A DNA stretch of 53,045 bases, taken from the NCBI GenBank assembly GCA_041678445.1, contig JBAYOD010000001.1, positions 1 to 53,045 of the forward strand, written 5' to 3'. Below the pieces are notes generated by a model. It was not told the origin of the DNA and searched no databases. It saw only the letters and a program-made list of their open reading frames with translations. Positions 1 to 53,045 of this stretch are shown here, piece after piece. A program made the position numbers and the translations under genes. Every line of letters begins with the position of its first letter. Within the stretch, counting starts at the first letter, position 1. Source of the DNA: Burkholderiaceae bacterium. Lineage in GTDB: Bacteria; Pseudomonadota; Gammaproteobacteria; Burkholderiales; Burkholderiaceae_E.

Positions 1-120
1 AGCATGGACGCGGCCCCGTCGCCGCGGCAGGGCACGGCAGGGCACGGCACAGTAAGATGGCGGCCACGGTTGCGCACCGGCGGGCCGGCGATAGAAAGGA
101 ATCCACTGGAGGAGACTGGC

Positions 121-1464
121 ATGACTGATCTGATCCGGCCGGGCGCGGGGCTGCGCGCCGTTGCGGGCGGGGCACCTGGCGAACACCGCGGGCTGCGGCC
201 CACGGGCGTACTGAGGGCCGCTGCGCTGGTGGCGCTTGCGGCGGTGCTGACGGCCTGCGGCGGTGACAGCCGTGAGCGTGGCGAAGTTGCCAGCGTGACG
301 CCGACCGCCGCGTTCAGCGTGGCCGAGGTGGATGCTTCGGTGGCGCAGCAACCGGGGCTCGGTCAATTGATCGGTGCACCCTCGCAGTGCGGCGTTGCGC
401 AGCACCAGCTGGTCTACGAGTCGGTCGATCCTCGCGGCCGCGGTGCCCGCGCGAGTGCCGGTCTGCTCATTCCGACCGGCTGCCAGGGCCCGTTCCCGGT
501 GCTTGTCTATCACCACGGCACGACCGTGTTCCGCGCGTTCACGATGTCCGATCCGGCCAACACGGAGGCCGGCCTGCAACGGGCCATGTTCGCTGCCCAG
601 GGCTATGTGGTGGTGATGCCTGATTACCTCGGCTACGGGGAATCGGATCTGGGCTACCACCCCTACCTGCAGGCCGAGAACACGGCCGCGGTGAGCATCG
701 ATGCGCTGCGTGCCGCCAGGACGGCACTGGCCGAGCGCGGGGTGCCGCTCAGCGACAAGCTGTTCCTGTCCGGCTATTCGCAGGGCGGCCATGCGGCGAT
801 GGCCACCCACCGGGCGATCGAGCGTGACCACGCGGACGAGTTCCCGATTACCGCGTCGGCGCCGATGGCGGGCCCCTATGCGCTGGAGGAGACCTTCGTT
901 TCCGGCATGGCCAATCCGGGCCAGGGGGCGTCGCTGTTCGCGGCTTTGACCTACACCAGCTACCAGAAGAGCTGGGGCGATATCTACGCAAGCGCGCAGG
1001 ACGCCTTCCAGGCGCCGTGGGCCGACACCATCGAAGATCTCCTGCCCGGCACTTCGAGCACGACCGAGCTGATCACGAGCGGCAAGCTGCCGCTGGCCAT
1101 CGGTGGTCCGGGGGGCTTGCTGACCGATTCCTTCCTGGCCCTGTTCGCCGACCCGGACAGCTCGGTGCGCCGTCGGCTGGCCGACAACAGCCTGCTCGAC
1201 TGGGCGCCAAAGGGGCCGATGATGCTGTGTTCAGGGGCACGGGACCCGGTGGTCACGTTCGCGAACACGATCACGGCAACCGGATATTTCGCGTCGCGTG
1301 GCGTGACGGTGACGCCGGTCGATGTCGAGCAGGTGCCCGCCTTCCAGCCGACGATCGCCGCCATGGTGGCCGCTGCCCCCGACCTGAGCACCTATCACGG
1401 GACCATCGTGCCGCCGCTGTGCCTGTCGGTCGTCAAGAACCAGTTCTTCGATCCGCGTAACTGA
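121..1464 (+). CDS. Secreted lipase-family alpha/beta hydrolase, probable lipoprotein
   Basis: GGAGGAG RBS before ATG at 121. Lipobox-like LTAC after a hydrophobic stretch. Motifs YHHGT, PDYLGYG, nucleophile elbow GYSQGG, DPVV and a C-terminal His. Confidence 0.8.
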   Translation: MTDLIRPGAGLRAVAGGAPGEHRGLRPTGVLRAAALVALAAVLTACGGDSRERGEVASVTPTAAFSVAEVDASVAQQPGLGQLIGAPSQCGVAQHQLVYESVDPRGRGARASAGLLIPTGCQGPFPVLVYHHGTTVFRAFTMSDPANTEAGLQRAMFAAQGYVVVMPDYLGYGESDLGYHPYLQAENTAAVSIDALRAARTALAERGVPLSDKLFLSGYSQGGHAAMATHRAIERDHADEFPITASAPMAGPYALEETFVSGMANPGQGASLFAALTYTSYQKSWGDIYASAQDAFQAPWADTIEDLLPGTSSTTELITSGKLPLAIGGPGGLLTDSFLALFADPDSSVRRRLADNSLLDWAPKGPMMLCSGARDPVVTFANTITATGYFASRGVTVTPVDVEQVPAFQPTIAAMVAAAPDLSTYHGTIVPPLCLSVVKNQFFDPRN

Positions 1465-1511
1465 CGGAACCGCACAGCTGAGGGAACTGCGCACCCGATG
1501 GCGCCGCGCGC

Positions 1512-4500
1512 TCAGGCTCCCAGCCGAGCGCGCTGCGCGCGAAGCCGGGCCGCGGTCTCGCCGAAGCCGGCGAGCCGCGCGCGTTCCTGCTCGACGATCG
1601 CAGCCGGCGCGCGCGCGACGAAACCGGCGTTGTCCAGCTTGGCCTGTGCCTTGGTGATCTCGCCGTCCAGGCGGGCAAGCTCCTTGTCGAGCCGGCTGCG
1701 TTCGGCGTCGAGGTCGATCTCGATCTTGAGCATCAACTGCGCATCGCCGACGATCTGGACCGGTGCCAGCGAGTCGGTCGGCAGCGAGTCGACGATTTCG
1801 ACGGCTTCGAGCCGGGCCAGCGCTTTCAGGTAAGGGGCGAAGCTGGCCAGTCGCCCGCCTTCGCCAGCGGCGATCAGGGGCAGACGTTGGGCCGGCGAGA
1901 TGCCCATCTCACCGCGCAGCGCGCGGCAGGCGTCGGTCTGCGCCTTCAGTTCGGCGACCCAGGCTTCGGCGACCTCGTCGATCCGCTCCGGTTCGCTGCG
2001 CGGGTAGCGCTGGGCCATGATCGAGAAGCGTCGCTCGGCCCGGGCCTGAGCAAGTGCCTCGCCCGTGAGTGCCGGCTGGCCGCGCTCGCCGTAGCGCTGC
2101 GCGAGCGGGGCGACCTTCTGCCACAGTTCCTCGGTGATGAACGGGATGATCGGGTGGGCCAGCCGCAGCACCACTTCGAGCACGCGCAGCAGGGTTTGCC
2201 GGGTTGCGCGCGCAGCGGCTGGAGCGCCTTCCTGGATCTGCACCTTGGCCAGTTCCAGGTACCAGTCGCAGTACTCGTTCCAGATGAACTCGTAGATCGC
2301 GCGGGCGGCCAGGTCGAAACGATAATCGGCGAACTGGCGCTCGACCTCGGCTTCGACCCGCTGCAGCTGCGAAACGATCCAGCGGTCTGCCGGGCTGAAC
2401 GCCAGGTCGTCGGCGGCCGCAGGGTGTACCGTGAAACCGCAGTCCTGGCCTTCACAGTGCATCAGCACGAAACGGGTGGCGTTCCAGAGCTTGTTGCAGA
2501 AATTGCGATAACCCTCGCAACGGCCGAGGTCGAAATTGATGTTGCGCCCCGGGCTGGCCAGCGACGCGAAGGTGAAGCGCAGCGCGTCGGCACCGAAGGC
2601 GGGGATGCCGTCCGGATACTCCTTGCGGGTGCGCTTCTCGATCGTCGCAGCCTGTTTCGGATTCATCAGGCCGGTGGTGCGCTTGGCAACCAGCGCTTCC
2701 AGCGCGATGCCGTCGATCAGGTCGATGGGGTCGAGCGTGTTGCCCTTGCTCTTGGACATCTTCTGGCCTTCGGCGTCGCGCACCAGGGCGTGCACGTAGA
2801 CGTGACGGAAGGGCACCTCGCCGGTGAACGCGAGCGTCATCATGACCATCCGCGCGACCCAGAAGAAGATGATGTCGAAGCCGGTGACCAGCACCGAAGA
2901 AGGCAGGAACTGGGCAAGCCCGGGCAGGATGTTCGGGGCGCCGCCTCGAAACGGCTCGCGGGCGTCGACGAGCGTGGAAAAGGGCACCAGGGCCGACGAG
3001 AACCAGGTGTCGAGGACATCGGGGTCGCGCACCAGCCCGCCTGTCCAGCCCATGGCTTCGGCCTGCTCGCGGGCGCCGGCCTCGTCGAGCGCCACGAACA
3101 CCGTGCCGTCGTGGATCGGCTGGCCGTCGTCACCGGCCTTGTACCAGGCCGGGATCTGGTGACCCCACCAGAGTTGGCGCGAGATGCACCAATCCTGGAT
3201 GTTGGTGAGCCAGTGGTTGTAGGTGCTGGTCCAGTTCTCCGGCACGAAGCGGATCGATCCGTCGGCCACGACTTCGAGCGAGCGCTCGGCGATGCTCTTG
3301 CCGCCGAGCAGTGAATCGGCCGGCGAGGGCTGGCTCATCGCGACGAACCACTGGTCGGTGAGCATCGGCTCGATGACGGCCTGCGTGCGATCACCGCGCG
3401 GCACCATCAGCTTGTGCGGCTTGACCGATTCGAGCAGGCCAAGTTGCTCGAGGTCGGCGACGATGCGCTGCCTTGCCTCGAAGCGATCCAGTCCGCGGTA
3501 GCGGGCCGGGCCGTTGTCGTTGATCCTGGCGTCGAGGGTGAGCACCGGCAGCACGGGGAGGTCGTGGCGCTGGCCGACTGCGTAGTCGTTGAAGTCGTGT
3601 GCGGGCGTGACCTTGACGATGCCGGTGCCGAACTCGCGATCGACGTAGGCATCGGCGATCACCGGCAGTTCGCGCCAGCCGGCGGCACGGCCCAGGGCGG
3701 CCAGCGTCGCGGCTTCGCCGGCGTTCATCGCATCGCTGGCGTTCGCCGCATCGCCCGCCTTCGCCGCATCGCTGTGGAGGGCGTCGCCGGTGCCGGTGAG
3801 CGGCAGCAGCACGGTGCGCCCGATCAGGCCGGCATAGCGCTCGTCTTCCGGGTGAACCATGACGGCGGTGTCACCGAGCATGGTTTCGGGACGCGTCGTG
3901 GCCACCGTGACGAAGCCGCTGCCATCGGTGAGCGGGTAGCGGATGTGCCAGAGGTTGCCGTCTTCCTCTTCACTGACGACCTCGAGGTCGGAGACGGCAG
4001 TCAACAGTTCCGGATCCCAGTTGACCAGTCGCTTGCCGCGGTAGATCAGCCCCTGCTGATGGAGCTTCACGAAGACGTGCTTGACGACTTCGGAGAGCTT
4101 CGGATCCATCGTGAAATACTCGAGCGACCAGTCGGTGGAGGTGCCCATCCGGCGCATCTGCCGCGTGATCGTCGAGCCTGATTCCTGTTTCCATTCCCAG
4201 ACCCGTTCGACGAAGGCTTCGCGGCCGAGGTCGTGGCGCGAGATGTTCCTGGCGTCGAGCTGGCGCTCGACGACGATCTGGGTCGCGATGCCGGCGTGGT
4301 CGGTGCCCGGCAGCCACAGCGTGTTGTGGCCGCGCATCCGGTAGTAGCGCGTCAGCGCGTCCATGACCGTCTGGTTGAACGCGTGGCCCATGTGCAGCGT
4401 GCCGGTCACGTTCGGTGGCGGCAACTGGATGCAGAAGGCTGGTGCGTCGGGATCGTGCCCGGCGGCGAAATAGCCGCGTTCCTCCCACAGCGGGTACCAG

Positions 4501-4580
4501 AGCGCCTCGATGTCGGCGGGTTCGAAACTCTTGGCAAGCGCGTCGGCGCCCGCGGTGGCGGCGTGGGGGGCAGCGGTCAT
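1512..4580 (-). CDS. valS: Valine--tRNA ligase
   Basis: [13 protein letters not shown] (HIGH), [18 protein letters not shown]-terminal coiled coil; canonical pepA-holC-valS order. Confidence 0.98.
3721..3774. repeat. Three degenerate 18-bp tandem repeats inside valS
   Basis: gcgttcatcgcatcgctg / gcgttcgccgcatcgccc / gccttcgccgcatcgctg; encode part of an Ala/Asp-rich insertion. Confidence 0.8.
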
Positions 4581-4608
4581 TTTCGGGAGGCTTCGATCGG
4601 GCGGAAGC

Positions 4609-5133
4609 TCATTTTCCGCGTTCGGTTAGGGATTGTGCATGCTCGGCCAGCAACTCGCGGACGATGGGTGCGAGCGCATCGCGCAACGACTGCCGCAGCG
4701 TTGCCCGCAATTCGTCTTCGAGTGTCGCGGCGAAACGGCCGGCGGCCGTGGCGATCGCGTCATGCAGCGGGCCGTCGAGGGCGTCGGGGTCGGTGACCAG
4801 GCGCTGGACGGCACGATCGACCAGGAGGTCCTCGAACGCCTGCGAGTCCGCGAGTTCGAGGGCTTCGGCCCAGCGTTGCGGTTCGGCAGGTTCGTGCAGC
4901 TCGACCGGTTCGTGCAGTTCGAGCGGCTCCAGCGGTGAGAGCGGCTCCAGCGGTCCGAGTGATTCGAGTGATTCGAGTGATTCGAGTGATTCGAGTGATT
5001 CGAACGCGTCCAGCGAGTCGTCCGCTTCGACGATCTCGGTCAGCATCGGGATCGCGTCAGCGGCCAGGGGCGCTTCGGTGGCGCGCCGTTCGCGCAGCCG
5101 TCGGGCGAGTCGCTCGATCTCGTCGTCGTTCAT
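4609..5133 (-). CDS. Hypothetical acidic protein with low-complexity ESL repeats
   Basis: 174-aa ORF with GGAG upstream, between holC and valS in the same orientation; [10 protein letters not shown] motif typical of the small gene found at this position in Burkholderiales. Confidence 0.75.
4956..5003. repeat. 9-bp tandem repeat (cgagtgatt) x5
   Basis: Five exact copies plus a partial; in frame, encodes ESLESL... Confidence 0.95.
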
Positions 5134-5158
5134 GCGCGGATCTCCATGGCGCCGGCAC

Positions 5159-5584
5159 TCACGGGTTCGACGCGCGGTCGTGTGTTTGCAGCGGGTAGCC
5201 GCGGTCGCGATAGAAGCGGAAGCGTTCGCGGGCGGCCTGCCGCTCGGCGGCCTGTTGCGACACCAGTTCGATCAGCCGGTCGAAACGGGAGAAGTTCGGG
5301 GGCGTGGCCGCACCGAGGTTCAGCAACACGTCGTGGTGGGCAATCTCGGGAACGTCGCCCGAGAGCAGCACCGGCGTGTCGGTGGCCAGCGGGTCGGCGG
5401 CCGACACATGGGGGATGAACTCGTTGGCGGAGAAGGTCCACAGCAGCCGGTCGAACTCGGCGAGTCCGACCGGATCGTCGCTCCAGACCAGGACCTGGCG
5501 GCGCGCCCGGTAGATCTTGCGGATCAGTCGGCAGGCGTAGCCGAACCGGTCGGGAACGTTGATGTGGAAGTCGACCTGAGTCAA
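5159..5584 (-). CDS. holC: DNA polymerase III subunit chi
   Basis: TTG start, (M)TQVDFH...ACRL...FDRLLWTF...FIPH...ARERFRFYRDRGY; C-terminal part of track ORF 5159..6223; lies downstream of pepA. Confidence 0.93.
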   Translation of the reverse strand: MTQVDFHINVPDRFGYACRLIRKIYRARRQVLVWSDDPVGLAEFDRLLWTFSANEFIPHVSAADPLATDTPVLLSGDVPEIAHHDVLLNLGAATPPNFSRFDRLIELVSQQAAERQAARERFRFYRDRGYPLQTHDRASNP

Positions 5585-5604
5585 TCTCGGACGCCGTGCA
5601 GGGC

Positions 5605-7086
5605 TCAGCCTTCGCTGCGGCCGACCAGGAAGCGCGTGAGCAGCGGCACGGGGCGGCCGCTCGCGCCCTTGTTGGCGCCGGAACGCCAGGCGGTTCCGGC
5701 GATGTCGAGGTGCGCCCAGTCGTAGCCGTCGGCGAAGCGCGACAGGAAGCAGGCCGCGGTGACCGAACCGGCCGCCCGGCCGCCGATGTTCGCCACGTCG
5801 GCGAACGGCGACTTCAACTGTTCCTGGTAGGGTTCGTCGAGCGGCAGGCGCCAGCACGTATCGCCGCTGTCGCGGCCGGCGTCGAGCAGTTCGGCCGCCA
5901 GCGCGTCCTCGCGGGCGAACAGGCCGCTGTGATGATGGCCCAGCGCGATGATGCAGGCGCCGGTCAGCGTCGCGATGTCGACGACGGTGCGCGGCTTGAA
6001 GCGCTTGACGTAGGTGAGGGCGTCGCACAGCACCAGCCGGCCCTCGGCGTCGGTGTTCAGGATCTCGATGGTCTGGCCCGACATGCTGGTGACGATGTCG
6101 CCCGGCTTGCTGGCCCGTCCGCTCGGCATGTTCTCGGCCGCAGCGATGACGCCGACCAGGTTGATCTTCAGCTTCATTTCGGCGACTGCGCGCAGCGTGC
6201 CCAGGACCGAGGCGGCACCGCACATGTCGTACTTCATCTCGTCCATCTCGGCGGCTGGCTTCAGCGAGATGCCGCCGGTGTCGAAGGTGATGCCCTTGCC
6301 GACCAGCGCCACCGGCGCCTGTCTGGCCGATGCGCCCTGATAGCGCACGACGATCAGTTTCGGCGGCTGCTCGGAGCCCTTGCCGACTGCCAGCAGCGAG
6401 AACATCTTCAGGGCCTGCATCTGCTTTTCGCCGAGGACCTCGACCTTCAGGCCGAACTCGCTGCCGAGCTTCTTCGCGGTGTCGGCGAGGTAGGTCGGGG
6501 TGCAGACGTTGCCCGGCAGGTTACCGAGGTCGCGTGCGAGATCGCTCCCGTTGGCCAGCGCAACGGCACGCGCCACTTCACTGCTCGCCTCGCCGGCCTG
6601 GGCGCGCTCGATCATCAGCGTGACCCGTGCCGGCCGGATCGGCTGGCGGTCGGGTTTGCTCTTGAACTGGTCGAAGCGGTAGGCCGATTCGCGGCCGGTC
6701 ACGACCTGACTGCGCAGTTTCCAGCCGATGTCGCGGCCCGCCACGCTCACCTCGTGCAGCAGCGATGCGACGTCGCTGGCAGCGATCGTGGCGCCGGCGC
6801 GGAATGCCGCGCGTACCGCCTCGTTCCAGGCCTTCTCGGGCACTTCGTCGGCTTCGCCCAGCGAAACCAGCAGCGCGCGGCCGATCGGGCCCGACAGTCG
6901 GACCAGCAGCGTGGCACCGGCCTTCGCGGGCAGGTCACCGCTGGCCAGCGCGGCTTCGATCGCCCCGTCGCAGCGCTCATCGATCGCCTTGCCCGACGGG
7001 CTCAGGCGGGAGCCGCCGAGCACCGGCAACCAGACGCAGTCGGTCTGGAGCCGATCGACCGCTGCCGCGCGTGTGCTAAATTTCAT
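5605..7086 (-). CDS. pepA: Leucyl aminopeptidase (M17)
   Basis: [40 protein letters not shown]; start placed at MKFST (7086). Confidence 0.97.
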
Positions 7087-7150
7087 CGTTCTGTTTCCGT
7101 CCGGTTTGCCGCGTTTCGTGCGGCTGATTATAGCGAGGGCCCGGCCGTCC

Positions 7151-8278
7151 ATGCTTTTCCGGAAGGCGTTGCGGCGCGACCTGCTCAATCTCGCCGGTAT
7201 CGTATTCTCGACCTTGTTCGTGATTCTGCTCACGACCTCGCTGATCCGGCTGCTGGGCCGGGCGGCGGGCGGGCGCGTCGATACGGCTGCAGTGTTGCCA
7301 CTGATCGCGTTCAATGCGATCCATGTGCTGCCGGTGCTGCTCGTACTCACCCTGTACATCTCGGTGCTGATGGCGCTCACCCGCGCCTATCGCGACTCCG
7401 AAATGGTGGTCTGGTTTGCCAGCGGCCAGAGCCTGCTGGCCTGGATCCGGCCAGTCATGGGTTTTGCCGCCCCCTTTGTCGTGGCGATTGCGCTGATCGC
7501 CTTCCTGGTCGCGCCCTGGGCCAACCGTGAGGCTGCCGAATACCATCAGCGTTTCGCCCAGCGCGAGGATGTTTCCCAGGTGACGGCCGGCCAGTTCCGC
7601 GAATCGGTGTCGGCCAACCGGGTCTTCTTCGTCGAGTCGATCGACGAGGTCGAGAATCAGGTCCGCAATGTCTTCGTCACCCAGCGCCAGGGTGATTCGG
7701 TGGTGGTGGTCGTCTCGCGCGGCGGACAGATCGAGGTCCAGCCCAATGGCGACCGTTTCCTCGTGCTCGATGACGGCCGCCGCTACGACGGCAGTCCCGG
7801 GGCGCTCGATTTCCGGCTGATGGAGTTCGATCGCTATGGAATCCGGCTGCAACCTCGTGCGACGGTGCTCAGCGACGAGCGCAGTCGGATCAAGTCGACG
7901 GTGGCCCTGCTTGCCGACCCCGACCCGCGCAACCAGGCCGAACTGCTGTGGCGGATCGGCCTGCCGGTGTCGGCCATCCTGGTCGCGCTGCTGGCGATTC
8001 CACTGTCGGCGATGAATCCGCGGATTGGGCGTTCGGTGAACCTGCTGGCAGCCTTGCTGCTCTATGTCCTGTACAACAATCTGATGTCGGTGATGCAGGC
8101 CTGGGTCGCGCAGGAGCGGATCGGGTTCGGGATCGCCGTCTGGATCGTGCACGCGGCCCTGGCGGCGCTGATCGTCCTGCTGTTCTGGCGGCGCGTGCAC
8201 CTGCCGCGCCGCGCCTTGCTGGCGCGCTTCACCCTGCGCCGGCCGACGGCCCGTCCGCCGGTGGCGGCCCGCTCGTAA
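7151..8278 (+). CDS. lptF: LPS export ABC transporter permease LptF
   Basis: Divergent from pepA; [22 protein letters not shown], multiple TM segments. Confidence 0.95.
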
Positions 8279-9408
8279 TGCTGATCGGCAGCTACCTGAG
8301 GCGCGAGATCATCGTTGCGGTCGGCTTCGTGCTGGTCGGCTTCCTGGCCCTGTTCGCCTTCTTCGACCTGATCAATGAGCTCGAGGATGTCGGCCGTGGC
8401 GGCTACCGCCTGCAGCACGCCGTGGCCTTCGTGCTGCTCGGCCTGCCCTCGCATGTCTACGAACTGATGCCGATCGCCGCCCTGATCGGCAGCATCTACG
8501 CGCTGTCGCAAATGGCCGGTCATTCCGAATATACGGCGATGCGGGCCGCCGGGCTCGGGCGCCGGCGCGCGCTTGGCATCATCGCCCGGATCGGTCTGGT
8601 GCTGGCCATCCTGACCGCGCTGGTCGGCGAACTGCTGTCGCCGCCGGCCGAAAGACTGGCTCGCGACCTGCGGTTGAGCGCCCTGGGTGGCTCGATCAGC
8701 GGCCACTTCCGCTCGGGTCTCTGGGTCAAGGACACCGCCCGGGACGCCGATGGCCAGATCGAACGCTCGCGTTTCGTCAACATCGGCGAACTGGCCGCCG
8801 ATGGAACACTGCGCCAGGTGCGCATCTTCGAGTTCGACAGCAACCTGCGCCTGCAGCGGATGCTCGAAGCCGAGCGGGCAAGCTGGCACGGCGAAACGGG
8901 CTGGACGCTCTACGAAGCACGGGAGGTCCGTTTCGCCGAGAAAGAGGTGCCGGGCGCCGGTCCGGTGGTCAGCACCCGGCTCGAACATGCGACGGAAATG
9001 GACTGGCGCACCGAACTCAAGCCGGAGATCCTCGGGGTGCTCGCAGTCGACCCCGCCCGCATGTCCGGTTCCGACCTCTACAACTACATCGGGCATCTGC
9101 GCGAGAATGCGCAGAACACGCACCCCTACGAGCTCGCGCTGTGGAAGAAGCTCGTCTATCCGTTGGCGGTCATCGTCATGATGGCGCTGGCCCTGCCGTT
9201 CGCCTATCTGCAGGCCCGTGCCGGTGGAACCGGCTACAAGGTGTTCGCCGGGATCATGCTCGGGATCGCCTTCCATTTCATGAACGGCTTGTTCTCGCAT
9301 CTCGGCCTGCTGAACACCTGGCCGCCGCAGCTGTCGGTGGGGCTTCCGAGCATCGTGGTGTTCGTGCTGGCGCTCGGGATGCTGGTGTGGGTGGATCGGG
9401 CGCGGTGA
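8278..9408 (+). CDS. lptG: LPS export ABC transporter permease LptG
   Basis: TAATG overlap with lptF; HSEYTAMRAAG, GLWVKD, YELALWKKLVYP. Confidence 0.95.
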   Translation: MLIGSYLRREIIVAVGFVLVGFLALFAFFDLINELEDVGRGGYRLQHAVAFVLLGLPSHVYELMPIAALIGSIYALSQMAGHSEYTAMRAAGLGRRRALGIIARIGLVLAILTALVGELLSPPAERLARDLRLSALGGSISGHFRSGLWVKDTARDADGQIERSRFVNIGELAADGTLRQVRIFEFDSNLRLQRMLEAERASWHGETGWTLYEAREVRFAEKEVPGAGPVVSTRLEHATEMDWRTELKPEILGVLAVDPARMSGSDLYNYIGHLRENAQNTHPYELALWKKLVYPLAVIVMMALALPFAYLQARAGGTGYKVFAGIMLGIAFHFMNGLFSHLGLLNTWPPQLSVGLPSIVVFVLALGMLVWVDRAR

Positions 9409-9537
9409 CGCGCTGCCGGAACGAACCATCCTTCAGGATTGTCAGAAAATGCCTGAATTCAGCCCGGGAATTGTCGTCAGATTGTCATGGACAAGAAAAT
9501 CATGGACGTGGCGCGCCCGATTGTTTAGGATTCGCCG

Positions 9538-9632
9538 CAATCGATCCGCGAAAGCGGAACCGAGGAGTATCGAGGAGGAGGAGAGGCAGCGACGCTGCCA
9601 TTTGGGGCGCACAGCGATGTGCGCTTTTTTTT
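9538..9632 (+). ncRNA. Candidate small RNA or leader with GAGGAG-rich single-stranded core
   Basis: TGGACG-17 bp-TAGGAT promoter (9503-9531), GAAA-capped hairpin, CGAGGAGTATCGAGGAGGAGGAGA tract, second hairpin, intrinsic terminator. Confidence 0.5.
9607..9632 (+). terminator. Intrinsic terminator
   Basis: gcgcaca-gcga-tgtgcgc followed by T8. Confidence 0.8.
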
Positions 9633-9639
9633 CTGCCTC

Positions 9640-11223
9640 ATGACTGCTCGACTCCAGCACCTGCTTCAGTCTCCTGCCGGCTCCCGGCGCCTGTTCCTGT
9701 CGGCCCTGCTGGTCCTGACGGCACTGCGGACCGCATTGGCCGCGGGTCTGGCGTTCACGGGTGACGAGGCTTACTTCGCGTTCTGGGGCATTTACCCGGC
9801 CTGGGGCTATTACGACCATCCACCGATGGTCGGCTGGTGGCTGGCTGCCCTGGCGGCGCTGTCGACCGAAGCTTTCGTGATGCGGTTGCCCGCGCTCGCG
9901 CTGCCGCCGCTGCTGGCCTGGATTGCGTTCCGGATCGCGCGGCGGCACGGTGAAGTCCTGGGCTGGAATGCGGCGACGCTGACCTTGCTGCTGCCGCTGA
10001 ACGCGGTGAATGTCGCGATCACCTCCGACATTCCGCTGATGCTGTTTGCCGGTCTGTGCGTCTGGGCGTGGCTGCGTGCCTTGCGCACGGGTCGGACGGC
10101 AGACTTCCTGCTGACCGGGCTGATGCTGGCGGGCGCGCTGATGTCGAAGTACTTCGCCGGCCTGCTGGCGCTTGCGCTGTCTGGGCATGCGCTCTGGCGA
10201 CCGCAGCGGCGGCGCCTGGCCGGTCTTCTCTGGGTGATCGTCGGCACGCTGCCGGCGGCGGTGGTCCAGGTCGCCTGGAATGCGCAGAACTGCTGGCCGA
10301 ACGTGATGTTCAACCTGGTCAACCGCCACGAAGACGCCGGGGTGTCGTGGCAGACCCCGGTGCTGTTCGTGCTCTCGGTGCTCTATGTGCTGACCCCGCC
10401 GGTAGCCTGGCGCTTGCTTGGCGGGCGGCGCGATGCCGATGCTGCAGCAGGAAATGTTGCAACCGGGACCGCAACCGAGGCTGCGGCCGAACTCGTCGCG
10501 CTGCGCTGGCTTGCGCTCGTACCTCTGGCGATCCTGGCGCTGCTGTCGCTGTTCAAGACGATCGGCGTGCACTGGCTGGCGAGCTTTGCGCTGCCTGCCG
10601 TACTGGCCTTCGTGTTGATGGCGGGGCCACGGATGCTGGCGCGCGGCGTGATCTGGGCGGGCGCGCTGGCCGTCGCCCAGTGGGTGTTGATCGCGGTGCT
10701 GCTTGCCTTGCCGACCGAGACCTACCGCCACTGGAAAGGCTATCCAGGCCTGGTCATGACGATGCATGTCGATGAACTGGCCGAGGCGCTCGAACCCTGG
10801 CGCGGCCGCTACGCGATCGCTTCGTCGGGCTATTCGCCTGCCGTTACGCTGGGTTACGGCTTGGGCAGCTACGTGTTCGTCTTCGGACCGGGCTCCAGCC
10901 ATGCTCGTCATGACGATATTCTGACCGACCTGCGCGGGCTGGCCGGCAAGGACATCCTGGTCGTTCGCAAGGACGGTGACTATTCGCGCACCGAGTACGA
11001 ACCGTTCTTCGATTCGGTCGCGTATCGGACGCTGGCGTTGCGCGGCGTCGTCTTCCACCTGATCGAGGGGCACGGCTTTCGCTACGAGCCCTACCGCGAC
11101 GAGGTGCTCGAAACGATCCGCCAGCGCTGGTATGCCGTGCCGCAATGGCTGCCGTCGGGATCGTGTTATTTCTGTGACCGGTACTTTCCTGAGCGGACCT
11201 GCCGAAGGAGCGGCAATCCATGA
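9640..11223 (+). CDS. ArnT/PMT-like (GT-C fold) membrane glycosyltransferase
   Basis: DEAYF...WGYYDHPPMVGW, D-x-P, LMSKY motifs, many TM helices, soluble C-terminal domain. Confidence 0.85.
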   Translation: MTARLQHLLQSPAGSRRLFLSALLVLTALRTALAAGLAFTGDEAYFAFWGIYPAWGYYDHPPMVGWWLAALAALSTEAFVMRLPALALPPLLAWIAFRIARRHGEVLGWNAATLTLLLPLNAVNVAITSDIPLMLFAGLCVWAWLRALRTGRTADFLLTGLMLAGALMSKYFAGLLALALSGHALWRPQRRRLAGLLWVIVGTLPAAVVQVAWNAQNCWPNVMFNLVNRHEDAGVSWQTPVLFVLSVLYVLTPPVAWRLLGGRRDADAAAGNVATGTATEAAAELVALRWLALVPLAILALLSLFKTIGVHWLASFALPAVLAFVLMAGPRMLARGVIWAGALAVAQWVLIAVLLALPTETYRHWKGYPGLVMTMHVDELAEALEPWRGRYAIASSGYSPAVTLGYGLGSYVFVFGPGSSHARHDDILTDLRGLAGKDILVVRKDGDYSRTEYEPFFDSVAYRTLALRGVVFHLIEGHGFRYEPYRDEVLETIRQRWYAVPQWLPSGSCYFCDRYFPERTCRRSGNP

Positions 11224-12152
11224 ACCTTCAGCAGTTGCGTTTCGTGTCCGAGACCGCGCGCCATGGCTTCAGCCTGACCCGGGCGGCGCGCGCGATCGGC
11301 ACCTCCCAGCCGGCGTTGTCGCGTGGCATCCTCGAACTCGAGGCCGAACTCGGCGTCGACGTGTTCGTTCGGCACGGCAAGCGCATTCTCGGCCTGACTG
11401 AGCCGGGCAAGGCCATTCTTGCGCGCAGCGAGCGCGTACTCGCCGAGGTGGCCGGCATCGAACAGGTGACTGCGGATTTCCGGGCCCGCGATGATGGCGA
11501 GTTGCGGGTGGCGACCACGCATACGCAGGCCCGTTATGTCCTGCCTGCCGTGGTCGGCGAGTTCCGGCGTCGCTATCCGGCTGTGCGCCTGACCTTGCTG
11601 CAGGGCAGTCCGCGCCAGATCACGGCTTCCGTGCTGGCGCGCGAGGTGGATTTCGCGATCGCGACCGAAGTGCCCGACGAGGCCGACGAACTGCTGTCGA
11701 TTCCGGCCTACGAGTGGGAGCATGTGGTGCTGGTGCCGGCCAGGCATCCGCTCGCCGGCGAGCGGCCATCGCTGCAGGCCCTGGTCAAGTACCCGCTGAT
11801 CACCTACGTCGAGGAGTTCGCTGGCCGCCGGCGGATCGACCGCGCCTTCGCCGAGGCTGATCTCAAGCCCGACGTGGTGCTGGCCGCCATCGACGCCGAC
11901 GTCATCAAGACTTACGTTGGCGTCGGTCTCGGCGTCGGGATCATGGCCGACGTCGCCTACGACGCCGGCCGCGACAAGGGCCTGGTCGCGATGCCGGCCG
12001 GCAACCTGTTCGGCATGAACCGGGCCAAGCTTGCCGTGCGGCGCGACGCCTTCCTGCGCGGTTTCGCCCTGACCTTCATCGAATTGTTCGCGCCCGAGGT
12101 CGACCGCAAGACCTTCGAGAACCTGCTGCGCAACTCGACCAGCACCCGATGA
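11220..12152 (+). CDS. cysB: CysB/Cbl-family LysR regulator
   Basis: MNLQQLRF...TSQPALS...LEAELGV..FVRHGKR; ATTHTQARY; AAIDADVIKTYV. Confidence 0.9.
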   Translation: MNLQQLRFVSETARHGFSLTRAARAIGTSQPALSRGILELEAELGVDVFVRHGKRILGLTEPGKAILARSERVLAEVAGIEQVTADFRARDDGELRVATTHTQARYVLPAVVGEFRRRYPAVRLTLLQGSPRQITASVLAREVDFAIATEVPDEADELLSIPAYEWEHVVLVPARHPLAGERPSLQALVKYPLITYVEEFAGRRRIDRAFAEADLKPDVVLAAIDADVIKTYVGVGLGVGIMADVAYDAGRDKGLVAMPAGNLFGMNRAKLAVRRDAFLRGFALTFIELFAPEVDRKTFENLLRNSTSTR

Positions 12153-12198
12153 ATGCTGCGGATCGGCTCCCCCGATCTGTGTATAATTGCCGGCTTTC

Positions 12199-12274
<76 letters not shown>

Positions 12275-12279
12275 AATGC

Positions 12280-12311
12280 AAGGGCCCGGATAGTCTCCGG
12301 GCCCTTTTTTT
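12280..12311 (+). terminator. Intrinsic terminator after tRNA-Ala
   Basis: aagggcccgga-tagtc-tccgggccctt plus T run. Confidence 0.9.
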
Positions 12312-12352
12312 CGGCATTTCCCCCAGGGACTGGCGCGGGTTCGAGCCTCGCT

Positions 12353-12539
12353 GCGAACGGCACGCAGATCGGCATCGTCTTCGAGACGACCACGCCTTTC
12401 GACACGTCACGTGATCGACGCCACGAAGCTGGCCGGAGCCAGCCGAAATACCCTGAAGCAGCACTTCCGAGATCTGGCCGTACGCGATTATCTGGAGTGG
12501 CACGGCAGCGGACGCAGCGTATGGCCGGGCCTGAAGTGA
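12353..12539 (+). pseudogene. Fic-family protein remnant (two fragments joined by a large deletion)
   Basis: One frame reads ANGTQIGIVFETTTPFDT; another continues ATKLAGASRNTLKQHFRDL...HGSGRSVW*. These resemble the middle and C-terminal winged-helix parts of proteobacterial Fic proteins (recognised from memory). Confidence 0.6.
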
Positions 12540-12761
12540 TGTGGCCAGATCGTCGAATCCGCGCCCTCGTTGGCGGCACTGCCAGCCAGAGTATCGCCGC
12601 GTTGCAGCAGGCCGCGCTGGCCACGCGACCCGAGGGGCTGGGCATTCTGGAGCTGCGGGTGTTCGATTTTCAGAGGTCTTCAGGGTTGCGCTTGCGAGTG
12701 TTCCCATTCATCCCAAGATGCTCCACAAACTGGACTGCTGACTCCAAGAGGCGGCGCTGAC

Positions 12762-12917
12762 GTCGAATGCCGATTCATCGAGGACTCGCTGTGGCTCACG
12801 CAGGCGCTGATGGCCGAGCTGTTTCAGGTCAAGGTGCCGACCATCAACGAGCACCTGAAAACCCTGTACTCCGACGGCGAAATCCAGCCCGAGGCAACCA
12901 TTGGGAAATTCCTGATA
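12762..12917 (+). pseudogene. RhuM-family N-terminal fragment
   Basis: VECRFIEDSLWLTQALMAELFQVKVPTINEHLKTLYSDGEIQPEATIGKFLI; no start codon or RBS, truncated. Confidence 0.75.
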
Positions 12918-12936
12918 GCGGCAGGTGGACTGACGT

Positions 12937-13350
12937 TCAGGTCTCCCACGGGTTGATCAGTTGCACGCCGAGGTCCGCGAAGTCTTTCGTGTTGCGCGTG
13001 ACCAGTGTCAGGTCATGCTCCAGAGCCGTGGCAGCCAACATGCCGTCGATCACCGGGAGCGTGCGCCCCGCGCTGGCCTGCACGCGGCCCCAACGGTCGG
13101 CAACCGCAGCGTCGATGTTCAGTAGCCGTCCGATGAAATAGTTGGGCAATTCCACTTCCAGCCAGTCCGTGAGGGTCTGGCGGAACGCGGGGTTGGCCAC
13201 GCCTTCGATACCTTTGCGGATTTCGCCGCGGCTCAAGACCGAGAGGTAGAGCGACTGGCGTGGGCGCGCCTGCATCCACGCCACCACGTTGGTGTCGGCT
13301 TTCCTGTTCCGTAGTTCGGACAGGACGTTGGTGTCGACGAGGTAGCTCAA
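12937..13350 (-). CDS. vapC: VapC PIN-domain toxin
   Basis: LVDTNVLSE, GEIRKG, VIDGMLAATALEHDLTLVTRNTKDF; 4-nt overlap with the antitoxin. Confidence 0.93.
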   Translation of the reverse strand: MSYLVDTNVLSELRNRKADTNVVAWMQARPRQSLYLSVLSRGEIRKGIEGVANPAFRQTLTDWLEVELPNYFIGRLLNIDAAVADRWGRVQASAGRTLPVIDGMLAATALEHDLTLVTRNTKDFADLGVQLINPWET

Positions 13351-13598
13351 AACGTGATCTCGCGCGGCAGGCTGCGGCTACGTTCGAACTGGATTTCATC
13401 GTGGCCCGACAGCGGCGAGGCACGCATGAAGTCCACCAGCGACTGCTCGTTGCCGGACAAGCGGTCAAACAATTCGCGCGACACCACGACTGCCACCGAT
13501 TTCCCGTGCAGGGTGATGTCCTGCGGGCCTTCTTGGACCGCGCGCTTGACCAGTTCCGAGAACCGCGCCTTGGCGTTTTGCATTTGCCAGCTTTGCAT
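13347..13598 (-). CDS. Phd/YefM-family antitoxin
   Basis: MQSWQMQNAKARFSELV...GPQDITLHGKSVAVVVS; directly upstream of the PIN toxin. Confidence 0.92.
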   Translation of the reverse strand: MQSWQMQNAKARFSELVKRAVQEGPQDITLHGKSVAVVVSRELFDRLSGNEQSLVDFMRASPLSGHDEIQFERSRSLPREITF

Positions 13599-13612
13599 GA
13601 CCAACTCTTTAA

Positions 13613-13640
13613 GACCTGATAAGTCTGACCTGACAAGTCT
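13613..13640. promoter_or_regulatory. Probable TA autoregulatory operator (tandem 14-bp repeat)
   Basis: gacctgataagtct gacctgacaagtct, each unit with GAC...GTC inverted ends, 14 bp upstream of the antitoxin start. Confidence 0.6.
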
Positions 13641-13708
13641 GAATCTTGCCAGATTCCCACCTCTATGGCAAACCGCATTTCCATCCTCGTCGCGCTCGAA
13701 GGCGCTGA

Positions 13709-14056
13709 TACTTCCAGCGATGGATGCGCAAGACCGATCTGACCGATGTTGCCCTGTGCAAGGCCGTCGAGGAGATGGCTGGCGGGCTGATCGACGCTGA
13801 TCTCGGCGGCGGCGTGGTGAAGAAGCGCATCGCGCTGGCCGGACGTGGCAAGCGCGGAGGGGCGAGAACGCTGGTTGCCACGAACAAGGGCAAGCGCTGG
13901 TTCTTCGTGTTCGGCTTCGAGAAAAACGACCGGGCCCACATCAGTGACGACGAACTGGAAGGCTTGCAAGCCATCGCCGCCGACCTGCTGGCTCGCACCG
14001 GAAAGCAGTTGGATGAAGCCGTCGCCGACGGCATGTTGCAGAAGATCTGCCAATGA
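13709..14056 (+). pseudogene. RelE/HigB-like toxin, 5'-truncated (internal ATG at 13724)
   Basis: YFQRWMRKT...GLIDADLGGGVVKKRIALAGRGKRGGART...FGFEKND; in-frame TGA at 13706-13708 where the N-terminus should be. Confidence 0.75.
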
Positions 14057-14211
14057 CCACGAAGACCAAAGCCAGGAGCCGCGTCCTTGAAGCCGTCCAT
14101 GAGACGGCCAACGATCTGCATCGCTTGGGTTTCATCGACAAGCGCCCCAGCGGCCCGTCGCAGAGGTTGCTGGACATCATCGAGCGCAAGGGGCTGGAAG
14201 CCGTCCTCTGA
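14053..14211 (+). pseudogene. Xre/HigA-like antitoxin with in-frame deletion of the HTH (52 aa)
   Basis: MTTKTKARSRVLEAVHETANDLHRLGFIDKR joined directly to PSGPSQRLLDIIERKGLEAVL; ATGA overlap with the toxin. Confidence 0.75.
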
Positions 14212-14270
14212 CCGCCGTGGCGAAAATCACCAACAGGAAGACGTTGTCTCGGTGTGACGAGCCCGTTCCC

Positions 14271-14834
14271 TCAACCCGGCTTGCGCGCCAGCATCGTGGC
14301 GAACTGCAAGCGGGCGCCATTGTGCATGGTGCCAGGATCCTCGTTGTACTTGACGAGTTCCCAGCCTGCATACGCCGCACTCAGTTCACCTGGCTTCAGG
14401 GTAAACGGGAAATTCATGGGACAAGGGTATGCATCGGTATCCATCGCGCAGACGATCAGGTTGTACCCCCCGGGCAGGGTGCGATGCTGCATGTCGGACA
14501 ACACCGCGCCCACGCGCGACGGATCAATGAACATCAGGGTCACGGTGCAGGCGATCAAACCATAATCCGCACCAATCGCGGCTTGCTGAATGTCATAGAC
14601 CTGCGGCCTGATCGTACGGATCCCTTCCTGATCGACGATGGACTGCAGCGTCGCGATGGCGTTGGGGTTGACATCGACAGCCGTGACCTCGAAACCACGC
14701 TGACTCAGGTACAGGGCATTGCGCCCGCTCGAGCAACCCATGTCCAGGGCATTGCACGGCTCGACGAGTTCGCACGCCTTCACGATTTCGCTGTGGGCCG
14801 GGGTCAGGCCGTAACGGCTGTTCAGATCTTCCAT
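14271..14834 (-). CDS. tehB: Tellurite resistance SAM-dependent methyltransferase
   Basis: YGLTPAHSEI, ALDMGCSSGRNALYL, TVTLMF, GGYNLIVCAMDT, FPFTLKPGEL, KYNED. Confidence 0.92.
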   Translation of the reverse strand: MEDLNSRYGLTPAHSEIVKACELVEPCNALDMGCSSGRNALYLSQRGFEVTAVDVNPNAIATLQSIVDQEGIRTIRPQVYDIQQAAIGADYGLIACTVTLMFIDPSRVGAVLSDMQHRTLPGGYNLIVCAMDTDAYPCPMNFPFTLKPGELSAAYAGWELVKYNEDPGTMHNGARLQFATMLARKPG

Positions 14835-14956
14835 CGACTGAAATCCTTGTAAATCATGACAGGCCAGGAGCCCGGGTCGCCGTTTTGTGAAGGCGATGCT
14901 CGCCCGGTGATGATAGAGCCTCCTGGGAAAACCTCGGGTTGCACTGAGACTGAGAG

Positions 14957-14985
14957 TTGTGGCGGTCGACGATCTTCGCTATAGT
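14957..14985 (+). promoter_or_regulatory. Putative sigma70 promoter for the riboswitch-metK transcript
   Basis: TTGTGG-17 bp-TATAGT, ending 8 nt before the aptamer. Confidence 0.55.
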
Positions 14986-14993
14986 CGGTTCTC

Positions 14994-15092
14994 GTCATCA
15001 AGAATTGGGCCGACGCCCATGCCAACCTGCCCGCCCGGGCAAGGTGGATCGCGAAAGCGGATGTGGCTCCCGAGGGGGCAACGAAGCGGGCA
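14994..15092 (+). ncRNA. SAM-I/IV-type riboswitch aptamer
   Basis: CATC-AAGA (P1/J1-2); P2 tgggc-cgac-gccca; P3 CCAACC...AGGTGG; cgc-GAAA-gcg; GATG closing P1; P5 gctcc-cgag-ggggc; 3' tail gcgggca complementary to tgcccgc in P3 (pseudoknot); upstream of metK. Confidence 0.75.
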
Positions 15093-15100
15093 CAGCGTCG

Positions 15101-15131
15101 GCCCTCCCGTGAAACGGAGGGCTTTTTGTTT
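15101..15131 (+). terminator. Riboswitch-linked intrinsic terminator
   Basis: gccctcc-cgtgaaac-ggagggc-tttttgttt; its 5' arm overlaps an alternative 10-bp helix (15007-15016 with 15095-15104). Confidence 0.85.
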
Positions 15132-15262
15132 TCACTTCTTGTTTTCAGTGTCTGCCGTCGATTCGCGCACCATCCAGATCTGTCTGGAGGCGGCGAGGCT
15201 CTGCGGCTGATCTTGCTGAAGTAGAGCGAAGGGCGTGGTCTGCCCGCTGCAAAGCAAATGAC

Positions 15263-15322
15263 TGGGGGGATTTGATCCGGATTGCCGCCCCCGACAGATC
15301 GTCGAACGCGGCTAAACAGGAG
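15263..15322 (+). ncRNA. SAM-II riboswitch, copy 1
   Basis: ggggg-GATTTGATCCG-GATTGC-cgccccc-(loop)-GCGGCTAAA-CAGGAG follows the SAM-II pattern (GAUUURA...UUGC...GYRGCUAAA) and ends on the RBS. Confidence 0.8.
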
Positions 15323-15329
15323 CCATTCC

Positions 15330-15578
15330 ATGTTTATCAGCTTGCCTCCCGGCGTACCTGCCCGGTTGGTCACCGTGTCGGGATCATCTCGCATTCGCAT
15401 CGAAATCGAGGGGTTGGCGCCACTTGGCTACGACCCTGAAGACAAGCGGTTGTTTGTGTTCGGCGATGCACGCCGCAGACCCGTGGAATCACCACTGTCG
15501 GTGTTTCAAACTCGTGCCTTGCTGCGTGCTCTGGCAGGGTACGCGGCTGAACGACGGGCCTTCTACGCCAGTTCTTGA
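15330..15578 (+). CDS. Hypothetical 82-aa protein downstream of a SAM-II riboswitch
   Basis: AGGAG RBS 7 nt before ATG; MFISLPPGVPARLVTVSG...RAFYASS; stop lies just before the second repeat copy. Confidence 0.65.
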   Translation: MFISLPPGVPARLVTVSGSSRIRIEIEGLAPLGYDPEDKRLFVFGDARRRPVESPLSVFQTRALLRALAGYAAERRAFYASS

Positions 15579-15614
15579 TTGGTCGTGTGGTCTGCCCGCT
15601 GCAGAGCACTGGAC

Positions 15615-15674
15615 CGGGGAGATTTGATCCAGCTTGCCGCCCCCGACACATCGTCGAATGCGGCTAAAGAGGAG
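15615..15674 (+). ncRNA. SAM-II riboswitch, copy 2
   Basis: cgggga-GATTTGATCCA-GCTTGC-cgccccc-g-(loop)-GCGGCTAAA-GAGGAG immediately before the metK start. Confidence 0.85.
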
Positions 15675-15679
15675 TGATG

Positions 15680-16873
15680 ATGTTTGTTCGTAATGGTCTG
15701 TTTTCCTCGGAGTCTGTCTCCGAGGGCCACCCCGACAAGTTGGCCGACCGCATCTCCGATGCGGTGCTCGACGAGTTCCTGGGTCACGACCCATTGGCAC
15801 GCGTTGCCTGCGAAACCTTGCTGGCTGACCAGTGCGTCGTGGTCGCAGGCGAGTTCAAGACCCGCAGCCCTGAAACCTTCCGCTCCGTGCGCGAACGGGC
15901 TGTGACGATCGTGACCAAGGTTCTGCACGACGCGGGCTATCGCGACAGCGCCACGGGTATCGACCCGGAGCGCTGCGAAATCCAGGTCCGGTTCAACGGC
16001 CAGTCGGCCGATATCAACCGGGGCGTGGACCGTGGAGATGGCGTGATCGGTGCCGGAGACCAGGGCCTGATGTTCGGGTACGCCTGCGATGACACCCCCG
16101 AACTGATGCCGGCGCCCATCGTGTTCGCACACCGGCTTGTGCGTCGCCAGGCCGAACTGCGCCGAAATGGCGTCCTTCCCTGGCTCGGGCCAGATGCCAA
16201 ATCTCAGGTGACGTTCCGGTACGAAGCGGGGCGACCCGTGGCGATTGAAGCCGTCGTGCTGTCCACGCAGCATGATGCGGAAATCGATACCGAGGCGCTT
16301 CGCGCGGCGGTGAGTCGCGAGATCATCGACGTCGTGATCCCCGCCAGGCTTCGGGCGCCGAACTATCGCGAATTGATCAACCCCACCGGCCGCTTCGTGA
16401 CCGGCGGACCGAAGGGAGATACCGGGCTCACCGGTCGCAAGATCATCGTCGACACCTACGGCGGCGCGGCGCCCCACGGCGGCGGAGCGTTTTCCGGGAA
16501 GGACCCGTCGAAAGTCGACCGGTCGGCTGCCTACATGGCGCGTTTTCTCGCCAGGCAAGTGGTGGCACGTGGCTGGTCGACCCGGGCATTGGTCCAGCTC
16601 GCCTACGCGATCGGCGTGGCCGAGCCGGTGAGCTTCCTGGTCGAAGCCGAGGGTGTGACGCGTGCGCGCAGCGCCGAGATCGTCGACGCCTTGCGCCGGG
16701 AGTTCGACCTGACCCCGGCCGGGATCATCCGGTGCCTCGACCTCCAGCGGCCCATTTACTACCCGACCGCGGCCTACGGCCACTTCGGCAGGGATGACCT
16801 GGATCTGCCGTGGGAGGGCGTTCGACTGGAAAAGCGAGGGAGGACGGATGGCAACTACATCAAAAGCGCGTGA
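15680..16873 (+). CDS. metK: S-adenosylmethionine synthetase (island-borne)
   Basis: SESVSEGHPDK, GAGDQGLMFGYA, DAKSQVT, GGPKGDTGLTGRKIIVDTYGG, GGAFSGKDPSKVDRSAAY, YGHFGR; alternative starts 15674/15677. Confidence 0.97.
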   Translation: MFVRNGLFSSESVSEGHPDKLADRISDAVLDEFLGHDPLARVACETLLADQCVVVAGEFKTRSPETFRSVRERAVTIVTKVLHDAGYRDSATGIDPERCEIQVRFNGQSADINRGVDRGDGVIGAGDQGLMFGYACDDTPELMPAPIVFAHRLVRRQAELRRNGVLPWLGPDAKSQVTFRYEAGRPVAIEAVVLSTQHDAEIDTEALRAAVSREIIDVVIPARLRAPNYRELINPTGRFVTGGPKGDTGLTGRKIIVDTYGGAAPHGGGAFSGKDPSKVDRSAAYMARFLARQVVARGWSTRALVQLAYAIGVAEPVSFLVEAEGVTRARSAEIVDALRREFDLTPAGIIRCLDLQRPIYYPTAAYGHFGRDDLDLPWEGVRLEKRGRTDGNYIKSA

Positions 16874-17504
16874 TCGCCACTTGCTGTTTCACGGGGAGCT
16901 GTCAGACGCTCCAGGGCGCAACGAATCGTGGGACGAGTACCTCCGATACCGGGGTGACAACCGGTGGGAGCTGATCGCCGAGGGGACAGATTTTTCAGGC
17001 ACCGGCGTCGCCGGGACGATCAGGGAGGTGATGAGCACCAAGGCAATGGTGAAGTGGGCCCTGGAACGGGACGAAGAGACCCGGGAAGCCTCAAGAAGAG
17101 GCGCCGTTCCGCTCGACGAGCCCGATGATGACGATCCGCCAAGGCAGTTCGGACCGCATGCGGCACGCCTGCGTGAGATTGCCGCCAGTGTGGGCGCTAC
17201 CTATTGTCTGTCGCGCCTGGACGGCTGGCTTGCAGGCTCATGGCCACCGAAGCAGCGCGCGGCCCGTATTCTGGACATCAAGGGTGTCACGCGGCGGAGC
17301 GTGTGGATCGGTGTCCATAGCGGCGTGTACGAGGTCGACAGCAATCTGGGCCCGGCCTACCTGTATCCGCCTGGCGCCGATCGGGCAGCGAAGCTCGTTC
17401 TGAAGTCAGAGACTTCCACGTCGGCAGGTTGGGTCGTGAAGGTTCCCATCAAGCTGATGGCGAAGATCGAGGCTCTGAAGCCCGACCTGGAGTCGCTGGG
17501 GTAA
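16848..17504 (+). CDS. Hypothetical 218-aa protein overlapping the metK 3' end
   Basis: GGAGGA RBS before ATG 16848; protein-like composition; no recognisable motif. Confidence 0.7.
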   Translation: MATTSKARDRHLLFHGELSDAPGRNESWDEYLRYRGDNRWELIAEGTDFSGTGVAGTIREVMSTKAMVKWALERDEETREASRRGAVPLDEPDDDDPPRQFGPHAARLREIAASVGATYCLSRLDGWLAGSWPPKQRAARILDIKGVTRRSVWIGVHSGVYEVDSNLGPAYLYPPGADRAAKLVLKSETSTSAGWVVKVPIKLMAKIEALKPDLESLG

Positions 17505-17521
17505 GGAACGAATGTGGGTGC

Positions 17522-17590
17522 CAGACCGCAGAACGTCAGGGACGCCAGTTCCAGGCCGTGCTTGATGAGGCTTTGCGCGATTACCTGACC
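17522..17590 (+). pseudogene. Ribbon-helix-helix antitoxin-like fragment
   Basis: AERQGRQFQAVLDEALRDYL resembles RHH antitoxins; no start codon, short. Confidence 0.45.
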
Positions 17591-17597
17591 GCGCGGT

Positions 17598-17885
17598 TCA
17601 ATCGTCCAGCTCGATTTCCTTGGCGTAGCGCTTGCCGTTGCGCACCACGTAATCGACTTCGACCCTTTGGCCCACCTTCAGGTCGGAGAACCGTTTCAGG
17701 TCGTCGTCGTAGTCGGTGCGATCGTCGGCGAAGAAGGTCTTGCCCTCGACGACGAAGCTGCGGGCTTGCTGATCGATCGATTCGATCAATCCTTCGATAT
17801 CGCGGTCATCGTCAGCCCAGGCGCTGGCGGAGAAGGCCAGGGCCATGGCCAGGCCGATGGCTTGCAGGAATCTGGTGGTTGGCAT
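17598..17885 (-). CDS. Small secreted OB-fold protein (DUF5666-like)
   Basis: Signal peptide ending AWA; IEGLIESID...SFVVEG...DLKVGQRVEVDY...AKEIEL. Confidence 0.8.
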   Translation of the reverse strand: MPTTRFLQAIGLAMALAFSASAWADDDRDIEGLIESIDQQARSFVVEGKTFFADDRTDYDDDLKRFSDLKVGQRVEVDYVVRNGKRYAKEIELDD

Positions 17886-18038
17886 GAGCAGTAACTCCAG
17901 TCGGGGAATGGGTCAAGCTCAGGATAGCGCCTTGCCAAGGTGCCGGGCGCAGGGAAGTGTCACCATCGGTTCCTGATGTAAGAGAATGTTCTGGAACGTT
18001 TCCTTTTCGATTCATCGAGCAAGTTCCAGGTCGACCCG

Positions 18039-18932
18039 ATGCCAGCGTCCGATTCTTCTCCCTCAGCTTCCCGTTCGTCTTCCCCGTCTTCCCCGGCTTC
18101 GTCTGCCGCCACGCAGACCCGCCACGATCGGCATGGCCAGTACCCGCAGGCGGTCACGGCCGAGGATTTTCGCTGCAATCTGGCGGCGGTGCAGGCGCGC
18201 ATCGACGCGGCCTGTCGCCGCGCCGGCCGCGATCCGGCAGTGGTGCGCCTGCTGCCGGTGAGCAAGACCAAGCCCGAGGCCAGCCTGCGGCTGGCCTATG
18301 CGGCGGGCTGCCGGATGCTGGGCGAGAACAAGGTGCAGGAGGCTTACCGGAAGTGGGAGGCCATGCAGGACCTGGCCGATCTGCGCTGGTCGGTGATTGG
18401 CCATCTGCAGACCAACAAGGCCAGGCTGGTGGCGCGGTTTGCGGCCGAGTTCCAGGCGCTGGACAGCCTGCGTGTGGCCGAGGCGCTGGACCGGCGCCTG
18501 CAGGCCGAGGGCCGTTCGCTGGACGTGTTCGTGCAGGTCAACACGTCCGGCGAGGCCAGCAAGTACGGCCTGACGCCCGAGGATGTACCGGCCTTCATCC
18601 GGGCGCTGCCCGGGTTTTCCGCGCTGCGGGTACGCGGGTTGATGACGCTGGCGCTGTTTTCCAGCGAGGCTGCGCGTGTGCGTCAGTGTTTCGTGCTGTT
18701 GCGCGAATTGCGCGACTGGCTGCGCCAGGACGCGCCCGCCGGGGTCGTGCTCGACGAACTGTCGATGGGCATGTCGGGCGACTTCGAGATCGCCATCGAG
18801 GAAGGGGCGACGGTGGTGCGGGTCGGGCAGGCCATTTTCGGTGCGCGGGCGCTGCCGGACAGCTACTACTGGCCCACGGACGCGGCCGGGGCGCAAAGCC
18901 CGGAGGTGCAGGGAAGCCCGGAGGCGCCGTGA
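18039..18932 (+). CDS. yggS: YggS-family PLP-binding protein
   Basis: LLPVSKTKP, GENKVQE, IGHLQTNK, VQVNTSGEASKYG, LSMGMSGDFEIAIEEGATVVRVG; Ser-rich N-terminus, start uncertain. Confidence 0.92.
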   Translation: MPASDSSPSASRSSSPSSPASSAATQTRHDRHGQYPQAVTAEDFRCNLAAVQARIDAACRRAGRDPAVVRLLPVSKTKPEASLRLAYAAGCRMLGENKVQEAYRKWEAMQDLADLRWSVIGHLQTNKARLVARFAAEFQALDSLRVAEALDRRLQAEGRSLDVFVQVNTSGEASKYGLTPEDVPAFIRALPGFSALRVRGLMTLALFSSEAARVRQCFVLLRELRDWLRQDAPAGVVLDELSMGMSGDFEIAIEEGATVVRVGQAIFGARALPDSYYWPTDAAGAQSPEVQGSPEAP

Positions 18933-19042
18933 AGATCGCAGGCGCAGTAAAGATCGCAGGGGCGCAGGGCAGGCCACACAGACAGGCTTGAGCGATTGCG
19001 CGCGGCCGCGTGCTGCCGGCGGTGGTCAGGCGGCAAGGGTGG

Positions 19043-19681
19043 TCAGGCGGTCAGGACGACTTCGAAGTGTCCGGCGAGCGTGCCGTGCCCGGTGGGTGTC
19101 ACCGGCATCGTTACCCGCTCGCGTGCCACCGCGGACATCCGCCGGTAGAGGAAATCGCCGGCGTTTCCCGGATCGCCGGCGATGAAGATCTGCGTTACCA
19201 GCTGGCGGCGCCCGCCGACGACCACGGCCAGGTGGATGTGCGGGGTCCGACCGGGATAGGGGACCGGGCGGATCGTGTCAAACAGGTAAGCGCCCTGCGC
19301 GTCGGCGAGCGCCCAGCCGTAGCCGGCGAAGCCGGGGTCACGCTCTTCGGGGCGGCTGTCGCGGGAGTGGTGGTAATGCCCGAGCGCGTCGCATTGCCAG
19401 ATCTCGATGCGGGCGCCCGGCACCGTGGGGCCGTCGGTGCGTACGACCCGGCCGCTCAGTTGCAGCCGCTGCACGCCTTGCTGCGGGCCGAGCACCAGCG
19501 ACCGGGTGGGCTGGTCGGCGAAGCGCTCAGGGTAGTACGGGCCTTCGGTGAGGGCTGGCGTGGCCAGCGTGGCAGCCCGCGATCGCAGCGGCAGCAACAG
19601 GGTGCCGAGCGTCGCGAAGGCTGCCAGCGTCCGCCGTCGTGACGGCCAGTACAGCCGCAGAGTCGGTCTATTCCTCATCAC
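19043..19681 (-). CDS. Intradiol ring-cleavage dioxygenase-like protein with Tat-like signal
   Basis: SRRRTLAAF signal; TEGPYY, IEIWQCDALGHY, TIRPVPYPGRTPHIH. Confidence 0.85.
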   Translation of the reverse strand: MMRNRPTLRLYWPSRRRTLAAFATLGTLLLPLRSRAATLATPALTEGPYYPERFADQPTRSLVLGPQQGVQRLQLSGRVVRTDGPTVPGARIEIWQCDALGHYHHSRDSRPEERDPGFAGYGWALADAQGAYLFDTIRPVPYPGRTPHIHLAVVVGGRRQLVTQIFIAGDPGNAGDFLYRRMSAVARERVTMPVTPTGHGTLAGHFEVVLTA

Positions 19682-19697
19682 CGGGCCCGCGACAGGC

Positions 19698-20711
19698 TTA
19701 CTCGAAGGGCCGCGGCGGCGGCGTGTCTTCGGTCGACGGGGGCAGGATCGGCAGCATGAACTGCGGCTGCTGTCCGGTCAGGGTCTTCAGGAAGGCAACG
19801 ATCCGGGCGTTCTCGTCATCGGTGAAGGCTCGACCGAGCTGCAGGCGGCCCATCAGGTCGACCGCAACGGTCAGGGTCGGTGCCGCGCCGTCGTGGAAGT
19901 ACGGGTAGGTGAGCTCGACGTTGCGCAAGGTCGGAACCTTGAAGCTGAGGCGGTCGGCATCGACACCGGTGACTTCGACGCGGCCCTGGGCCGTGTTGGC
20001 GGTCGTGTAGGGTTCGATGAGACCCATCTTCTGGAACGAATTGCCACCCAGGTTCGGGCCATTGTGGCAGGCGATGCAGCCGCTTTCCTTGAACAGCTCA
20101 TAGCCGGCCAGCTCGTCTTGGGTCAGTGCCCGGTCATCGCCGTCCAGCCAGCGGTCGAAGCGCGAGTTCGGTGTGATCAGCGTCTCTTCGAAGGCGGCGA
20201 TCGCGATCGTCACTTCCTCGATCGTCAGCGTGTCGTAGCCGAACACATCCTTGAACTCCTTGACGTAGCCGGGGATGGACCGCAGCGTATCGACGGCGAG
20301 CTCGTGGGTGAAGGCCATTTCGGCGGGGTTGGAGATCGGGCCGCCAGCCTGTTCCTTGAGGTCCTTGGCACGCCCGTCCCAGAACTGGGCGAGGTTCAGG
20401 CTGGAGTTGAGCACGGTGGGCGAGTTGATCGGACCTTCCTGCCAGTTGTGGCCGATCGAGGTCTTCAGGTTGTCCGACCCGCCCATGCTCAGGTTGTGGC
20501 AGGAGTTGCACGAAATGAAGCCCGAGCGCGAGAGGCGGGGGTCGAAGAACAGCTTCTTGCCGAGCTCGACCAGGGCGGGGTCCATGTTGCGCGTGGCCGG
20601 AATGGTCTGGACCGGTTCATCGGTGCGCTTCTGCTGAGCCAGCGCGACGTTCGCCGAGGCGACGCCAGCAGCGGCAAGGACACAGGCGGTCCAGCGAATC
20701 AGGGTTCTCAT
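19698..20711 (-). CDS. ccp: Di-heme cytochrome c peroxidase
   Basis: LGKKLFFDPRLS, CNSCH and CIACH heme motifs, QFWDGRA, FKVPTLRNVELTYPYFHDG; signal peptide. Confidence 0.95.
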   Translation of the reverse strand: MRTLIRWTACVLAAAGVASANVALAQQKRTDEPVQTIPATRNMDPALVELGKKLFFDPRLSRSGFISCNSCHNLSMGGSDNLKTSIGHNWQEGPINSPTVLNSSLNLAQFWDGRAKDLKEQAGGPISNPAEMAFTHELAVDTLRSIPGYVKEFKDVFGYDTLTIEEVTIAIAAFEETLITPNSRFDRWLDGDDRALTQDELAGYELFKESGCIACHNGPNLGGNSFQKMGLIEPYTTANTAQGRVEVTGVDADRLSFKVPTLRNVELTYPYFHDGAAPTLTVAVDLMGRLQLGRAFTDDENARIVAFLKTLTGQQPQFMLPILPPSTEDTPPPRPFE

Positions 20712-20826
20712 GGCGTGTACTCGTGTGGGTCTGTGTTGCCGTTACGGAGGATGCCGCGGTACCCGCGAGCTGCCGGTACGAAGGCCCGTGGCGCGATCGG
20801 TCTATGGGGAATGATGGTGAACGGAT

Positions 20827-20874
20827 CTGATCGCAGTCAATCAATAGAAAGATGATTATAGTTTTCATCTATTG
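20827..20874. promoter_or_regulatory. FNR-like box and adjacent OxyR-like inverted repeat upstream of ccp
   Basis: CTGAT-cgca-GTCAA (8/10 to TTGAT-N4-ATCAA) at 20827-20840; caATAGa...ATAG-N7-CTATtg at 20842-20874. Confidence 0.5.
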
Positions 20875-20981
20875 ACGTCGTATTTTTCCGACATTTCCGC
20901 GGTCCGCTCGCGACACCGATCGGCCTGGCGGGGAGGCAGGATACTGTCGGACTGAAGCCAGTACACGAACGGGGAGGGTTG

Positions 20982-21947
20982 ATGGCTACAAGCGGCGACG
21001 AGGCAGCGCTTTCGCTGTCGGAACTCGGTGAGCGGCTGAAGGGGCGCAGGGTCGGCCTGGCCTTGGGCAGCGGTTCGGCGCGTGGTCTCGCGCACATCGG
21101 CGTGCTGCGGGCGCTGACCGAGGCCGGCGTGCAGGTCGATGTCGTGGCGGGGACCAGCATGGGGGCTTTCGTCGGCGCGATGTTCGCGGCCGGCAAGCTG
21201 GCCGAACTGGAAGCGGAGTTTCGCGACATCGACTGGCAGGGCATCGTCTCGCTGGTCGACCCGGTCTTTCCGCGCTCGGGGCTGATCGACGGTGTGAAGA
21301 TCGGCGAGTTCATCCGCCGCTATGTGGCTCAGTCCGACATCGAAGCCTTGCCGATCCGCTTTCGCGCGATGGCGACCGATCTGACGAGCGGTGAGCAGGT
21401 GGCGCTGGACTCCGGCGACCTGATCGAGGCGGTGCGCGCGAGCATTGCGGTGCCGGGGGTGTTCACGCCGATCCGCTGCAACGGTCGCCTGCTGGTCGAC
21501 GGCGGGCTGGTTGCCCCGGTGCCGGTAGCGTCGGCGCGTTCGATGGGGGCCGATTTCGTCATTGCCGTCGACCTGAATCACGACATCGTCGGCAACCGCC
21601 AGATGCGGGCTGACGAAGCGGCGGCCGGCAAGCCGCTGACCCAGGTCATGACCCGGATGTTCGACAGCCTGCATACCGATCTGCCGATGCTGGTGCAGTT
21701 TCGCGAATGGCTGGCGCGCGAACCCCTGCCCGGCATCATCGATGTGCTGCTGGCCTCGCTTTACATCATGCAGGCGCGGGTCACGCAGGCCACGCTGCGC
21801 GAGGATCCGCCCGAGATCCTGATCCAGCCGCCGCTCGGGGGCGTGCGCTTCCTGGAGTTCGACCAGGCCAGCGGGATCATCGAGATCGGTTATCGAAGCG
21901 CGATCGAGGCGTTCTGCCGGGGCGACCGGGTCGGGACTCAGGCGTGA
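20982..21947 (+). CDS. Patatin-like phospholipase (RssA-like)
   Basis: LALGSGSARGLAHIG, GTSMG, DGG. Confidence 0.92.
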   Translation: MATSGDEAALSLSELGERLKGRRVGLALGSGSARGLAHIGVLRALTEAGVQVDVVAGTSMGAFVGAMFAAGKLAELEAEFRDIDWQGIVSLVDPVFPRSGLIDGVKIGEFIRRYVAQSDIEALPIRFRAMATDLTSGEQVALDSGDLIEAVRASIAVPGVFTPIRCNGRLLVDGGLVAPVPVASARSMGADFVIAVDLNHDIVGNRQMRADEAAAGKPLTQVMTRMFDSLHTDLPMLVQFREWLAREPLPGIIDVLLASLYIMQARVTQATLREDPPEILIQPPLGGVRFLEFDQASGIIEIGYRSAIEAFCRGDRVGTQA

Positions 21948-21954
21948 CGATTCT

Positions 21955-24483
21955 TCAGGCAGCCCGGGGCAAGGGTTCGGCCATCCGCTGTGCGAGATGG
22001 GCGAGGGCGGCTTCGACCTGGTCGATCAGGATCAGGCAGAGGTCGCCGGGCTGCAGCCCGGCCAGCGCACGGTCGATTGCCGCCAGTTCGCCATGGACTT
22101 CATCGATGTCGGTGACCCGGCGCGCCTTGCCGAAGCCGCTGCGCAGCAGCGCGCAGACTTCGCCATCGGCGCGACCGCGCTGGCAGGCGTCCTCGTAGAG
22201 CAGCACGGCATCGAAGGCGTCGCCGAGCAGCTCGGCCTGGCGACGGATGTCCTCGTCGCGGCGGTCGCCGGCGGCGCTGATGACGACGAGCCGGCGCTGG
22301 GCCGGCAGCGCGTCGACGGCGCGCACCAGGGCTGCGATCGCATCCGGATTGTGGCCGTAGTCGGCGATGATGGTTGCACCGCGGTAGTCGAACCGGTTGA
22401 AGCGGCCCGGCGCACTGCCGGGATCGGAGACGAAGCTGCGCAGACCGGCTTCGATGGCCTCCCAGGGCAGTCCGGCGGCCCAGCCGGCCGCCATGGCAGC
22501 CAGGGCGTTCTCCACCTGGAACGGGATCGTGCCACCGCCGGTCAGCGGGATGTCGTCCAGTTCGATGCGGTGTCGGGTCAGCCCGTCGCGGGCCACCAGG
22601 CCGCCGTCCTCGACCTGCACGACGCGACCGCCGCCGGCGCAGTGGGCGGCCAGCACCGGTTGCTGCGGGTCGGTGGCAAAGAAGATCACCGAGGCCGGGC
22701 AGTGCCCGGCCATCGCGGCGACGATCGGGTCGGCCGCATTGAGGACGGCGCTGCCGCTGGCGGCGACATTCTCGACGATCACTCGCTTGACCGCGGCCAG
22801 TTCGTCGACCGTGTGGATGTGGTCGAGGCCGAGGTGGTCGCCGCTGCCGAGGTTGGTGACCACGGCAACCTGGCAGCGGTCGAAGCCCAGGCCTTCGCGC
22901 AGGATGCCGCCGCGCGCGGTTTCGAGCACCGCGAAATCGACATCCGGATGGGCCAGCACCTTGCGCGCGCTGCGTGGGCCGCTGCAGTCGCCGGTGTCGA
23001 TCCGCCGGTCGGCGACATGGACGCCGTCGGAGTTCGTCATGCCGACCTGGTGGCCGGCCAGGCGCGCCATGTGCGCCAGCAGCCTGACCGTGGTCGTCTT
23101 GCCATTGTTGCCGGTGACGGCGATCAGGGGGATGCGGCCGTCGTCACCGGTGTCGAACAGGGTGTCGATGATCGCTTCGCCGACCGGCTGACCGCGGCCG
23201 AACGATGGCGACAGGTGCATGCGCAGTCCGGGCGCGGCGTTCACTTCGACGATGCCGCCGTCCTGGGCTTCGAGCGGCTCGCGCACCGTCGTGCAGACGA
23301 CGTCGACGCCGCAGATGTCGAGGCCGACCGTCTGCGCGGCGACGACGGCGCGGGCAGCCAGCTCCGGGTGGACTTCATCGGTCACGTCGGTCGCGCTGCC
23401 GCCGGTGCTCAGGTTGGCGTTGTTGCGCAGCACGACGCGCTCGCCGCGCTCGGGAACGGTATCAGGGGAGTGACCCTGCGCGGCGAGCCGGGCCAGGGCG
23501 ATCTCGTCGAGCCGGATCCGGGTCAGCGCCGTGGCATGACCATCGCCGCGGCGCGGATCGGTGTTGAGCAGGTCGACGAGCTGGCGCACCGTGCTGGCGC
23601 CGTCACCGATTACCTGCGGGGGGTCGCGACGAGCGGCAGCGACCATCCGGTCGCCGACGACCAGCAGCCGGAAGTCCTGGCCCGGCAGGAGCTTTTCGAC
23701 CAGGACTTCCGAGCCGTGCTCGCTGGCGGCATCGAAGGCGGCGCGGATCTGTTCGCGGCCGCTCACGCCGACCGCCACGCCCTTGCCCTGATTGCCATGG
23801 CGTGGCTTGACCACTACCGGCTCGCCGATCAGCCTGGCCACTTCCCAGGCTGCGTCGGCGCTGTCGACCGAGTGGCCCGGCGGCACCGGAATGCCGGCGG
23901 CGTGCAGCAGAGTCTTGGTCAGTTCCTTGTCCTGGGCGACGGCTTCGGCGACGGCGCTGGTGCGGTCGATCTCGGCCGCCTGGATCCGGCGCTGGCGATG
24001 GCCCCAGCCGAACTGGACCAGGCTGCCTTCGGTCAGGCGGCGAAACGGGATTCCCCGGTTGAGCGCGGCGTCGACGATCGCGCCGGTGCTCGGGCCCAGG
24101 CGCTGCGCTTCGTCGAGTTCGCGCAGCTGTGCCACGGCAGCCGGCAGATCGAACGGCTCAGCCGGATCGGCGAAAGTCTCGGCCGTTCCGGCCTCGCAGC
24201 CTGGGTCGATGGCCTTGCAGGCTCGCGCGGCAAGGGCGACGGCGAGCCGGCCAACGGCCTCCTCGCTGTACTCGACGACGACGCGCCAGACGCCGGCCTC
24301 GCGGGTCGGGGCGGTCAGTGAGAACGAGACCGGGCAGCCAGCCTGTTGCTGCAATCTGAGTGCCTGGGATTCGAGCGCACGGGCGGTGGATTCGTCTTCG
24401 AGGCCTGTCACGATCGTTTCGATGACGGTGCGGCGGCTCCAGAGGTTGGGGCCTCGCAGGGCGCGGATACGAGTCAGCTTCAT
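21955..24483 (-). CDS. cphA: Cyanophycin synthetase (downstream paralog, intact Mur-ligase part)
   Basis: RALRGPNLWS, LGPSTG, ATP-grasp (VVKPRHGNQGKGV, EVNAAPGLRMH), GNNGKTTT, ETARGGILREGLGFD, PGRFN, DYGHN. Confidence 0.93.
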   Translation of the reverse strand: MKLTRIRALRGPNLWSRRTVIETIVTGLEDESTARALESQALRLQQQAGCPVSFSLTAPTREAGVWRVVVEYSEEAVGRLAVALAARACKAIDPGCEAGTAETFADPAEPFDLPAAVAQLRELDEAQRLGPSTGAIVDAALNRGIPFRRLTEGSLVQFGWGHRQRRIQAAEIDRTSAVAEAVAQDKELTKTLLHAAGIPVPPGHSVDSADAAWEVARLIGEPVVVKPRHGNQGKGVAVGVSGREQIRAAFDAASEHGSEVLVEKLLPGQDFRLLVVGDRMVAAARRDPPQVIGDGASTVRQLVDLLNTDPRRGDGHATALTRIRLDEIALARLAAQGHSPDTVPERGERVVLRNNANLSTGGSATDVTDEVHPELAARAVVAAQTVGLDICGVDVVCTTVREPLEAQDGGIVEVNAAPGLRMHLSPSFGRGQPVGEAIIDTLFDTGDDGRIPLIAVTGNNGKTTTVRLLAHMARLAGHQVGMTNSDGVHVADRRIDTGDCSGPRSARKVLAHPDVDFAVLETARGGILREGLGFDRCQVAVVTNLGSGDHLGLDHIHTVDELAAVKRVIVENVAASGSAVLNAADPIVAAMAGHCPASVIFFATDPQQPVLAAHCAGGGRVVQVEDGGLVARDGLTRHRIELDDIPLTGGGTIPFQVENALAAMAAGWAAGLPWEAIEAGLRSFVSDPGSAPGRFNRFDYRGATIIADYGHNPDAIAALVRAVDALPAQRRLVVISAAGDRRDEDIRRQAELLGDAFDAVLLYEDACQRGRADGEVCALLRSGFGKARRVTDIDEVHGELAAIDRALAGLQPGDLCLILIDQVEAALAHLAQRMAEPLPRAA

Positions 24484-24510
24484 CGGGGAGGCGTCCGGAG
24501 GAGGGGCGGT

Positions 24511-26769
24511 TCAGGCGGCGACTCGACGCTCGCGCGCGGACGGCGTCGGTGCATGGCGTGTCGTGGCCGGATCATCGTTCGCGAGCGTGGCTTGCGTCGG
24601 CAGGGCTTCGCCTTCCCATTGGGCCGATTCGATACCAACGCGCAGCAGCTCGAGCGGCAGCCCGAGCGCCCAGCCCGCCGCGGTTGCGGCGAGCACGGCT
24701 TCGAGGGCGAACGGACGGTCGCTGCCATCGAGCATCATCACCGAATCGAGATGCGTGACGATGGTCTCGGTGCCGCCCTGGGCGAGCACGATCAACCCGT
24801 TGCGGGTATGGACCGACCGGCCGCCGCGCGCCCGGTGTCCGTCGATGGCGGGCAGGGCCGGGTCGGCTGCATACAGGATGACCTCGCCGTCGCTGAGCGC
24901 CGCCATGCGCACGGCCAGCGGGTCGGCCGCGTTGAGAATCGAAGCCCCGTCGGCGAGCACCACGTCGACCTGGGTGCGCAGCAGGTCGTAGACCTGCTCG
25001 ATCTCGGTGATGTCGCGCTCGGGCAGGGCATCTTCGCATTCGACGCTGGTCACGATCCCGATCCGGCAACGATCGTAGGCAAGGCCTTCGGTGGCGATCG
25101 TGCGGGCGCCGTTCTCGATGACGGCGGCGTCGAGCAGGCGGTTCAGCAGCAGCCTGTGTCCCGATTCGAAGTCGGTGCAGTCACGTTGTTCGAGGGTGCG
25201 CCCGTCGAGGTACAGGCCGTCGGCGCAGGCCAGGCCGGTGCGCTGACCGGCCAGGCGCATCAGCCGGGCGACCAGGTGGGCGATCGTTGCGCCGCCGCGT
25301 CGTCCGGTGATGCCGACGACGGGGATGCGGCCCGATTCGTCGTCGGGGAACAGATGGTCGACGATGGCCCGGCCCACCGGGCGGGGCTGACCTTCGGCCG
25401 GTTTCAGGTGCATCAGCAGACCCGGCCCGGCGTTGACTTCGACGATCCCGCCGCCTTGCGCTTCGAGGGGCTGACTGATGTCTTCAGCGACCAGGTCGAT
25501 GCCGGCGATGTCCAGGCCGACCGTGCGGGCTGCCAGCGCGGCGGCGGCCGCCACCGACGGATGAACGGCTTCGGTGACGTCGATGGCGACGTTGCCGTTG
25601 CGCTGGATCAGGACCCGGGTGCCGGCCGGCGGCACGCTGTCCGCTTCGAAGCCCTGGTTGGCAAGTTCGATCCGGGCGGCCGAGTCGATGCGCACCGGAT
25701 TGAGCGGTGAATCCTCGCCGCGCCCGCGCCGGGGGTCGGTGTTCAGCTGCAAGGCGATCAGCTTCTCGATGCTCTGCTCGCCATCGCCAGTGACCCAGGC
25801 GGGCTCGCCGCGGGCAGCGGCCACCAACTGGCCGCCGACGATCAGCAGCCGATGCTCGTTGCCGGTGATGAAGCGCTCGACGATGACGCCCGAGCCTTCG
25901 GCTGCCGCGACTTCCCAGGCCGCGGCGACCTGCTCGCGCGTGGTCAGCCGAGTGAAGACACCGCGGCCGTGGTTGCCATCACAGGGCTTGATCACCACCG
26001 GCAGGCCGATCTCCTGCGCAACTTCCCAGGCCTGTCCGGCGTCGTCGACCCGGCGGCCTTCCGGCACGGGCACACCGACCGTTTGCAGCAGCTGGCGAGT
26101 GAGTTCCTTGTCACAGGCGATGCCCTCGGCCAGCGCGCTGGTCAGTTCGGTCTCGGCCGTCCAGATCCGTTTCTGCCGCGAACCGTAGCCGAGCTGCACC
26201 AGGTTGCCGTCGTTGAGCCGGATGGCGGGAATCCTGCGTTCGGTGGCGGCGGCTTCGACGATGCAGGCGGTGCTGGGCCCCAGGCAGACCCGGTCGGCCA
26301 GCTCGCGCAGCGTGGCGACACGCCCTTCGACGTCGAAGGGACGGTCTTCGATCGCAGCCATGATCAGGTCGCGGGCGCAGTACAGGGCCGGTTTGCCCAG
26401 TTCGAATTCCGGGGCGCTGACCACGACCTTGTAGACGCCGCGCTCGGAGGTTTCGCGGGCCTTGCCGAAACCTGCCGGCACGCCGGCCAGACTCTGCAGT
26501 TCGAGGGTGACGTGTTCGAGGATGTGGCCGACCCAGGTGCCTTCCCTGAGGCGGCGCAGAAAGCCGCCCCGCACACCGTAGCTGCAGCGATGCTCGACCA
26601 GGGTGGGCAGCCAGCTCGACAGTCTCTCGTAGAAACCGGGCAGGGTATTGGACGGGTGGTCCTCGAACTCGCCGATGTCGACCAGCGCCTCGATCACAGG
26701 GGGATAAGTCCAGGAACTCGGGCCGCGCAGAGGGGTCAATCGGAGGATGTCGATGAAGCGCTTCTTCAC
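24511..26769 (-). CDS. cphA: Cyanophycin synthetase-like (upstream paralog, degenerate Mur part)
   Basis: LRGPSSW, Cx19HxxEH N-domain motif, ATP-grasp (KPCDGNHGRGV, EVNAGPGLLMH); P-loop replaced by GRRGGAT; C-terminal domain absent. Confidence 0.9.
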   Translation of the reverse strand: MKKRFIDILRLTPLRGPSSWTYPPVIEALVDIGEFEDHPSNTLPGFYERLSSWLPTLVEHRCSYGVRGGFLRRLREGTWVGHILEHVTLELQSLAGVPAGFGKARETSERGVYKVVVSAPEFELGKPALYCARDLIMAAIEDRPFDVEGRVATLRELADRVCLGPSTACIVEAAATERRIPAIRLNDGNLVQLGYGSRQKRIWTAETELTSALAEGIACDKELTRQLLQTVGVPVPEGRRVDDAGQAWEVAQEIGLPVVIKPCDGNHGRGVFTRLTTREQVAAAWEVAAAEGSGVIVERFITGNEHRLLIVGGQLVAAARGEPAWVTGDGEQSIEKLIALQLNTDPRRGRGEDSPLNPVRIDSAARIELANQGFEADSVPPAGTRVLIQRNGNVAIDVTEAVHPSVAAAAALAARTVGLDIAGIDLVAEDISQPLEAQGGGIVEVNAGPGLLMHLKPAEGQPRPVGRAIVDHLFPDDESGRIPVVGITGRRGGATIAHLVARLMRLAGQRTGLACADGLYLDGRTLEQRDCTDFESGHRLLLNRLLDAAVIENGARTIATEGLAYDRCRIGIVTSVECEDALPERDITEIEQVYDLLRTQVDVVLADGASILNAADPLAVRMAALSDGEVILYAADPALPAIDGHRARGGRSVHTRNGLIVLAQGGTETIVTHLDSVMMLDGSDRPFALEAVLAATAAGWALGLPLELLRVGIESAQWEGEALPTQATLANDDPATTRHAPTPSARERRVAA

Positions 26770-27008
26770 TGTGTCTATCCGTTGGAATCTGAATCGTTCT
26801 TCGGGCAGGGCCTTCGTGGGGCCGTGGCGTCTACAACGCAGCGTCTGGTCTGCGGTTTACGTTCTTTCCGGATCGGCGCTGTTGACGGTGTCATTTCCTG
26901 ATCGAGCCTTGCGACGGCCTGCCGCGCGCCTGCGGGTCGTCAGATTCGATCAGATTCGGCACCCCCCGGATGCGTTACGCTGCCGCCCTCACCGCGTGTC
27001 TGCGACGC

Positions 27009-29366
27009 ATGACGATGCATTCAGCCGAACCGATCCTGCCCTTGGCCGTTCCCGATCGCTGGCGCGGCCCGCTTGCCGCCGAACTGGCGGCCGGCGAGGC
27101 CGTGCTTGCCGTCCTGCCGCTCGATCTCGACGGCTCGCTGCATTACGTGGATGGCCTGCTCGTGCTGACCGGTCGCAGGTTGCTGGCGCAGAGCGCCGGG
27201 GCGGACGACTGGCAGGCCTGGTCACTGGGCGGAGGACGGGTGCTGCGCCACCTGGACCATGCCGGAGTCGGGACGCTGGAGCTTGTCGACGAGCGCGGCC
27301 GGTTGGCCTGCTGGCGCTACACCATCGGCCAGCACCCGGCCTTGCTGCGCTTCGTCGAAACCTGGGCGCAGCTCGACGAGGCCCTGGCCCGTGGCGAGGC
27401 CCTGGCCAGTGGCCCGCCGCCGGCGCAGTGCGTCCCGACGGCGACCTGCGCGCAATGCGGCGCGCCGCTGCCGGCGCAGGCCGAGACTTGTCCGCAGTGC
27501 GACGACGCAGCCGTGGCGACTGCATCGACCTGGACGCTGCTGCGCCTGCGCCGCTTCGCACGGCCCTATGCCGGAGCGCTGCTCGCAGGTTTCCTGCTGA
27601 CGCTCGCCGCCACCGCGGCCACGCTGGTGCCGCCCTATCTGACGATGCCGCTGATGGACGAGGTGCTGATCCCGTACCAGAACGGCCAGCCGATCGACCA
27701 GGCGCTGGTGCGCGGCTACCTCGGCGCCTTGCTGGCCGCCTCGCTGCTGGCCTGGGTGCTGGGCTGGGCGCGCACCTGGATCCTGGCGAAGGTCAGCGAA
27801 CGGATCGGGGCCGACCTGCGCACGACGACCTACGAGCATCTGCTGACGCTGTCGCTCGAATACTTCGGGGGCAAGCGCACCGGCGACCTGATGGCGCGGA
27901 TCGGCAGCGAGACCGACCGGATCAACCTGTTCCTGTCGCTGCACCTGCTCGACTTTGCAACCGATGTGCTGATGATCGTGATGACGTCGGTGATCCTGTT
28001 CTCGATCAATCCCTGGCTGGCGCTGGTCACGCTGCTGCCGCTGCCCTTCATCGGCTGGATGATCCACCAGGTGCGCGATCGCCTGCGCCACGGTTTCGAG
28101 AAGGTCGACCGGATCTGGGCCGAAGTCACCAATGTGCTCTCCGACACCATTCCGGGCATTCGCGTCGTCAAGGCCTTTGCGCAGGAAAAGCGCGAGGCGG
28201 AGCGCTTCCGGACGGCCAACCAGCACAATCTGCAGATCAACGACCGGGTGAACCGGGTCTGGTCGCTGTTCTCGCCGACCGTGACGCTGCTCACCGAGTT
28301 CGGGCTGCTGGTGGTCTGGGCCTTCGGGATCTGGCAGGTGTCGCGCGACGAAATCACGGTGGGCGTGCTGACGGCCTTCCTTGCCTACATCGGGCGTTTC
28401 TACACGCGCCTCGACTCGATGAGCCGGATCGTGTCGGTGACGCAGAAGGCGGCAGCCGGCGCAAAGCGGATCTTCGACATTCTCGATCACCGCTCGAACG
28501 TTCCCGAGGCGCCCGACCCGGTGCGGCTGGACCGGATCGACGGACGGATCACGCTGCGCGAGGTCGGCTTCCGTTACGGCAACCGGTCGGTGATCCATGG
28601 CGTCGACCTGGAGATCGCGCCCGGCGAGATGATCGGCCTGGTCGGCCACAGCGGCTCGGGCAAGAGCACGCTGGTCAACCTGATCTGCCGTTTCTACGAT
28701 GTCGCCGAGGGGGCGATCCTGGTCGATGGCGTCGACCTGCGCCAGCTGGCGATCGCCGACTGGCGACGGCGGATCGGCGTCGTGCTGCAGGAACCCTTCC
28801 TGTTCTTCGGCTCGATCGCCGAGAACATCGCCTACGGTCGTCCGCAGGCCAGCCGCGAGGAGATCGTGGCGGCTGCCCGGGCCGCCCACGCCCACGAGTT
28901 CATCCTGCGCCTGCCGCACGGCTATGACTCGATCGTCGGCGAGCGCGGCCAGTCGCTGTCGGGCGGCGAGCGCCAACGGATCTCGATTGCGCGGGCGCTG
29001 CTGATCGATCCGCGGGTGCTGATCCTCGATGAGGCCACGTCATCGGTCGACACGACGACCGAGACGGAGATCCAGAAGGCGCTCGACAATCTCGTGAAGG
29101 GGCGCACCACGATTGCGGTCGCGCACCGCCTGAGCACGCTCAGACGGGCCGACCGGCTGGTCGTCCTCGATCGTGGCCAGATCGTGGAAATCGGTACGCA
29201 CGACGACTTGCTGGCGCGTCGGGGCGCCTACTGGGCGCTGTACCAGGCGCAGGCCCGCCAGGCGCAGGCCGATCTGCAGGTCGACATCGGTGATGAGGCT
29301 GGCGAAGCTGCCGGCGGCGCCCTTGCCGATCTGCCGATCGAACGGCCGGCGAAGGAGCATCCGTGA
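27009..29366 (+). CDS. ABC transporter, fused permease/ATPase with N-terminal extension and Zn-ribbon
   Basis: GHSGSGKST, LSGGERQR, ILDEATS; CAQC...CPQC before the TM domain; start uncertain. Confidence 0.92.
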   Translation: MTMHSAEPILPLAVPDRWRGPLAAELAAGEAVLAVLPLDLDGSLHYVDGLLVLTGRRLLAQSAGADDWQAWSLGGGRVLRHLDHAGVGTLELVDERGRLACWRYTIGQHPALLRFVETWAQLDEALARGEALASGPPPAQCVPTATCAQCGAPLPAQAETCPQCDDAAVATASTWTLLRLRRFARPYAGALLAGFLLTLAATAATLVPPYLTMPLMDEVLIPYQNGQPIDQALVRGYLGALLAASLLAWVLGWARTWILAKVSERIGADLRTTTYEHLLTLSLEYFGGKRTGDLMARIGSETDRINLFLSLHLLDFATDVLMIVMTSVILFSINPWLALVTLLPLPFIGWMIHQVRDRLRHGFEKVDRIWAEVTNVLSDTIPGIRVVKAFAQEKREAERFRTANQHNLQINDRVNRVWSLFSPTVTLLTEFGLLVVWAFGIWQVSRDEITVGVLTAFLAYIGRFYTRLDSMSRIVSVTQKAAAGAKRIFDILDHRSNVPEAPDPVRLDRIDGRITLREVGFRYGNRSVIHGVDLEIAPGEMIGLVGHSGSGKSTLVNLICRFYDVAEGAILVDGVDLRQLAIADWRRRIGVVLQEPFLFFGSIAENIAYGRPQASREEIVAAARAAHAHEFILRLPHGYDSIVGERGQSLSGGERQRISIARALLIDPRVLILDEATSSVDTTTETEIQKALDNLVKGRTTIAVAHRLSTLRRADRLVVLDRGQIVEIGTHDDLLARRGAYWALYQAQARQAQADLQVDIGDEAGEAAGGALADLPIERPAKEHP

Positions 29367-29830
29367 GCATCGATTTCAGCCTGTCGCGCGATGCCTTCGG
29401 CCGGCTGCAGTTCACCGACGCCGATGGCACCGTGCATGAAGGGGTGGTCCCGGTGCGCGCCTTCCCGATCTCGGCGCCCGATGCGGGCCTGGCCCTGATG
29501 AGTGCCGACGGCCTCGAACTGGCCTGGGTCGACTCGCTTGCCGCCTTGCCCGCCCCGGTTGCGGCGCTGCTCGCCGAGGAACTGGCCCAGCGCGAGTTCA
29601 TGCCCGAGATCCGGGCGATCGTTTCAGTCAGCAGCTTTGCCACGCCGAGCACCTGGACGGTAGAGACTGATCGTGGCCCGACCCGCTTCGTACTCGAAGG
29701 CGAAGAGAGCATCCGGCGGCTGCCGGCGGCGATGCTGCTGATCGCCGACAGCCACGGTGTCCAGTACCTGCTGCGCGATATCGGCGCGCTGGACCGGGCC
29801 AGTCGGCGGCTGCTCGACCGCTTTCTCTGA
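29363..29830 (+). CDS. DUF1854-like protein
   Basis: GTGA overlap with the ABC gene; VVPVRAFPISAP, REFMPEI, PSTWTVETDRG, SRRLLDRFL. Confidence 0.85.
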   Translation: MSIDFSLSRDAFGRLQFTDADGTVHEGVVPVRAFPISAPDAGLALMSADGLELAWVDSLAALPAPVAALLAEELAQREFMPEIRAIVSVSSFATPSTWTVETDRGPTRFVLEGEESIRRLPAAMLLIADSHGVQYLLRDIGALDRASRRLLDRFL

Positions 29831-29951
29831 TACCCGCTCGCGTTCGAACGATATATGGCGAGGCGTGCCAGGACGCCGGGCGAGGCTTTCGGCGCACGCC
29901 GGGTGCTTGCCACCGCTGGTGATCACATGTCACACTTTCACAAGTTACAAA

Positions 29952-29974
29952 GTCATTTCAAATATTGAAGTGAC
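29952..29974. promoter_or_regulatory. Palindromic operator, probably for the IclR regulator
   Basis: GTCATTTCAAATATTGAAGTGAC, a near-perfect inverted repeat in the AT-rich region before the operon. Confidence 0.6.
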
Positions 29975-30087
29975 AAAAAGCCGGTGTTGCCCGAACAAGG
30001 GAGCCGGTGGTACCTGAACCGGGTTATCGCCGTCCACCCTCGGGCCTCGATACCGGGACGACAACGATCGATGCAAGGAGACACATC

Positions 30088-31275
30088 ATGTGGAAGCGTG
30101 TAGCGCTTGGTCTGATCACATTCGCGACCATCCCGATGGCGGCCCTCGCCGCCGACCCGATCAAAATCGGTGTGCCGATGATTCTGTCGGGTCCCGGCGC
30201 CCTCTTTGGCGAACCGACTCTGCGCGGCATCCAGATGCAGGTCGATGAAGTCAATGCCAAGGGCGGGTTGCTCGGCCGCAAGCTGGAGGTCGTGTCACGG
30301 GACAGCAAAGGCAGTGCCGATGAAGCCGTCCGCGTCGCTCGGGAGATGATCCTGAAGGATGAAGTCGATTTTCTGGTCGGCACCTTCACGGCGGCGGAAG
30401 GCCCGGCCGTGTCGCCAATCGCCAAGGAAAACCAGATCCTCTTCATTGCACCGGTGTCGAAGCCCGAGGCACTGATGTCGAAGGAAAACATCCACCCATA
30501 CGTTGTCAGGACCTCCTCCACCACCACGATCGAGGGCCGCTCGGCAGCGGAGCTGATCGCGAAAATGGACGTCAAGCGCGTGGCGACGATCAGCCCGGAC
30601 TACGCATACGGACAAGAGGTGACGGCCGCTTTCGTCGCCCACATGAAAAAGATTCGCCCCGACGTAGAGATCGTCGATCAGCAGTGGCCAAAGCTTGGTG
30701 AAGCCGATTACACGCCGTTCATCAACGCACAGCTCAGCAAGCGGCCGGAAGCGGTCTTCAGCTCGCTGTGGGGCGGACACTTCGTGACTTTCATCAAGCA
30801 GGCCACGCCGCTTGGCTACTTCACCGCGATCAAGAACAACTTCGTCGCCGGCGGAGAAGCGGGCTCCATCGAATCCGCGCGGGCGATCGGAGACGATTAC
30901 CCGTACGGCATCATCGGCAACGCCTATGACGTGTTCAACTGGGAGAACGGACCCGCCCAGCACAAGGAATTCGTGAGCCGGGTCAGCCAGTATACGAAGC
31001 AGGAGTACCCGTCATCCTGGCCGACAGTCGGCTACGTCGCAGCCCAGATCCTCGTCGAGGGTATTCGCAAAGCCGGCAGCATCGATTCGGACAAGGTTTC
31101 CAAAGCGCTGATGGGCCTGACCGTGCAGACCCCGATCGGTCCGCAAACCATCAACCCGAAAACCCAGTCAGCCAATCGAGGTCAGTTCTGGGGGCGCATG
31201 ATCAAGGATTCGCGCTACCCGTTTGCAGTGATGGAGAACCCGACGTACGTCGATCCGACACCGTTCCTCGACTGA
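30088..31275 (+). CDS. Branched-chain amino acid-type ABC substrate-binding protein
   Basis: AGGAG RBS; signal peptide; PIKIG...NAKGGLLGRKLEV..RDSK; PDYAYG. Confidence 0.92.
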   Translation: MWKRVALGLITFATIPMAALAADPIKIGVPMILSGPGALFGEPTLRGIQMQVDEVNAKGGLLGRKLEVVSRDSKGSADEAVRVAREMILKDEVDFLVGTFTAAEGPAVSPIAKENQILFIAPVSKPEALMSKENIHPYVVRTSSTTTIEGRSAAELIAKMDVKRVATISPDYAYGQEVTAAFVAHMKKIRPDVEIVDQQWPKLGEADYTPFINAQLSKRPEAVFSSLWGGHFVTFIKQATPLGYFTAIKNNFVAGGEAGSIESARAIGDDYPYGIIGNAYDVFNWENGPAQHKEFVSRVSQYTKQEYPSSWPTVGYVAAQILVEGIRKAGSIDSDKVSKALMGLTVQTPIGPQTINPKTQSANRGQFWGRMIKDSRYPFAVMENPTYVDPTPFLD

Positions 31276-31297
31276 TCAGGGCCGCGGGTAGAAGACA

Positions 31298-32092
31298 GTG
31301 GACCGGGATTCGAGGCCGCGTGCCGATACTTCAGCGGTCAAGACTGTCGCCAAAGTTCTCGACATTCTTGATCAACTCGAAGCAACCGGCCGCCCGGTAA
31401 CGGTATCGGAACTCGCGGTGCTGACCGGTATCAATGTCAGCACCGCGCATCGTCTTCTGCAGACCTTGACCCGCCGCCACTACATCACGCAGAGCGAGGA
31501 AACGCGAGCCTATTCGCTCGGCCCCCGACTGCTCGCGCTGGGTAGTGCGTACGCGCGACGCCATGATCTCGTCAGCGCATCCCGCCCGTTGCTGGAGAGG
31601 CTGCGAGACACGACCCGGGAAACGGTCCATCTTGCGCTGCTTCAGGATCAGGATGTGGTCGAGATCTGTACCGCCAGCAGCCACCAGGCCGTGGCTGTCG
31701 CGCGCAGCACCGGGCGACGCGATCCGGCTTCATGCACCGCTACCGGCAAGGTACTTCTCGCGTTTCTGCCGCCGGCCGAGCTCGATGATTTCCTCAACCT
31801 GGGTCCACTGCCCGTATGCACCGCCCAGAGCCTGGCGACGCCCGAAGCGCTGAAGGCGGAACTTGAACGGATTCGGGCAGAAGGCTACGCGCTGGACGAC
31901 CGTGAGCTCTCCGACGATGTCTGCTGTATCGGTGTGCCGGTGCGAGGCAATGCCGGGCGTATTGTCGCCGCCCTCAGCATCGCGATGCCCCGTGAGCGAT
32001 TCCAGAAACCCCGAATTGCCAGCTGGGTCAGCCAGTTGAAGGAAACGGCAGACCGCATATCGGACATCGTTGCGCTTTCCGGATCGACCTGA
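31298..32092 (+). CDS. IclR-family transcriptional regulator
   Basis: HTH STAHRLLQTL, YSLGPRL, ETVHL, CTATGKVLLAF, GYALDDRE. Confidence 0.93.
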   Translation: MDRDSRPRADTSAVKTVAKVLDILDQLEATGRPVTVSELAVLTGINVSTAHRLLQTLTRRHYITQSEETRAYSLGPRLLALGSAYARRHDLVSASRPLLERLRDTTRETVHLALLQDQDVVEICTASSHQAVAVARSTGRRDPASCTATGKVLLAFLPPAELDDFLNLGPLPVCTAQSLATPEALKAELERIRAEGYALDDRELSDDVCCIGVPVRGNAGRIVAALSIAMPRERFQKPRIASWVSQLKETADRISDIVALSGST

Positions 32093-32101
32093 GGGGAAAC
32101 C

Positions 32102-32986
32102 GTGGACGCATCCTTTCTGTTCGGCCAGTTCGTCGGCGGTCTCTCCGCCGCGATGTTCCTGTTCCTGATCGCCTCGGGGCTATCGCTGATTTTTGGTGTC
32201 CTGCGAATCCTCAATTTCGCGCATGGTTCGTTTTACATGATCGGAGCCTATCTGGCATGGCAGATCGTTCATCTGATCGGCCCCCTAACCGAGTCGTTCT
32301 GGCTCGCCATACTGGGCGCAGCGCTGACGGTCGCCCTGCTGGGCGCCCTGATCGAACGTGTATTGCTGCGCAATCTGTACGGTCGCGAAGAGCTCTACCA
32401 ACTGCTGCTGACCTATGCGCTCGTACTGGTGCTGGCCGATGCCGCCAAGCTGATCTGGGGAAGTCAGCAACTCTCGGTATCGCGTCCGGACAGCCTGTCC
32501 GGCACGTTGAGTCTCTTCGGCGCGGTCATTCCGCACTACAACCTGTTCATCATCGTGCTGGGGCCAGTGCTCGCGCTGACCATCTGGCTGATTCTGCATC
32601 GTACGCGCACAGGCCGGCTGATCCGTGCCGCGTCACTGGACCGGGAGATGCTTGGCGCGCTCGGCTGTGACGTGGGTCGCCTCTATACGTTCACGTTCGC
32701 CGCCGGGGCCTTTCTGGCAGGCCTCGCGGGCGCGCTCGTGACGCCGATCAAGACCATCGTTCCCGGCATGGATGTCGAGATCATCGTGGAAGCTTTCATC
32801 GTTGTCGTCATTGGCGGTCTCGGGTCGCTCTGGGGGACGCTGATCGGCTCGCTGATCTACGGGCAGTTTCTGTCCTTCGGCATCCTGGTCTTTCCACGGT
32901 TCTCGACGTTCTCGGTGTTCACGTTGATGGCCATCGTGCTGATCATACGGCCCTGGGGCCTGTTCGGGCGACCACTGTCGCGCTGA
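32102..32986 (+). CDS. LivH-like ABC permease
   Basis: ASGLSLIFG..ILNFAHGSFYMIGAY; VVVIGGLGS; RPWGLFG. Confidence 0.92.
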   Translation: MDASFLFGQFVGGLSAAMFLFLIASGLSLIFGVLRILNFAHGSFYMIGAYLAWQIVHLIGPLTESFWLAILGAALTVALLGALIERVLLRNLYGREELYQLLLTYALVLVLADAAKLIWGSQQLSVSRPDSLSGTLSLFGAVIPHYNLFIIVLGPVLALTIWLILHRTRTGRLIRAASLDREMLGALGCDVGRLYTFTFAAGAFLAGLAGALVTPIKTIVPGMDVEIIVEAFIVVVIGGLGSLWGTLIGSLIYGQFLSFGILVFPRFSTFSVFTLMAIVLIIRPWGLFGRPLSR

Positions 32987-33001
32987 CAGAGGGAGCGCAT
33001 T

Positions 33002-33970
33002 ATGCTGAAACGTATCCCCTGGGTGCTACTGGCCTTTATCGTGGCACTGGCCATCCCGCTCGTTGCCTCGCGTTTCCATACCTCGCTCGCGACGGACATC
33101 CTGATCCTTGCGCTGTTCGCGACAAGTCTGAATCTCCTTCTCGGAACAACCGGCCTCGTTTCTTTCGGGCATGCGGCCTATTTCTCGATAGGGGCCTATG
33201 TCTGTGCGATTCTCATGAAGACCCATGGCGTGCCGTTTCCGCTTGCCTTCCTTGCTGCCGGAGCCGGCTCCGGCCTGCTGGCAGCATTGTTCGGCTACTT
33301 CTGCGTGCGCTTGACGAAGATCTACTTCGCGATGCTGACGCTGGCTTTCGCCCAGATCGTCTGGGCCGTGTGCTTCAAGTGGAACAACGTGACCGGTGGC
33401 GAGCAGGGCATGAACAATGTGCCCTACCCGGACCTCAACTGGATGAAATCGTTGCCGCTGATCGGCGACTTGCGCATCGGTGGGCATTACTACTACCTGA
33501 CACTCGTTCTCGTGGCCACCTGCCTCTGGCTGCTCTGGCGCATTACCCGCTCGCCGTTCGGCCGCATCCTGACCACTATTCGCGAGAACGCCGAACGAGC
33601 CGAGTTCATCGGGATCAATGTACGCCGCTACGAGTTGGTCGCTTTCGTGATTGCGGGCACCTTCGCAGGCTTCGCAGGCGCGTTGTTCGGTATCTTCAAT
33701 CGTGGGGTGTTTCCCGATTTTGGCTACTGGTCGAAGTCTGCCGAAGTCCTGATCATGGTGATTCTGGGTGGCATGGGACAGTTCCTCGGGCCGTTTGTCG
33801 GCGCACTCACCTTGACGCTGCTGAACCAGCAGATCACCGCCTATACCGAGTACTGGCCCATGGCGCTCGGCCTGATCCTGATCGTTCTGTTGTATGCCTT
33901 CCCCGCCGGCATTCTTGGCACGCTGGCGAGTCTGGTCCGTCGACTTCGCGGAGCGACCGAAGATGCTTGA
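33002..33970 (+). CDS. LivM-like ABC permease
   Basis: GLVSFGHAAYF, YFAMLTLAFAQ, TGGEQG, SPFGR..IRENAERA. Confidence 0.92.
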   Translation: MLKRIPWVLLAFIVALAIPLVASRFHTSLATDILILALFATSLNLLLGTTGLVSFGHAAYFSIGAYVCAILMKTHGVPFPLAFLAAGAGSGLLAALFGYFCVRLTKIYFAMLTLAFAQIVWAVCFKWNNVTGGEQGMNNVPYPDLNWMKSLPLIGDLRIGGHYYYLTLVLVATCLWLLWRITRSPFGRILTTIRENAERAEFIGINVRRYELVAFVIAGTFAGFAGALFGIFNRGVFPDFGYWSKSAEVLIMVILGGMGQFLGPFVGALTLTLLNQQITAYTEYWPMALGLILIVLLYAFPAGILGTLASLVRRLRGATEDA

Positions 33971-34760
33971 AGTCAAGGGTCTCAACAAGTCATTCGGCGG
34001 ATTCAAGGCGACGACCGACGTCAGCTTCACGGTGGAACGACAACAGATCGCTGCAGTCATCGGGCCGAACGGTGCGGGCAAATCAACGCTGTTCAATCTG
34101 ATCACGGGTCATATTGCGCCAGACTCGGGCATCGTCAGATTCGCAGGTAAGGACATCGTCGGCATGGCACCCTATGCGATCTGCCGGCTCGGCATGGGAC
34201 GCTCCTTTCAGCATGCCAACATCTTTCCAAGGCTGACGGTCTTCGAGAATCTGCAGGCGGCGTTCATAGCCCACCGCGGCGCATCGCGCAACCTGTGGCG
34301 CAATGCCAAATCGATCTACGAAGCGGAGACCATCCAGCTGATGCGCTCGCTCGGCATGCAGGAGCAGGCGGTGCGGACCGCGGGCACGCTGTCACACGGT
34401 AATCAGAAGCAGCTCGAACTCGGCATCGCACTCGCCGCCGACCCGAAGATGCTCCTCCTCGACGAACCCACGGCAGGCATGTCATCGACCGAGACCCGTG
34501 CCACGATCGAACTGCTGCAGCGTATCGCAACGCAGCGAGAGCTGACGCTGCTCTTTACCGAGCATGACATGGACGTCGTGTTTGCAATCGCGCAGAAGAT
34601 CGCTGTACTGCACCAGGGCCGTCTCATCGCAGTCGGGACGCCGGCCGAGGTACGTGCCAACGCCGATGTGCGCCGAATCTACCTGGGTTCACGCCACGAC
34701 GAGGGAGGCGCCGCTCGGTCCGACGGTTCGGTCGGCGCAACCGCGGGGGGGACCGTATGA
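33963..34760 (+). CDS. LivG-like ABC ATP-binding protein
   Basis: GPNGAGKST, LSHGNQKQLE, LLLDEPTAG, EHDMDVVF. Confidence 0.93.
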   Translation: MLEVKGLNKSFGGFKATTDVSFTVERQQIAAVIGPNGAGKSTLFNLITGHIAPDSGIVRFAGKDIVGMAPYAICRLGMGRSFQHANIFPRLTVFENLQAAFIAHRGASRNLWRNAKSIYEAETIQLMRSLGMQEQAVRTAGTLSHGNQKQLELGIALAADPKMLLLDEPTAGMSSTETRATIELLQRIATQRELTLLFTEHDMDVVFAIAQKIAVLHQGRLIAVGTPAEVRANADVRRIYLGSRHDEGGAARSDGSVGATAGGTV

Positions 34761-35479
34761 GCGCAATGCTCGAGGTCGAGAACATCCACACGGCTTATGG
34801 CCGCTCACAGGCATTGTTCGGCGTTTCTCTCGAAATCCACCAAGGCGAATGTGTCTGCCTGCTTGGCCGCAACGGCGTCGGCAAATCAACCACCATGCGT
34901 TCCATCATCGGCCTCAATCCGCCGCACAAGGGTCGTATTCGCTGGAAAGGTGAAGATATCACTGGCCGCAAGCCATTCGAGATTGCACGCCGCGGCGTCG
35001 GCTTCGTGCCCGAGGACAGGCGAGTGTTCGCCGAGCTTTCGGTCCTCGAAAACCTCGATGTCGCCGCCCAGGCAACCCGGCGCAGCGGCCCGTGGGACGT
35101 CGAATCAGTCTTCGAGCTGTTTCCCAAACTGAGAGAGCTGGCAGATCGTCGCAGCGGCTTTCTGTCAGGGGGCGAGCAGCAAATGCTCACCATCGGTCGC
35201 ACGCTGATGTGCAACCCCGAATTGCTTTTGCTCGACGAACCATCGGAAGGCCTCGCGCCGCTGGTCGTCGAGACACTGTTGGGCCAGGTCTGCAGTCTCA
35301 AAGCCCAGGGCCTCACTATTCTGCTGGCCGAACAAGGACTCGATTTCAGTCTGGCCCTGGCCGATCGTGCCTATGTGCTGCAAAAGGGCGCAGTGCGCTT
35401 CCACGGTGCGGCAAGTGAACTGCGCGATGACCCCGGTTTGCGCGATTCGCTGCTCGCGCTATCAGGCGGAACCGGCTGA
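34757..35479 (+). CDS. LivF-like ABC ATP-binding protein
   Basis: GRNGVGKST, VPEDRRVF, LSGGEQQML, LLDEPSEGLAP. Confidence 0.93.
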   Translation: MSAMLEVENIHTAYGRSQALFGVSLEIHQGECVCLLGRNGVGKSTTMRSIIGLNPPHKGRIRWKGEDITGRKPFEIARRGVGFVPEDRRVFAELSVLENLDVAAQATRRSGPWDVESVFELFPKLRELADRRSGFLSGGEQQMLTIGRTLMCNPELLLLDEPSEGLAPLVVETLLGQVCSLKAQGLTILLAEQGLDFSLALADRAYVLQKGAVRFHGAASELRDDPGLRDSLLALSGGTG

Positions 35480-35528
35480 GCCCGACGATTTTCTCCTATT
35501 GTTTTCCCTAAGCCACCAGGAGCTCAAT

Positions 35529-35744
35529 ATGCCATTCGTCAGCATCCGCATCCTTGAAGGTCATTCCCAGGAGCGCAAGAACGCGATATCGCGCCGCGTG
35601 ACCGATGCAATCAGCGAAATTGCCGAACTACCCAGAGAAGCTATCTGGGTCGTCTTCGAAGATGTTTCAGCCGACGACTGGTACGTTGGCGCAGCGACGG
35701 TGAACAGTCTGAGGGCCGCCGCCAAAGATAAAGGCGAGTCATGA
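35529..35744 (+). CDS. 4-oxalocrotonate tautomerase family protein
   Basis: AGGAG RBS; N-terminal catalytic Pro (MPFVSI), 71 aa, IWVVFEDV...WYVG. Confidence 0.9.
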   Translation: MPFVSIRILEGHSQERKNAISRRVTDAISEIAELPREAIWVVFEDVSADDWYVGAATVNSLRAAAKDKGES

Positions 35745-36634
35745 TGAACGTCGAGATCCGCGATCCGGCCTTTCGCCACATCGTTGGCGAGGACGTCAGC
35801 TTCGAGCAACTTGGTACCGGTTTTCTCTTCACTGAAGGCCCACTCTGGCGAGCCGAAACCCGAACCCTCTACTTCAGCGACATGCCGGGCGACATCATGC
35901 GCTGCTGGTCGGCGGCCAAGGGCGTCACAAGCTTTCGTCAGCCCAGTCGCAAGAGCAACGGCCTCGCCTGGGATCGCCAGGGGCGGTTACTGGCCTGTGA
36001 GCATGCCAGCAGTCAGGTCACGCGAACGGAAGCCGACGGCCGGATCACGACACTGGCGAGTCACTACGACGGCAAGGAGCTCAACAGCCCGAACGACATC
36101 GTCGTGCACTCCGATGGTTCGATCTATTTCTCCGACCCGAGCTACGGCCGAATGGAGTTCTACGGCCTGCCCCGCCCGGTGCAGCTCGATTTCCGCGGCG
36201 TTTACCGAATCGATCCGGAACAGGGTGAAGTGCGTCTGCTGGTGCATGATTTCGGGCAACCGAACGGACTGTGCTTCTCTGCCGACGAGCGCCAACTCTT
36301 CGTGAACGATACGGAACATGGGCACATCCGGGTCTTTGATGTGCGTGATGACGGAGGTCTCGACGGCGGCGGCGTATGGGCAGAAACCACCGGGGACGGT
36401 GAAGGCGCACCCGATGGCATGAAGTTCGACAGCGCGGGCAACCTCTATACCTGCGGGCCTGGCGGCATTCATGTCTTCAGTCCGGACGGCCATTGCCTCG
36501 GCGTCATCCGGACGCCGGAGGTTGCAGCAAACTTCACCTGGGGCGACGACGATATGCGAAGTTTGTTCATCACCGCTTCGACATCGCTCTACAGGGTACG
36601 CGTGAACACCGCCGGCAAGCCATCTCCTTTTTGA
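35741..36634 (+). CDS. SMP-30/gluconolactonase family protein
   Basis: FTEGPLW, SNGL, LNSPND, PNGLCFS, PDGMKFD. Confidence 0.93.
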   Translation: MMNVEIRDPAFRHIVGEDVSFEQLGTGFLFTEGPLWRAETRTLYFSDMPGDIMRCWSAAKGVTSFRQPSRKSNGLAWDRQGRLLACEHASSQVTRTEADGRITTLASHYDGKELNSPNDIVVHSDGSIYFSDPSYGRMEFYGLPRPVQLDFRGVYRIDPEQGEVRLLVHDFGQPNGLCFSADERQLFVNDTEHGHIRVFDVRDDGGLDGGGVWAETTGDGEGAPDGMKFDSAGNLYTCGPGGIHVFSPDGHCLGVIRTPEVAANFTWGDDDMRSLFITASTSLYRVRVNTAGKPSPF

Positions 36635-36715
36635 CGCCGGATCCTGGCCTCCCCGGTTGTTCGAACGCGAACCGGATCGAAGACCGGGCTCGCCCGGCCT
36701 CCGCCCGGTTCGGCC

Positions 36716-37393
36716 TCAGGCCTGCTCGACCTCGGCAGCCGCCGTCTCGTCGAACAGGATGTTGTTCTCGAGATGGATGTGCTCGATCAGGTCGTCGCGA
36801 AATGCGCCCAGACCGAGGTACAGGGCCCGCCAGGTGTTGCAGGCCCCGGAGGGCGGGACGAGCCCGTCGGTCAGTTCGGCGAGCCGGGCCAGCGCCTCGC
36901 CATGCTGGTCGTGCTCGAAGCGCATGACCGAGATCGGGCCGTCGGCCTGGGCCCGCATCGACTTCGCGAGCATCGGGAACAGCACCTGTTCTTCCTTCAT
37001 CATGTGGCTTTCGAGTTCCTGGTGCATCGCCTGCAGATGGTCGGCCAGGCCAGCCGGGCAGTCGGGGCGCCGCGCGTGAACATGCTCGACCCGGCGCGCC
37101 AGCCGGATCAGCTCGGGCAATTGCTCGCGATGCTGATCGTGAAAGCGCTCGACGATGTGTCCGACCAGTTCTTCCGCCGGTGCACTGCGCCAGTCACGTC
37201 CCTGCGGCGGGTCGCCACGCATTGCGTCGAGCTGGACGGCCAGGTCGGCAGCATCGAGGCCGCGTTCGGTCGCCGCGTCACGCAGGGTCAGGTTGCCGGC
37301 GCAGCAGAAGTCGAGCTGGTTGGCGTGCAGAAGGGCCGTTGCGCCCGGAATGCTGCGGGCGATCGATCCCAGGGACTGTTCCAGTGTATTCAT
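36716..37393 (-). CDS. ytfE: Iron-sulfur cluster repair di-iron protein (YtfE/RIC/NorA)
   Basis: LDFCC, HMMKEEQVLFP, EHDQH, ACNTWRALY, HIHLENNILF. Confidence 0.95.
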   Translation of the reverse strand: MNTLEQSLGSIARSIPGATALLHANQLDFCCAGNLTLRDAATERGLDAADLAVQLDAMRGDPPQGRDWRSAPAEELVGHIVERFHDQHREQLPELIRLARRVEHVHARRPDCPAGLADHLQAMHQELESHMMKEEQVLFPMLAKSMRAQADGPISVMRFEHDQHGEALARLAELTDGLVPPSGACNTWRALYLGLGAFRDDLIEHIHLENNILFDETAAAEVEQA

Positions 37394-37435
37394 CTTGCGT
37401 TTCTCCGCTTGAACGTAGGGTGTGCTGAGGACACA

Positions 37436-37451
37436 TGCAACAGTTGTGCCA
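37436..37451 (-). promoter_or_regulatory. Sigma54 promoter of ytfE
   Basis: Minus strand TGGCAC-aactg-TTGCA, a consensus -24/-12 match. Confidence 0.9.
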
Positions 37452-37504
37452 GTACCGGACTCTCCGTCCAGACGAGGGTTTTCGGCAGATATTCGATGAT
37501 CAGG

Positions 37505-37559
37505 GTCGCTTTGACCCTCTTTGATCAGGGTTCGATTGACCATATCAGGTTACTATCAC
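37505..37559. promoter_or_regulatory. Three NorR enhancer sites (GT-N7-AC)
   Basis: GTcgctttgAC 37505-15, GTtcgattgAC 37530-40, GTtactatcAC 37549-59, between ytfE and norR. Confidence 0.85.
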
Positions 37560-37563
37560 CCGG

Positions 37564-39201
37564 ATGGAAGACACCCTTCTCGCCGATCTTGCGAACGATC
37601 TGCCGCACGCCGTGCGGCTGCAACGGCTGGTCAGCACGTTGCGGCCGGCTTTCGGCTGTGGTGCCGTAGCGCTGCTGAAGCTCGAGGGCGACAGCCTGCG
37701 TCCGCTTGCCGTCGACGGTCTGGTGCGTGAGGCGCTCGGGCGGCGCTTTCTGGTCAGCCAGCATCCGCGGCTGACCGCCATTCTCGCGCGCCGCGGGCTC
37801 ACCCGCTTCGAAGCGGGTTCCGAGTTGCCCGACCCTTACGACGGGCTGCTCGATTCGCGGGTCGGGGAACCGCTGCCGGTGCATGACTGCGTCGGGGTCA
37901 GCCTGTACAACGAAGGCCGGCTGTGGGGCGCGCTGACCCTCGATGCGCTCGACGCAGGCGTGTTCGACGAGGCCGCCCGCGACAGGCTGCGCCGGTATGC
38001 ACTGCTGGCCGAAGCGGCGATCCGCGTCACGCGGCTGGAAGAGGAAACCCGGGCGCTGCGGCTGGCGCGCAGTCAGACCCGCCCCGGCGAGGGGCCGGGA
38101 GCGGCCGATATCGACGAGATCGTCGGCGCCAGCGACGCCATCTCGGCGCTGCTGCGCGAACTCGATCTGGTGGCCGATTCGGAACTGCCGGTGTTGCTGC
38201 TGGGTGAGACCGGCGTGGGCAAGGAGTTGTTTGCCCGCCGGCTGCACAAGCGGTCGCGCCGCCGTGACCGACCGCTGGTCCATGTGAACTGCGCGGCGCT
38301 GCCCGAGTCGCTGGCCGAGAGCGAGCTGTTCGGCCATGTCCGTGGCGCCTTTTCGGGAGCCAGCGGCGAGCGGCCGGGTCGCTTCGAAGCGGCCGATGGC
38401 GGCACCCTGTTCCTGGATGAGGTCGGCGAACTGCCGCTGCCGGTCCAGGCCAAGCTGCTGCGGGCGCTGCAGAACGGCGAAATCCAGCGGCTGGGTGCCG
38501 ACCGCCCGCGTCGGGTCGACGTGCGGGTGGTGGCTGCCACCAACCGCAACCTGCACGAAGCCGTGCGTGATGGCCGTTTCCGGGCCGACCTCTACCATCG
38601 CTTGTCGGTTTATCCGGTACCCATTCCGCCGCTGCGTGATCGTGGCGGTGATGTGCTGCTGCTGGCCGGGCGCTTTCTCGAACAGAACCGGGCGCGGCTG
38701 GGGCTGCGCAGCTTGCGCCTGTCGCCGGCGGCCGGCGAGGCGCTGTGCCGCTACCGCTGGCCGGGCAATGTGCGTGAGCTCGAACACGTGATCAGCCGGG
38801 CGGCGCTCAAGGCACTGAGCCGCGGTGCGGAGCGCAGCGACATCGTTACGCTCGACCCGGTGCTGCTCGATCTCGACGATCACCTGTCCGGGCCGGCGGG
38901 CGTTTCCCGCAGTGCGGCATCTGCCGGCAGCCGGGCGGTGGCAACGGGCCAGGGTGGGCGTGCGGCGCCCGGCTGGAGTGCCGGGCTGCTGTCCGGCGAA
39001 GGCATTCCGATCGGTGTGCCGGAGGTCGACTGGCAGGGTGGCGACGTCCTGCCGCTCAATGATGCGGTCGCCATGCTTCAGCGGGGCATGATCCGCTCGG
39101 CGCTGGCGGCGGCGGCCGGCAACTGGACACGGGCGGCCGGCTGGCTCGGTCTGGACCCGAGCAACCTGCACAAGCTTGCCCGTCGCCTGGGGCTCAAATG
39201 A
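37564..39201 (+). CDS. norR: NO-responsive sigma54 activator
   Basis: GAF with HPRL, LPDPYDGLL, VHDC; AAA+ GETGVGKE, ESELFGH.RGAFSGA, WPGNVREL; C-terminal HTH. Confidence 0.95.
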   Translation: MEDTLLADLANDLPHAVRLQRLVSTLRPAFGCGAVALLKLEGDSLRPLAVDGLVREALGRRFLVSQHPRLTAILARRGLTRFEAGSELPDPYDGLLDSRVGEPLPVHDCVGVSLYNEGRLWGALTLDALDAGVFDEAARDRLRRYALLAEAAIRVTRLEEETRALRLARSQTRPGEGPGAADIDEIVGASDAISALLRELDLVADSELPVLLLGETGVGKELFARRLHKRSRRRDRPLVHVNCAALPESLAESELFGHVRGAFSGASGERPGRFEAADGGTLFLDEVGELPLPVQAKLLRALQNGEIQRLGADRPRRVDVRVVAATNRNLHEAVRDGRFRADLYHRLSVYPVPIPPLRDRGGDVLLLAGRFLEQNRARLGLRSLRLSPAAGEALCRYRWPGNVRELEHVISRAALKALSRGAERSDIVTLDPVLLDLDDHLSGPAGVSRSAASAGSRAVATGQGGRAAPGWSAGLLSGEGIPIGVPEVDWQGGDVLPLNDAVAMLQRGMIRSALAAAAGNWTRAAGWLGLDPSNLHKLARRLGLK

Positions 39202-39566
39202 TCCGGCAGACGCGTCAGTTCCTGTGGCGGCTTCTTGCGGTGGTGATGGTCGCGCTCGGCCTGGTCGGTGCCGTGTTGCCGGTGCTGCCGACGGTGCCTT
39301 TCCTGCTGGTGGCGGCCTGGGCGGCCAGCCGCGGCTGGCCGTCGCTCGAGCGATGGCTGCTGACCCATCCGAAGTATGGGTCGGATATCCGCCGCTGGCG
39401 CGAACGGGGCGCCGTGCCGCGCAAGGCGAAATGGTTTGCGACCGTGATGATGATGGCCAGTGCCGTGATGCTGGCTTTCTCGGCCGCGCCGCTGTGGGTC
39501 CGGCTCGGAGTGCCGGCGATGATGGCCTGCGTCGCGCTGTGGCTCTGGCTGCGGCCCGAGGAGTGA
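39198..39566 (+). CDS. ybaN: YbaN (DUF454) membrane protein
   Basis: GAVLPVLPTVPFLL, WLLTHPKYG..IRRW, RKAK. Confidence 0.9.
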   Translation: MIRQTRQFLWRLLAVVMVALGLVGAVLPVLPTVPFLLVAAWAASRGWPSLERWLLTHPKYGSDIRRWRERGAVPRKAKWFATVMMMASAVMLAFSAAPLWVRLGVPAMMACVALWLWLRPEE

Positions 39567-39619
39567 ACCCGCGGGCGGGAGGCTGAACCCGGCGCCCGGG
39601 GCTTGTGCCCCGGCGGTCT

Positions 39620-41146
39620 TCAGCCGGGGTCCGGGTCGGAAGTCTGCCGGTGGGTGGCGCAGTCGCGGGCCGCCCGGTGCAGATGCCAGGCACGCAGCAG
39701 CAAGGCGCACATGCTCCAGGCGGCGAGCACGGCGAGTGGCCAGGCGAGCAGCCTTGGCCAGAGGATGGCGATCACCGCGATCACCGCCAGGATGGCGGCG
39801 GCGATGACCATCGTGCGGGCTTCGGCAGCGCCGAGCACGCGGCGATTGGTCAGTGCAGCGCCGAAGGTGTTGCCGACCCGGATCGCCCCGGCCGCGATCT
39901 GGCTGGCCGAGCCGCCCGAGGCGCGTCGCTCGTCCGGGTTGCCGGCCCGGCGCTGGGCCCGGCGTTCGGCGCGCCGCTGGCGGCGCCGCTCGGCGGCCTG
40001 TGCAGCGGCGTCCGGGTCGGCCGCCCGGACCCGGTTACGCAGGCCCAGCAGGATCTCGGTCGCACCTTCCAGATCCTGCAGGTAGGTGGCCTCCATCTCG
40101 GCTGCGAAACCGGCATCCTCGGCTGCGATGTCGAGTTCCCAGTTGCCCAGCCAGCTGGCGAGGTTCAGGTTGCTCGACCCCACGCGTGCCCAGCGCCCGT
40201 CGGCGACTGCCGTCTTCGCGTGCAGCATCGGCCCGTTCCATTCGAAGACCCGCACGCCCGCTTCGAGCAGCGGCCGGTACCCGGCCCGGCTGATCGGTGA
40301 CAGCGCGGGAATGTCGCTGGCACCCGGCACCAGCAGGCGCACGTCGACACCGTCGATGGCCGCCTGGCACAAGGCCTGCACGTAGCTGGCAGTGCCGACG
40401 AAGTAGGCGTCGGTCAGCCACAGGCTGTCGCGCGCGAGCGCCGCGATCATCTGGTCGAGCCGGTACAGGCCGGCCACCTGCGGCATGCTGGCCAGCACCC
40501 GCAACGAGACTTCGCCGGCGGCTTCGATACGGTCGGGCTCGGGCAGCTCATCGGCCGGGATCGGCTCGCCGACGCTGGCCCAGGCGCGGGCGAATGCCCG
40601 GACGACTTCGGCTACGGCCGGGCCGCGCACCTCGACGCCGGTGTCACGCCATGGTGGCGTGCCGCGTTCGGGGTCGCCCGCCCACATCCGCCCGATGCAC
40701 AGGCCGCTGACGAAGGCGACGCGATCGTCCACGCACAGCGATTTGCGATGGTTGCGGCTGATCCAGCCGAACGGGCTTTCCAGGCTGAGCGGATTGAAGG
40801 CGCGTACTTCGATGCCGTACTGCCTGAGCCTGTCCCAGTAGGCGCGCGAGGCCGTGCGCAGGCAGCCCAGCCAGTCGTAGAGCACGCGGACCTGCACGCC
40901 GCGCCTGGCCGCTTCGATCAGCGCATCGGCGAAGCTGCGGCCGATCCGGTCGTCGTGAACGATGTAGTTCTCGAACAGGATGTCGTATTGCGCCTCGGCA
41001 ATCGCCCTCAGCCAGGCAGGGTAATTCTGTTCGGCATCCTTGAGCAGCGTGATGGTGTTGCCGCCGAGCAACGGTGCGCCGGCCGAGCGCGACAGGGCCT
41101 GCTCGGCCAGCAGGCGCAGCGGCGAGGTTTCGGCAGTCGGGTACAT
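39620..41146 (-). CDS. Cardiolipin synthase-like phospholipase D
   Basis: Two HKD motifs ([16 protein letters not shown]), WRDTGV, GSSNL; C-terminal TM hairpin. Confidence 0.9.
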
Positions 41147-41176
41147 GGCCGCGACGATAGCGGATTTTGCTTTTAT

Positions 41177-41201
41177 ATATAGGACGAAAACTGTACCATA
41201 T
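41177..41201. promoter_or_regulatory. IscR/Rrf2-type operator upstream of the suf operon
   Basis: 25-mer ATATAGGACGAAAACTGTACCATAT aligns with IscR type-1 consensus ATASYYGACTRWWWYAGTCRRSTAT at the ATA, GAC, central, GT and TAT positions. Confidence 0.65.
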
Positions 41202-41310
41202 AGGGCATGTCCAAGCCGCTGTACACTCGCGCCGGTCCGACAGGGTACCGCCGGGTCGCCGACCGATCCCGTGGCGGGCGCTGCAGCGCCGTCGCACCGG
41301 AGGTCTAGCC

Positions 41311-41777
41311 ATGTTGCGGGTCAGTCGTCTGACCGATTACGGAACGATGATCATGAGCCACATGGCGCGCTCGCCCGACCAGCTGTTCAGTGCAGCCGAT
41401 CTGGCGGCCACGCTGGGGCTGGGCGCGCCGACCGTTGCAAAGGTGCTCAAGGTGCTGGCACGCGGCGAACTGGTGAACGGCGTGCGGGGCCTGCGCGGCG
41501 GTTATGCGCTGGCCCGTTCGCCGGAACAGATCACGGTGGCCGACATCGTCGATGTGCTCGAGGAACGCCCGTTCGGGCTGACTGAATGCAGCACGGTCGA
41601 CGGGCTGTGCGACATCGAGGATGTCTGCGGCGTGCGTGCCAACTGGCGATTGATCAGCGATATCGTGAGGCGGGGGCTGGAGAGTGTGACGCTGGCCGAG
41701 ATGGCGCGGCCGATGCCGCTGCCGGCGGAAGCGCGGATCGGCGTCGAGTCCTTACGAAGCAACCGGAGTGTCCGAAG

Positions 41778-41781
<4 letters not shown>
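41311..41781 (+). CDS. SUF system Rrf2-family regulator
   Basis: [22 protein letters not shown], three Cys (EC...LC....C). Confidence 0.92.
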
Positions 41782-43229
<1,448 letters not shown>

Positions 43230-43246
43230 GAATCAGGAGAAAAACG

Positions 43247-44080
43247 ATGTTGACGATTTCTGGCCTGAAGGTTTCGGTGGGCGGCAGGCAGATCCTGCGG
43301 GGTCTGGACCTGCAGATCGGTGACGGTGAAGTGCACGCGCTGATGGGGCCCAACGGTTCGGGCAAGAGCACCCTGTCGCAGGTGCTGGCCGGGCGCGACA
43401 GTTTCACGGTCGACGGCGGCAGCGTCACCTGGGATGGCCGCGACGTGCTGGAAATGAGCACCGAAGACCGGGCGCGCGAGGGCATGTTCCTGGCCTTCCA
43501 GTATCCGGTCGAGATTCCGGGGGTGTCGAATGCCTATTTCCTGAAGGCGGCGGTCAACGCGGTGCGCCGTCACCGCGGCCTGGCCGAGCTCGATGCAATG
43601 GATTTCCTGGCCCGGGTCAAGGCCGAGATGAAGGCTGTCGGGATGCGCGAGGAGTTCCTGTACCGCTCGGTCAATGAGGGTTTCTCCGGGGGCGAGAAGA
43701 AGCGCAACGAGGTGCTGCAGATGGCGCTGCTCGAACCCCGGCTGGCGATTCTCGACGAGACCGATTCGGGCCTCGACATCGATGCGCTGCGGGTGGTGGC
43801 CGACGGTGTGAACCGGCTGCGCAGCCCCGATCGCTCGATGCTGGTGATCACCCACTATCAGCGACTGCTCGAGTACATCGTTCCCGACAAGGTTCACGTG
43901 CTGGGGCAGGGCCGGATCGTGCGCTCCGGTGGCCCCGAACTGGCGCTCGAACTCGAGGCCCGCGGTTACGCCTGGCTGCTCGAGGAAAGCGCGCCGTCGT
44001 CCGGTCCGCAGAGCGGTCCGGCGCGGGCCGCCGCGGCAGCCGCTGCTGCAGCGGCTCAGGCAAGCGGAGGACGGCGATGA
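43247..44080 (+). CDS. sufC: Fe-S cluster assembly ATPase SufC
   Basis: MGPNGSGKSTL, FQYPVEIPGV, GFSGGEKKRNE, DETDSGLDIDAL; poly-Ala tail. Confidence 0.98.
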   Translation: MLTISGLKVSVGGRQILRGLDLQIGDGEVHALMGPNGSGKSTLSQVLAGRDSFTVDGGSVTWDGRDVLEMSTEDRAREGMFLAFQYPVEIPGVSNAYFLKAAVNAVRRHRGLAELDAMDFLARVKAEMKAVGMREEFLYRSVNEGFSGGEKKRNEVLQMALLEPRLAILDETDSGLDIDALRVVADGVNRLRSPDRSMLVITHYQRLLEYIVPDKVHVLGQGRIVRSGGPELALELEARGYAWLLEESAPSSGPQSGPARAAAAAAAAAAQASGGRR

Positions 44081-45447
44081 GTTCAGTCGACCTGTGGCGG
44101 GCGGCATTCGACGAGCGTGCGCCGACGCTGCCGGGCGCCAGTCTGCCGTGGCTGAGCCGGCTGCGGGCGCAGGCGCTGGAGCGCTTCGCCGATGAGGGCT
44201 GGCCGAGCGGGCGGCTCGAAGCGTGGCGACACACATCGCTGGTCTTCATGAACAGTGAGCGCTTCGCGCCGGTTGCTGCCGGCGTCGACGGTGCGGTGCT
44301 GAGCCGCGTGCTCGCCGGACTGCGCGAGTCCCCTGACGATCACTGGCTGGTCTTCGCCGACGGCCGTTTCGTGCCCGGCCTGGGCGCGATCGGCAGCCTG
44401 CCTGCCGGCGTGCGGGTCGAATCCCTGGCCGCCGCGCTGGCCGGCGATGCGGAGCCGGTCGAGGCGCTGTTCGGCGACGTTGCCGAGGGCGCGAGCCCGC
44501 AGGCGCTCAATGCCGCGCTGGCGGCCGACGGCGCCTTCATCGACGTGCCGGCCGGCGTGGCGGTGCCCGGCGTGATCCACCTGGTCTTCATTGCCGGCGC
44601 AGCCGGCAGCGCGGCGCTGCTGCGCAACCTGATCCGGGCCGGCGCCGGCGCGCAGCTCACCGTCGTCGAGCACTACCTGGCTTCCGACGATGGCGCGGCG
44701 ACGCTGACCAATGCGGTGACCCGGATCGAGGCCGGTGCCGACGCCCGTGTCGAGCACCAGAAACTGCAGCAGGAAGGCGTGGCGGCGGTCCACCTCGCGG
44801 CGATCGGCGGCGTGCAGGCGCGCGGTTCGCGGCTCGCTTCGCACTCGCTGTCGTTCGGTGCGCGCCTCGCGCGCAACGACATCGGCACGCGCTTCGACGG
44901 CACCGGTTGCGAGACGCTGTTCAACGGCCTGTACCACGTCGACGGCAAGCGCCATGTCGACCACCATACGTGGATCGAGCACGCCTCGCCGCATGGCACC
45001 AGCGAGGAGCTGTACCGCGGCATCCTCGACGACCAGGCGCGCGGCGTGTTCACCGGCCGCATCGTGGTGGCGCCGGGGGCGATGCGCACCGATGCCCGGC
45101 AGCGTGCCGACAACCTGCTGCTGTCGGCAGGTGCCGAGGCTGATGCGCGCCCCGAGCTCGAGATCTACGCCGACGACGTCAAGTGCGCGCACGGCGCCAC
45201 GGTCGGCCAGATCGACGAGACCAGCCTGTTCTATCTGCGTACCCGGGGTCTGGACGAGGTGCATGCACGCAATCTGCTGACCTGGGCCTTCGCGGCCGAG
45301 GTGCTCGAGCGGATCGGCGTGGCCAGCCTGCGTGCGCAGGCCTCGGCAGCACTGCGCGCAAAGCTGCCGGGCGGCGAAGCGCTGGAGATTCTGGATGGCG
45401 CCGCGCTGCAGAGGTCGGGCGGTGCTGTGCTGGAGATGCCGGCATGA
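44077..45447 (+). CDS. sufD: Fe-S cluster assembly protein SufD
   Basis: EAWRHT, RGVFTGRI, PELEIYADDVKCAHGATVG, FYLRTRG. Confidence 0.96.
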   Translation: MSSVDLWRAAFDERAPTLPGASLPWLSRLRAQALERFADEGWPSGRLEAWRHTSLVFMNSERFAPVAAGVDGAVLSRVLAGLRESPDDHWLVFADGRFVPGLGAIGSLPAGVRVESLAAALAGDAEPVEALFGDVAEGASPQALNAALAADGAFIDVPAGVAVPGVIHLVFIAGAAGSAALLRNLIRAGAGAQLTVVEHYLASDDGAATLTNAVTRIEAGADARVEHQKLQQEGVAAVHLAAIGGVQARGSRLASHSLSFGARLARNDIGTRFDGTGCETLFNGLYHVDGKRHVDHHTWIEHASPHGTSEELYRGILDDQARGVFTGRIVVAPGAMRTDARQRADNLLLSAGAEADARPELEIYADDVKCAHGATVGQIDETSLFYLRTRGLDEVHARNLLTWAFAAEVLERIGVASLRAQASAALRAKLPGGEALEILDGAALQRSGGAVLEMPA

Positions 45448-45463
45448 ACCCGGGAGCGTGGTC

Positions 45464-46696
45464 ATGAGCCTGGAACGCAACTGGGCGGCCGACTTCCCGA
45501 TCCTGGCGCGACCGGTGCGCGGCAAGCGGCTGGCCTATCTCGACAATGCCGCCACCACGCACAAGCCCGAGGCGGTGATCGAGGCCGAGCGCAGCTTCTA
45601 TCGCGAGTCGAACGCCAACATCCACCGCGGCGTGCACTGGCTGTCGCAGCACGCAACCGATCTGTACGAGGGCGCCCGCGAGCGGGTCCGCGGTTTCCTG
45701 AACGCGGCGCATGCCGACGAGATCATCTTCACGCGCGGCACGACCGAAGCCATCAATCTGGTTGCCTGGAGCTGGGGCCGTGTCAATCTGCAGGCCGGTG
45801 ACGAGATCGTCATCACTGCGATGGAGCATCACTCGAACATCGTGCCCTGGCAGCTGCTCTGCGCACAGACCGGCGCGGTCCTGAAGGTGCTGCCGATCGA
45901 CGATGCCGGCCAGCTGCAGCTGGAGGCCTGCGAGCAATTGTTCGGGCCGCGCACCCGGCTGCTGGCGATCGGTCACGTCTCGAATGCGCTGGGCACGATC
46001 AATCCGCTTGCCCGGCTGATCGCCCGGGCGCGCGCGGTCGGGGCCCGGGTGCTGGTCGACGGCGCCCAGGCGGTGGCACACCTGCCGGTGGACGTGCAGG
46101 CGCTCGATTGCGACTTCTATGCGTTTTCCGGCCACAAGCTGTACGGGCCGACCGGAATCGGCGTGCTGTACGGACGCCGCGAACTGCTGACCGCGATGCC
46201 GCCGTGGCAGGGCGGTGGCGACATGATCCTGACGGTGGCCTTCGAAGGCAGCACCTGGGCGGAGCCGCCGGCACGCTTCGAGGCCGGCACGCCGAACATC
46301 GCCGGGGCGGTCGGCCTGGCCGCCGCGATCGACTACCTGAGCGGCATCGGGGTGGCGGCAGCGGCTGCCCACCAGGACGCCTTGCTCGTCCAGGCCACCG
46401 ACGAGATCCGGCGGCTGCCCGGGGTGCGCATCTACGGCACGGCGGAGCACAAGAGCGCCATCCTGTCGTTCACGGTCGCCGGCATCCATCCGCACGACCT
46501 GGGCACGATCCTCGACAGCGAGGGGGTTGCCATCCGGGCCGGCCACCACTGCGCGATGCCGGTGATGACCCGCTTCGGCATTCCCGGCACGGCACGGGCC
46601 TCGTTTGCCCTGTACAACGACGAGCGTGACGTGGCCGCGCTGATCGCCGCGATCCGCAAGGCGCAGGCGCTGTTCGGCGTGGAGGCCGTTGCATGA
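45464..46696 (+). CDS. sufS: Cysteine desulfurase SufS
   Basis: YLDNAATT, MEHHSNIVPWQ, FSGHKLYGPTG, RAGHHCA. Confidence 0.97.
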   Translation: MSLERNWAADFPILARPVRGKRLAYLDNAATTHKPEAVIEAERSFYRESNANIHRGVHWLSQHATDLYEGARERVRGFLNAAHADEIIFTRGTTEAINLVAWSWGRVNLQAGDEIVITAMEHHSNIVPWQLLCAQTGAVLKVLPIDDAGQLQLEACEQLFGPRTRLLAIGHVSNALGTINPLARLIARARAVGARVLVDGAQAVAHLPVDVQALDCDFYAFSGHKLYGPTGIGVLYGRRELLTAMPPWQGGGDMILTVAFEGSTWAEPPARFEAGTPNIAGAVGLAAAIDYLSGIGVAAAAAHQDALLVQATDEIRRLPGVRIYGTAEHKSAILSFTVAGIHPHDLGTILDSEGVAIRAGHHCAMPVMTRFGIPGTARASFALYNDERDVAALIAAIRKAQALFGVEAVA

Positions 46697-47148
46697 GCTT
46701 CGCCGGCATGAGCGACCTGCGCGAGCTCTACCAGGAAGTGATCTTCGATCACAATCGCAAGCCGCGGAATTTTCACGAAATGGCCGAAGCCGACCGGGTC
46801 GCCGACGGCCACAACCCGCTGTGCGGTGACCAGCTCACCGTCTACCTGCGGCTGGCGGACGACGTCGTGGCCGATGTCAGCTTCATCGGCCACGGCTGTG
46901 CGATCTCCACCGCCTCGGCTTCGCTGATGACCGAGGCGGTCAAGGGCCGCACGGTGGCCGAGATCGAGGCCCTGTTTCACGATGTCCACGCGATGCTGAC
47001 CGACGCGGCGCCCGAAGGGCGCGACTTCGGCAAGCTGCAGGTGCTCTCCGGCGTGCGCGAGTTTCCGGCGCGGGTCAAGTGTGCGAGCCTCGCCTGGCAT
47101 ACCCTGCACAACGCGCTGACCGGCGGTGGCACGGCCAGAACCGAATGA
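46693..47148 (+). CDS. sufU: SUF system NifU-like protein SufU
   Basis: LYQEVIFDH, NPLCGD, GCAISTASAS, RVKCA. Confidence 0.93.
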   Translation: MSFAGMSDLRELYQEVIFDHNRKPRNFHEMAEADRVADGHNPLCGDQLTVYLRLADDVVADVSFIGHGCAISTASASLMTEAVKGRTVAEIEALFHDVHAMLTDAAPEGRDFGKLQVLSGVREFPARVKCASLAWHTLHNALTGGGTARTE

Positions 47149-47158
47149 GGTGCAAACG

Positions 47159-47743
47159 ATGAACCGGTACGGAGAAATGCGTCAGATGTATCTGGAGCGG
47201 GACTGCGAAGCGACGCAGATCCCCTGGGGAACGAGCACGACGCTGCCCGCCGGCAGTCTCGCCCAGATCACCCAGCAGCTTGGCGGGAACTTCACCGTGA
47301 TGGTCGGCGGCAACCTGTTCCGGATCGCCGGTGCCGATGCCGACGCGCTGGGGCTCGACCCTGCCGACGCTGGCGGGATCGAGATGCCCGATTCCGACCA
47401 TCATGACCCCGACGTGCCGGTCACGGCCGACGCGGTCGAGGCCGAAGCCTGGCGGTGGCTGGCGACCTGCTACGACCCGGAAATCCCGGTCGACATCGTC
47501 AATCTGGGTCTGGTCTACCTGTGCCAGGCGATGCCCTTGCCCGACGGCGGCTATCGGCTCGATGTCAGGATGACACTGACCGCTCCCGGCTGCGGCATGG
47601 GGATGACGATCGCCGACGAGGCGCGCGAGAAACTGCTGGCCATTCGCGGTGTCGAGGAGGTCGATGTCGACCTGGTCTGGGATCCGCCCTGGAGTCGCGA
47701 GATGATGAGCGAATCCGCACGCCTGGCGCTCGGGATGATGTGA
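47159..47743 (+). CDS. sufT: Fe-S assembly protein SufT (DUF59)
   Basis: CYDPEIPVDIVNLGL, MTLTAPGCGMG, VWDPPW. Confidence 0.93.
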   Translation: MNRYGEMRQMYLERDCEATQIPWGTSTTLPAGSLAQITQQLGGNFTVMVGGNLFRIAGADADALGLDPADAGGIEMPDSDHHDPDVPVTADAVEAEAWRWLATCYDPEIPVDIVNLGLVYLCQAMPLPDGGYRLDVRMTLTAPGCGMGMTIADEAREKLLAIRGVEEVDVDLVWDPPWSREMMSESARLALGMM

Positions 47744-47753
47744 CGCCCGGCGC

Positions 47754-48725
47754 GTGTTCAGCTACCGCCACGCCTTCCATGCCGGCAACCATGCCGATGT
47801 GCTCAAGCACCTGGTCCTGGTCCAGTTGCTGCGCCACTTCGGCCTGAAGGAAACGCCGTTCTGGGTGATCGACACCCATGCCGGGGCGGGGCGCTACCGG
47901 CTCGATGGCGAGTGGGCTGCCAGGCGTGGCGAGTTCGCCGACGGCATCGGCCGGCTCTGGGAGCGGGAGCAACTCCGGGGGCGGGAGCAACTGCCGGCGG
48001 CGGTGGCCGACTATCTCGACGAGGTGCGGGCGCTGAACCCCGACGGGCGTCTGCGCCACTACCCGGGTTCGCCATTCATCACGCTGCGCCATCTGCGCCC
48101 GGACGACCGGTTGCGACTGTTCGAACTGCACAGCAGCGAGAGCGGGGTGCTGGCCGCCGGGCTGGCCGAAGCCGGTCCGCAGGCGCGCCGCCAGACCCGG
48201 CTGGAGGCGGCCGACGGCTTCCAGGGCCTGAAGGCCTTGCTGCCGCCGCCGTCGCGCCGCGCCCTGGTGCTGATCGACCCGCCCTACGAGGACAAGCGGG
48301 ATTACGCCCGCGTGCCGGTCGCCCTGCGTGAGGGGCTGGCGCGCTTTGCCACCGGCTGCTACGCGATCTGGTATCCGCTGGTGGCGCGCCCCGAGCCGGC
48401 CGAACTGGCCCGCAAGCTGCGCCATCTGCCCGGCATCCGCTGGCTGCACGCCAGCCTGTCGGTGCGCAGCCCGTCTGCCGACGGGCTCGGCCTGCACGGC
48501 AGTGCGATGTTCATCGTCAATCCGCCGTGGACGCTGCAGGCCGCGCTGGGTGAAAGCCTGCCCTGGCTGGTGAAGGTGCTGGGCCAGGACGCCGGCGCGC
48601 AGCAGACGCTGACGGCCGGCGGTGAGGCGCTCAGCCGCGCCGGCGAACCAGCAGCCCGGCGAAGCCGGCGGCCAGCAGGGCCAGCGAACCCGGCACCGGC
48701 ACGGTCCCCGGCGGGTCGGCGGTGA
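47754..48725 (+). CDS. rlmJ: 23S rRNA m6A2030 methyltransferase
   Basis: SYRHAFHAGNHADVLKH, DTHAGAG, YPGSP, LIDPPYE, IWYP, VNPPW; extended C-terminal tail. Confidence 0.95.
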   Translation: MFSYRHAFHAGNHADVLKHLVLVQLLRHFGLKETPFWVIDTHAGAGRYRLDGEWAARRGEFADGIGRLWEREQLRGREQLPAAVADYLDEVRALNPDGRLRHYPGSPFITLRHLRPDDRLRLFELHSSESGVLAAGLAEAGPQARRQTRLEAADGFQGLKALLPPPSRRALVLIDPPYEDKRDYARVPVALREGLARFATGCYAIWYPLVARPEPAELARKLRHLPGIRWLHASLSVRSPSADGLGLHGSAMFIVNPPWTLQAALGESLPWLVKVLGQDAGAQQTLTAGGEALSRAGEPAARRSRRPAGPANPAPARSPAGRR

Positions 48726-49383
48726 TCATGTCCTGGGCACCTTCGGCCTCGAAGACCATCGCATAGGGCTTGCCCAGGCTGTCGGCCTCCGGAATCGCTG
48801 CGAAGAACTTGTCGAGCCAAGACTTCGTGTCGGCTGCCAGGTCGCTGGCCTTCAGCACGCCACTGTCCAGGCTCCAGGCATCGCCGGTCTCGTAGAGACT
48901 CTCCCAGATCCCGAGCTGGATGGCTGCGCCCTGCAAGCCGCTGACCGGATGGACCCAGGCGTGCGGGTCGCTCCAGTCGTTCGAGTTGCCGTTCAGCACA
49001 TAGTTGACCGCGCCGAGGAAGTCGAGCGTGCGCTCGGCGACCCCGTCGAAGTTCACCTCGTAGCGGACAGTCTGGCCACCTGAAATGGTGTCGAACAGGT
49101 CGTAGCAGTACATGAAGACCTTGCCGGTGCTGTCGACGAAGATTTCCGGGTCGATGCCGTCGAGATGGCTCGCCGCACCGCTGAAGCGACCGGCCATGAC
49201 GTTTCGTGTGAGCGTCGTCGGGGTCGCGCCGTAGGTGTAGCTGACCTTGACCGTATCGCTCGTCGGAGTGCTGTCGAAATGCCCGAAAATCGGATTGTCG
49301 AATTTGATGGTGAGCGCTGCGGAATGCGCCGTGCCGGCGGCGAGGAACAATGAAGCAAACAAGGCAACAGGGGTGAATTTCAT
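48631..49383 (-). CDS. PEP-CTERM-type exosortase target protein
   Basis: Signal peptide (AHS-A); C-terminal VPVPGSLALLAAGFAGLLVRRRG. Confidence 0.88.
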   Translation of the reverse strand: MKFTPVALFASLFLAAGTAHSAALTIKFDNPIFGHFDSTPTSDTVKVSYTYGATPTTLTRNVMAGRFSGAASHLDGIDPEIFVDSTGKVFMYCYDLFDTISGGQTVRYEVNFDGVAERTLDFLGAVNYVLNGNSNDWSDPHAWVHPVSGLQGAAIQLGIWESLYETGDAWSLDSGVLKASDLAADTKSWLDKFFAAIPEADSLGKPYAMVFEAEGAQDMITADPPGTVPVPGSLALLAAGFAGLLVRRRG

Positions 49384-49421
49384 CACGATGTACTCGGTGT
49401 CGTTGGTGACGCGAGACATCA

Positions 49422-49493
49422 AGCATTATCTGTGCCAGTTATGCAAGATATTGATTTAAAGGAATTTTTTGTTTATCTGTAACGGCCTTGACA
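49422..49493 (-). promoter_or_regulatory. Sigma54 promoter, IHF site and enhancer for the PEP-CTERM gene
   Basis: Minus strand TGGCAC-agata-ATGCT (49422-37); AATCAA-tatc-TTG IHF consensus (49444-56); TGT-N10-ACA (49478-93). Confidence 0.75.
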
Positions 49494-49543
49494 TGTTGAA
49501 GTAAGAAATCCCGATGCGAATTTCGACACACCGGGATGATTCA

Positions 49544-50680
49544 TCAAGGATGGCGTGCAGGCAGATTCAATGACGAATCGATTCGCGCCGGATGGAGCAC
49601 GGAAGTGTCGATGGCCTCGAGCTTGCGGCAGCCGGTGAGCGCCATGGCCACTTCGAGTTCGGCACGCAGCAGGTGCAGCAGATGGGCGACCCCGACGGCG
49701 CCGGCAACGCTCAGGGCGTGCAGGCAGGGCCGGCCGACGAGCACGGCACGGGCGCCCAGGGCGAGCGCCTTCAGGATGTCGGTGCCGCGCCGTACGCCAC
49801 CGTCCAGCAGCACCGGCAGCCGGTTGCCGACCGCCTGGGCCACCTCGGGCAGCAGCTCGATCGTGGCCGGCAGGGTGTCGAGCGTGCGCCCGCCGTGGTT
49901 CGAGACGATCAGTCCGTCAACGCCGTGTTCGACGGCCAGCAGGGCGTCTTCGGCGTGGGTGATCCCCTTGAGCAGGATCGGCAGGCGGGTCAGGCCGCGC
50001 AGCCAGTCGATGTCGGTCCAGGTCGGCGCGCCGGTGAGCAGGCCGCTGCCGAAGACCGCACTTTCGCCGGCGGCGGCGGTTCGCGTGGCCGGCAGCCGCA
50101 GCCCGCGCAGGTTGACGGCTTCGATGCCGGCCGGCAACTGGAACCCGGTACGCTGCTCGCGATGGCGCAGGCCGTTGACCGGCGCGTCGACCGTCACCAC
50201 GAGCGCGCCATAACCGGCGCGTTCGGCACGGGCCACCAATGTCCGGGTGAAGTCACGGTCGGCCTGGATGTACAGCTGGAACCAGAGCGGTGTGCCGGCG
50301 CTGGCGGCAATCGCTTCGAGTTCGACGCTGGCCTGGGTGCTGACCACCATGGCCGCCTTGAGTGCGGCGGCGCCGAGCACCGTGGCGAGCTCCCCGTCCG
50401 GATGGGCGAGTTTCTGGAAGGCCATCGGGGCAACCAGGATCGGGTGCTCGAGGCGCTGGCCGAACAGGGTCAGGGCGGTATCGCCGCCATCGAGCGGGCG
50501 CAGCACCCGGACGCGCAGGCGCAGCCGGTCGAAGGCGGCACGATTGTCGTGCAGGGTCAGTTCGTCGGCGGCGCCGCCGTTCAGATAGGCCCAGGCCTGG
50601 GGGCCGGTCCGTTCGCGGGCAAGCCGTTCGTAGTCGCTTGCGCAGGCGATGTCGGGCGGAATCGTTGGCGGTCCGGTCAT
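49544..50680 (-). CDS. FMN-dependent alpha-hydroxy acid oxidase/dehydrogenase
   Basis: WFQLY, LVVTVDAP, LLKGI, VSNHGGRTLD, DGGVRRGTDILKALALGA. Confidence 0.94.
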   Translation of the reverse strand: MTGPPTIPPDIACASDYERLARERTGPQAWAYLNGGAADELTLHDNRAAFDRLRLRVRVLRPLDGGDTALTLFGQRLEHPILVAPMAFQKLAHPDGELATVLGAAALKAAMVVSTQASVELEAIAASAGTPLWFQLYIQADRDFTRTLVARAERAGYGALVVTVDAPVNGLRHREQRTGFQLPAGIEAVNLRGLRLPATRTAAAGESAVFGSGLLTGAPTWTDIDWLRGLTRLPILLKGITHAEDALLAVEHGVDGLIVSNHGGRTLDTLPATIELLPEVAQAVGNRLPVLLDGGVRRGTDILKALALGARAVLVGRPCLHALSVAGAVGVAHLLHLLRAELEVAMALTGCRKLEAIDTSVLHPARIDSSLNLPARHP

Positions 50681-50694
50681 TCTGGGTGTCGTCT

Positions 50695-51375
50695 TCAGGT
50701 GTCGGCCCACTGCCTGAGCAGGTTGTGATACACGCCGGTGAGCCGGACGACCGACCGATGGGCGGCGTCGTCACCGGCCAGTTCCTGGATGGCCTGGTCG
50801 AGTTCGTGAAGCAGGCTGCGCTGACTGTCGTCGCGCACCAGGCTCTGGATCCAGAAGAAGGACGCCAGGCGCGTGCCGCGGGTCACCGGGGTGACCCGGT
50901 GCAGGCTGTGGCCGGGGTACAGGACCATGTGGCCGGCGGGCAGCTTGACGGTGTGGGTGCCGTAGGTGTCCTGCACAACCAGTTCGCCGCCGTCGTAGTC
51001 GGCCGGATCGCTCAGGAACAGCGTTGCCGACAGGTCGCTGCGCACCCGGTGCGGGGTGCCCGGGATCGAGAAGATGGCATTGTCGATGTGGTTGTCATAG
51101 TCGCCGCCGCCTTCGTAGCGGTTGAAGCGCGGCGGCAGCACCTTCAGCGGCAACGCGGCGCCGATGAAGCGCGGGTCGCTGCCGAGCACGTCGAGCAGGA
51201 AGGCGGCCAGGCGCTGGCCGGTTTCGTCATCCTGCGACACCTGCAGATTGCGTTTGGCCGTGCTCGCGACATGGCCGGCAGTCGTGCGACCTTCGACCCA
51301 GGCCGCACCGGCCAGGGCTTCCCGGCAGCGGGCCAGTTGGTCGGGTGTCAGGACGTCGGGAAGGGTCAGCATCAT
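50695..51375 (-). CDS. PKHD-type Fe(II)/2OG dioxygenase (PiuC/YbiX)
   Basis: [55 protein letters not shown]. Confidence 0.95.
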
Positions 51376-51445
51376 CGCGCAGTCTCGCCGAGGGTCTCGA
51401 TACAGATACAGAATCTTACCGTTCCGTTGCAATCCGTTACATGGT

Positions 51446-51466
51446 AATCGAAATCGATTATCATTC
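51446..51466. promoter_or_regulatory. Fur box-like site
   Basis: Minus strand AATGATAATCGATTTCGATT between divergent iron-uptake genes. Confidence 0.7.
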
Positions 51467-51555
51467 TTGTTAACAAGCCTTCAGAGCTTGTTTTTCAGGC
51501 CGTCTCCACTGGCCTTTTTTCACAGTGTCCTGTTTTGCACGAGAGGAGATCCCCC

Positions 51556-53045
51556 ATGTCCAATGCCCGTCATCGGAAGCGCACATCACGCCTGAAGCCG
51601 ACCGCCGCAGCCGTGGCCGTTGCCTCGGCAAGCTGTGGCGGACTGAGCCTTGCGGTACTGCCCGCCAGCGCACAGACGTCTTCTTCACAGACCAGCCTGC
51701 CGGAAGTCCGCGTCACGGCCCAGCCCGAACACTCGGCAGTTTCCTCGCCCAAGGCGACTGCGCCGCTGCGCGACACGCCGCAGACCGTTTCGGTGATTCC
51801 CGAATCGGTCTTTACCCAGCAAGGCGCACGGACCTTGACCGAAGTGCTGCGCAACACGCCGGGCATCACTTTCAGTGCTGGCGAAAACGGGTTCTCCACC
51901 AACAACAACAACTTCGGGCTGCGCGGCTTCGACAGCAGCTCCAGCGTCTTCGTCGACGGGGTCCGCGATTCGGGCAACTATGCGCGCGACGCCTTCAACA
52001 TCGAACAGGTCGAGGTGGTCAAGGGGTCGTCGGCCGACCTTGGCCGCGGGGGCCCCGGCGGTTACGTGAACCTGGTGACCAAGAGCCCGAAGCGGGAGAA
52101 CTTCACCAATGGCAGCGTGTCCTATGGCTTCGACAGCTCGGATGCGAAGAACCGCTGGCGGGCGGCGCTCGATGCCAACCGCACGTTCAGCGACAGCGTC
52201 GCCGGGCGCCTGAACCTGCTGCTGCAGGATGGCGGTGTGGCCGGGCGCGAACATGCCAAGCAGCGCAGCGTGGGGATCGCGCCGTCGCTGTCCTTCGGCA
52301 TGGGCACGCCGACGCGTGTCGACCTGGCCTATCAGCACGTGCGCCAGGACGACCGGCCGGACTGGGGCGTGCCGGCTGCGATGCTGCCGGGCACGATGCG
52401 CCACGATCCGTCGTTCCGGCCCGGCCGGGACACCTACTACGGCTTGCTGTCCGATTTCGACGATACCCGGGCGGATACCTTCACCGCACGCGTCGAACAT
52501 CGCCTGTCGACTGACACCACGATCACCAACCTGACGCGCTGGTCACGCACGCGTCGCGATGCGGTCTACACGATTCCGTTCAGCTATGACCCGGCCACCG
52601 TCACGGTGACCACGCAACGTCAGGCTTTCGACCGCGACAACGGCGTGCTGGCCAACCAGACCAACCTGAGCACCCGGTTCGCAGCCGCCGGACTGCAGCA
52701 CCGGCTGTCGGCCGGTGTCGAGCTGTCGCGCGAAACCTCCGACGCCAGGCGGTTCGGTACGCAGAACAATCCCGGCACCGGCAGCCCGATCAGCGGCTAT
52801 GACCCGGATCCGTCGCGGGCGGGGCCCTGGAGCGACCTGGCCGCCACCCAGACTGCCGAAGTCGAGGTCAAGACGGTTGCCGCCTACGTCTACGACACGG
52901 TGGAGTTGAGCCCGCGCTGGCAGCTCACCGGCGGCGTGCGCCTCGAGCACTACAGCGTCGACATCAGCAGCCGCAACGTCGACGGTACGCCACTCGGGCA
53001 GGATGGCTACGATGCCAGCAAGACCTCGCTGAACGGCCGCCTGGG
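51556..53045 (+). CDS. TonB-dependent siderophore receptor (Fiu/PiuA-like), truncated by the window end
   Basis: GAGGAG RBS; LPEVRVTA TonB box, SPKATAPLRDTPQTVSVI, LRNTPGITF, LRGF, DGVRD, EQVEVVKG; no stop within the window, so absent from the ORF track. Confidence 0.93.
   Translation, partial: MSNARHRKRTSRLKPTAAAVAVASASCGGLSLAVLPASAQTSSSQTSLPEVRVTAQPEHSAVSSPKATAPLRDTPQTVSVIPESVFTQQGARTLTEVLRNTPGITFSAGENGFSTNNNNFGLRGFDSSSSVFVDGVRDSGNYARDAFNIEQVEVVKGSSADLGRGGPGGYVNLVTKSPKRENFTNGSVSYGFDSSDAKNRWRAALDANRTFSDSVAGRLNLLLQDGGVAGREHAKQRSVGIAPSLSFGMGTPTRVDLAYQHVRQDDRPDWGVPAAMLPGTMRHDPSFRPGRDTYYGLLSDFDDTRADTFTARVEHRLSTDTTITNLTRWSRTRRDAVYTIPFSYDPATVTVTTQRQAFDRDNGVLANQTNLSTRFAAAGLQHRLSAGVELSRETSDARRFGTQNNPGTGSPISGYDPDPSRAGPWSDLAATQTAEVEVKTVAAYVYDTVELSPRWQLTGGVRLEHYSVDISSRNVDGTPLGQDGYDASKTSLNGRL

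Follow-up and report, generated by a model that had tools for sequence, protein, structure and literature searches.

The DNA analysed here, which we call the window, is a stretch of 53,045 nt from a Burkholderiaceae bacterium (GCA_041678445.1, contig JBAYOD010000001.1, positions 1 to 53,045, forward strand), and the locus under study lies at 14271-17504 of it. The locus sits in an island whose GC content is 0.62, compared with 0.67-0.68 in the flanks, and whose left border is a tRNA-Ala(CGC) gene (12199-12274, + strand). The island context includes a PIN toxin and Phd antitoxin pair (12937-13604, - strand; Pfam PF01850 and PF02604) and a RelE-family toxin (PF06296, E 1.9e-39) with a 52-aa partner (13724-14211, + strand). 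The partner had no match in Pfam, and we infer that it is likely a truncated antitoxin. The preliminary description of this DNA spoke of a tRNA-anchored island with toxin-antitoxin debris. The tRNA, the two toxin loci and the GC shift agree with this view, but the 53,045-nt window showed no repeat of the tRNA 3' end, and the scan of the island ORFs revealed no integrase. The divergent tehB gene of that description, encoding a TehB-type methyltransferase (PF03848), is present at 14271-14834 on the - strand. Its supposed role in the unit was not borne out: tehB is absent from all recurring neighbour clusters of related loci and from the DUF3293 loci, and was not found beside any relative of the cassette. 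It is likely a bystander.

On the + strand, a weak sigma-70-like promoter (TTGTGG-17-TATAGT) is located at 14957-14985. It matches only 8 of the 12 consensus positions and scores under the bar of the promoter scanner, but a sigma-70-like pattern occurs at the same position in 14 of 44 relatives, compared with 0.32 expected by chance from shuffled sequences. A SAM-I/IV riboswitch aptamer follows at 14990-15095 (+ strand). The covariance-model scan gave it 58.2 bits with RF01725, above the gathering score of 41.1, and it is the only such aptamer found in the genome. An intrinsic terminator lies at 15100-15132 (+ strand; hairpin 15100-15123 and a U-tract; fold z -2.9), and the aptamer plus terminator noticed earlier is thereby confirmed. 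The P2 arm (15007-15016) can pair with 15095-15104, a stretch that overlaps the terminator, and the two would form an antiterminator (15007-15104, + strand). The complement recurs in 39 of 49 relatives, including compensatory variants, and the ON and OFF folds have energies of -58.5 and -57.1 kcal/mol, respectively. That is, an expression platform competing with the aptamer is present. According to Weinberg 2010 (PMC2864571), metK downstream of a SAM riboswitch is the usual arrangement. The window leader shares with the SAM-I/IV class of that source (RF01725) the gathering score passed, the metK downstream and the terminator platform; in the window family, the aptamer differs in standing at the head of operons on mobile islands, which usually begin with DUF3293 rather than with a methionine-cycle gene.

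Two further elements, at 15235-15322 and 15587-15674 (+ strand), form an 88-nt direct repeat with 88% identity. Copy 1 shows a 5' hairpin, a pseudoknot, P3 and a Shine-Dalgarno sequence, and copy 2 overlaps the ribosome-binding site of metK. They scored 83.8 and 82.7 bits, respectively, with our model R1, which includes window copy 1 among its members. The Rfam scan proposed in the preliminary description exceeded the gathering score for RF01725 but not for SAM-II or SAM-V: the two copies reached 13.9 and 13.3 bits with SAM_alpha (SAM-II, RF00521), against 36 bits, and the SAM_V score was 23.1 bits (E 0.39) against 41 (RF01826). In 112 distinct relatives, the predicted helices were paired in 97.3% of cells compared with 89.9% after shuffling (0 of 500 shuffles), and compensatory changes occurred in three helices at columns that the search pattern left free. 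The P1/P2 helices of the H-type pseudoknot showed both-side changes 38 times at pair 29-53 and 12 times at pair 7-35, and the P3 helix showed 41 at pair 37-45. P2a, which covers the Shine-Dalgarno sequence, was 97.6% paired, and the start codon lies 6-8 nt downstream of the paired AGGAG in 98 of 116 copies. The extra 5' hairpin folds better than shuffles in 92 of 117 motif copies. Both window copies, aligned to the Rfam consensus, contain the U-A.U triple core around the presumed SAM site; the search pattern itself prescribed these bases, and therefore their invariance in alignment A2, which omitted 5 of 117 motif copies as divergent or chance, is not evidence.

From the covariation among the 112 relatives we judge that the second-switch elements are real. 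They had been called SAM-II-like, but the layout is of the SAM-V type, since a P3 helix and a P2a over the Shine-Dalgarno sequence are SAM-V features (PMC6061858). They have in common with SAM-II and SAM-V the translational position and a pseudoknot with the AUUUG / UUGC / GCUAA core, and with SAM-V the P3 and the Shine-Dalgarno sequence in a short P2a. They differ from both classes in scoring below both gathering scores, in the extra 5' hairpin, and in being repeated before single genes inside operons, with two or more in 21 of 78 loci. We classed the two copies as a variant that would work in the manner of SAM-V but stands outside the Rfam families. Both switch classes are predicted to be OFF when SAM is bound, as stated earlier, the SAM-I/IV switch from its covarying antiterminator and the second type from the pairing of its Shine-Dalgarno sequence.

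Two tandems of SAM-I/IV followed by SAM-II are already published (Sherlock 2022, PMC9481103). There, a transcriptional switch is likewise followed by a translational switch; the window family differs in that the switches are usually separated by a gene, the second switch is repeated, and the surroundings are defence islands. The two published examples may belong to the cassette family. The mixed three-switch layout, of which the preliminary description knew no other case, is not unique, because SAM-I/IV plus two or more second switches occurs in 12 of 78 loci.

The unit has three coding genes. The first, orf82 (15330-15578, + strand), encodes a small conserved protein with 5 close homologues; a profile search gave 14 matches, of which 12 look like family members, and one homologue is fused to another cargo family. 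It has no match in Pfam, PHROGs or PADLOC. The metK gene (15677-16873, + strand; the start is likely the ATG at 15680) encodes a second, mobile MetK (SAM synthetase) with all three Pfam domains and intact catalytic motifs. This MetK is 57% identical to the housekeeping metK product on contig C327, and in the MetK tree it falls into a separate clade whose hosts are mixed alpha, beta and gamma. On these sequence comparisons, the window metK is a second, non-vertical copy rather than the sole, vertical one. The third gene, orf218 (16848-17504, + strand), overlaps the end of metK by 26 nt and encodes a two-domain protein (model pLDDT 84). It gave 89 matches, and homologues stand in the switch-controlled predicted operons L115, L140, L277 and L311; a search of 399 other genomes of the class yielded none. 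Its fold had no clear match (best Z 5.2, with only residues 4-101 well tested), and its structure had none in BFVD at E 0.001 and none in Atlas. The ORFs and Pfam matches thus agree with the three genes described earlier, but not with a fixed module of three, because L277 and L311 have orf82 and orf218 behind these switches but no metK with them.

The pattern of the second switch was found at 119 loci (about 150 estimated), which are mobile and mostly in Betaproteobacteria. Flanks came with only 80 of the 119, and 8 of 86 long loci were dropped (5 near-duplicates, one Campylobacter chance match and two spirochaete ahcY-metK leaders). The typical order is SAM-I/IV, DUF3293, the SAM-V-like switch, and cargo; the cargo is MetK, MoxR/vWA, macro, ADP-ribosylglycohydrolase, SLOG, HD, Sir2/HDAC, SNF2 or other types. 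A SAM-I/IV aptamer lies at most 1.2 kb upstream in 48 of 76 loci, DUF3293 is directly 5' of the second switch in 34 of 78, and metK is downstream in 29 of 78 (23 of the 48 where at least 5 kb was fetched). Among DUF3293 loci sampled regardless of switches, 26 of 30 matched neither of the two switch profiles. The second switch was found on only 3 viral contigs, and among 72,556 plasmid and 50,697 phage records no match covered the unit, the only matches being generic metK ones. Judging from these sequences, the window copy is a reduced member of a widespread island-borne cassette family.

It is reduced in that DUF3293 survives in the window only as a remnant (15148-15224, + strand), in which the first and last codons are kept and about 340 nt are deleted, as seen by blastn and by translation against L277. 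The first two window switches are adjacent because of this deletion, and for the same reason the core gene of the family was invisible in the preliminary description. We modelled the protein of relatives (pLDDT 94.8). The top structural match of the model was the T3 SAMase 7ock_L (Z 9.0, rmsd 2.7, 99 aligned), and the next match had a Z of 5.8; Svi3-3 reached only 4.7, and the SAM-AMP lyase 9gab was weaker at 4.6. A BFVD search found phage SAM hydrolases (E 5e-4), a Foldseek search of PDB found T3 SAMase at E 0.46 only, and the sequence had no match in PDB or PHROGs. In alignment A6, from which 3 of 33 rows were omitted as false, G92, E102 and Q124 are conserved in 30, 29 and 30 of 30 sequences, respectively. 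At the level of strands and loops, they lie at positions matching G56, E69 and Q104 of Svi3-3. The model thus predicts that DUF3293, which is present in 47 of 251 genomes of this order, shares the ferredoxin-like SAM-lyase fold.

PMC7877911 describes this lyase fold from phage anti-restriction, and bioRxiv 2023.02.27.530186 reports that T3 SAMase cleaves SAM and binds MetK, and that its anti-BREX effect is reduced by alternative MetKs. The fold and the Gly/Glu/Gln positions of DUF3293 are predicted to be those of these phage enzymes, T3 SAMase and Svi3-3. DUF3293 differs from them in that it belongs to bacterial islands, would by prediction be produced only when SAM is low, and comes with a MetK of its own; in the window, this counterpart is deleted. 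The type III CRISPR SAM-AMP lyase is, according to PMC12255297, a bacterial lyase of the same fold inside a defence system, whereas the DUF3293 cassettes showed no CRISPR link and a weaker structural match to it. At the published T3-SAMase contact positions, the island and housekeeping MetKs differ from E. coli alike. Escape from T3 SAMase inhibition is therefore not indicated, and we set these interface residues aside as uninformative.

Genes for R-M, BREX, DISARM-like or DUF499 systems occur in 18 of 55 loci with at least 10 kb, compared with 3 of 40 RelE-anchored controls (Fisher p 0.005; strictest count 17 of 54 versus 4 of 40, p 0.023), where the test loci are perhaps more island-like than the controls and include related loci that do not count as independent. 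Weak matches in L130 and L240 entered only alternative tallies, and 8 of 144 large singleton proteins were left out of the PADLOC scan. A seed-based tblastn found defence systems in 0 of 40 controls; it missed a type I system seen by PADLOC, and we therefore used the PADLOC counts. The same cargo adjoins a type I R-M system in L117 and a DUF499/DUF1156 system in L194. Four loci found through DUF3293, picked for a switch or an island MetK, all had SAM-dependent systems (a type IIG-like methylase, BREX, MmeI and DUF1156, the last repeating L194). SAM-independent neighbours were also seen (Zorya in L140, Dpd in L177, Ssp in L185, AbiL/AriA-like in L159, Zac in L175 and McrBC in L311), and thus the cassette may simply share defence hotspots. 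Against PADLOC-DB 2.0 (2023), orf82, orf218, DUF3293 and the main cargo gave no match at 1e-20 except generic helicase models. Of the co-occurrences that the preliminary description asked to check, the family is enriched beside SAM-dependent defence, but orf82 and orf218 are not tied to metK.

Destroying SAM with a lyase is a classic phage strategy against type I R-M and BREX. We hold, with about even confidence, that the cassette is a putative operon opened on SAM collapse, most likely under attack by a phage SAM lyase on methylation-based defence; as such, it is probably a bacterial answer, not yet described, to phage SAM destruction. While SAM is plentiful, the predicted operon would stay shut. 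When SAM is low, the SAM-I/IV P2 arm would pair with the 5' arm of the terminator, transcription would read through, and each SAM-V-type switch would then free the ribosome-binding site of the next gene. Genes behind second switches would thus be gated twice, by the transcriptional switch and by their own translational one. In intact members DUF3293 is behind the first switch only, and therefore it likely acts before the doubly gated cargo. It may amplify the response by binding or cleaving SAM, or it may compete with the phage enzyme, and the doubly gated cargo would be MetK and damage-reversal enzymes. The window copy, once open, would supply a spare SAM synthetase and the orf82 and orf218 products. 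SAM binding, phage induction and defence rescue are steps that we infer.

The enrichment beside SAM-dependent defence favours the counter-SAMase or SAM-triggered defence proposed earlier over plain homeostasis, but in 37 of 55 loci the fetched flank contained none of these systems. In this genome (95% complete, 352 contigs), no N6, C5 or N4 DNA methylase was over the cut-off or gave a seed match, and the window copy therefore has nothing nearby to rescue. The SAM-gated spare MetK might instead cover the SAM demand of the island's large DNA methylases, with no phage link. The intact MetK, the enriched methylase neighbours and the usual place of metK under SAM riboswitches agree with such a homeostatic top-up. 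We nevertheless consider it rather unlikely, because metK is absent downstream in the fetched DNA of 49 of 78 loci (25 of 48 with at least 5 kb), the gene met most often is predicted to be related to SAM lyases, and the other cargo named above, from macro to SNF2, does not consist of methionine-cycle genes. The lyase-like gene raises a difficulty for rescue as well, since an active DUF3293 lyase would lower SAM further. A SAM dip could then lead DUF3293 to drive SAM lower and lock all switches ON, and the infected cell would shut down by burning ATP and methionine in a futile cycle with MetK or by unleashing toxic cargo. The conserved Gly/Glu/Gln, the placing of DUF3293 behind one switch and of cargo behind two, and the members without metK are in line with this abortive latch. 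It seems unlikely, as the window lost DUF3293 and kept MetK intact, the scanned unknown cargo families matched nothing in PADLOC except generic helicases, and the lyase activity is putative.

It is quite improbable, in our view, that the lyase serves the attacking element, blunting the restriction of a new host on entry together with antidote enzymes, while the switches and MetK make the lyase burst a self-limiting pulse. The anti-restriction use of the fold in phages (PMC7877911), the cargo resembling damage-reversal enzymes, the spread across classes and the presence on 3 viral contigs would fit, and mobile carriage may leave such a role open although these viral contigs are few. However, at normal SAM the switches would be OFF and keep the unit silent on entry, the lyase would disable the SAM-dependent systems that often neighbour the cassette, and the plasmid and phage records held no match covering the unit. 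Lastly, the window copy could be a decaying relic with no current function. This we regard as very improbable: DUF3293 is deleted, toxin-antitoxin debris surrounds the cassette and the genome yielded no DNA methylase, but the three switches, their pairing partners, the MetK motifs and both ORFs are intact.

Returning to the reading of an operon opened by SAM collapse, we tentatively suggest that riboswitches may here be an immune sensor, an alarm for phage SAM-lyase counter-defence, answered by a domesticated DUF3293, an alternative MetK, and swappable repair or effector genes each behind its own SAM-V-type switch. In the open-access literature we found no description of a bacterial answer to phage SAM lyases, no study that connects SAM riboswitches with defence islands and none naming DUF3293. 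The parts are of known kinds; the system as a whole is not known. The cassette family is a directly testable candidate for such an answer, with a metabolite-sensing RNA as trigger. If the cassette only tops up SAM, it is a new variant of riboswitch-controlled metK. From its model, DUF3293 gains a candidate function, and within the alarm reading it would be a large bacterial SAM-lyase family. The analysis also adds a SAM-V-type switch variant missed by Rfam and a list of uncharacterised cargo genes that cells probably require once SAM fails.

The window carries a SAM-I/IV aptamer at 14990-15095, which scored 58.2 bits in Rfam against a gathering threshold of 41.1 and was the sole aptamer of this class found in the host genome. 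A terminator (15100-15123) lies directly 3' of it, as the preliminary description had claimed. The 5' side of the terminator (15095-15104) is complementary to the P2 arm of the aptamer (15007-15016), and this complement was retained in 39 of 49 relatives, with compensatory variants. The ON and OFF folds are near-equal in energy (-58.5 and -57.1 kcal/mol, respectively). A promoter had also been claimed; the match in the window is weak (8/12) and falls under the scanner's bar, but 14 of 44 relatives have a sigma-70-like pattern at this position, compared to 0.32 by chance.

An 88-nt element is repeated at 15235-15322 and 15587-15674, the copies being 88% identical to each other. These had been read as two SAM-II-like switches. 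The repeated elements are real, but their SAM-V or SAM-II scores in Rfam were weak. We ran a pattern for the element on one-genome-per-species data and obtained 119 loci (about 150 estimated), mainly in Betaproteobacteria with some in alpha- and gammaproteobacteria. Among 112 distinct copies, 97.3% of the cells were paired compared to 89.9% after shuffling, and the covariation score was matched by 0 of 500 shuffles; kinship of the copies may inflate this control, but slid controls fall to 34-59% paired. The compensatory changes are located in P1, P2, and P3, at columns that the search pattern leaves unconstrained. A loop UCC is paired with AGGAG, and 98 of 116 copies have a start codon 6-8 nt beyond. 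SAM-V is described as having a P3 helix and a Shine-Dalgarno sequence within P2a (PMC6061858). We therefore regard the second switches as variants of the SAM-V type that stay under the Rfam cut-offs. Given the antiterminator complement of the SAM-I/IV leader and the AGGAG pairing of the second switches, all three are predicted to be OFF when SAM is bound. In two spirochaete genomes (L188 and L191, motif at 9999-10067), a longer SAM-V-type variant stands before ahcY-metK; this is an ordinary housekeeping setting and may be where the second switch came from.

The genes orf82 (15330-15578), metK (15677-16873), orf218 (16848-17504), and the divergent tehB (14271-14834) were located where they had been placed. 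When the window was aligned with the related locus L277, the first and last codons of DUF3293 were found to be kept (remnant at 15148-15224) and about 340 nt between them lost. Judged from this alignment, the first two switches look like a tandem because DUF3293 was deleted between them. Both orf82 and orf218 are real cargo, but a fixed association with metK is not supported: in L277 and L311, SAM-I/IV, DUF3293, and the second switch are followed by orf82 and orf218, and metK is absent. Longer proteins at L115 and L140 also contain orf218, and a fusion joins one orf82 homologue to a family often found after metK. Searches by family (orf82, in PHROGs) and by structure (orf218) assigned no function to them. 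The gene tehB did not recur among the neighbours of the related loci examined, DUF3293-derived loci included, and we no longer count it as part of the module.

The predicted model of DUF3293 (pLDDT 94.8) had its best match among 48,161 chains in T3 SAMase (Z 9.0, rmsd 2.7, 99 residues; next 5.8), suggesting a similar fold. Foldseek on the PDB returned the same chain at E 0.46, Svi3-3 scored only Z 4.7, and BFVD gave annotated phage SAM hydrolases (E 5e-4, TM 0.53-0.55). The BFVD matches also included SAM-lyase-like domains within large phage proteins (ART-PolyVal-like, structural, and RelA/SpoT-labelled) and in cyanophage proteins. Across 30 sequences, G92 (30/30), E102 (29/30), and Q124 (30/30) are conserved. 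These occupy, when matched by topology and not by superposition, the strand and loop positions of the three residues that SAM lyases reportedly conserve strictly (PMC7877911 and PMC12255297). Of 251 genomes of the order, 47 had DUF3293. Rfam confirmed SAM-I/IV at 1 of the first 20 loci, and among 30 loci sampled, both switches were found at 3 and the second switch alone at 1; thus, the switch-linked DUF3293 is a minority form.

We counted the family over 78 non-redundant long loci. SAM-I/IV lies at most 1.2 kb upstream of the second switch in 48 of the 76 with enough flank, and DUF3293 stands immediately before the second switch in 34/78. A downstream metK was found in 29/78 (23/48 among those having 5 kb or more), more than one second switch in 21/78, and SAM-I/IV plus more than one second switch in 12/78. 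Further cargo comprised MoxR-vWA, SNF2, FGase, macro, ADP-ribosylglycohydrolase, SLOG, HD, HDAC/Sir2, and many unknown families. The recurring cargo clusters c3, c4, c5, c9, c10, c12, c16, c17, and c18 had no match in Pfam, PHROG, or PADLOC; c3 and c12 are often immediately behind the second switch. A contig classed as viral (L001, 7347-13056) carries a full cassette of SAM-I/IV, DUF3293, switch, metK, further switch, and SNF2.

The metK of the window was confirmed as a second copy. The housekeeping metK is on C327, where no Rfam riboswitch match was found at the fetched locus, and its product is 57% identical to the island MetK. All catalytic motifs are intact in the island protein, which clusters with island copies of mixed hosts and apart from housekeeping copies; the names attached to its close homologues are Hydrogenophaga, Hyphomonadaceae, and Rhodospirillales. 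In other members (L139, L151, L166, L167, L169, L177, and L189), MoxR AAA and DUF2201/vWA genes are followed by a second MetK clade, which is far more divergent (about 26% identity). It is 25-28% identical to housekeeping MetK; GHPD and the main Lys/Asp positions are retained and the GAGDQG motif is altered. The MoxR AAA and DUF2201/vWA proteins might serve as its chaperone.

The region had been described as a tRNA-anchored island with toxin-antitoxin debris. It lies to the right of tRNA-Ala, its GC content is 0.62 versus 0.67-0.68 in the flanks, and PIN/Phd and RelE genes are present. A search of the window for a second copy of the tRNA end found none. Gene fragments occur at 12744-12956 and 13665-13724, one putatively of the RhuM family and one putatively a prophage tape-measure start; the first had no Pfam match. 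At the right edge, a DUF5666 protein with a signal-peptide-like start (17598-17885, minus strand) converges on orf218.

As to the expected co-occurrence with defence islands, the family was enriched beside methylation-based systems. Counting type I, IIG, or III R-M, BREX, DISARM-like, DUF499/DUF1156, and Dcm with Z1/Mza, we found such a gene in 18 of the 55 loci that span 10 kb or more (L102, L115, L117, L119, L122, L124, L129, L133, L143, L147, L163, L165, L171, L174, L175, L183, L187, and L194). The controls, 40 stretches of the same order centred on RelE-family toxin genes, which may be less island-like, gave 3/40, or 4/40 including a weak match (Fisher p 0.005, and 0.023 on the strictest count, kin loci not being independent). 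One and the same cargo is found next to a type I system in L117 and next to a DUF499/DUF1156 system in L194. Of the loci reached via DUF3293, four were picked because they had a switch or island MetK; every one had SAM-dependent systems, three of them new. SAM-independent systems (Zorya, Dpd, Ssp, AbiL/AriA-like, Zac, and McrBC) also adjoin family loci. In L313 (6581-19999), the arrangement HD - island MetK - Sir2 - DUF3293 fusion is followed directly by a BREX system. No DNA methylase above the cut-off was found in the host genome, which is 95% complete.

According to bioRxiv 2023.02.27.530186, T3 SAMase not only cleaves SAM but also binds MetK, and its anti-BREX effect is better resisted when the cells have another MetK. 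A spare MetK made at low SAM near R-M or BREX is therefore a coherent answer, and that the family is a SAM-collapse alarm is, in our judgement, about an even call. On this account, a collapse of SAM would open the switches and the spare, divergent MetK would be made; the window copy would be the resupply arm alone, plus orf82 and orf218. At the contact positions of T3 SAMase on MetK, given in that preprint, the island and housekeeping MetK of the host depart from E. coli alike, so that an escape from inhibition is not indicated.

A plain SAM top-up is unlikely, because it leaves the lyase-like first gene and the many members without metK unexplained. The conserved lyase residues of DUF3293 and the gating order of the genes speak for an abortive latch, but this fits the window copy poorly and we consider it quite unlikely. 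An attacker-side pulse seems very improbable, and a relic more improbable again. SAM-I/IV, SAM-V, MetK, and SAM lyase are each already known. In the open-access literature, no paper was found that places SAM-riboswitch operons in defence islands or that names DUF3293. The observation on the window is real and belongs to a system apparently undescribed, whose mechanism we infer. Two tandems of SAM-I/IV followed by SAM-II are published (PMC9481103).

What the first reader, a model, noticed from the sequence alone, without database searches (positions are those of the whole stretch)
15330..15578. Unknown 82-aa protein under apparent double SAM-riboswitch control
Seen: good RBS embedded in a SAM-II-like element, and the ORF fills the gap between the repeats. 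I recognise no family. Known: genes behind SAM riboswitches are nearly always Met/SAM metabolic genes. Inference: a new SAM-linked small protein, for example a MetK partner, SAMase inhibitor or toxin.
Basis: partly seen in the sequence, partly recalled or inferred. Interest (0 to 1): 0.75.

Follow-up and report, generated by a model that had tools for sequence, protein, structure and literature searches.

The report
Small protein in SAM-sensing mobile cassette
The 82-amino-acid gene is a conserved member of a rare, unnamed protein family carried in a mobile bacterial gene cassette behind RNA switches predicted to turn it on when the methyl donor SAM runs low; deletions likely moved it directly behind the switch, and it is probably an accessory binding protein of that low-SAM (possibly anti-phage) response rather than a partner of the neighbouring SAM synthetase.

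Summary
The ORF is a real gene. It has 13 database homologs (38-83% identity), dN/dS 0.12-0.35 against three related loci, and a confident model (five strands plus one helix) with no family or fold match. Upstream lie a SAM-I/IV riboswitch with terminator and a SAM-V-like pseudoknot that covers the ribosome-binding site. Both show covarying pairs that predict OFF when SAM is bound. The second repeat copy controls the accessory metK, not this ORF. In the three other loci with the gene, the order is SAM-I/IV, DUF3293, SAM-V-like, an 86-aa gene (X87), then this gene, with no metK downstream. Here DUF3293 is internally deleted and X87 is lost, so the direct riboswitch position looks secondary and a dedicated MetK partner is unlikely. 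The cassette is the interesting part: 74 genome loci, DUF3293 with a phage SAM-lyase-like fold (Z 9.1), spare MetK, variable cargo, and restriction/BREX neighbours in at least 15. Best reading: an accessory subunit of a low-SAM response, possibly to phage SAM lyases; this is untested. The scan noted this cassette type before on other DNA, but not this protein.

The parts
14990..15095 (+). SAM-I/IV riboswitch aptamer (Rfam RF01725)
   Evidence: 58.2 bits vs cut-off 41.1, E 4.4e-7
15007..15104 (+). Predicted anti-terminator helix: 15007-15016 (aptamer P2) pairs with 15095-15104 (overlaps the terminator 5' arm)
   Evidence: 10-bp complement; 8 bp or more in 47 of 57 leaders with a terminator-like hairpin vs 4 of 17 without, in several compensatory sequence versions; MFE fold holds this helix
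15100..15133 (+). Intrinsic-terminator-like hairpin; its 3' arm also holds the SD-like GGAGG of DUF3293
   Evidence: conserved in related leaders
15139..15224 (+). Remnant of DUF3293 (SAM-lyase-fold family): first and last codons only, about 330 nt deleted at a 6-nt microhomology (15184-15189), out of frame; 13-nt duplication at 15122-15147
   Evidence: blastn against intact L087/L017; repeat D16; Pfam PF11697 on an intact relative; translation
15235..15322 (+). Repeat copy 1: SAM-V-like pseudoknot with the SD (AGGAG 15318-15322) of the 82-aa ORF
15330..15578 (+). 82-aa ORF (ORF82), member of an unnamed family; first codons replaced and C-terminal tail shorter than in most relatives (88-157 aa)
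15587..15674 (+). Repeat copy 2: SAM-V-like pseudoknot with the SD of metK
15680..16873 (+). Accessory SAM synthetase MetK (start could also be 15677 or 15674); 57% identical to the housekeeping MetK on contig C327
   Evidence: TIGR01034 499 bits; Pfam; tblastn
16848..17504 (+). ORF218, unknown; directly follows ORF82 in L017/L044 and L087 (67-70% identical)
   Evidence: no family
12199..14834 (.). Island context: tRNA-Ala(CGC), fragment matching PADLOC PDC-S05, vapBC, relE with a 52-aa downstream ORF, tehB methyltransferase; GC 59-62% vs 67.8% genome

Best explanation
The 82-aa ORF is a conserved gene of a mobile operon behind two RNA switches that are predicted to open when SAM falls, and it likely encodes a non-enzymatic binding subunit of a response to SAM draining such as phage SAM lyases would cause. 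Steps. (1) Shown by sequence and covariation, binding inferred: without SAM the SAM-I/IV leader would form an anti-terminator and read through, and the SAM-V-like element would free the SD; SAM would close both (transcription, then translation). (2) Shown: in its other three loci the gene follows X87 with stop and start codons 2 nt apart, behind intact DUF3293, and is followed by ORF218 in two. (3) Inferred: in this lineage deletions removed DUF3293 and X87 and fused ORF82 to the switch's start site, and a second switch-plus-metK unit entered behind it, trimming its tail. (4) Inferred: the full cassette would refill SAM with a spare MetK, with lyase-fold DUF3293 possibly a decoy, to keep SAM-dependent restriction/BREX working; ORF82 would be optional cargo acting with X87/ORF218 or a host protein, not with MetK.
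For: Real gene (about 0.9): 13 homologs at 38-83% identity; dN/dS 0.12-0.14 vs L087, 0.20-0.23 vs L017, 0.34-0.35 vs L091, with most changes at third positions; AF2 pLDDT 89, pTM 0.76. In run X16, contigs with the same layout show 3 changes in ORF82 (2 silent, 1 to the family-consensus Pro) against 11 changes and 4 gaps in a 159-nt contig over the DUF3293 remnant. SAM-OFF logic (about 0.8); SAM-V mechanism from PMC6061858 (passages). Rearrangement (about 0.85): gene maps, junctions, hybrid look of copy 2, and one X13 contig with the same aptamer-plus-metK (1 difference in 854 nt) behind a different 5' flank. Cassette-restricted: matches in 3 of 50 cassette-bearing genomes, all inside the cassette; 1 of 400 order genomes, the same locus; P0010 is fused to another cassette family and P0011 begins with translated SAM-I/IV sequence. 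Conflict link (about 0.35): DUF3293 model best matches T3 SAM lyase (Z 9.1, rmsd 2.8, 99 aligned; next Svi3-3 Z 6.0; also the top two Foldseek rows, E 0.04 and 0.18); SAM-dependent RM/BREX genes within 5 kb in at least 15 of 74 loci; cargo includes ADP-ribosylglycohydrolase, phosphatases, HD domain, TY-chaperones; T3 SAM lyase blocks BREX and inhibits MetK (10.1101/2023.02.27.530186, abstract and passages).
Against: No evidence of what ORF82 binds; 'non-enzymatic' rests on size and lack of a recognisable motif, yet T15, R23, D35, D46 and R75 are invariant in 15 of 15 rows and could form an active or binding site. dN/dS among the relatives is weaker (0.39-0.77), the antisense frame sharing third positions also gives 0.25-0.46, and only 4 DNA sequences were available. 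The SAM-V-like element is below Rfam cut-offs. A SAM-destroying fold switched on at low SAM is paradoxical; DUF3293 shows no sequence match to T3 SAM lyase, only a G-E-S/T-Q spacing pattern without the Tyr. Neighbour counts have no control set and mobile islands are rich in defence genes anyway. No RM or BREX gene was found in this window and no N6_Mtase match over cut-off in this genome. Only three other ORF82 loci are known, with 2-7 kb downstream.
Confidence: 0.4

Rival explanations
1. Metabolic passenger: the cassette is a mobile SAM-homeostasis unit (spare MetK for SAM-consuming methyltransferases of islands), and ORF82 is cargo that has drifted behind a convenient promoter and switch, with no phage-related role.
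For: MetK is the commonest first gene after the element (21 of 53); the housekeeping metK of this genome has its own SAM-II-like leader; cargo differs strongly between loci; tehB and DNA methyltransferases nearby consume SAM.
Against: DUF3293 is the first gene in 44 of 74 loci and has a SAM-lyase-like fold; none of the 10 X87-type loci has metK in the 1.5-5 kb held, yet they keep the switches.
Confidence: 0.25
2. In this lineage ORF82 is a decaying remnant: a once functional gene that lost its neighbour X87, its first codons and its tail, in a cassette already broken at DUF3293.
For: DUF3293 deleted, X87 absent, tail shorter than in most homologs; other fragments in the island.
Against: The whole conserved core is intact; SD spacing of 7 nt is kept, as for X87 in relatives; the X16 variant keeps the frame while the remnant decays; tails vary from a few to about 70 residues across the family.
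Confidence: 0.15
3. One reading: ORF82 binds MetK or a phage SAM lyase directly, as regulator or inhibitor.
For: It lies directly upstream of metK under the same kind of switch here; SAM lyase-MetK complexes exist.
Against: 0 of 3 other ORF82 loci have metK downstream in the DNA held; among the 74 genome loci, 26 have a MetK-like gene and none of these has ORF82; adjacency here looks secondary.
Confidence: 0.1
4. ORF82 (alone or with X87/ORF218) is a growth-arrest effector released when SAM collapses, an abortive-infection guard against SAM-lyase phages.
For: Double OFF control suits a toxic product (inference); McrBC and a PLD-domain gene flank L087; toxin-antitoxin genes in the island.
Against: No similarity to a known toxin by family or fold; SAM also falls in methionine starvation, which would make a lethal output costly (established knowledge).
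Confidence: 0.1

Closest known systems
Bi-mechanism tandem SAM riboswitches: SAM-II/SAM-V (149 cases) and SAM-I/IV followed by SAM-II (2 cases) in Sherlock et al. 2022, PMC9481103 (passages)
   Same: A transcriptional SAM switch with terminator followed by a translational SAM switch for the same gene.
   Different: Here 53 of 74 loci of one SAM-I/IV subtype have the second element within 1.1 kb, in 37 with DUF3293 between; it is missed by Rfam cut-offs; most controlled genes are not Met/SAM enzymes; the context is mobile islands.
SAM-V riboswitch (Rfam RF01826; Huang and Lilley 2018, PMC6061858, passages)
   Same: H-type pseudoknot, conserved third strand, P3 hairpin, short P2a that pairs with the SD.
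   Different: Score far below cut-off; GC-rich Betaproteobacteria-type sequence rather than marine alphaproteobacterial; P2a of 3 bp; SAM binding untested.
Phage SAM lyases (T3 gp0.3, PDB 7OCK/8BB1; Svi3-3, 6ZM9; Guo et al. 2021, PMC7877911, passages) - applies to DUF3293, not to ORF82
   Same: Best structural match of the DUF3293 model; invariant Gly, Glu, Ser and Gln in similar order.
   Different: 10-13% identity, no profile match, no Tyr at the equivalent spacing; bacterial, predicted to be expressed at low SAM; broken in this window.
Small beta-meander plus C-terminal helix folds (cryptic polo box 4nkb Z 5.2, Pur-alpha Z 4.6, SpoVG Z 4.3, DUF4160 models TM about 0.55)
   Same: Antiparallel sheet packed on one long helix.
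   Different: All scores are at background level; no homology or function can be drawn.

Membership tests
SAM-I/IV riboswitch RF01725 (14990-15095) | Covariance-model score above gathering threshold | tested here: met
   58.2 vs 41.1 bits
SAM-I/IV riboswitch RF01725 (14990-15095) | Expression platform that alternates with the aptamer | tested here: met
   Terminator and covarying anti-terminator, 47 of 57 leaders
SAM-I/IV riboswitch RF01725 (14990-15095) | Binds SAM | not testable with these tools
   Needs in-line probing or ITC
SAM-V riboswitch RF01826 (repeat copies) | Score above gathering threshold | tested here: not met
   23.1 vs 41 bits for copy 1; copy 2 not listed. Works like SAM-V, not filed as a member.
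SAM-V riboswitch RF01826 (repeat copies) | P1/P2 pseudoknot plus P3 hairpin | tested here: met
   94.9% of cells paired, 6 of 14 pairs with two-sided change, 0 of 500 shuffles, slid controls 37-64%; structure was drawn by hand from these sequences, which favours it
SAM-V riboswitch RF01826 (repeat copies) | Short P2a helix that covers the Shine-Dalgarno sequence | tested here: met
   3 pairs, 96.4% paired, 8 cells with two-sided change
SAM-V riboswitch RF01826 (repeat copies) | Binds SAM and rejects SAH | not testable with these tools
   Needs binding assay
SAM-II riboswitch RF00521 (repeat copies) | Score above threshold; no P3 hairpin | tested here: not met
   13.3 and 13.9 vs 36 bits; P3 present, absent in SAM-II per PMC6061858
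Phage SAM lyase family (for intact DUF3293 of relatives) | SAM-lyase fold | tested here: met
   VIA Z 9.1, rmsd 2.8, 99 residues to 7ock_L, only match with Z 8 or more; Foldseek top two rows but E above 0.001
Phage SAM lyase family (for intact DUF3293 of relatives) | Conserved Gly, Glu, Gln (and Tyr) at the SAM site | tested here: inconclusive
   Invariant G92, E102, S104, Q124 resemble T3 G55, E68, T70, Q94 by order only; no residue-level structural alignment; hhalign found no match
Phage SAM lyase family (for intact DUF3293 of relatives) | Cleaves SAM to MTA and homoserine lactone; trimer | not testable with these tools
   Needs enzyme assay
Phage SAM lyase family (for ORF82) | SAM-lyase fold or sequence | tested here: inconclusive
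   No SAM lyase among listed matches; predicted topology is five strands then one helix
Any Pfam, PHROGs, NCBIfam or PADLOC family (for ORF82) | Profile match | tested here: not met
   0 families
MetK (TIGR01034) (15680-16873) | Full-length match above cut-off, three Pfam domains | tested here: met
   499 vs 309 bits

The most novel reading that the evidence does not exclude
A riboswitch-guarded counter-counter-defence: mobile cassettes sense the SAM collapse caused by phage SAM lyases and answer with a spare MetK, a lyase-fold decoy (DUF3293) and swappable effectors such as X87-ORF82-ORF218, while the SAM-V-like RNA doubles as the recombination junction at which cargo genes are exchanged.
Probability: 0.25. 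Interest if true: 0.85.

Novelty: new variant of a known kind. Interest (0 to 1): 0.55.

Why it matters
Phage SAM lyases disable type I restriction and BREX by destroying SAM and inhibiting MetK; my paper searches showed no bacterial answer to this. A cassette of SAM-OFF switches over a spare MetK, a lyase-fold protein and unknown small proteins is a directly testable candidate, and it would extend riboswitches from metabolism to sensing infection. It also gives about 50 copies of a SAM-V-like RNA that Rfam misses, in a tandem order reported only twice. ORF82 itself is a rare, optional part (3 of 74 loci), so it matters mainly as an entry point.

Tried and rejected
Family searches for ORF82, X87, ORF218: none. 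PDB by sequence for ORF82 and DUF3293: nothing significant. Fold searches of ORF82: Foldseek no E below 1; VIA best Z 5.2, background; ESM Atlas no usable hit for ORF82, and only scores under 0.9 for X87. ORF82 not found in viral contigs, phages or plasmids, nor in 171 other genomes of the family. L019, L020 and P0013 rejected as chance matches. Complex prediction X87 + ORF82: no answer, score 0.00; no evidence either way; the one job was not spent on MetK. X87 similarity of the P0012 tail is weak (hhalign E 0.002-0.015, probability 3-13%), a lead only. No RNA holder listed. No sigma-70-like promoter found. No att repeat of the tRNA 3' end in the window; the second match is another tRNA-Ala gene on C243, so island ends are not defined; 30-36 kb is equally low in GC. 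Misassembly rejected. No contig joined across the repeats without ORF82 in the 7 runs laid. Paper searches: 'DUF3293' 0 papers; 'SAM lyase' + 'riboswitch' 2 listed, one checked and irrelevant; searches listed nothing on such a cassette (listings only); PMC12839542 mentions SAM lyase only in its references.

Full report
Observation. The ORF at 15330-15578 is open and encodes 82 residues, with AGGAG 7 nt upstream. It lies between two 88-nt repeats, 88% identical. Rfam finds a SAM-I/IV riboswitch at 14990-15095 above cut-off and weak SAM-V/SAM-II matches in the repeats, below cut-off. A terminator-like hairpin follows the first aptamer. Behind the second repeat lies a full metK, 57% identical to the housekeeping copy on another contig. 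The region follows a tRNA-Ala and holds vapBC, relE and tehB at 59-62% GC against 67.8% for the genome. Contigs from two studies not flagged as possible sources span the whole arrangement with one difference each, so it is not a misassembly.

The protein is real. Searches gave 13 accepted cluster representatives of 81-343 aa at 38-83% identity; one 1390-aa hit (P0013) was dropped as chance. Alignment A2 (15 rows, including P0017 and the L017 copy) shows a conserved core of about 80 residues and variable tails. Nei-Gojobori dN/dS of the window gene is 0.12-0.14 against L087, 0.20-0.23 against L017 and 0.34-0.35 against L091; among those three it is 0.39-0.77. Shifted frames give 0.64-10.6, except the antisense frame that shares third positions (0.25-0.46). 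AlphaFold2 gives pLDDT 89: five strands and a 24-residue C-terminal helix. No sequence family or fold match rose above background.

Its native context differs from the window. An exact 25-nt pattern from the SAM-I/IV core found 74 loci in GTDB genomes, mostly titled Betaproteobacteria or Burkholderiales. These are selected by that pattern and include pairs from one genome and near-identical elements, so they are not independent. DUF3293 is the first gene in 44 of 74. A SAM-V-like element follows within 1.1 kb in 53 of 74. The first gene after it is MetK in 21, X87 in 10, an AAA ATPase in 10, another unknown family in 1, and unassigned or cut off in 11. ORF82 occurs in 3 of 74 (L044, L087, L091; L017 and L018 from metagenomes match L044 in the stretches compared). 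In all three the order is SAM-I/IV, intact DUF3293, SAM-V-like element, X87, ORF82; the X87 stop and ORF82 start are 2 nt apart; ORF218 follows in L044 and L087, overlapping the stop in L087; no metK lies in the 2-7 kb held downstream. Whole-genome searches found the family in 3 of 50 cassette-bearing genomes (50 of the 70 I had listed), each time in the cassette, in 1 of 400 order genomes, at the same coordinates as the G239 match, and in 0 of 171 family genomes. Two database proteins point to the same origin: P0010 is ORF82 fused to a family that follows metK in L002, and P0011 starts with a stretch that reads like translated SAM-I/IV sequence.

The window is a rearranged version (inference from alignments). 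About 330 nt of DUF3293 are missing at a 6-nt microhomology. X87 and the first codons of ORF82 are gone, and the new start keeps the 7-nt SD spacing of X87. Copy 2 has the 5' flank of the X87-type leaders and the 3' end of the metK-type leaders L093/L057, whose metK region is 84% identical. One X13 contig carries the same aptamer and metK behind another flank, breaking at 15612. Relatives in the same genus show other versions: switch-terminator-switch-metK with nothing between (L003), and DUF3293 between (L002). In run X16, contigs of similar depth with the window's layout differ at 3 sites in ORF82 (2 silent, 1 to the consensus Pro) but at 11 sites plus 4 gaps over the DUF3293 remnant. This hints that ORF82 stayed under selection after the move; numbers are small and the contigs may be of different strains.

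Regulatory logic. Bases 15007-15016 of the aptamer are complementary to 15095-15104, which overlap the terminator. A complement of 8 bp or more is present in 47 of 57 distinct leaders with a terminator-like hairpin and 4 of 17 without, in several compensatory versions; the ligand-free MFE fold holds this helix, though it also keeps a shifted hairpin downstream. For the repeat element, 46 of 52 distinct copies were aligned (6 near-duplicates or cut copies left out). P1, the pseudoknot P2 and a P3 hairpin pair in 94.9% of cells, with two-sided changes at 6 of 14 pairs, and a 3-bp P2a pairs with the SD. P3 and an SD-covering P2a mark SAM-V and give translational OFF on SAM binding (PMC6061858, passages). 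Both switches are thus predicted OFF with SAM; binding is untested. SAM-I/IV followed by SAM-II was seen twice in a published census (PMC9481103, passages; its supplements were not read and may list some of these loci). The SAM-I/IV variant class was described from metagenomes (PMC2864571, passages; additional files not read).

What the cassette may do. A model of intact DUF3293 (33 rows; 32 of 41 listed copies plus L017; pLDDT 93) matches T3 SAM lyase best (Z 9.1, rmsd 2.8, 99 residues; next Svi3-3, Z 6.0); Foldseek ranks two SAM lyases first but with E 0.04 and 0.18. Sequence comparison with T3 found nothing. The invariant G, E, S, Q recall the conserved lyase residues (PMC7877911, passages; 10.1101/2023.02.27.530186, passages) by order only. 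Pfam scans of 119 of 190 downstream and 114 of 243 upstream cluster representatives show ADP-ribosylglycohydrolases, phosphatases, HD and TY-chaperone cargo, and RM, BREX, McrBC and GmrSD neighbours: SAM-dependent RM/BREX genes in at least 15 of 74 loci, any defence gene in at least 20, without a control set. T3 SAM lyase defeats BREX by cleaving SAM and inhibiting MetK (abstract). A SAM-OFF cassette with spare MetK fits an answer to that. Against it: an active lyase at low SAM would be harmful, this window holds no RM gene, and plain SAM homeostasis explains metK equally well.

Verdict. I favour an optional binding subunit of a low-SAM operon (0.4) over metabolic passenger (0.25), decaying remnant (0.15), MetK or lyase binder (0.1) and arrest effector (0.1). 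My cassette reading was noted and the DUF3293 fold job was sent, before the look-ups. Earlier scan notes describe the same kind of cassette on other DNA and gave me three paper leads (PMC9481103, PMC6061858, PMC2864571) and some wording; they are not independent support. Look-ups with ORF82 and X87 returned nothing. Absence from print rests, in a library that lacks most subscription papers. Interest 0.55; new variant of a known kind.

Noticed in passing
window 15139-15224; intact in L017:5189-5617 and 44 of 74 genome loci: DUF3293 (PF11697) model matches phage SAM lyases best (Z 9.1) and sits under a predicted SAM-OFF switch; 0 papers hold the term DUF3293.
   Followed up: partly
L087:4147-4404 (-), 10 of 74 loci: X87, a 76-105-aa unnamed family that takes the place of metK directly behind the SAM-V-like element; not folded alone.
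   Followed up: partly
L005, L007, L015, L035, L051, L053 and others: Same leader type in front of a MoxR-type AAA ATPase, a vWA-like protein and, in L030, L051 and L053, a divergent MetK-like gene (31-32% identity).
   Followed up: partly
L021, L034, L057, L062 and others: Many SAM-I/IV copies have a changed P1/J1-2 segment (CAUU rather than CAUC, varied linker) yet L002 and L003 still pass the Rfam cut-off; ligand specificity unchecked.
   Followed up: no
G000:C327, upstream of housekeeping metK; G000:C181 near 2064: SAM-II-like elements of a second sequence type in the own genome; the same type occurs in cassette loci L026, L030, L061, L063, L070.
   Followed up: no
P0003, P0006, P0007, P0009, P0018: Long ORF82 homologs end in a conserved NVV/NVI-x-hydrophobic-x-(F/S)R motif after a variable linker; it resembles ClpX-adaptor docking tails (recalled, untested). 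The window protein lacks it.
   Followed up: no
L096 and L097 (viral contigs): The cassette also occurs on IMG/VR contigs: DUF3293-switch-metK with a second switch (L096), and DUF3293-switch-X87-like-ORF218 (L097).
   Followed up: partly
L102 (plasmid pPNAP04, NC_008760) 8004-12035: DUF3293, small ORF, YbjN protein and ADP-ribosylglycohydrolase in one operon between transposases on a cultured-strain plasmid; riboswitches there not checked.
   Followed up: no
window 12570-12956 and 14053-14211: Gene fragments in the island: a piece matching PADLOC PDC-S05 and a 52-aa ORF behind relE that may be a shortened antitoxin.
   Followed up: no
window 21958-29827 and 41586-47740: Ordinary host clusters: cyanophycin synthetases with ABC transporter, and a suf Fe-S operon.
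   Followed up: no
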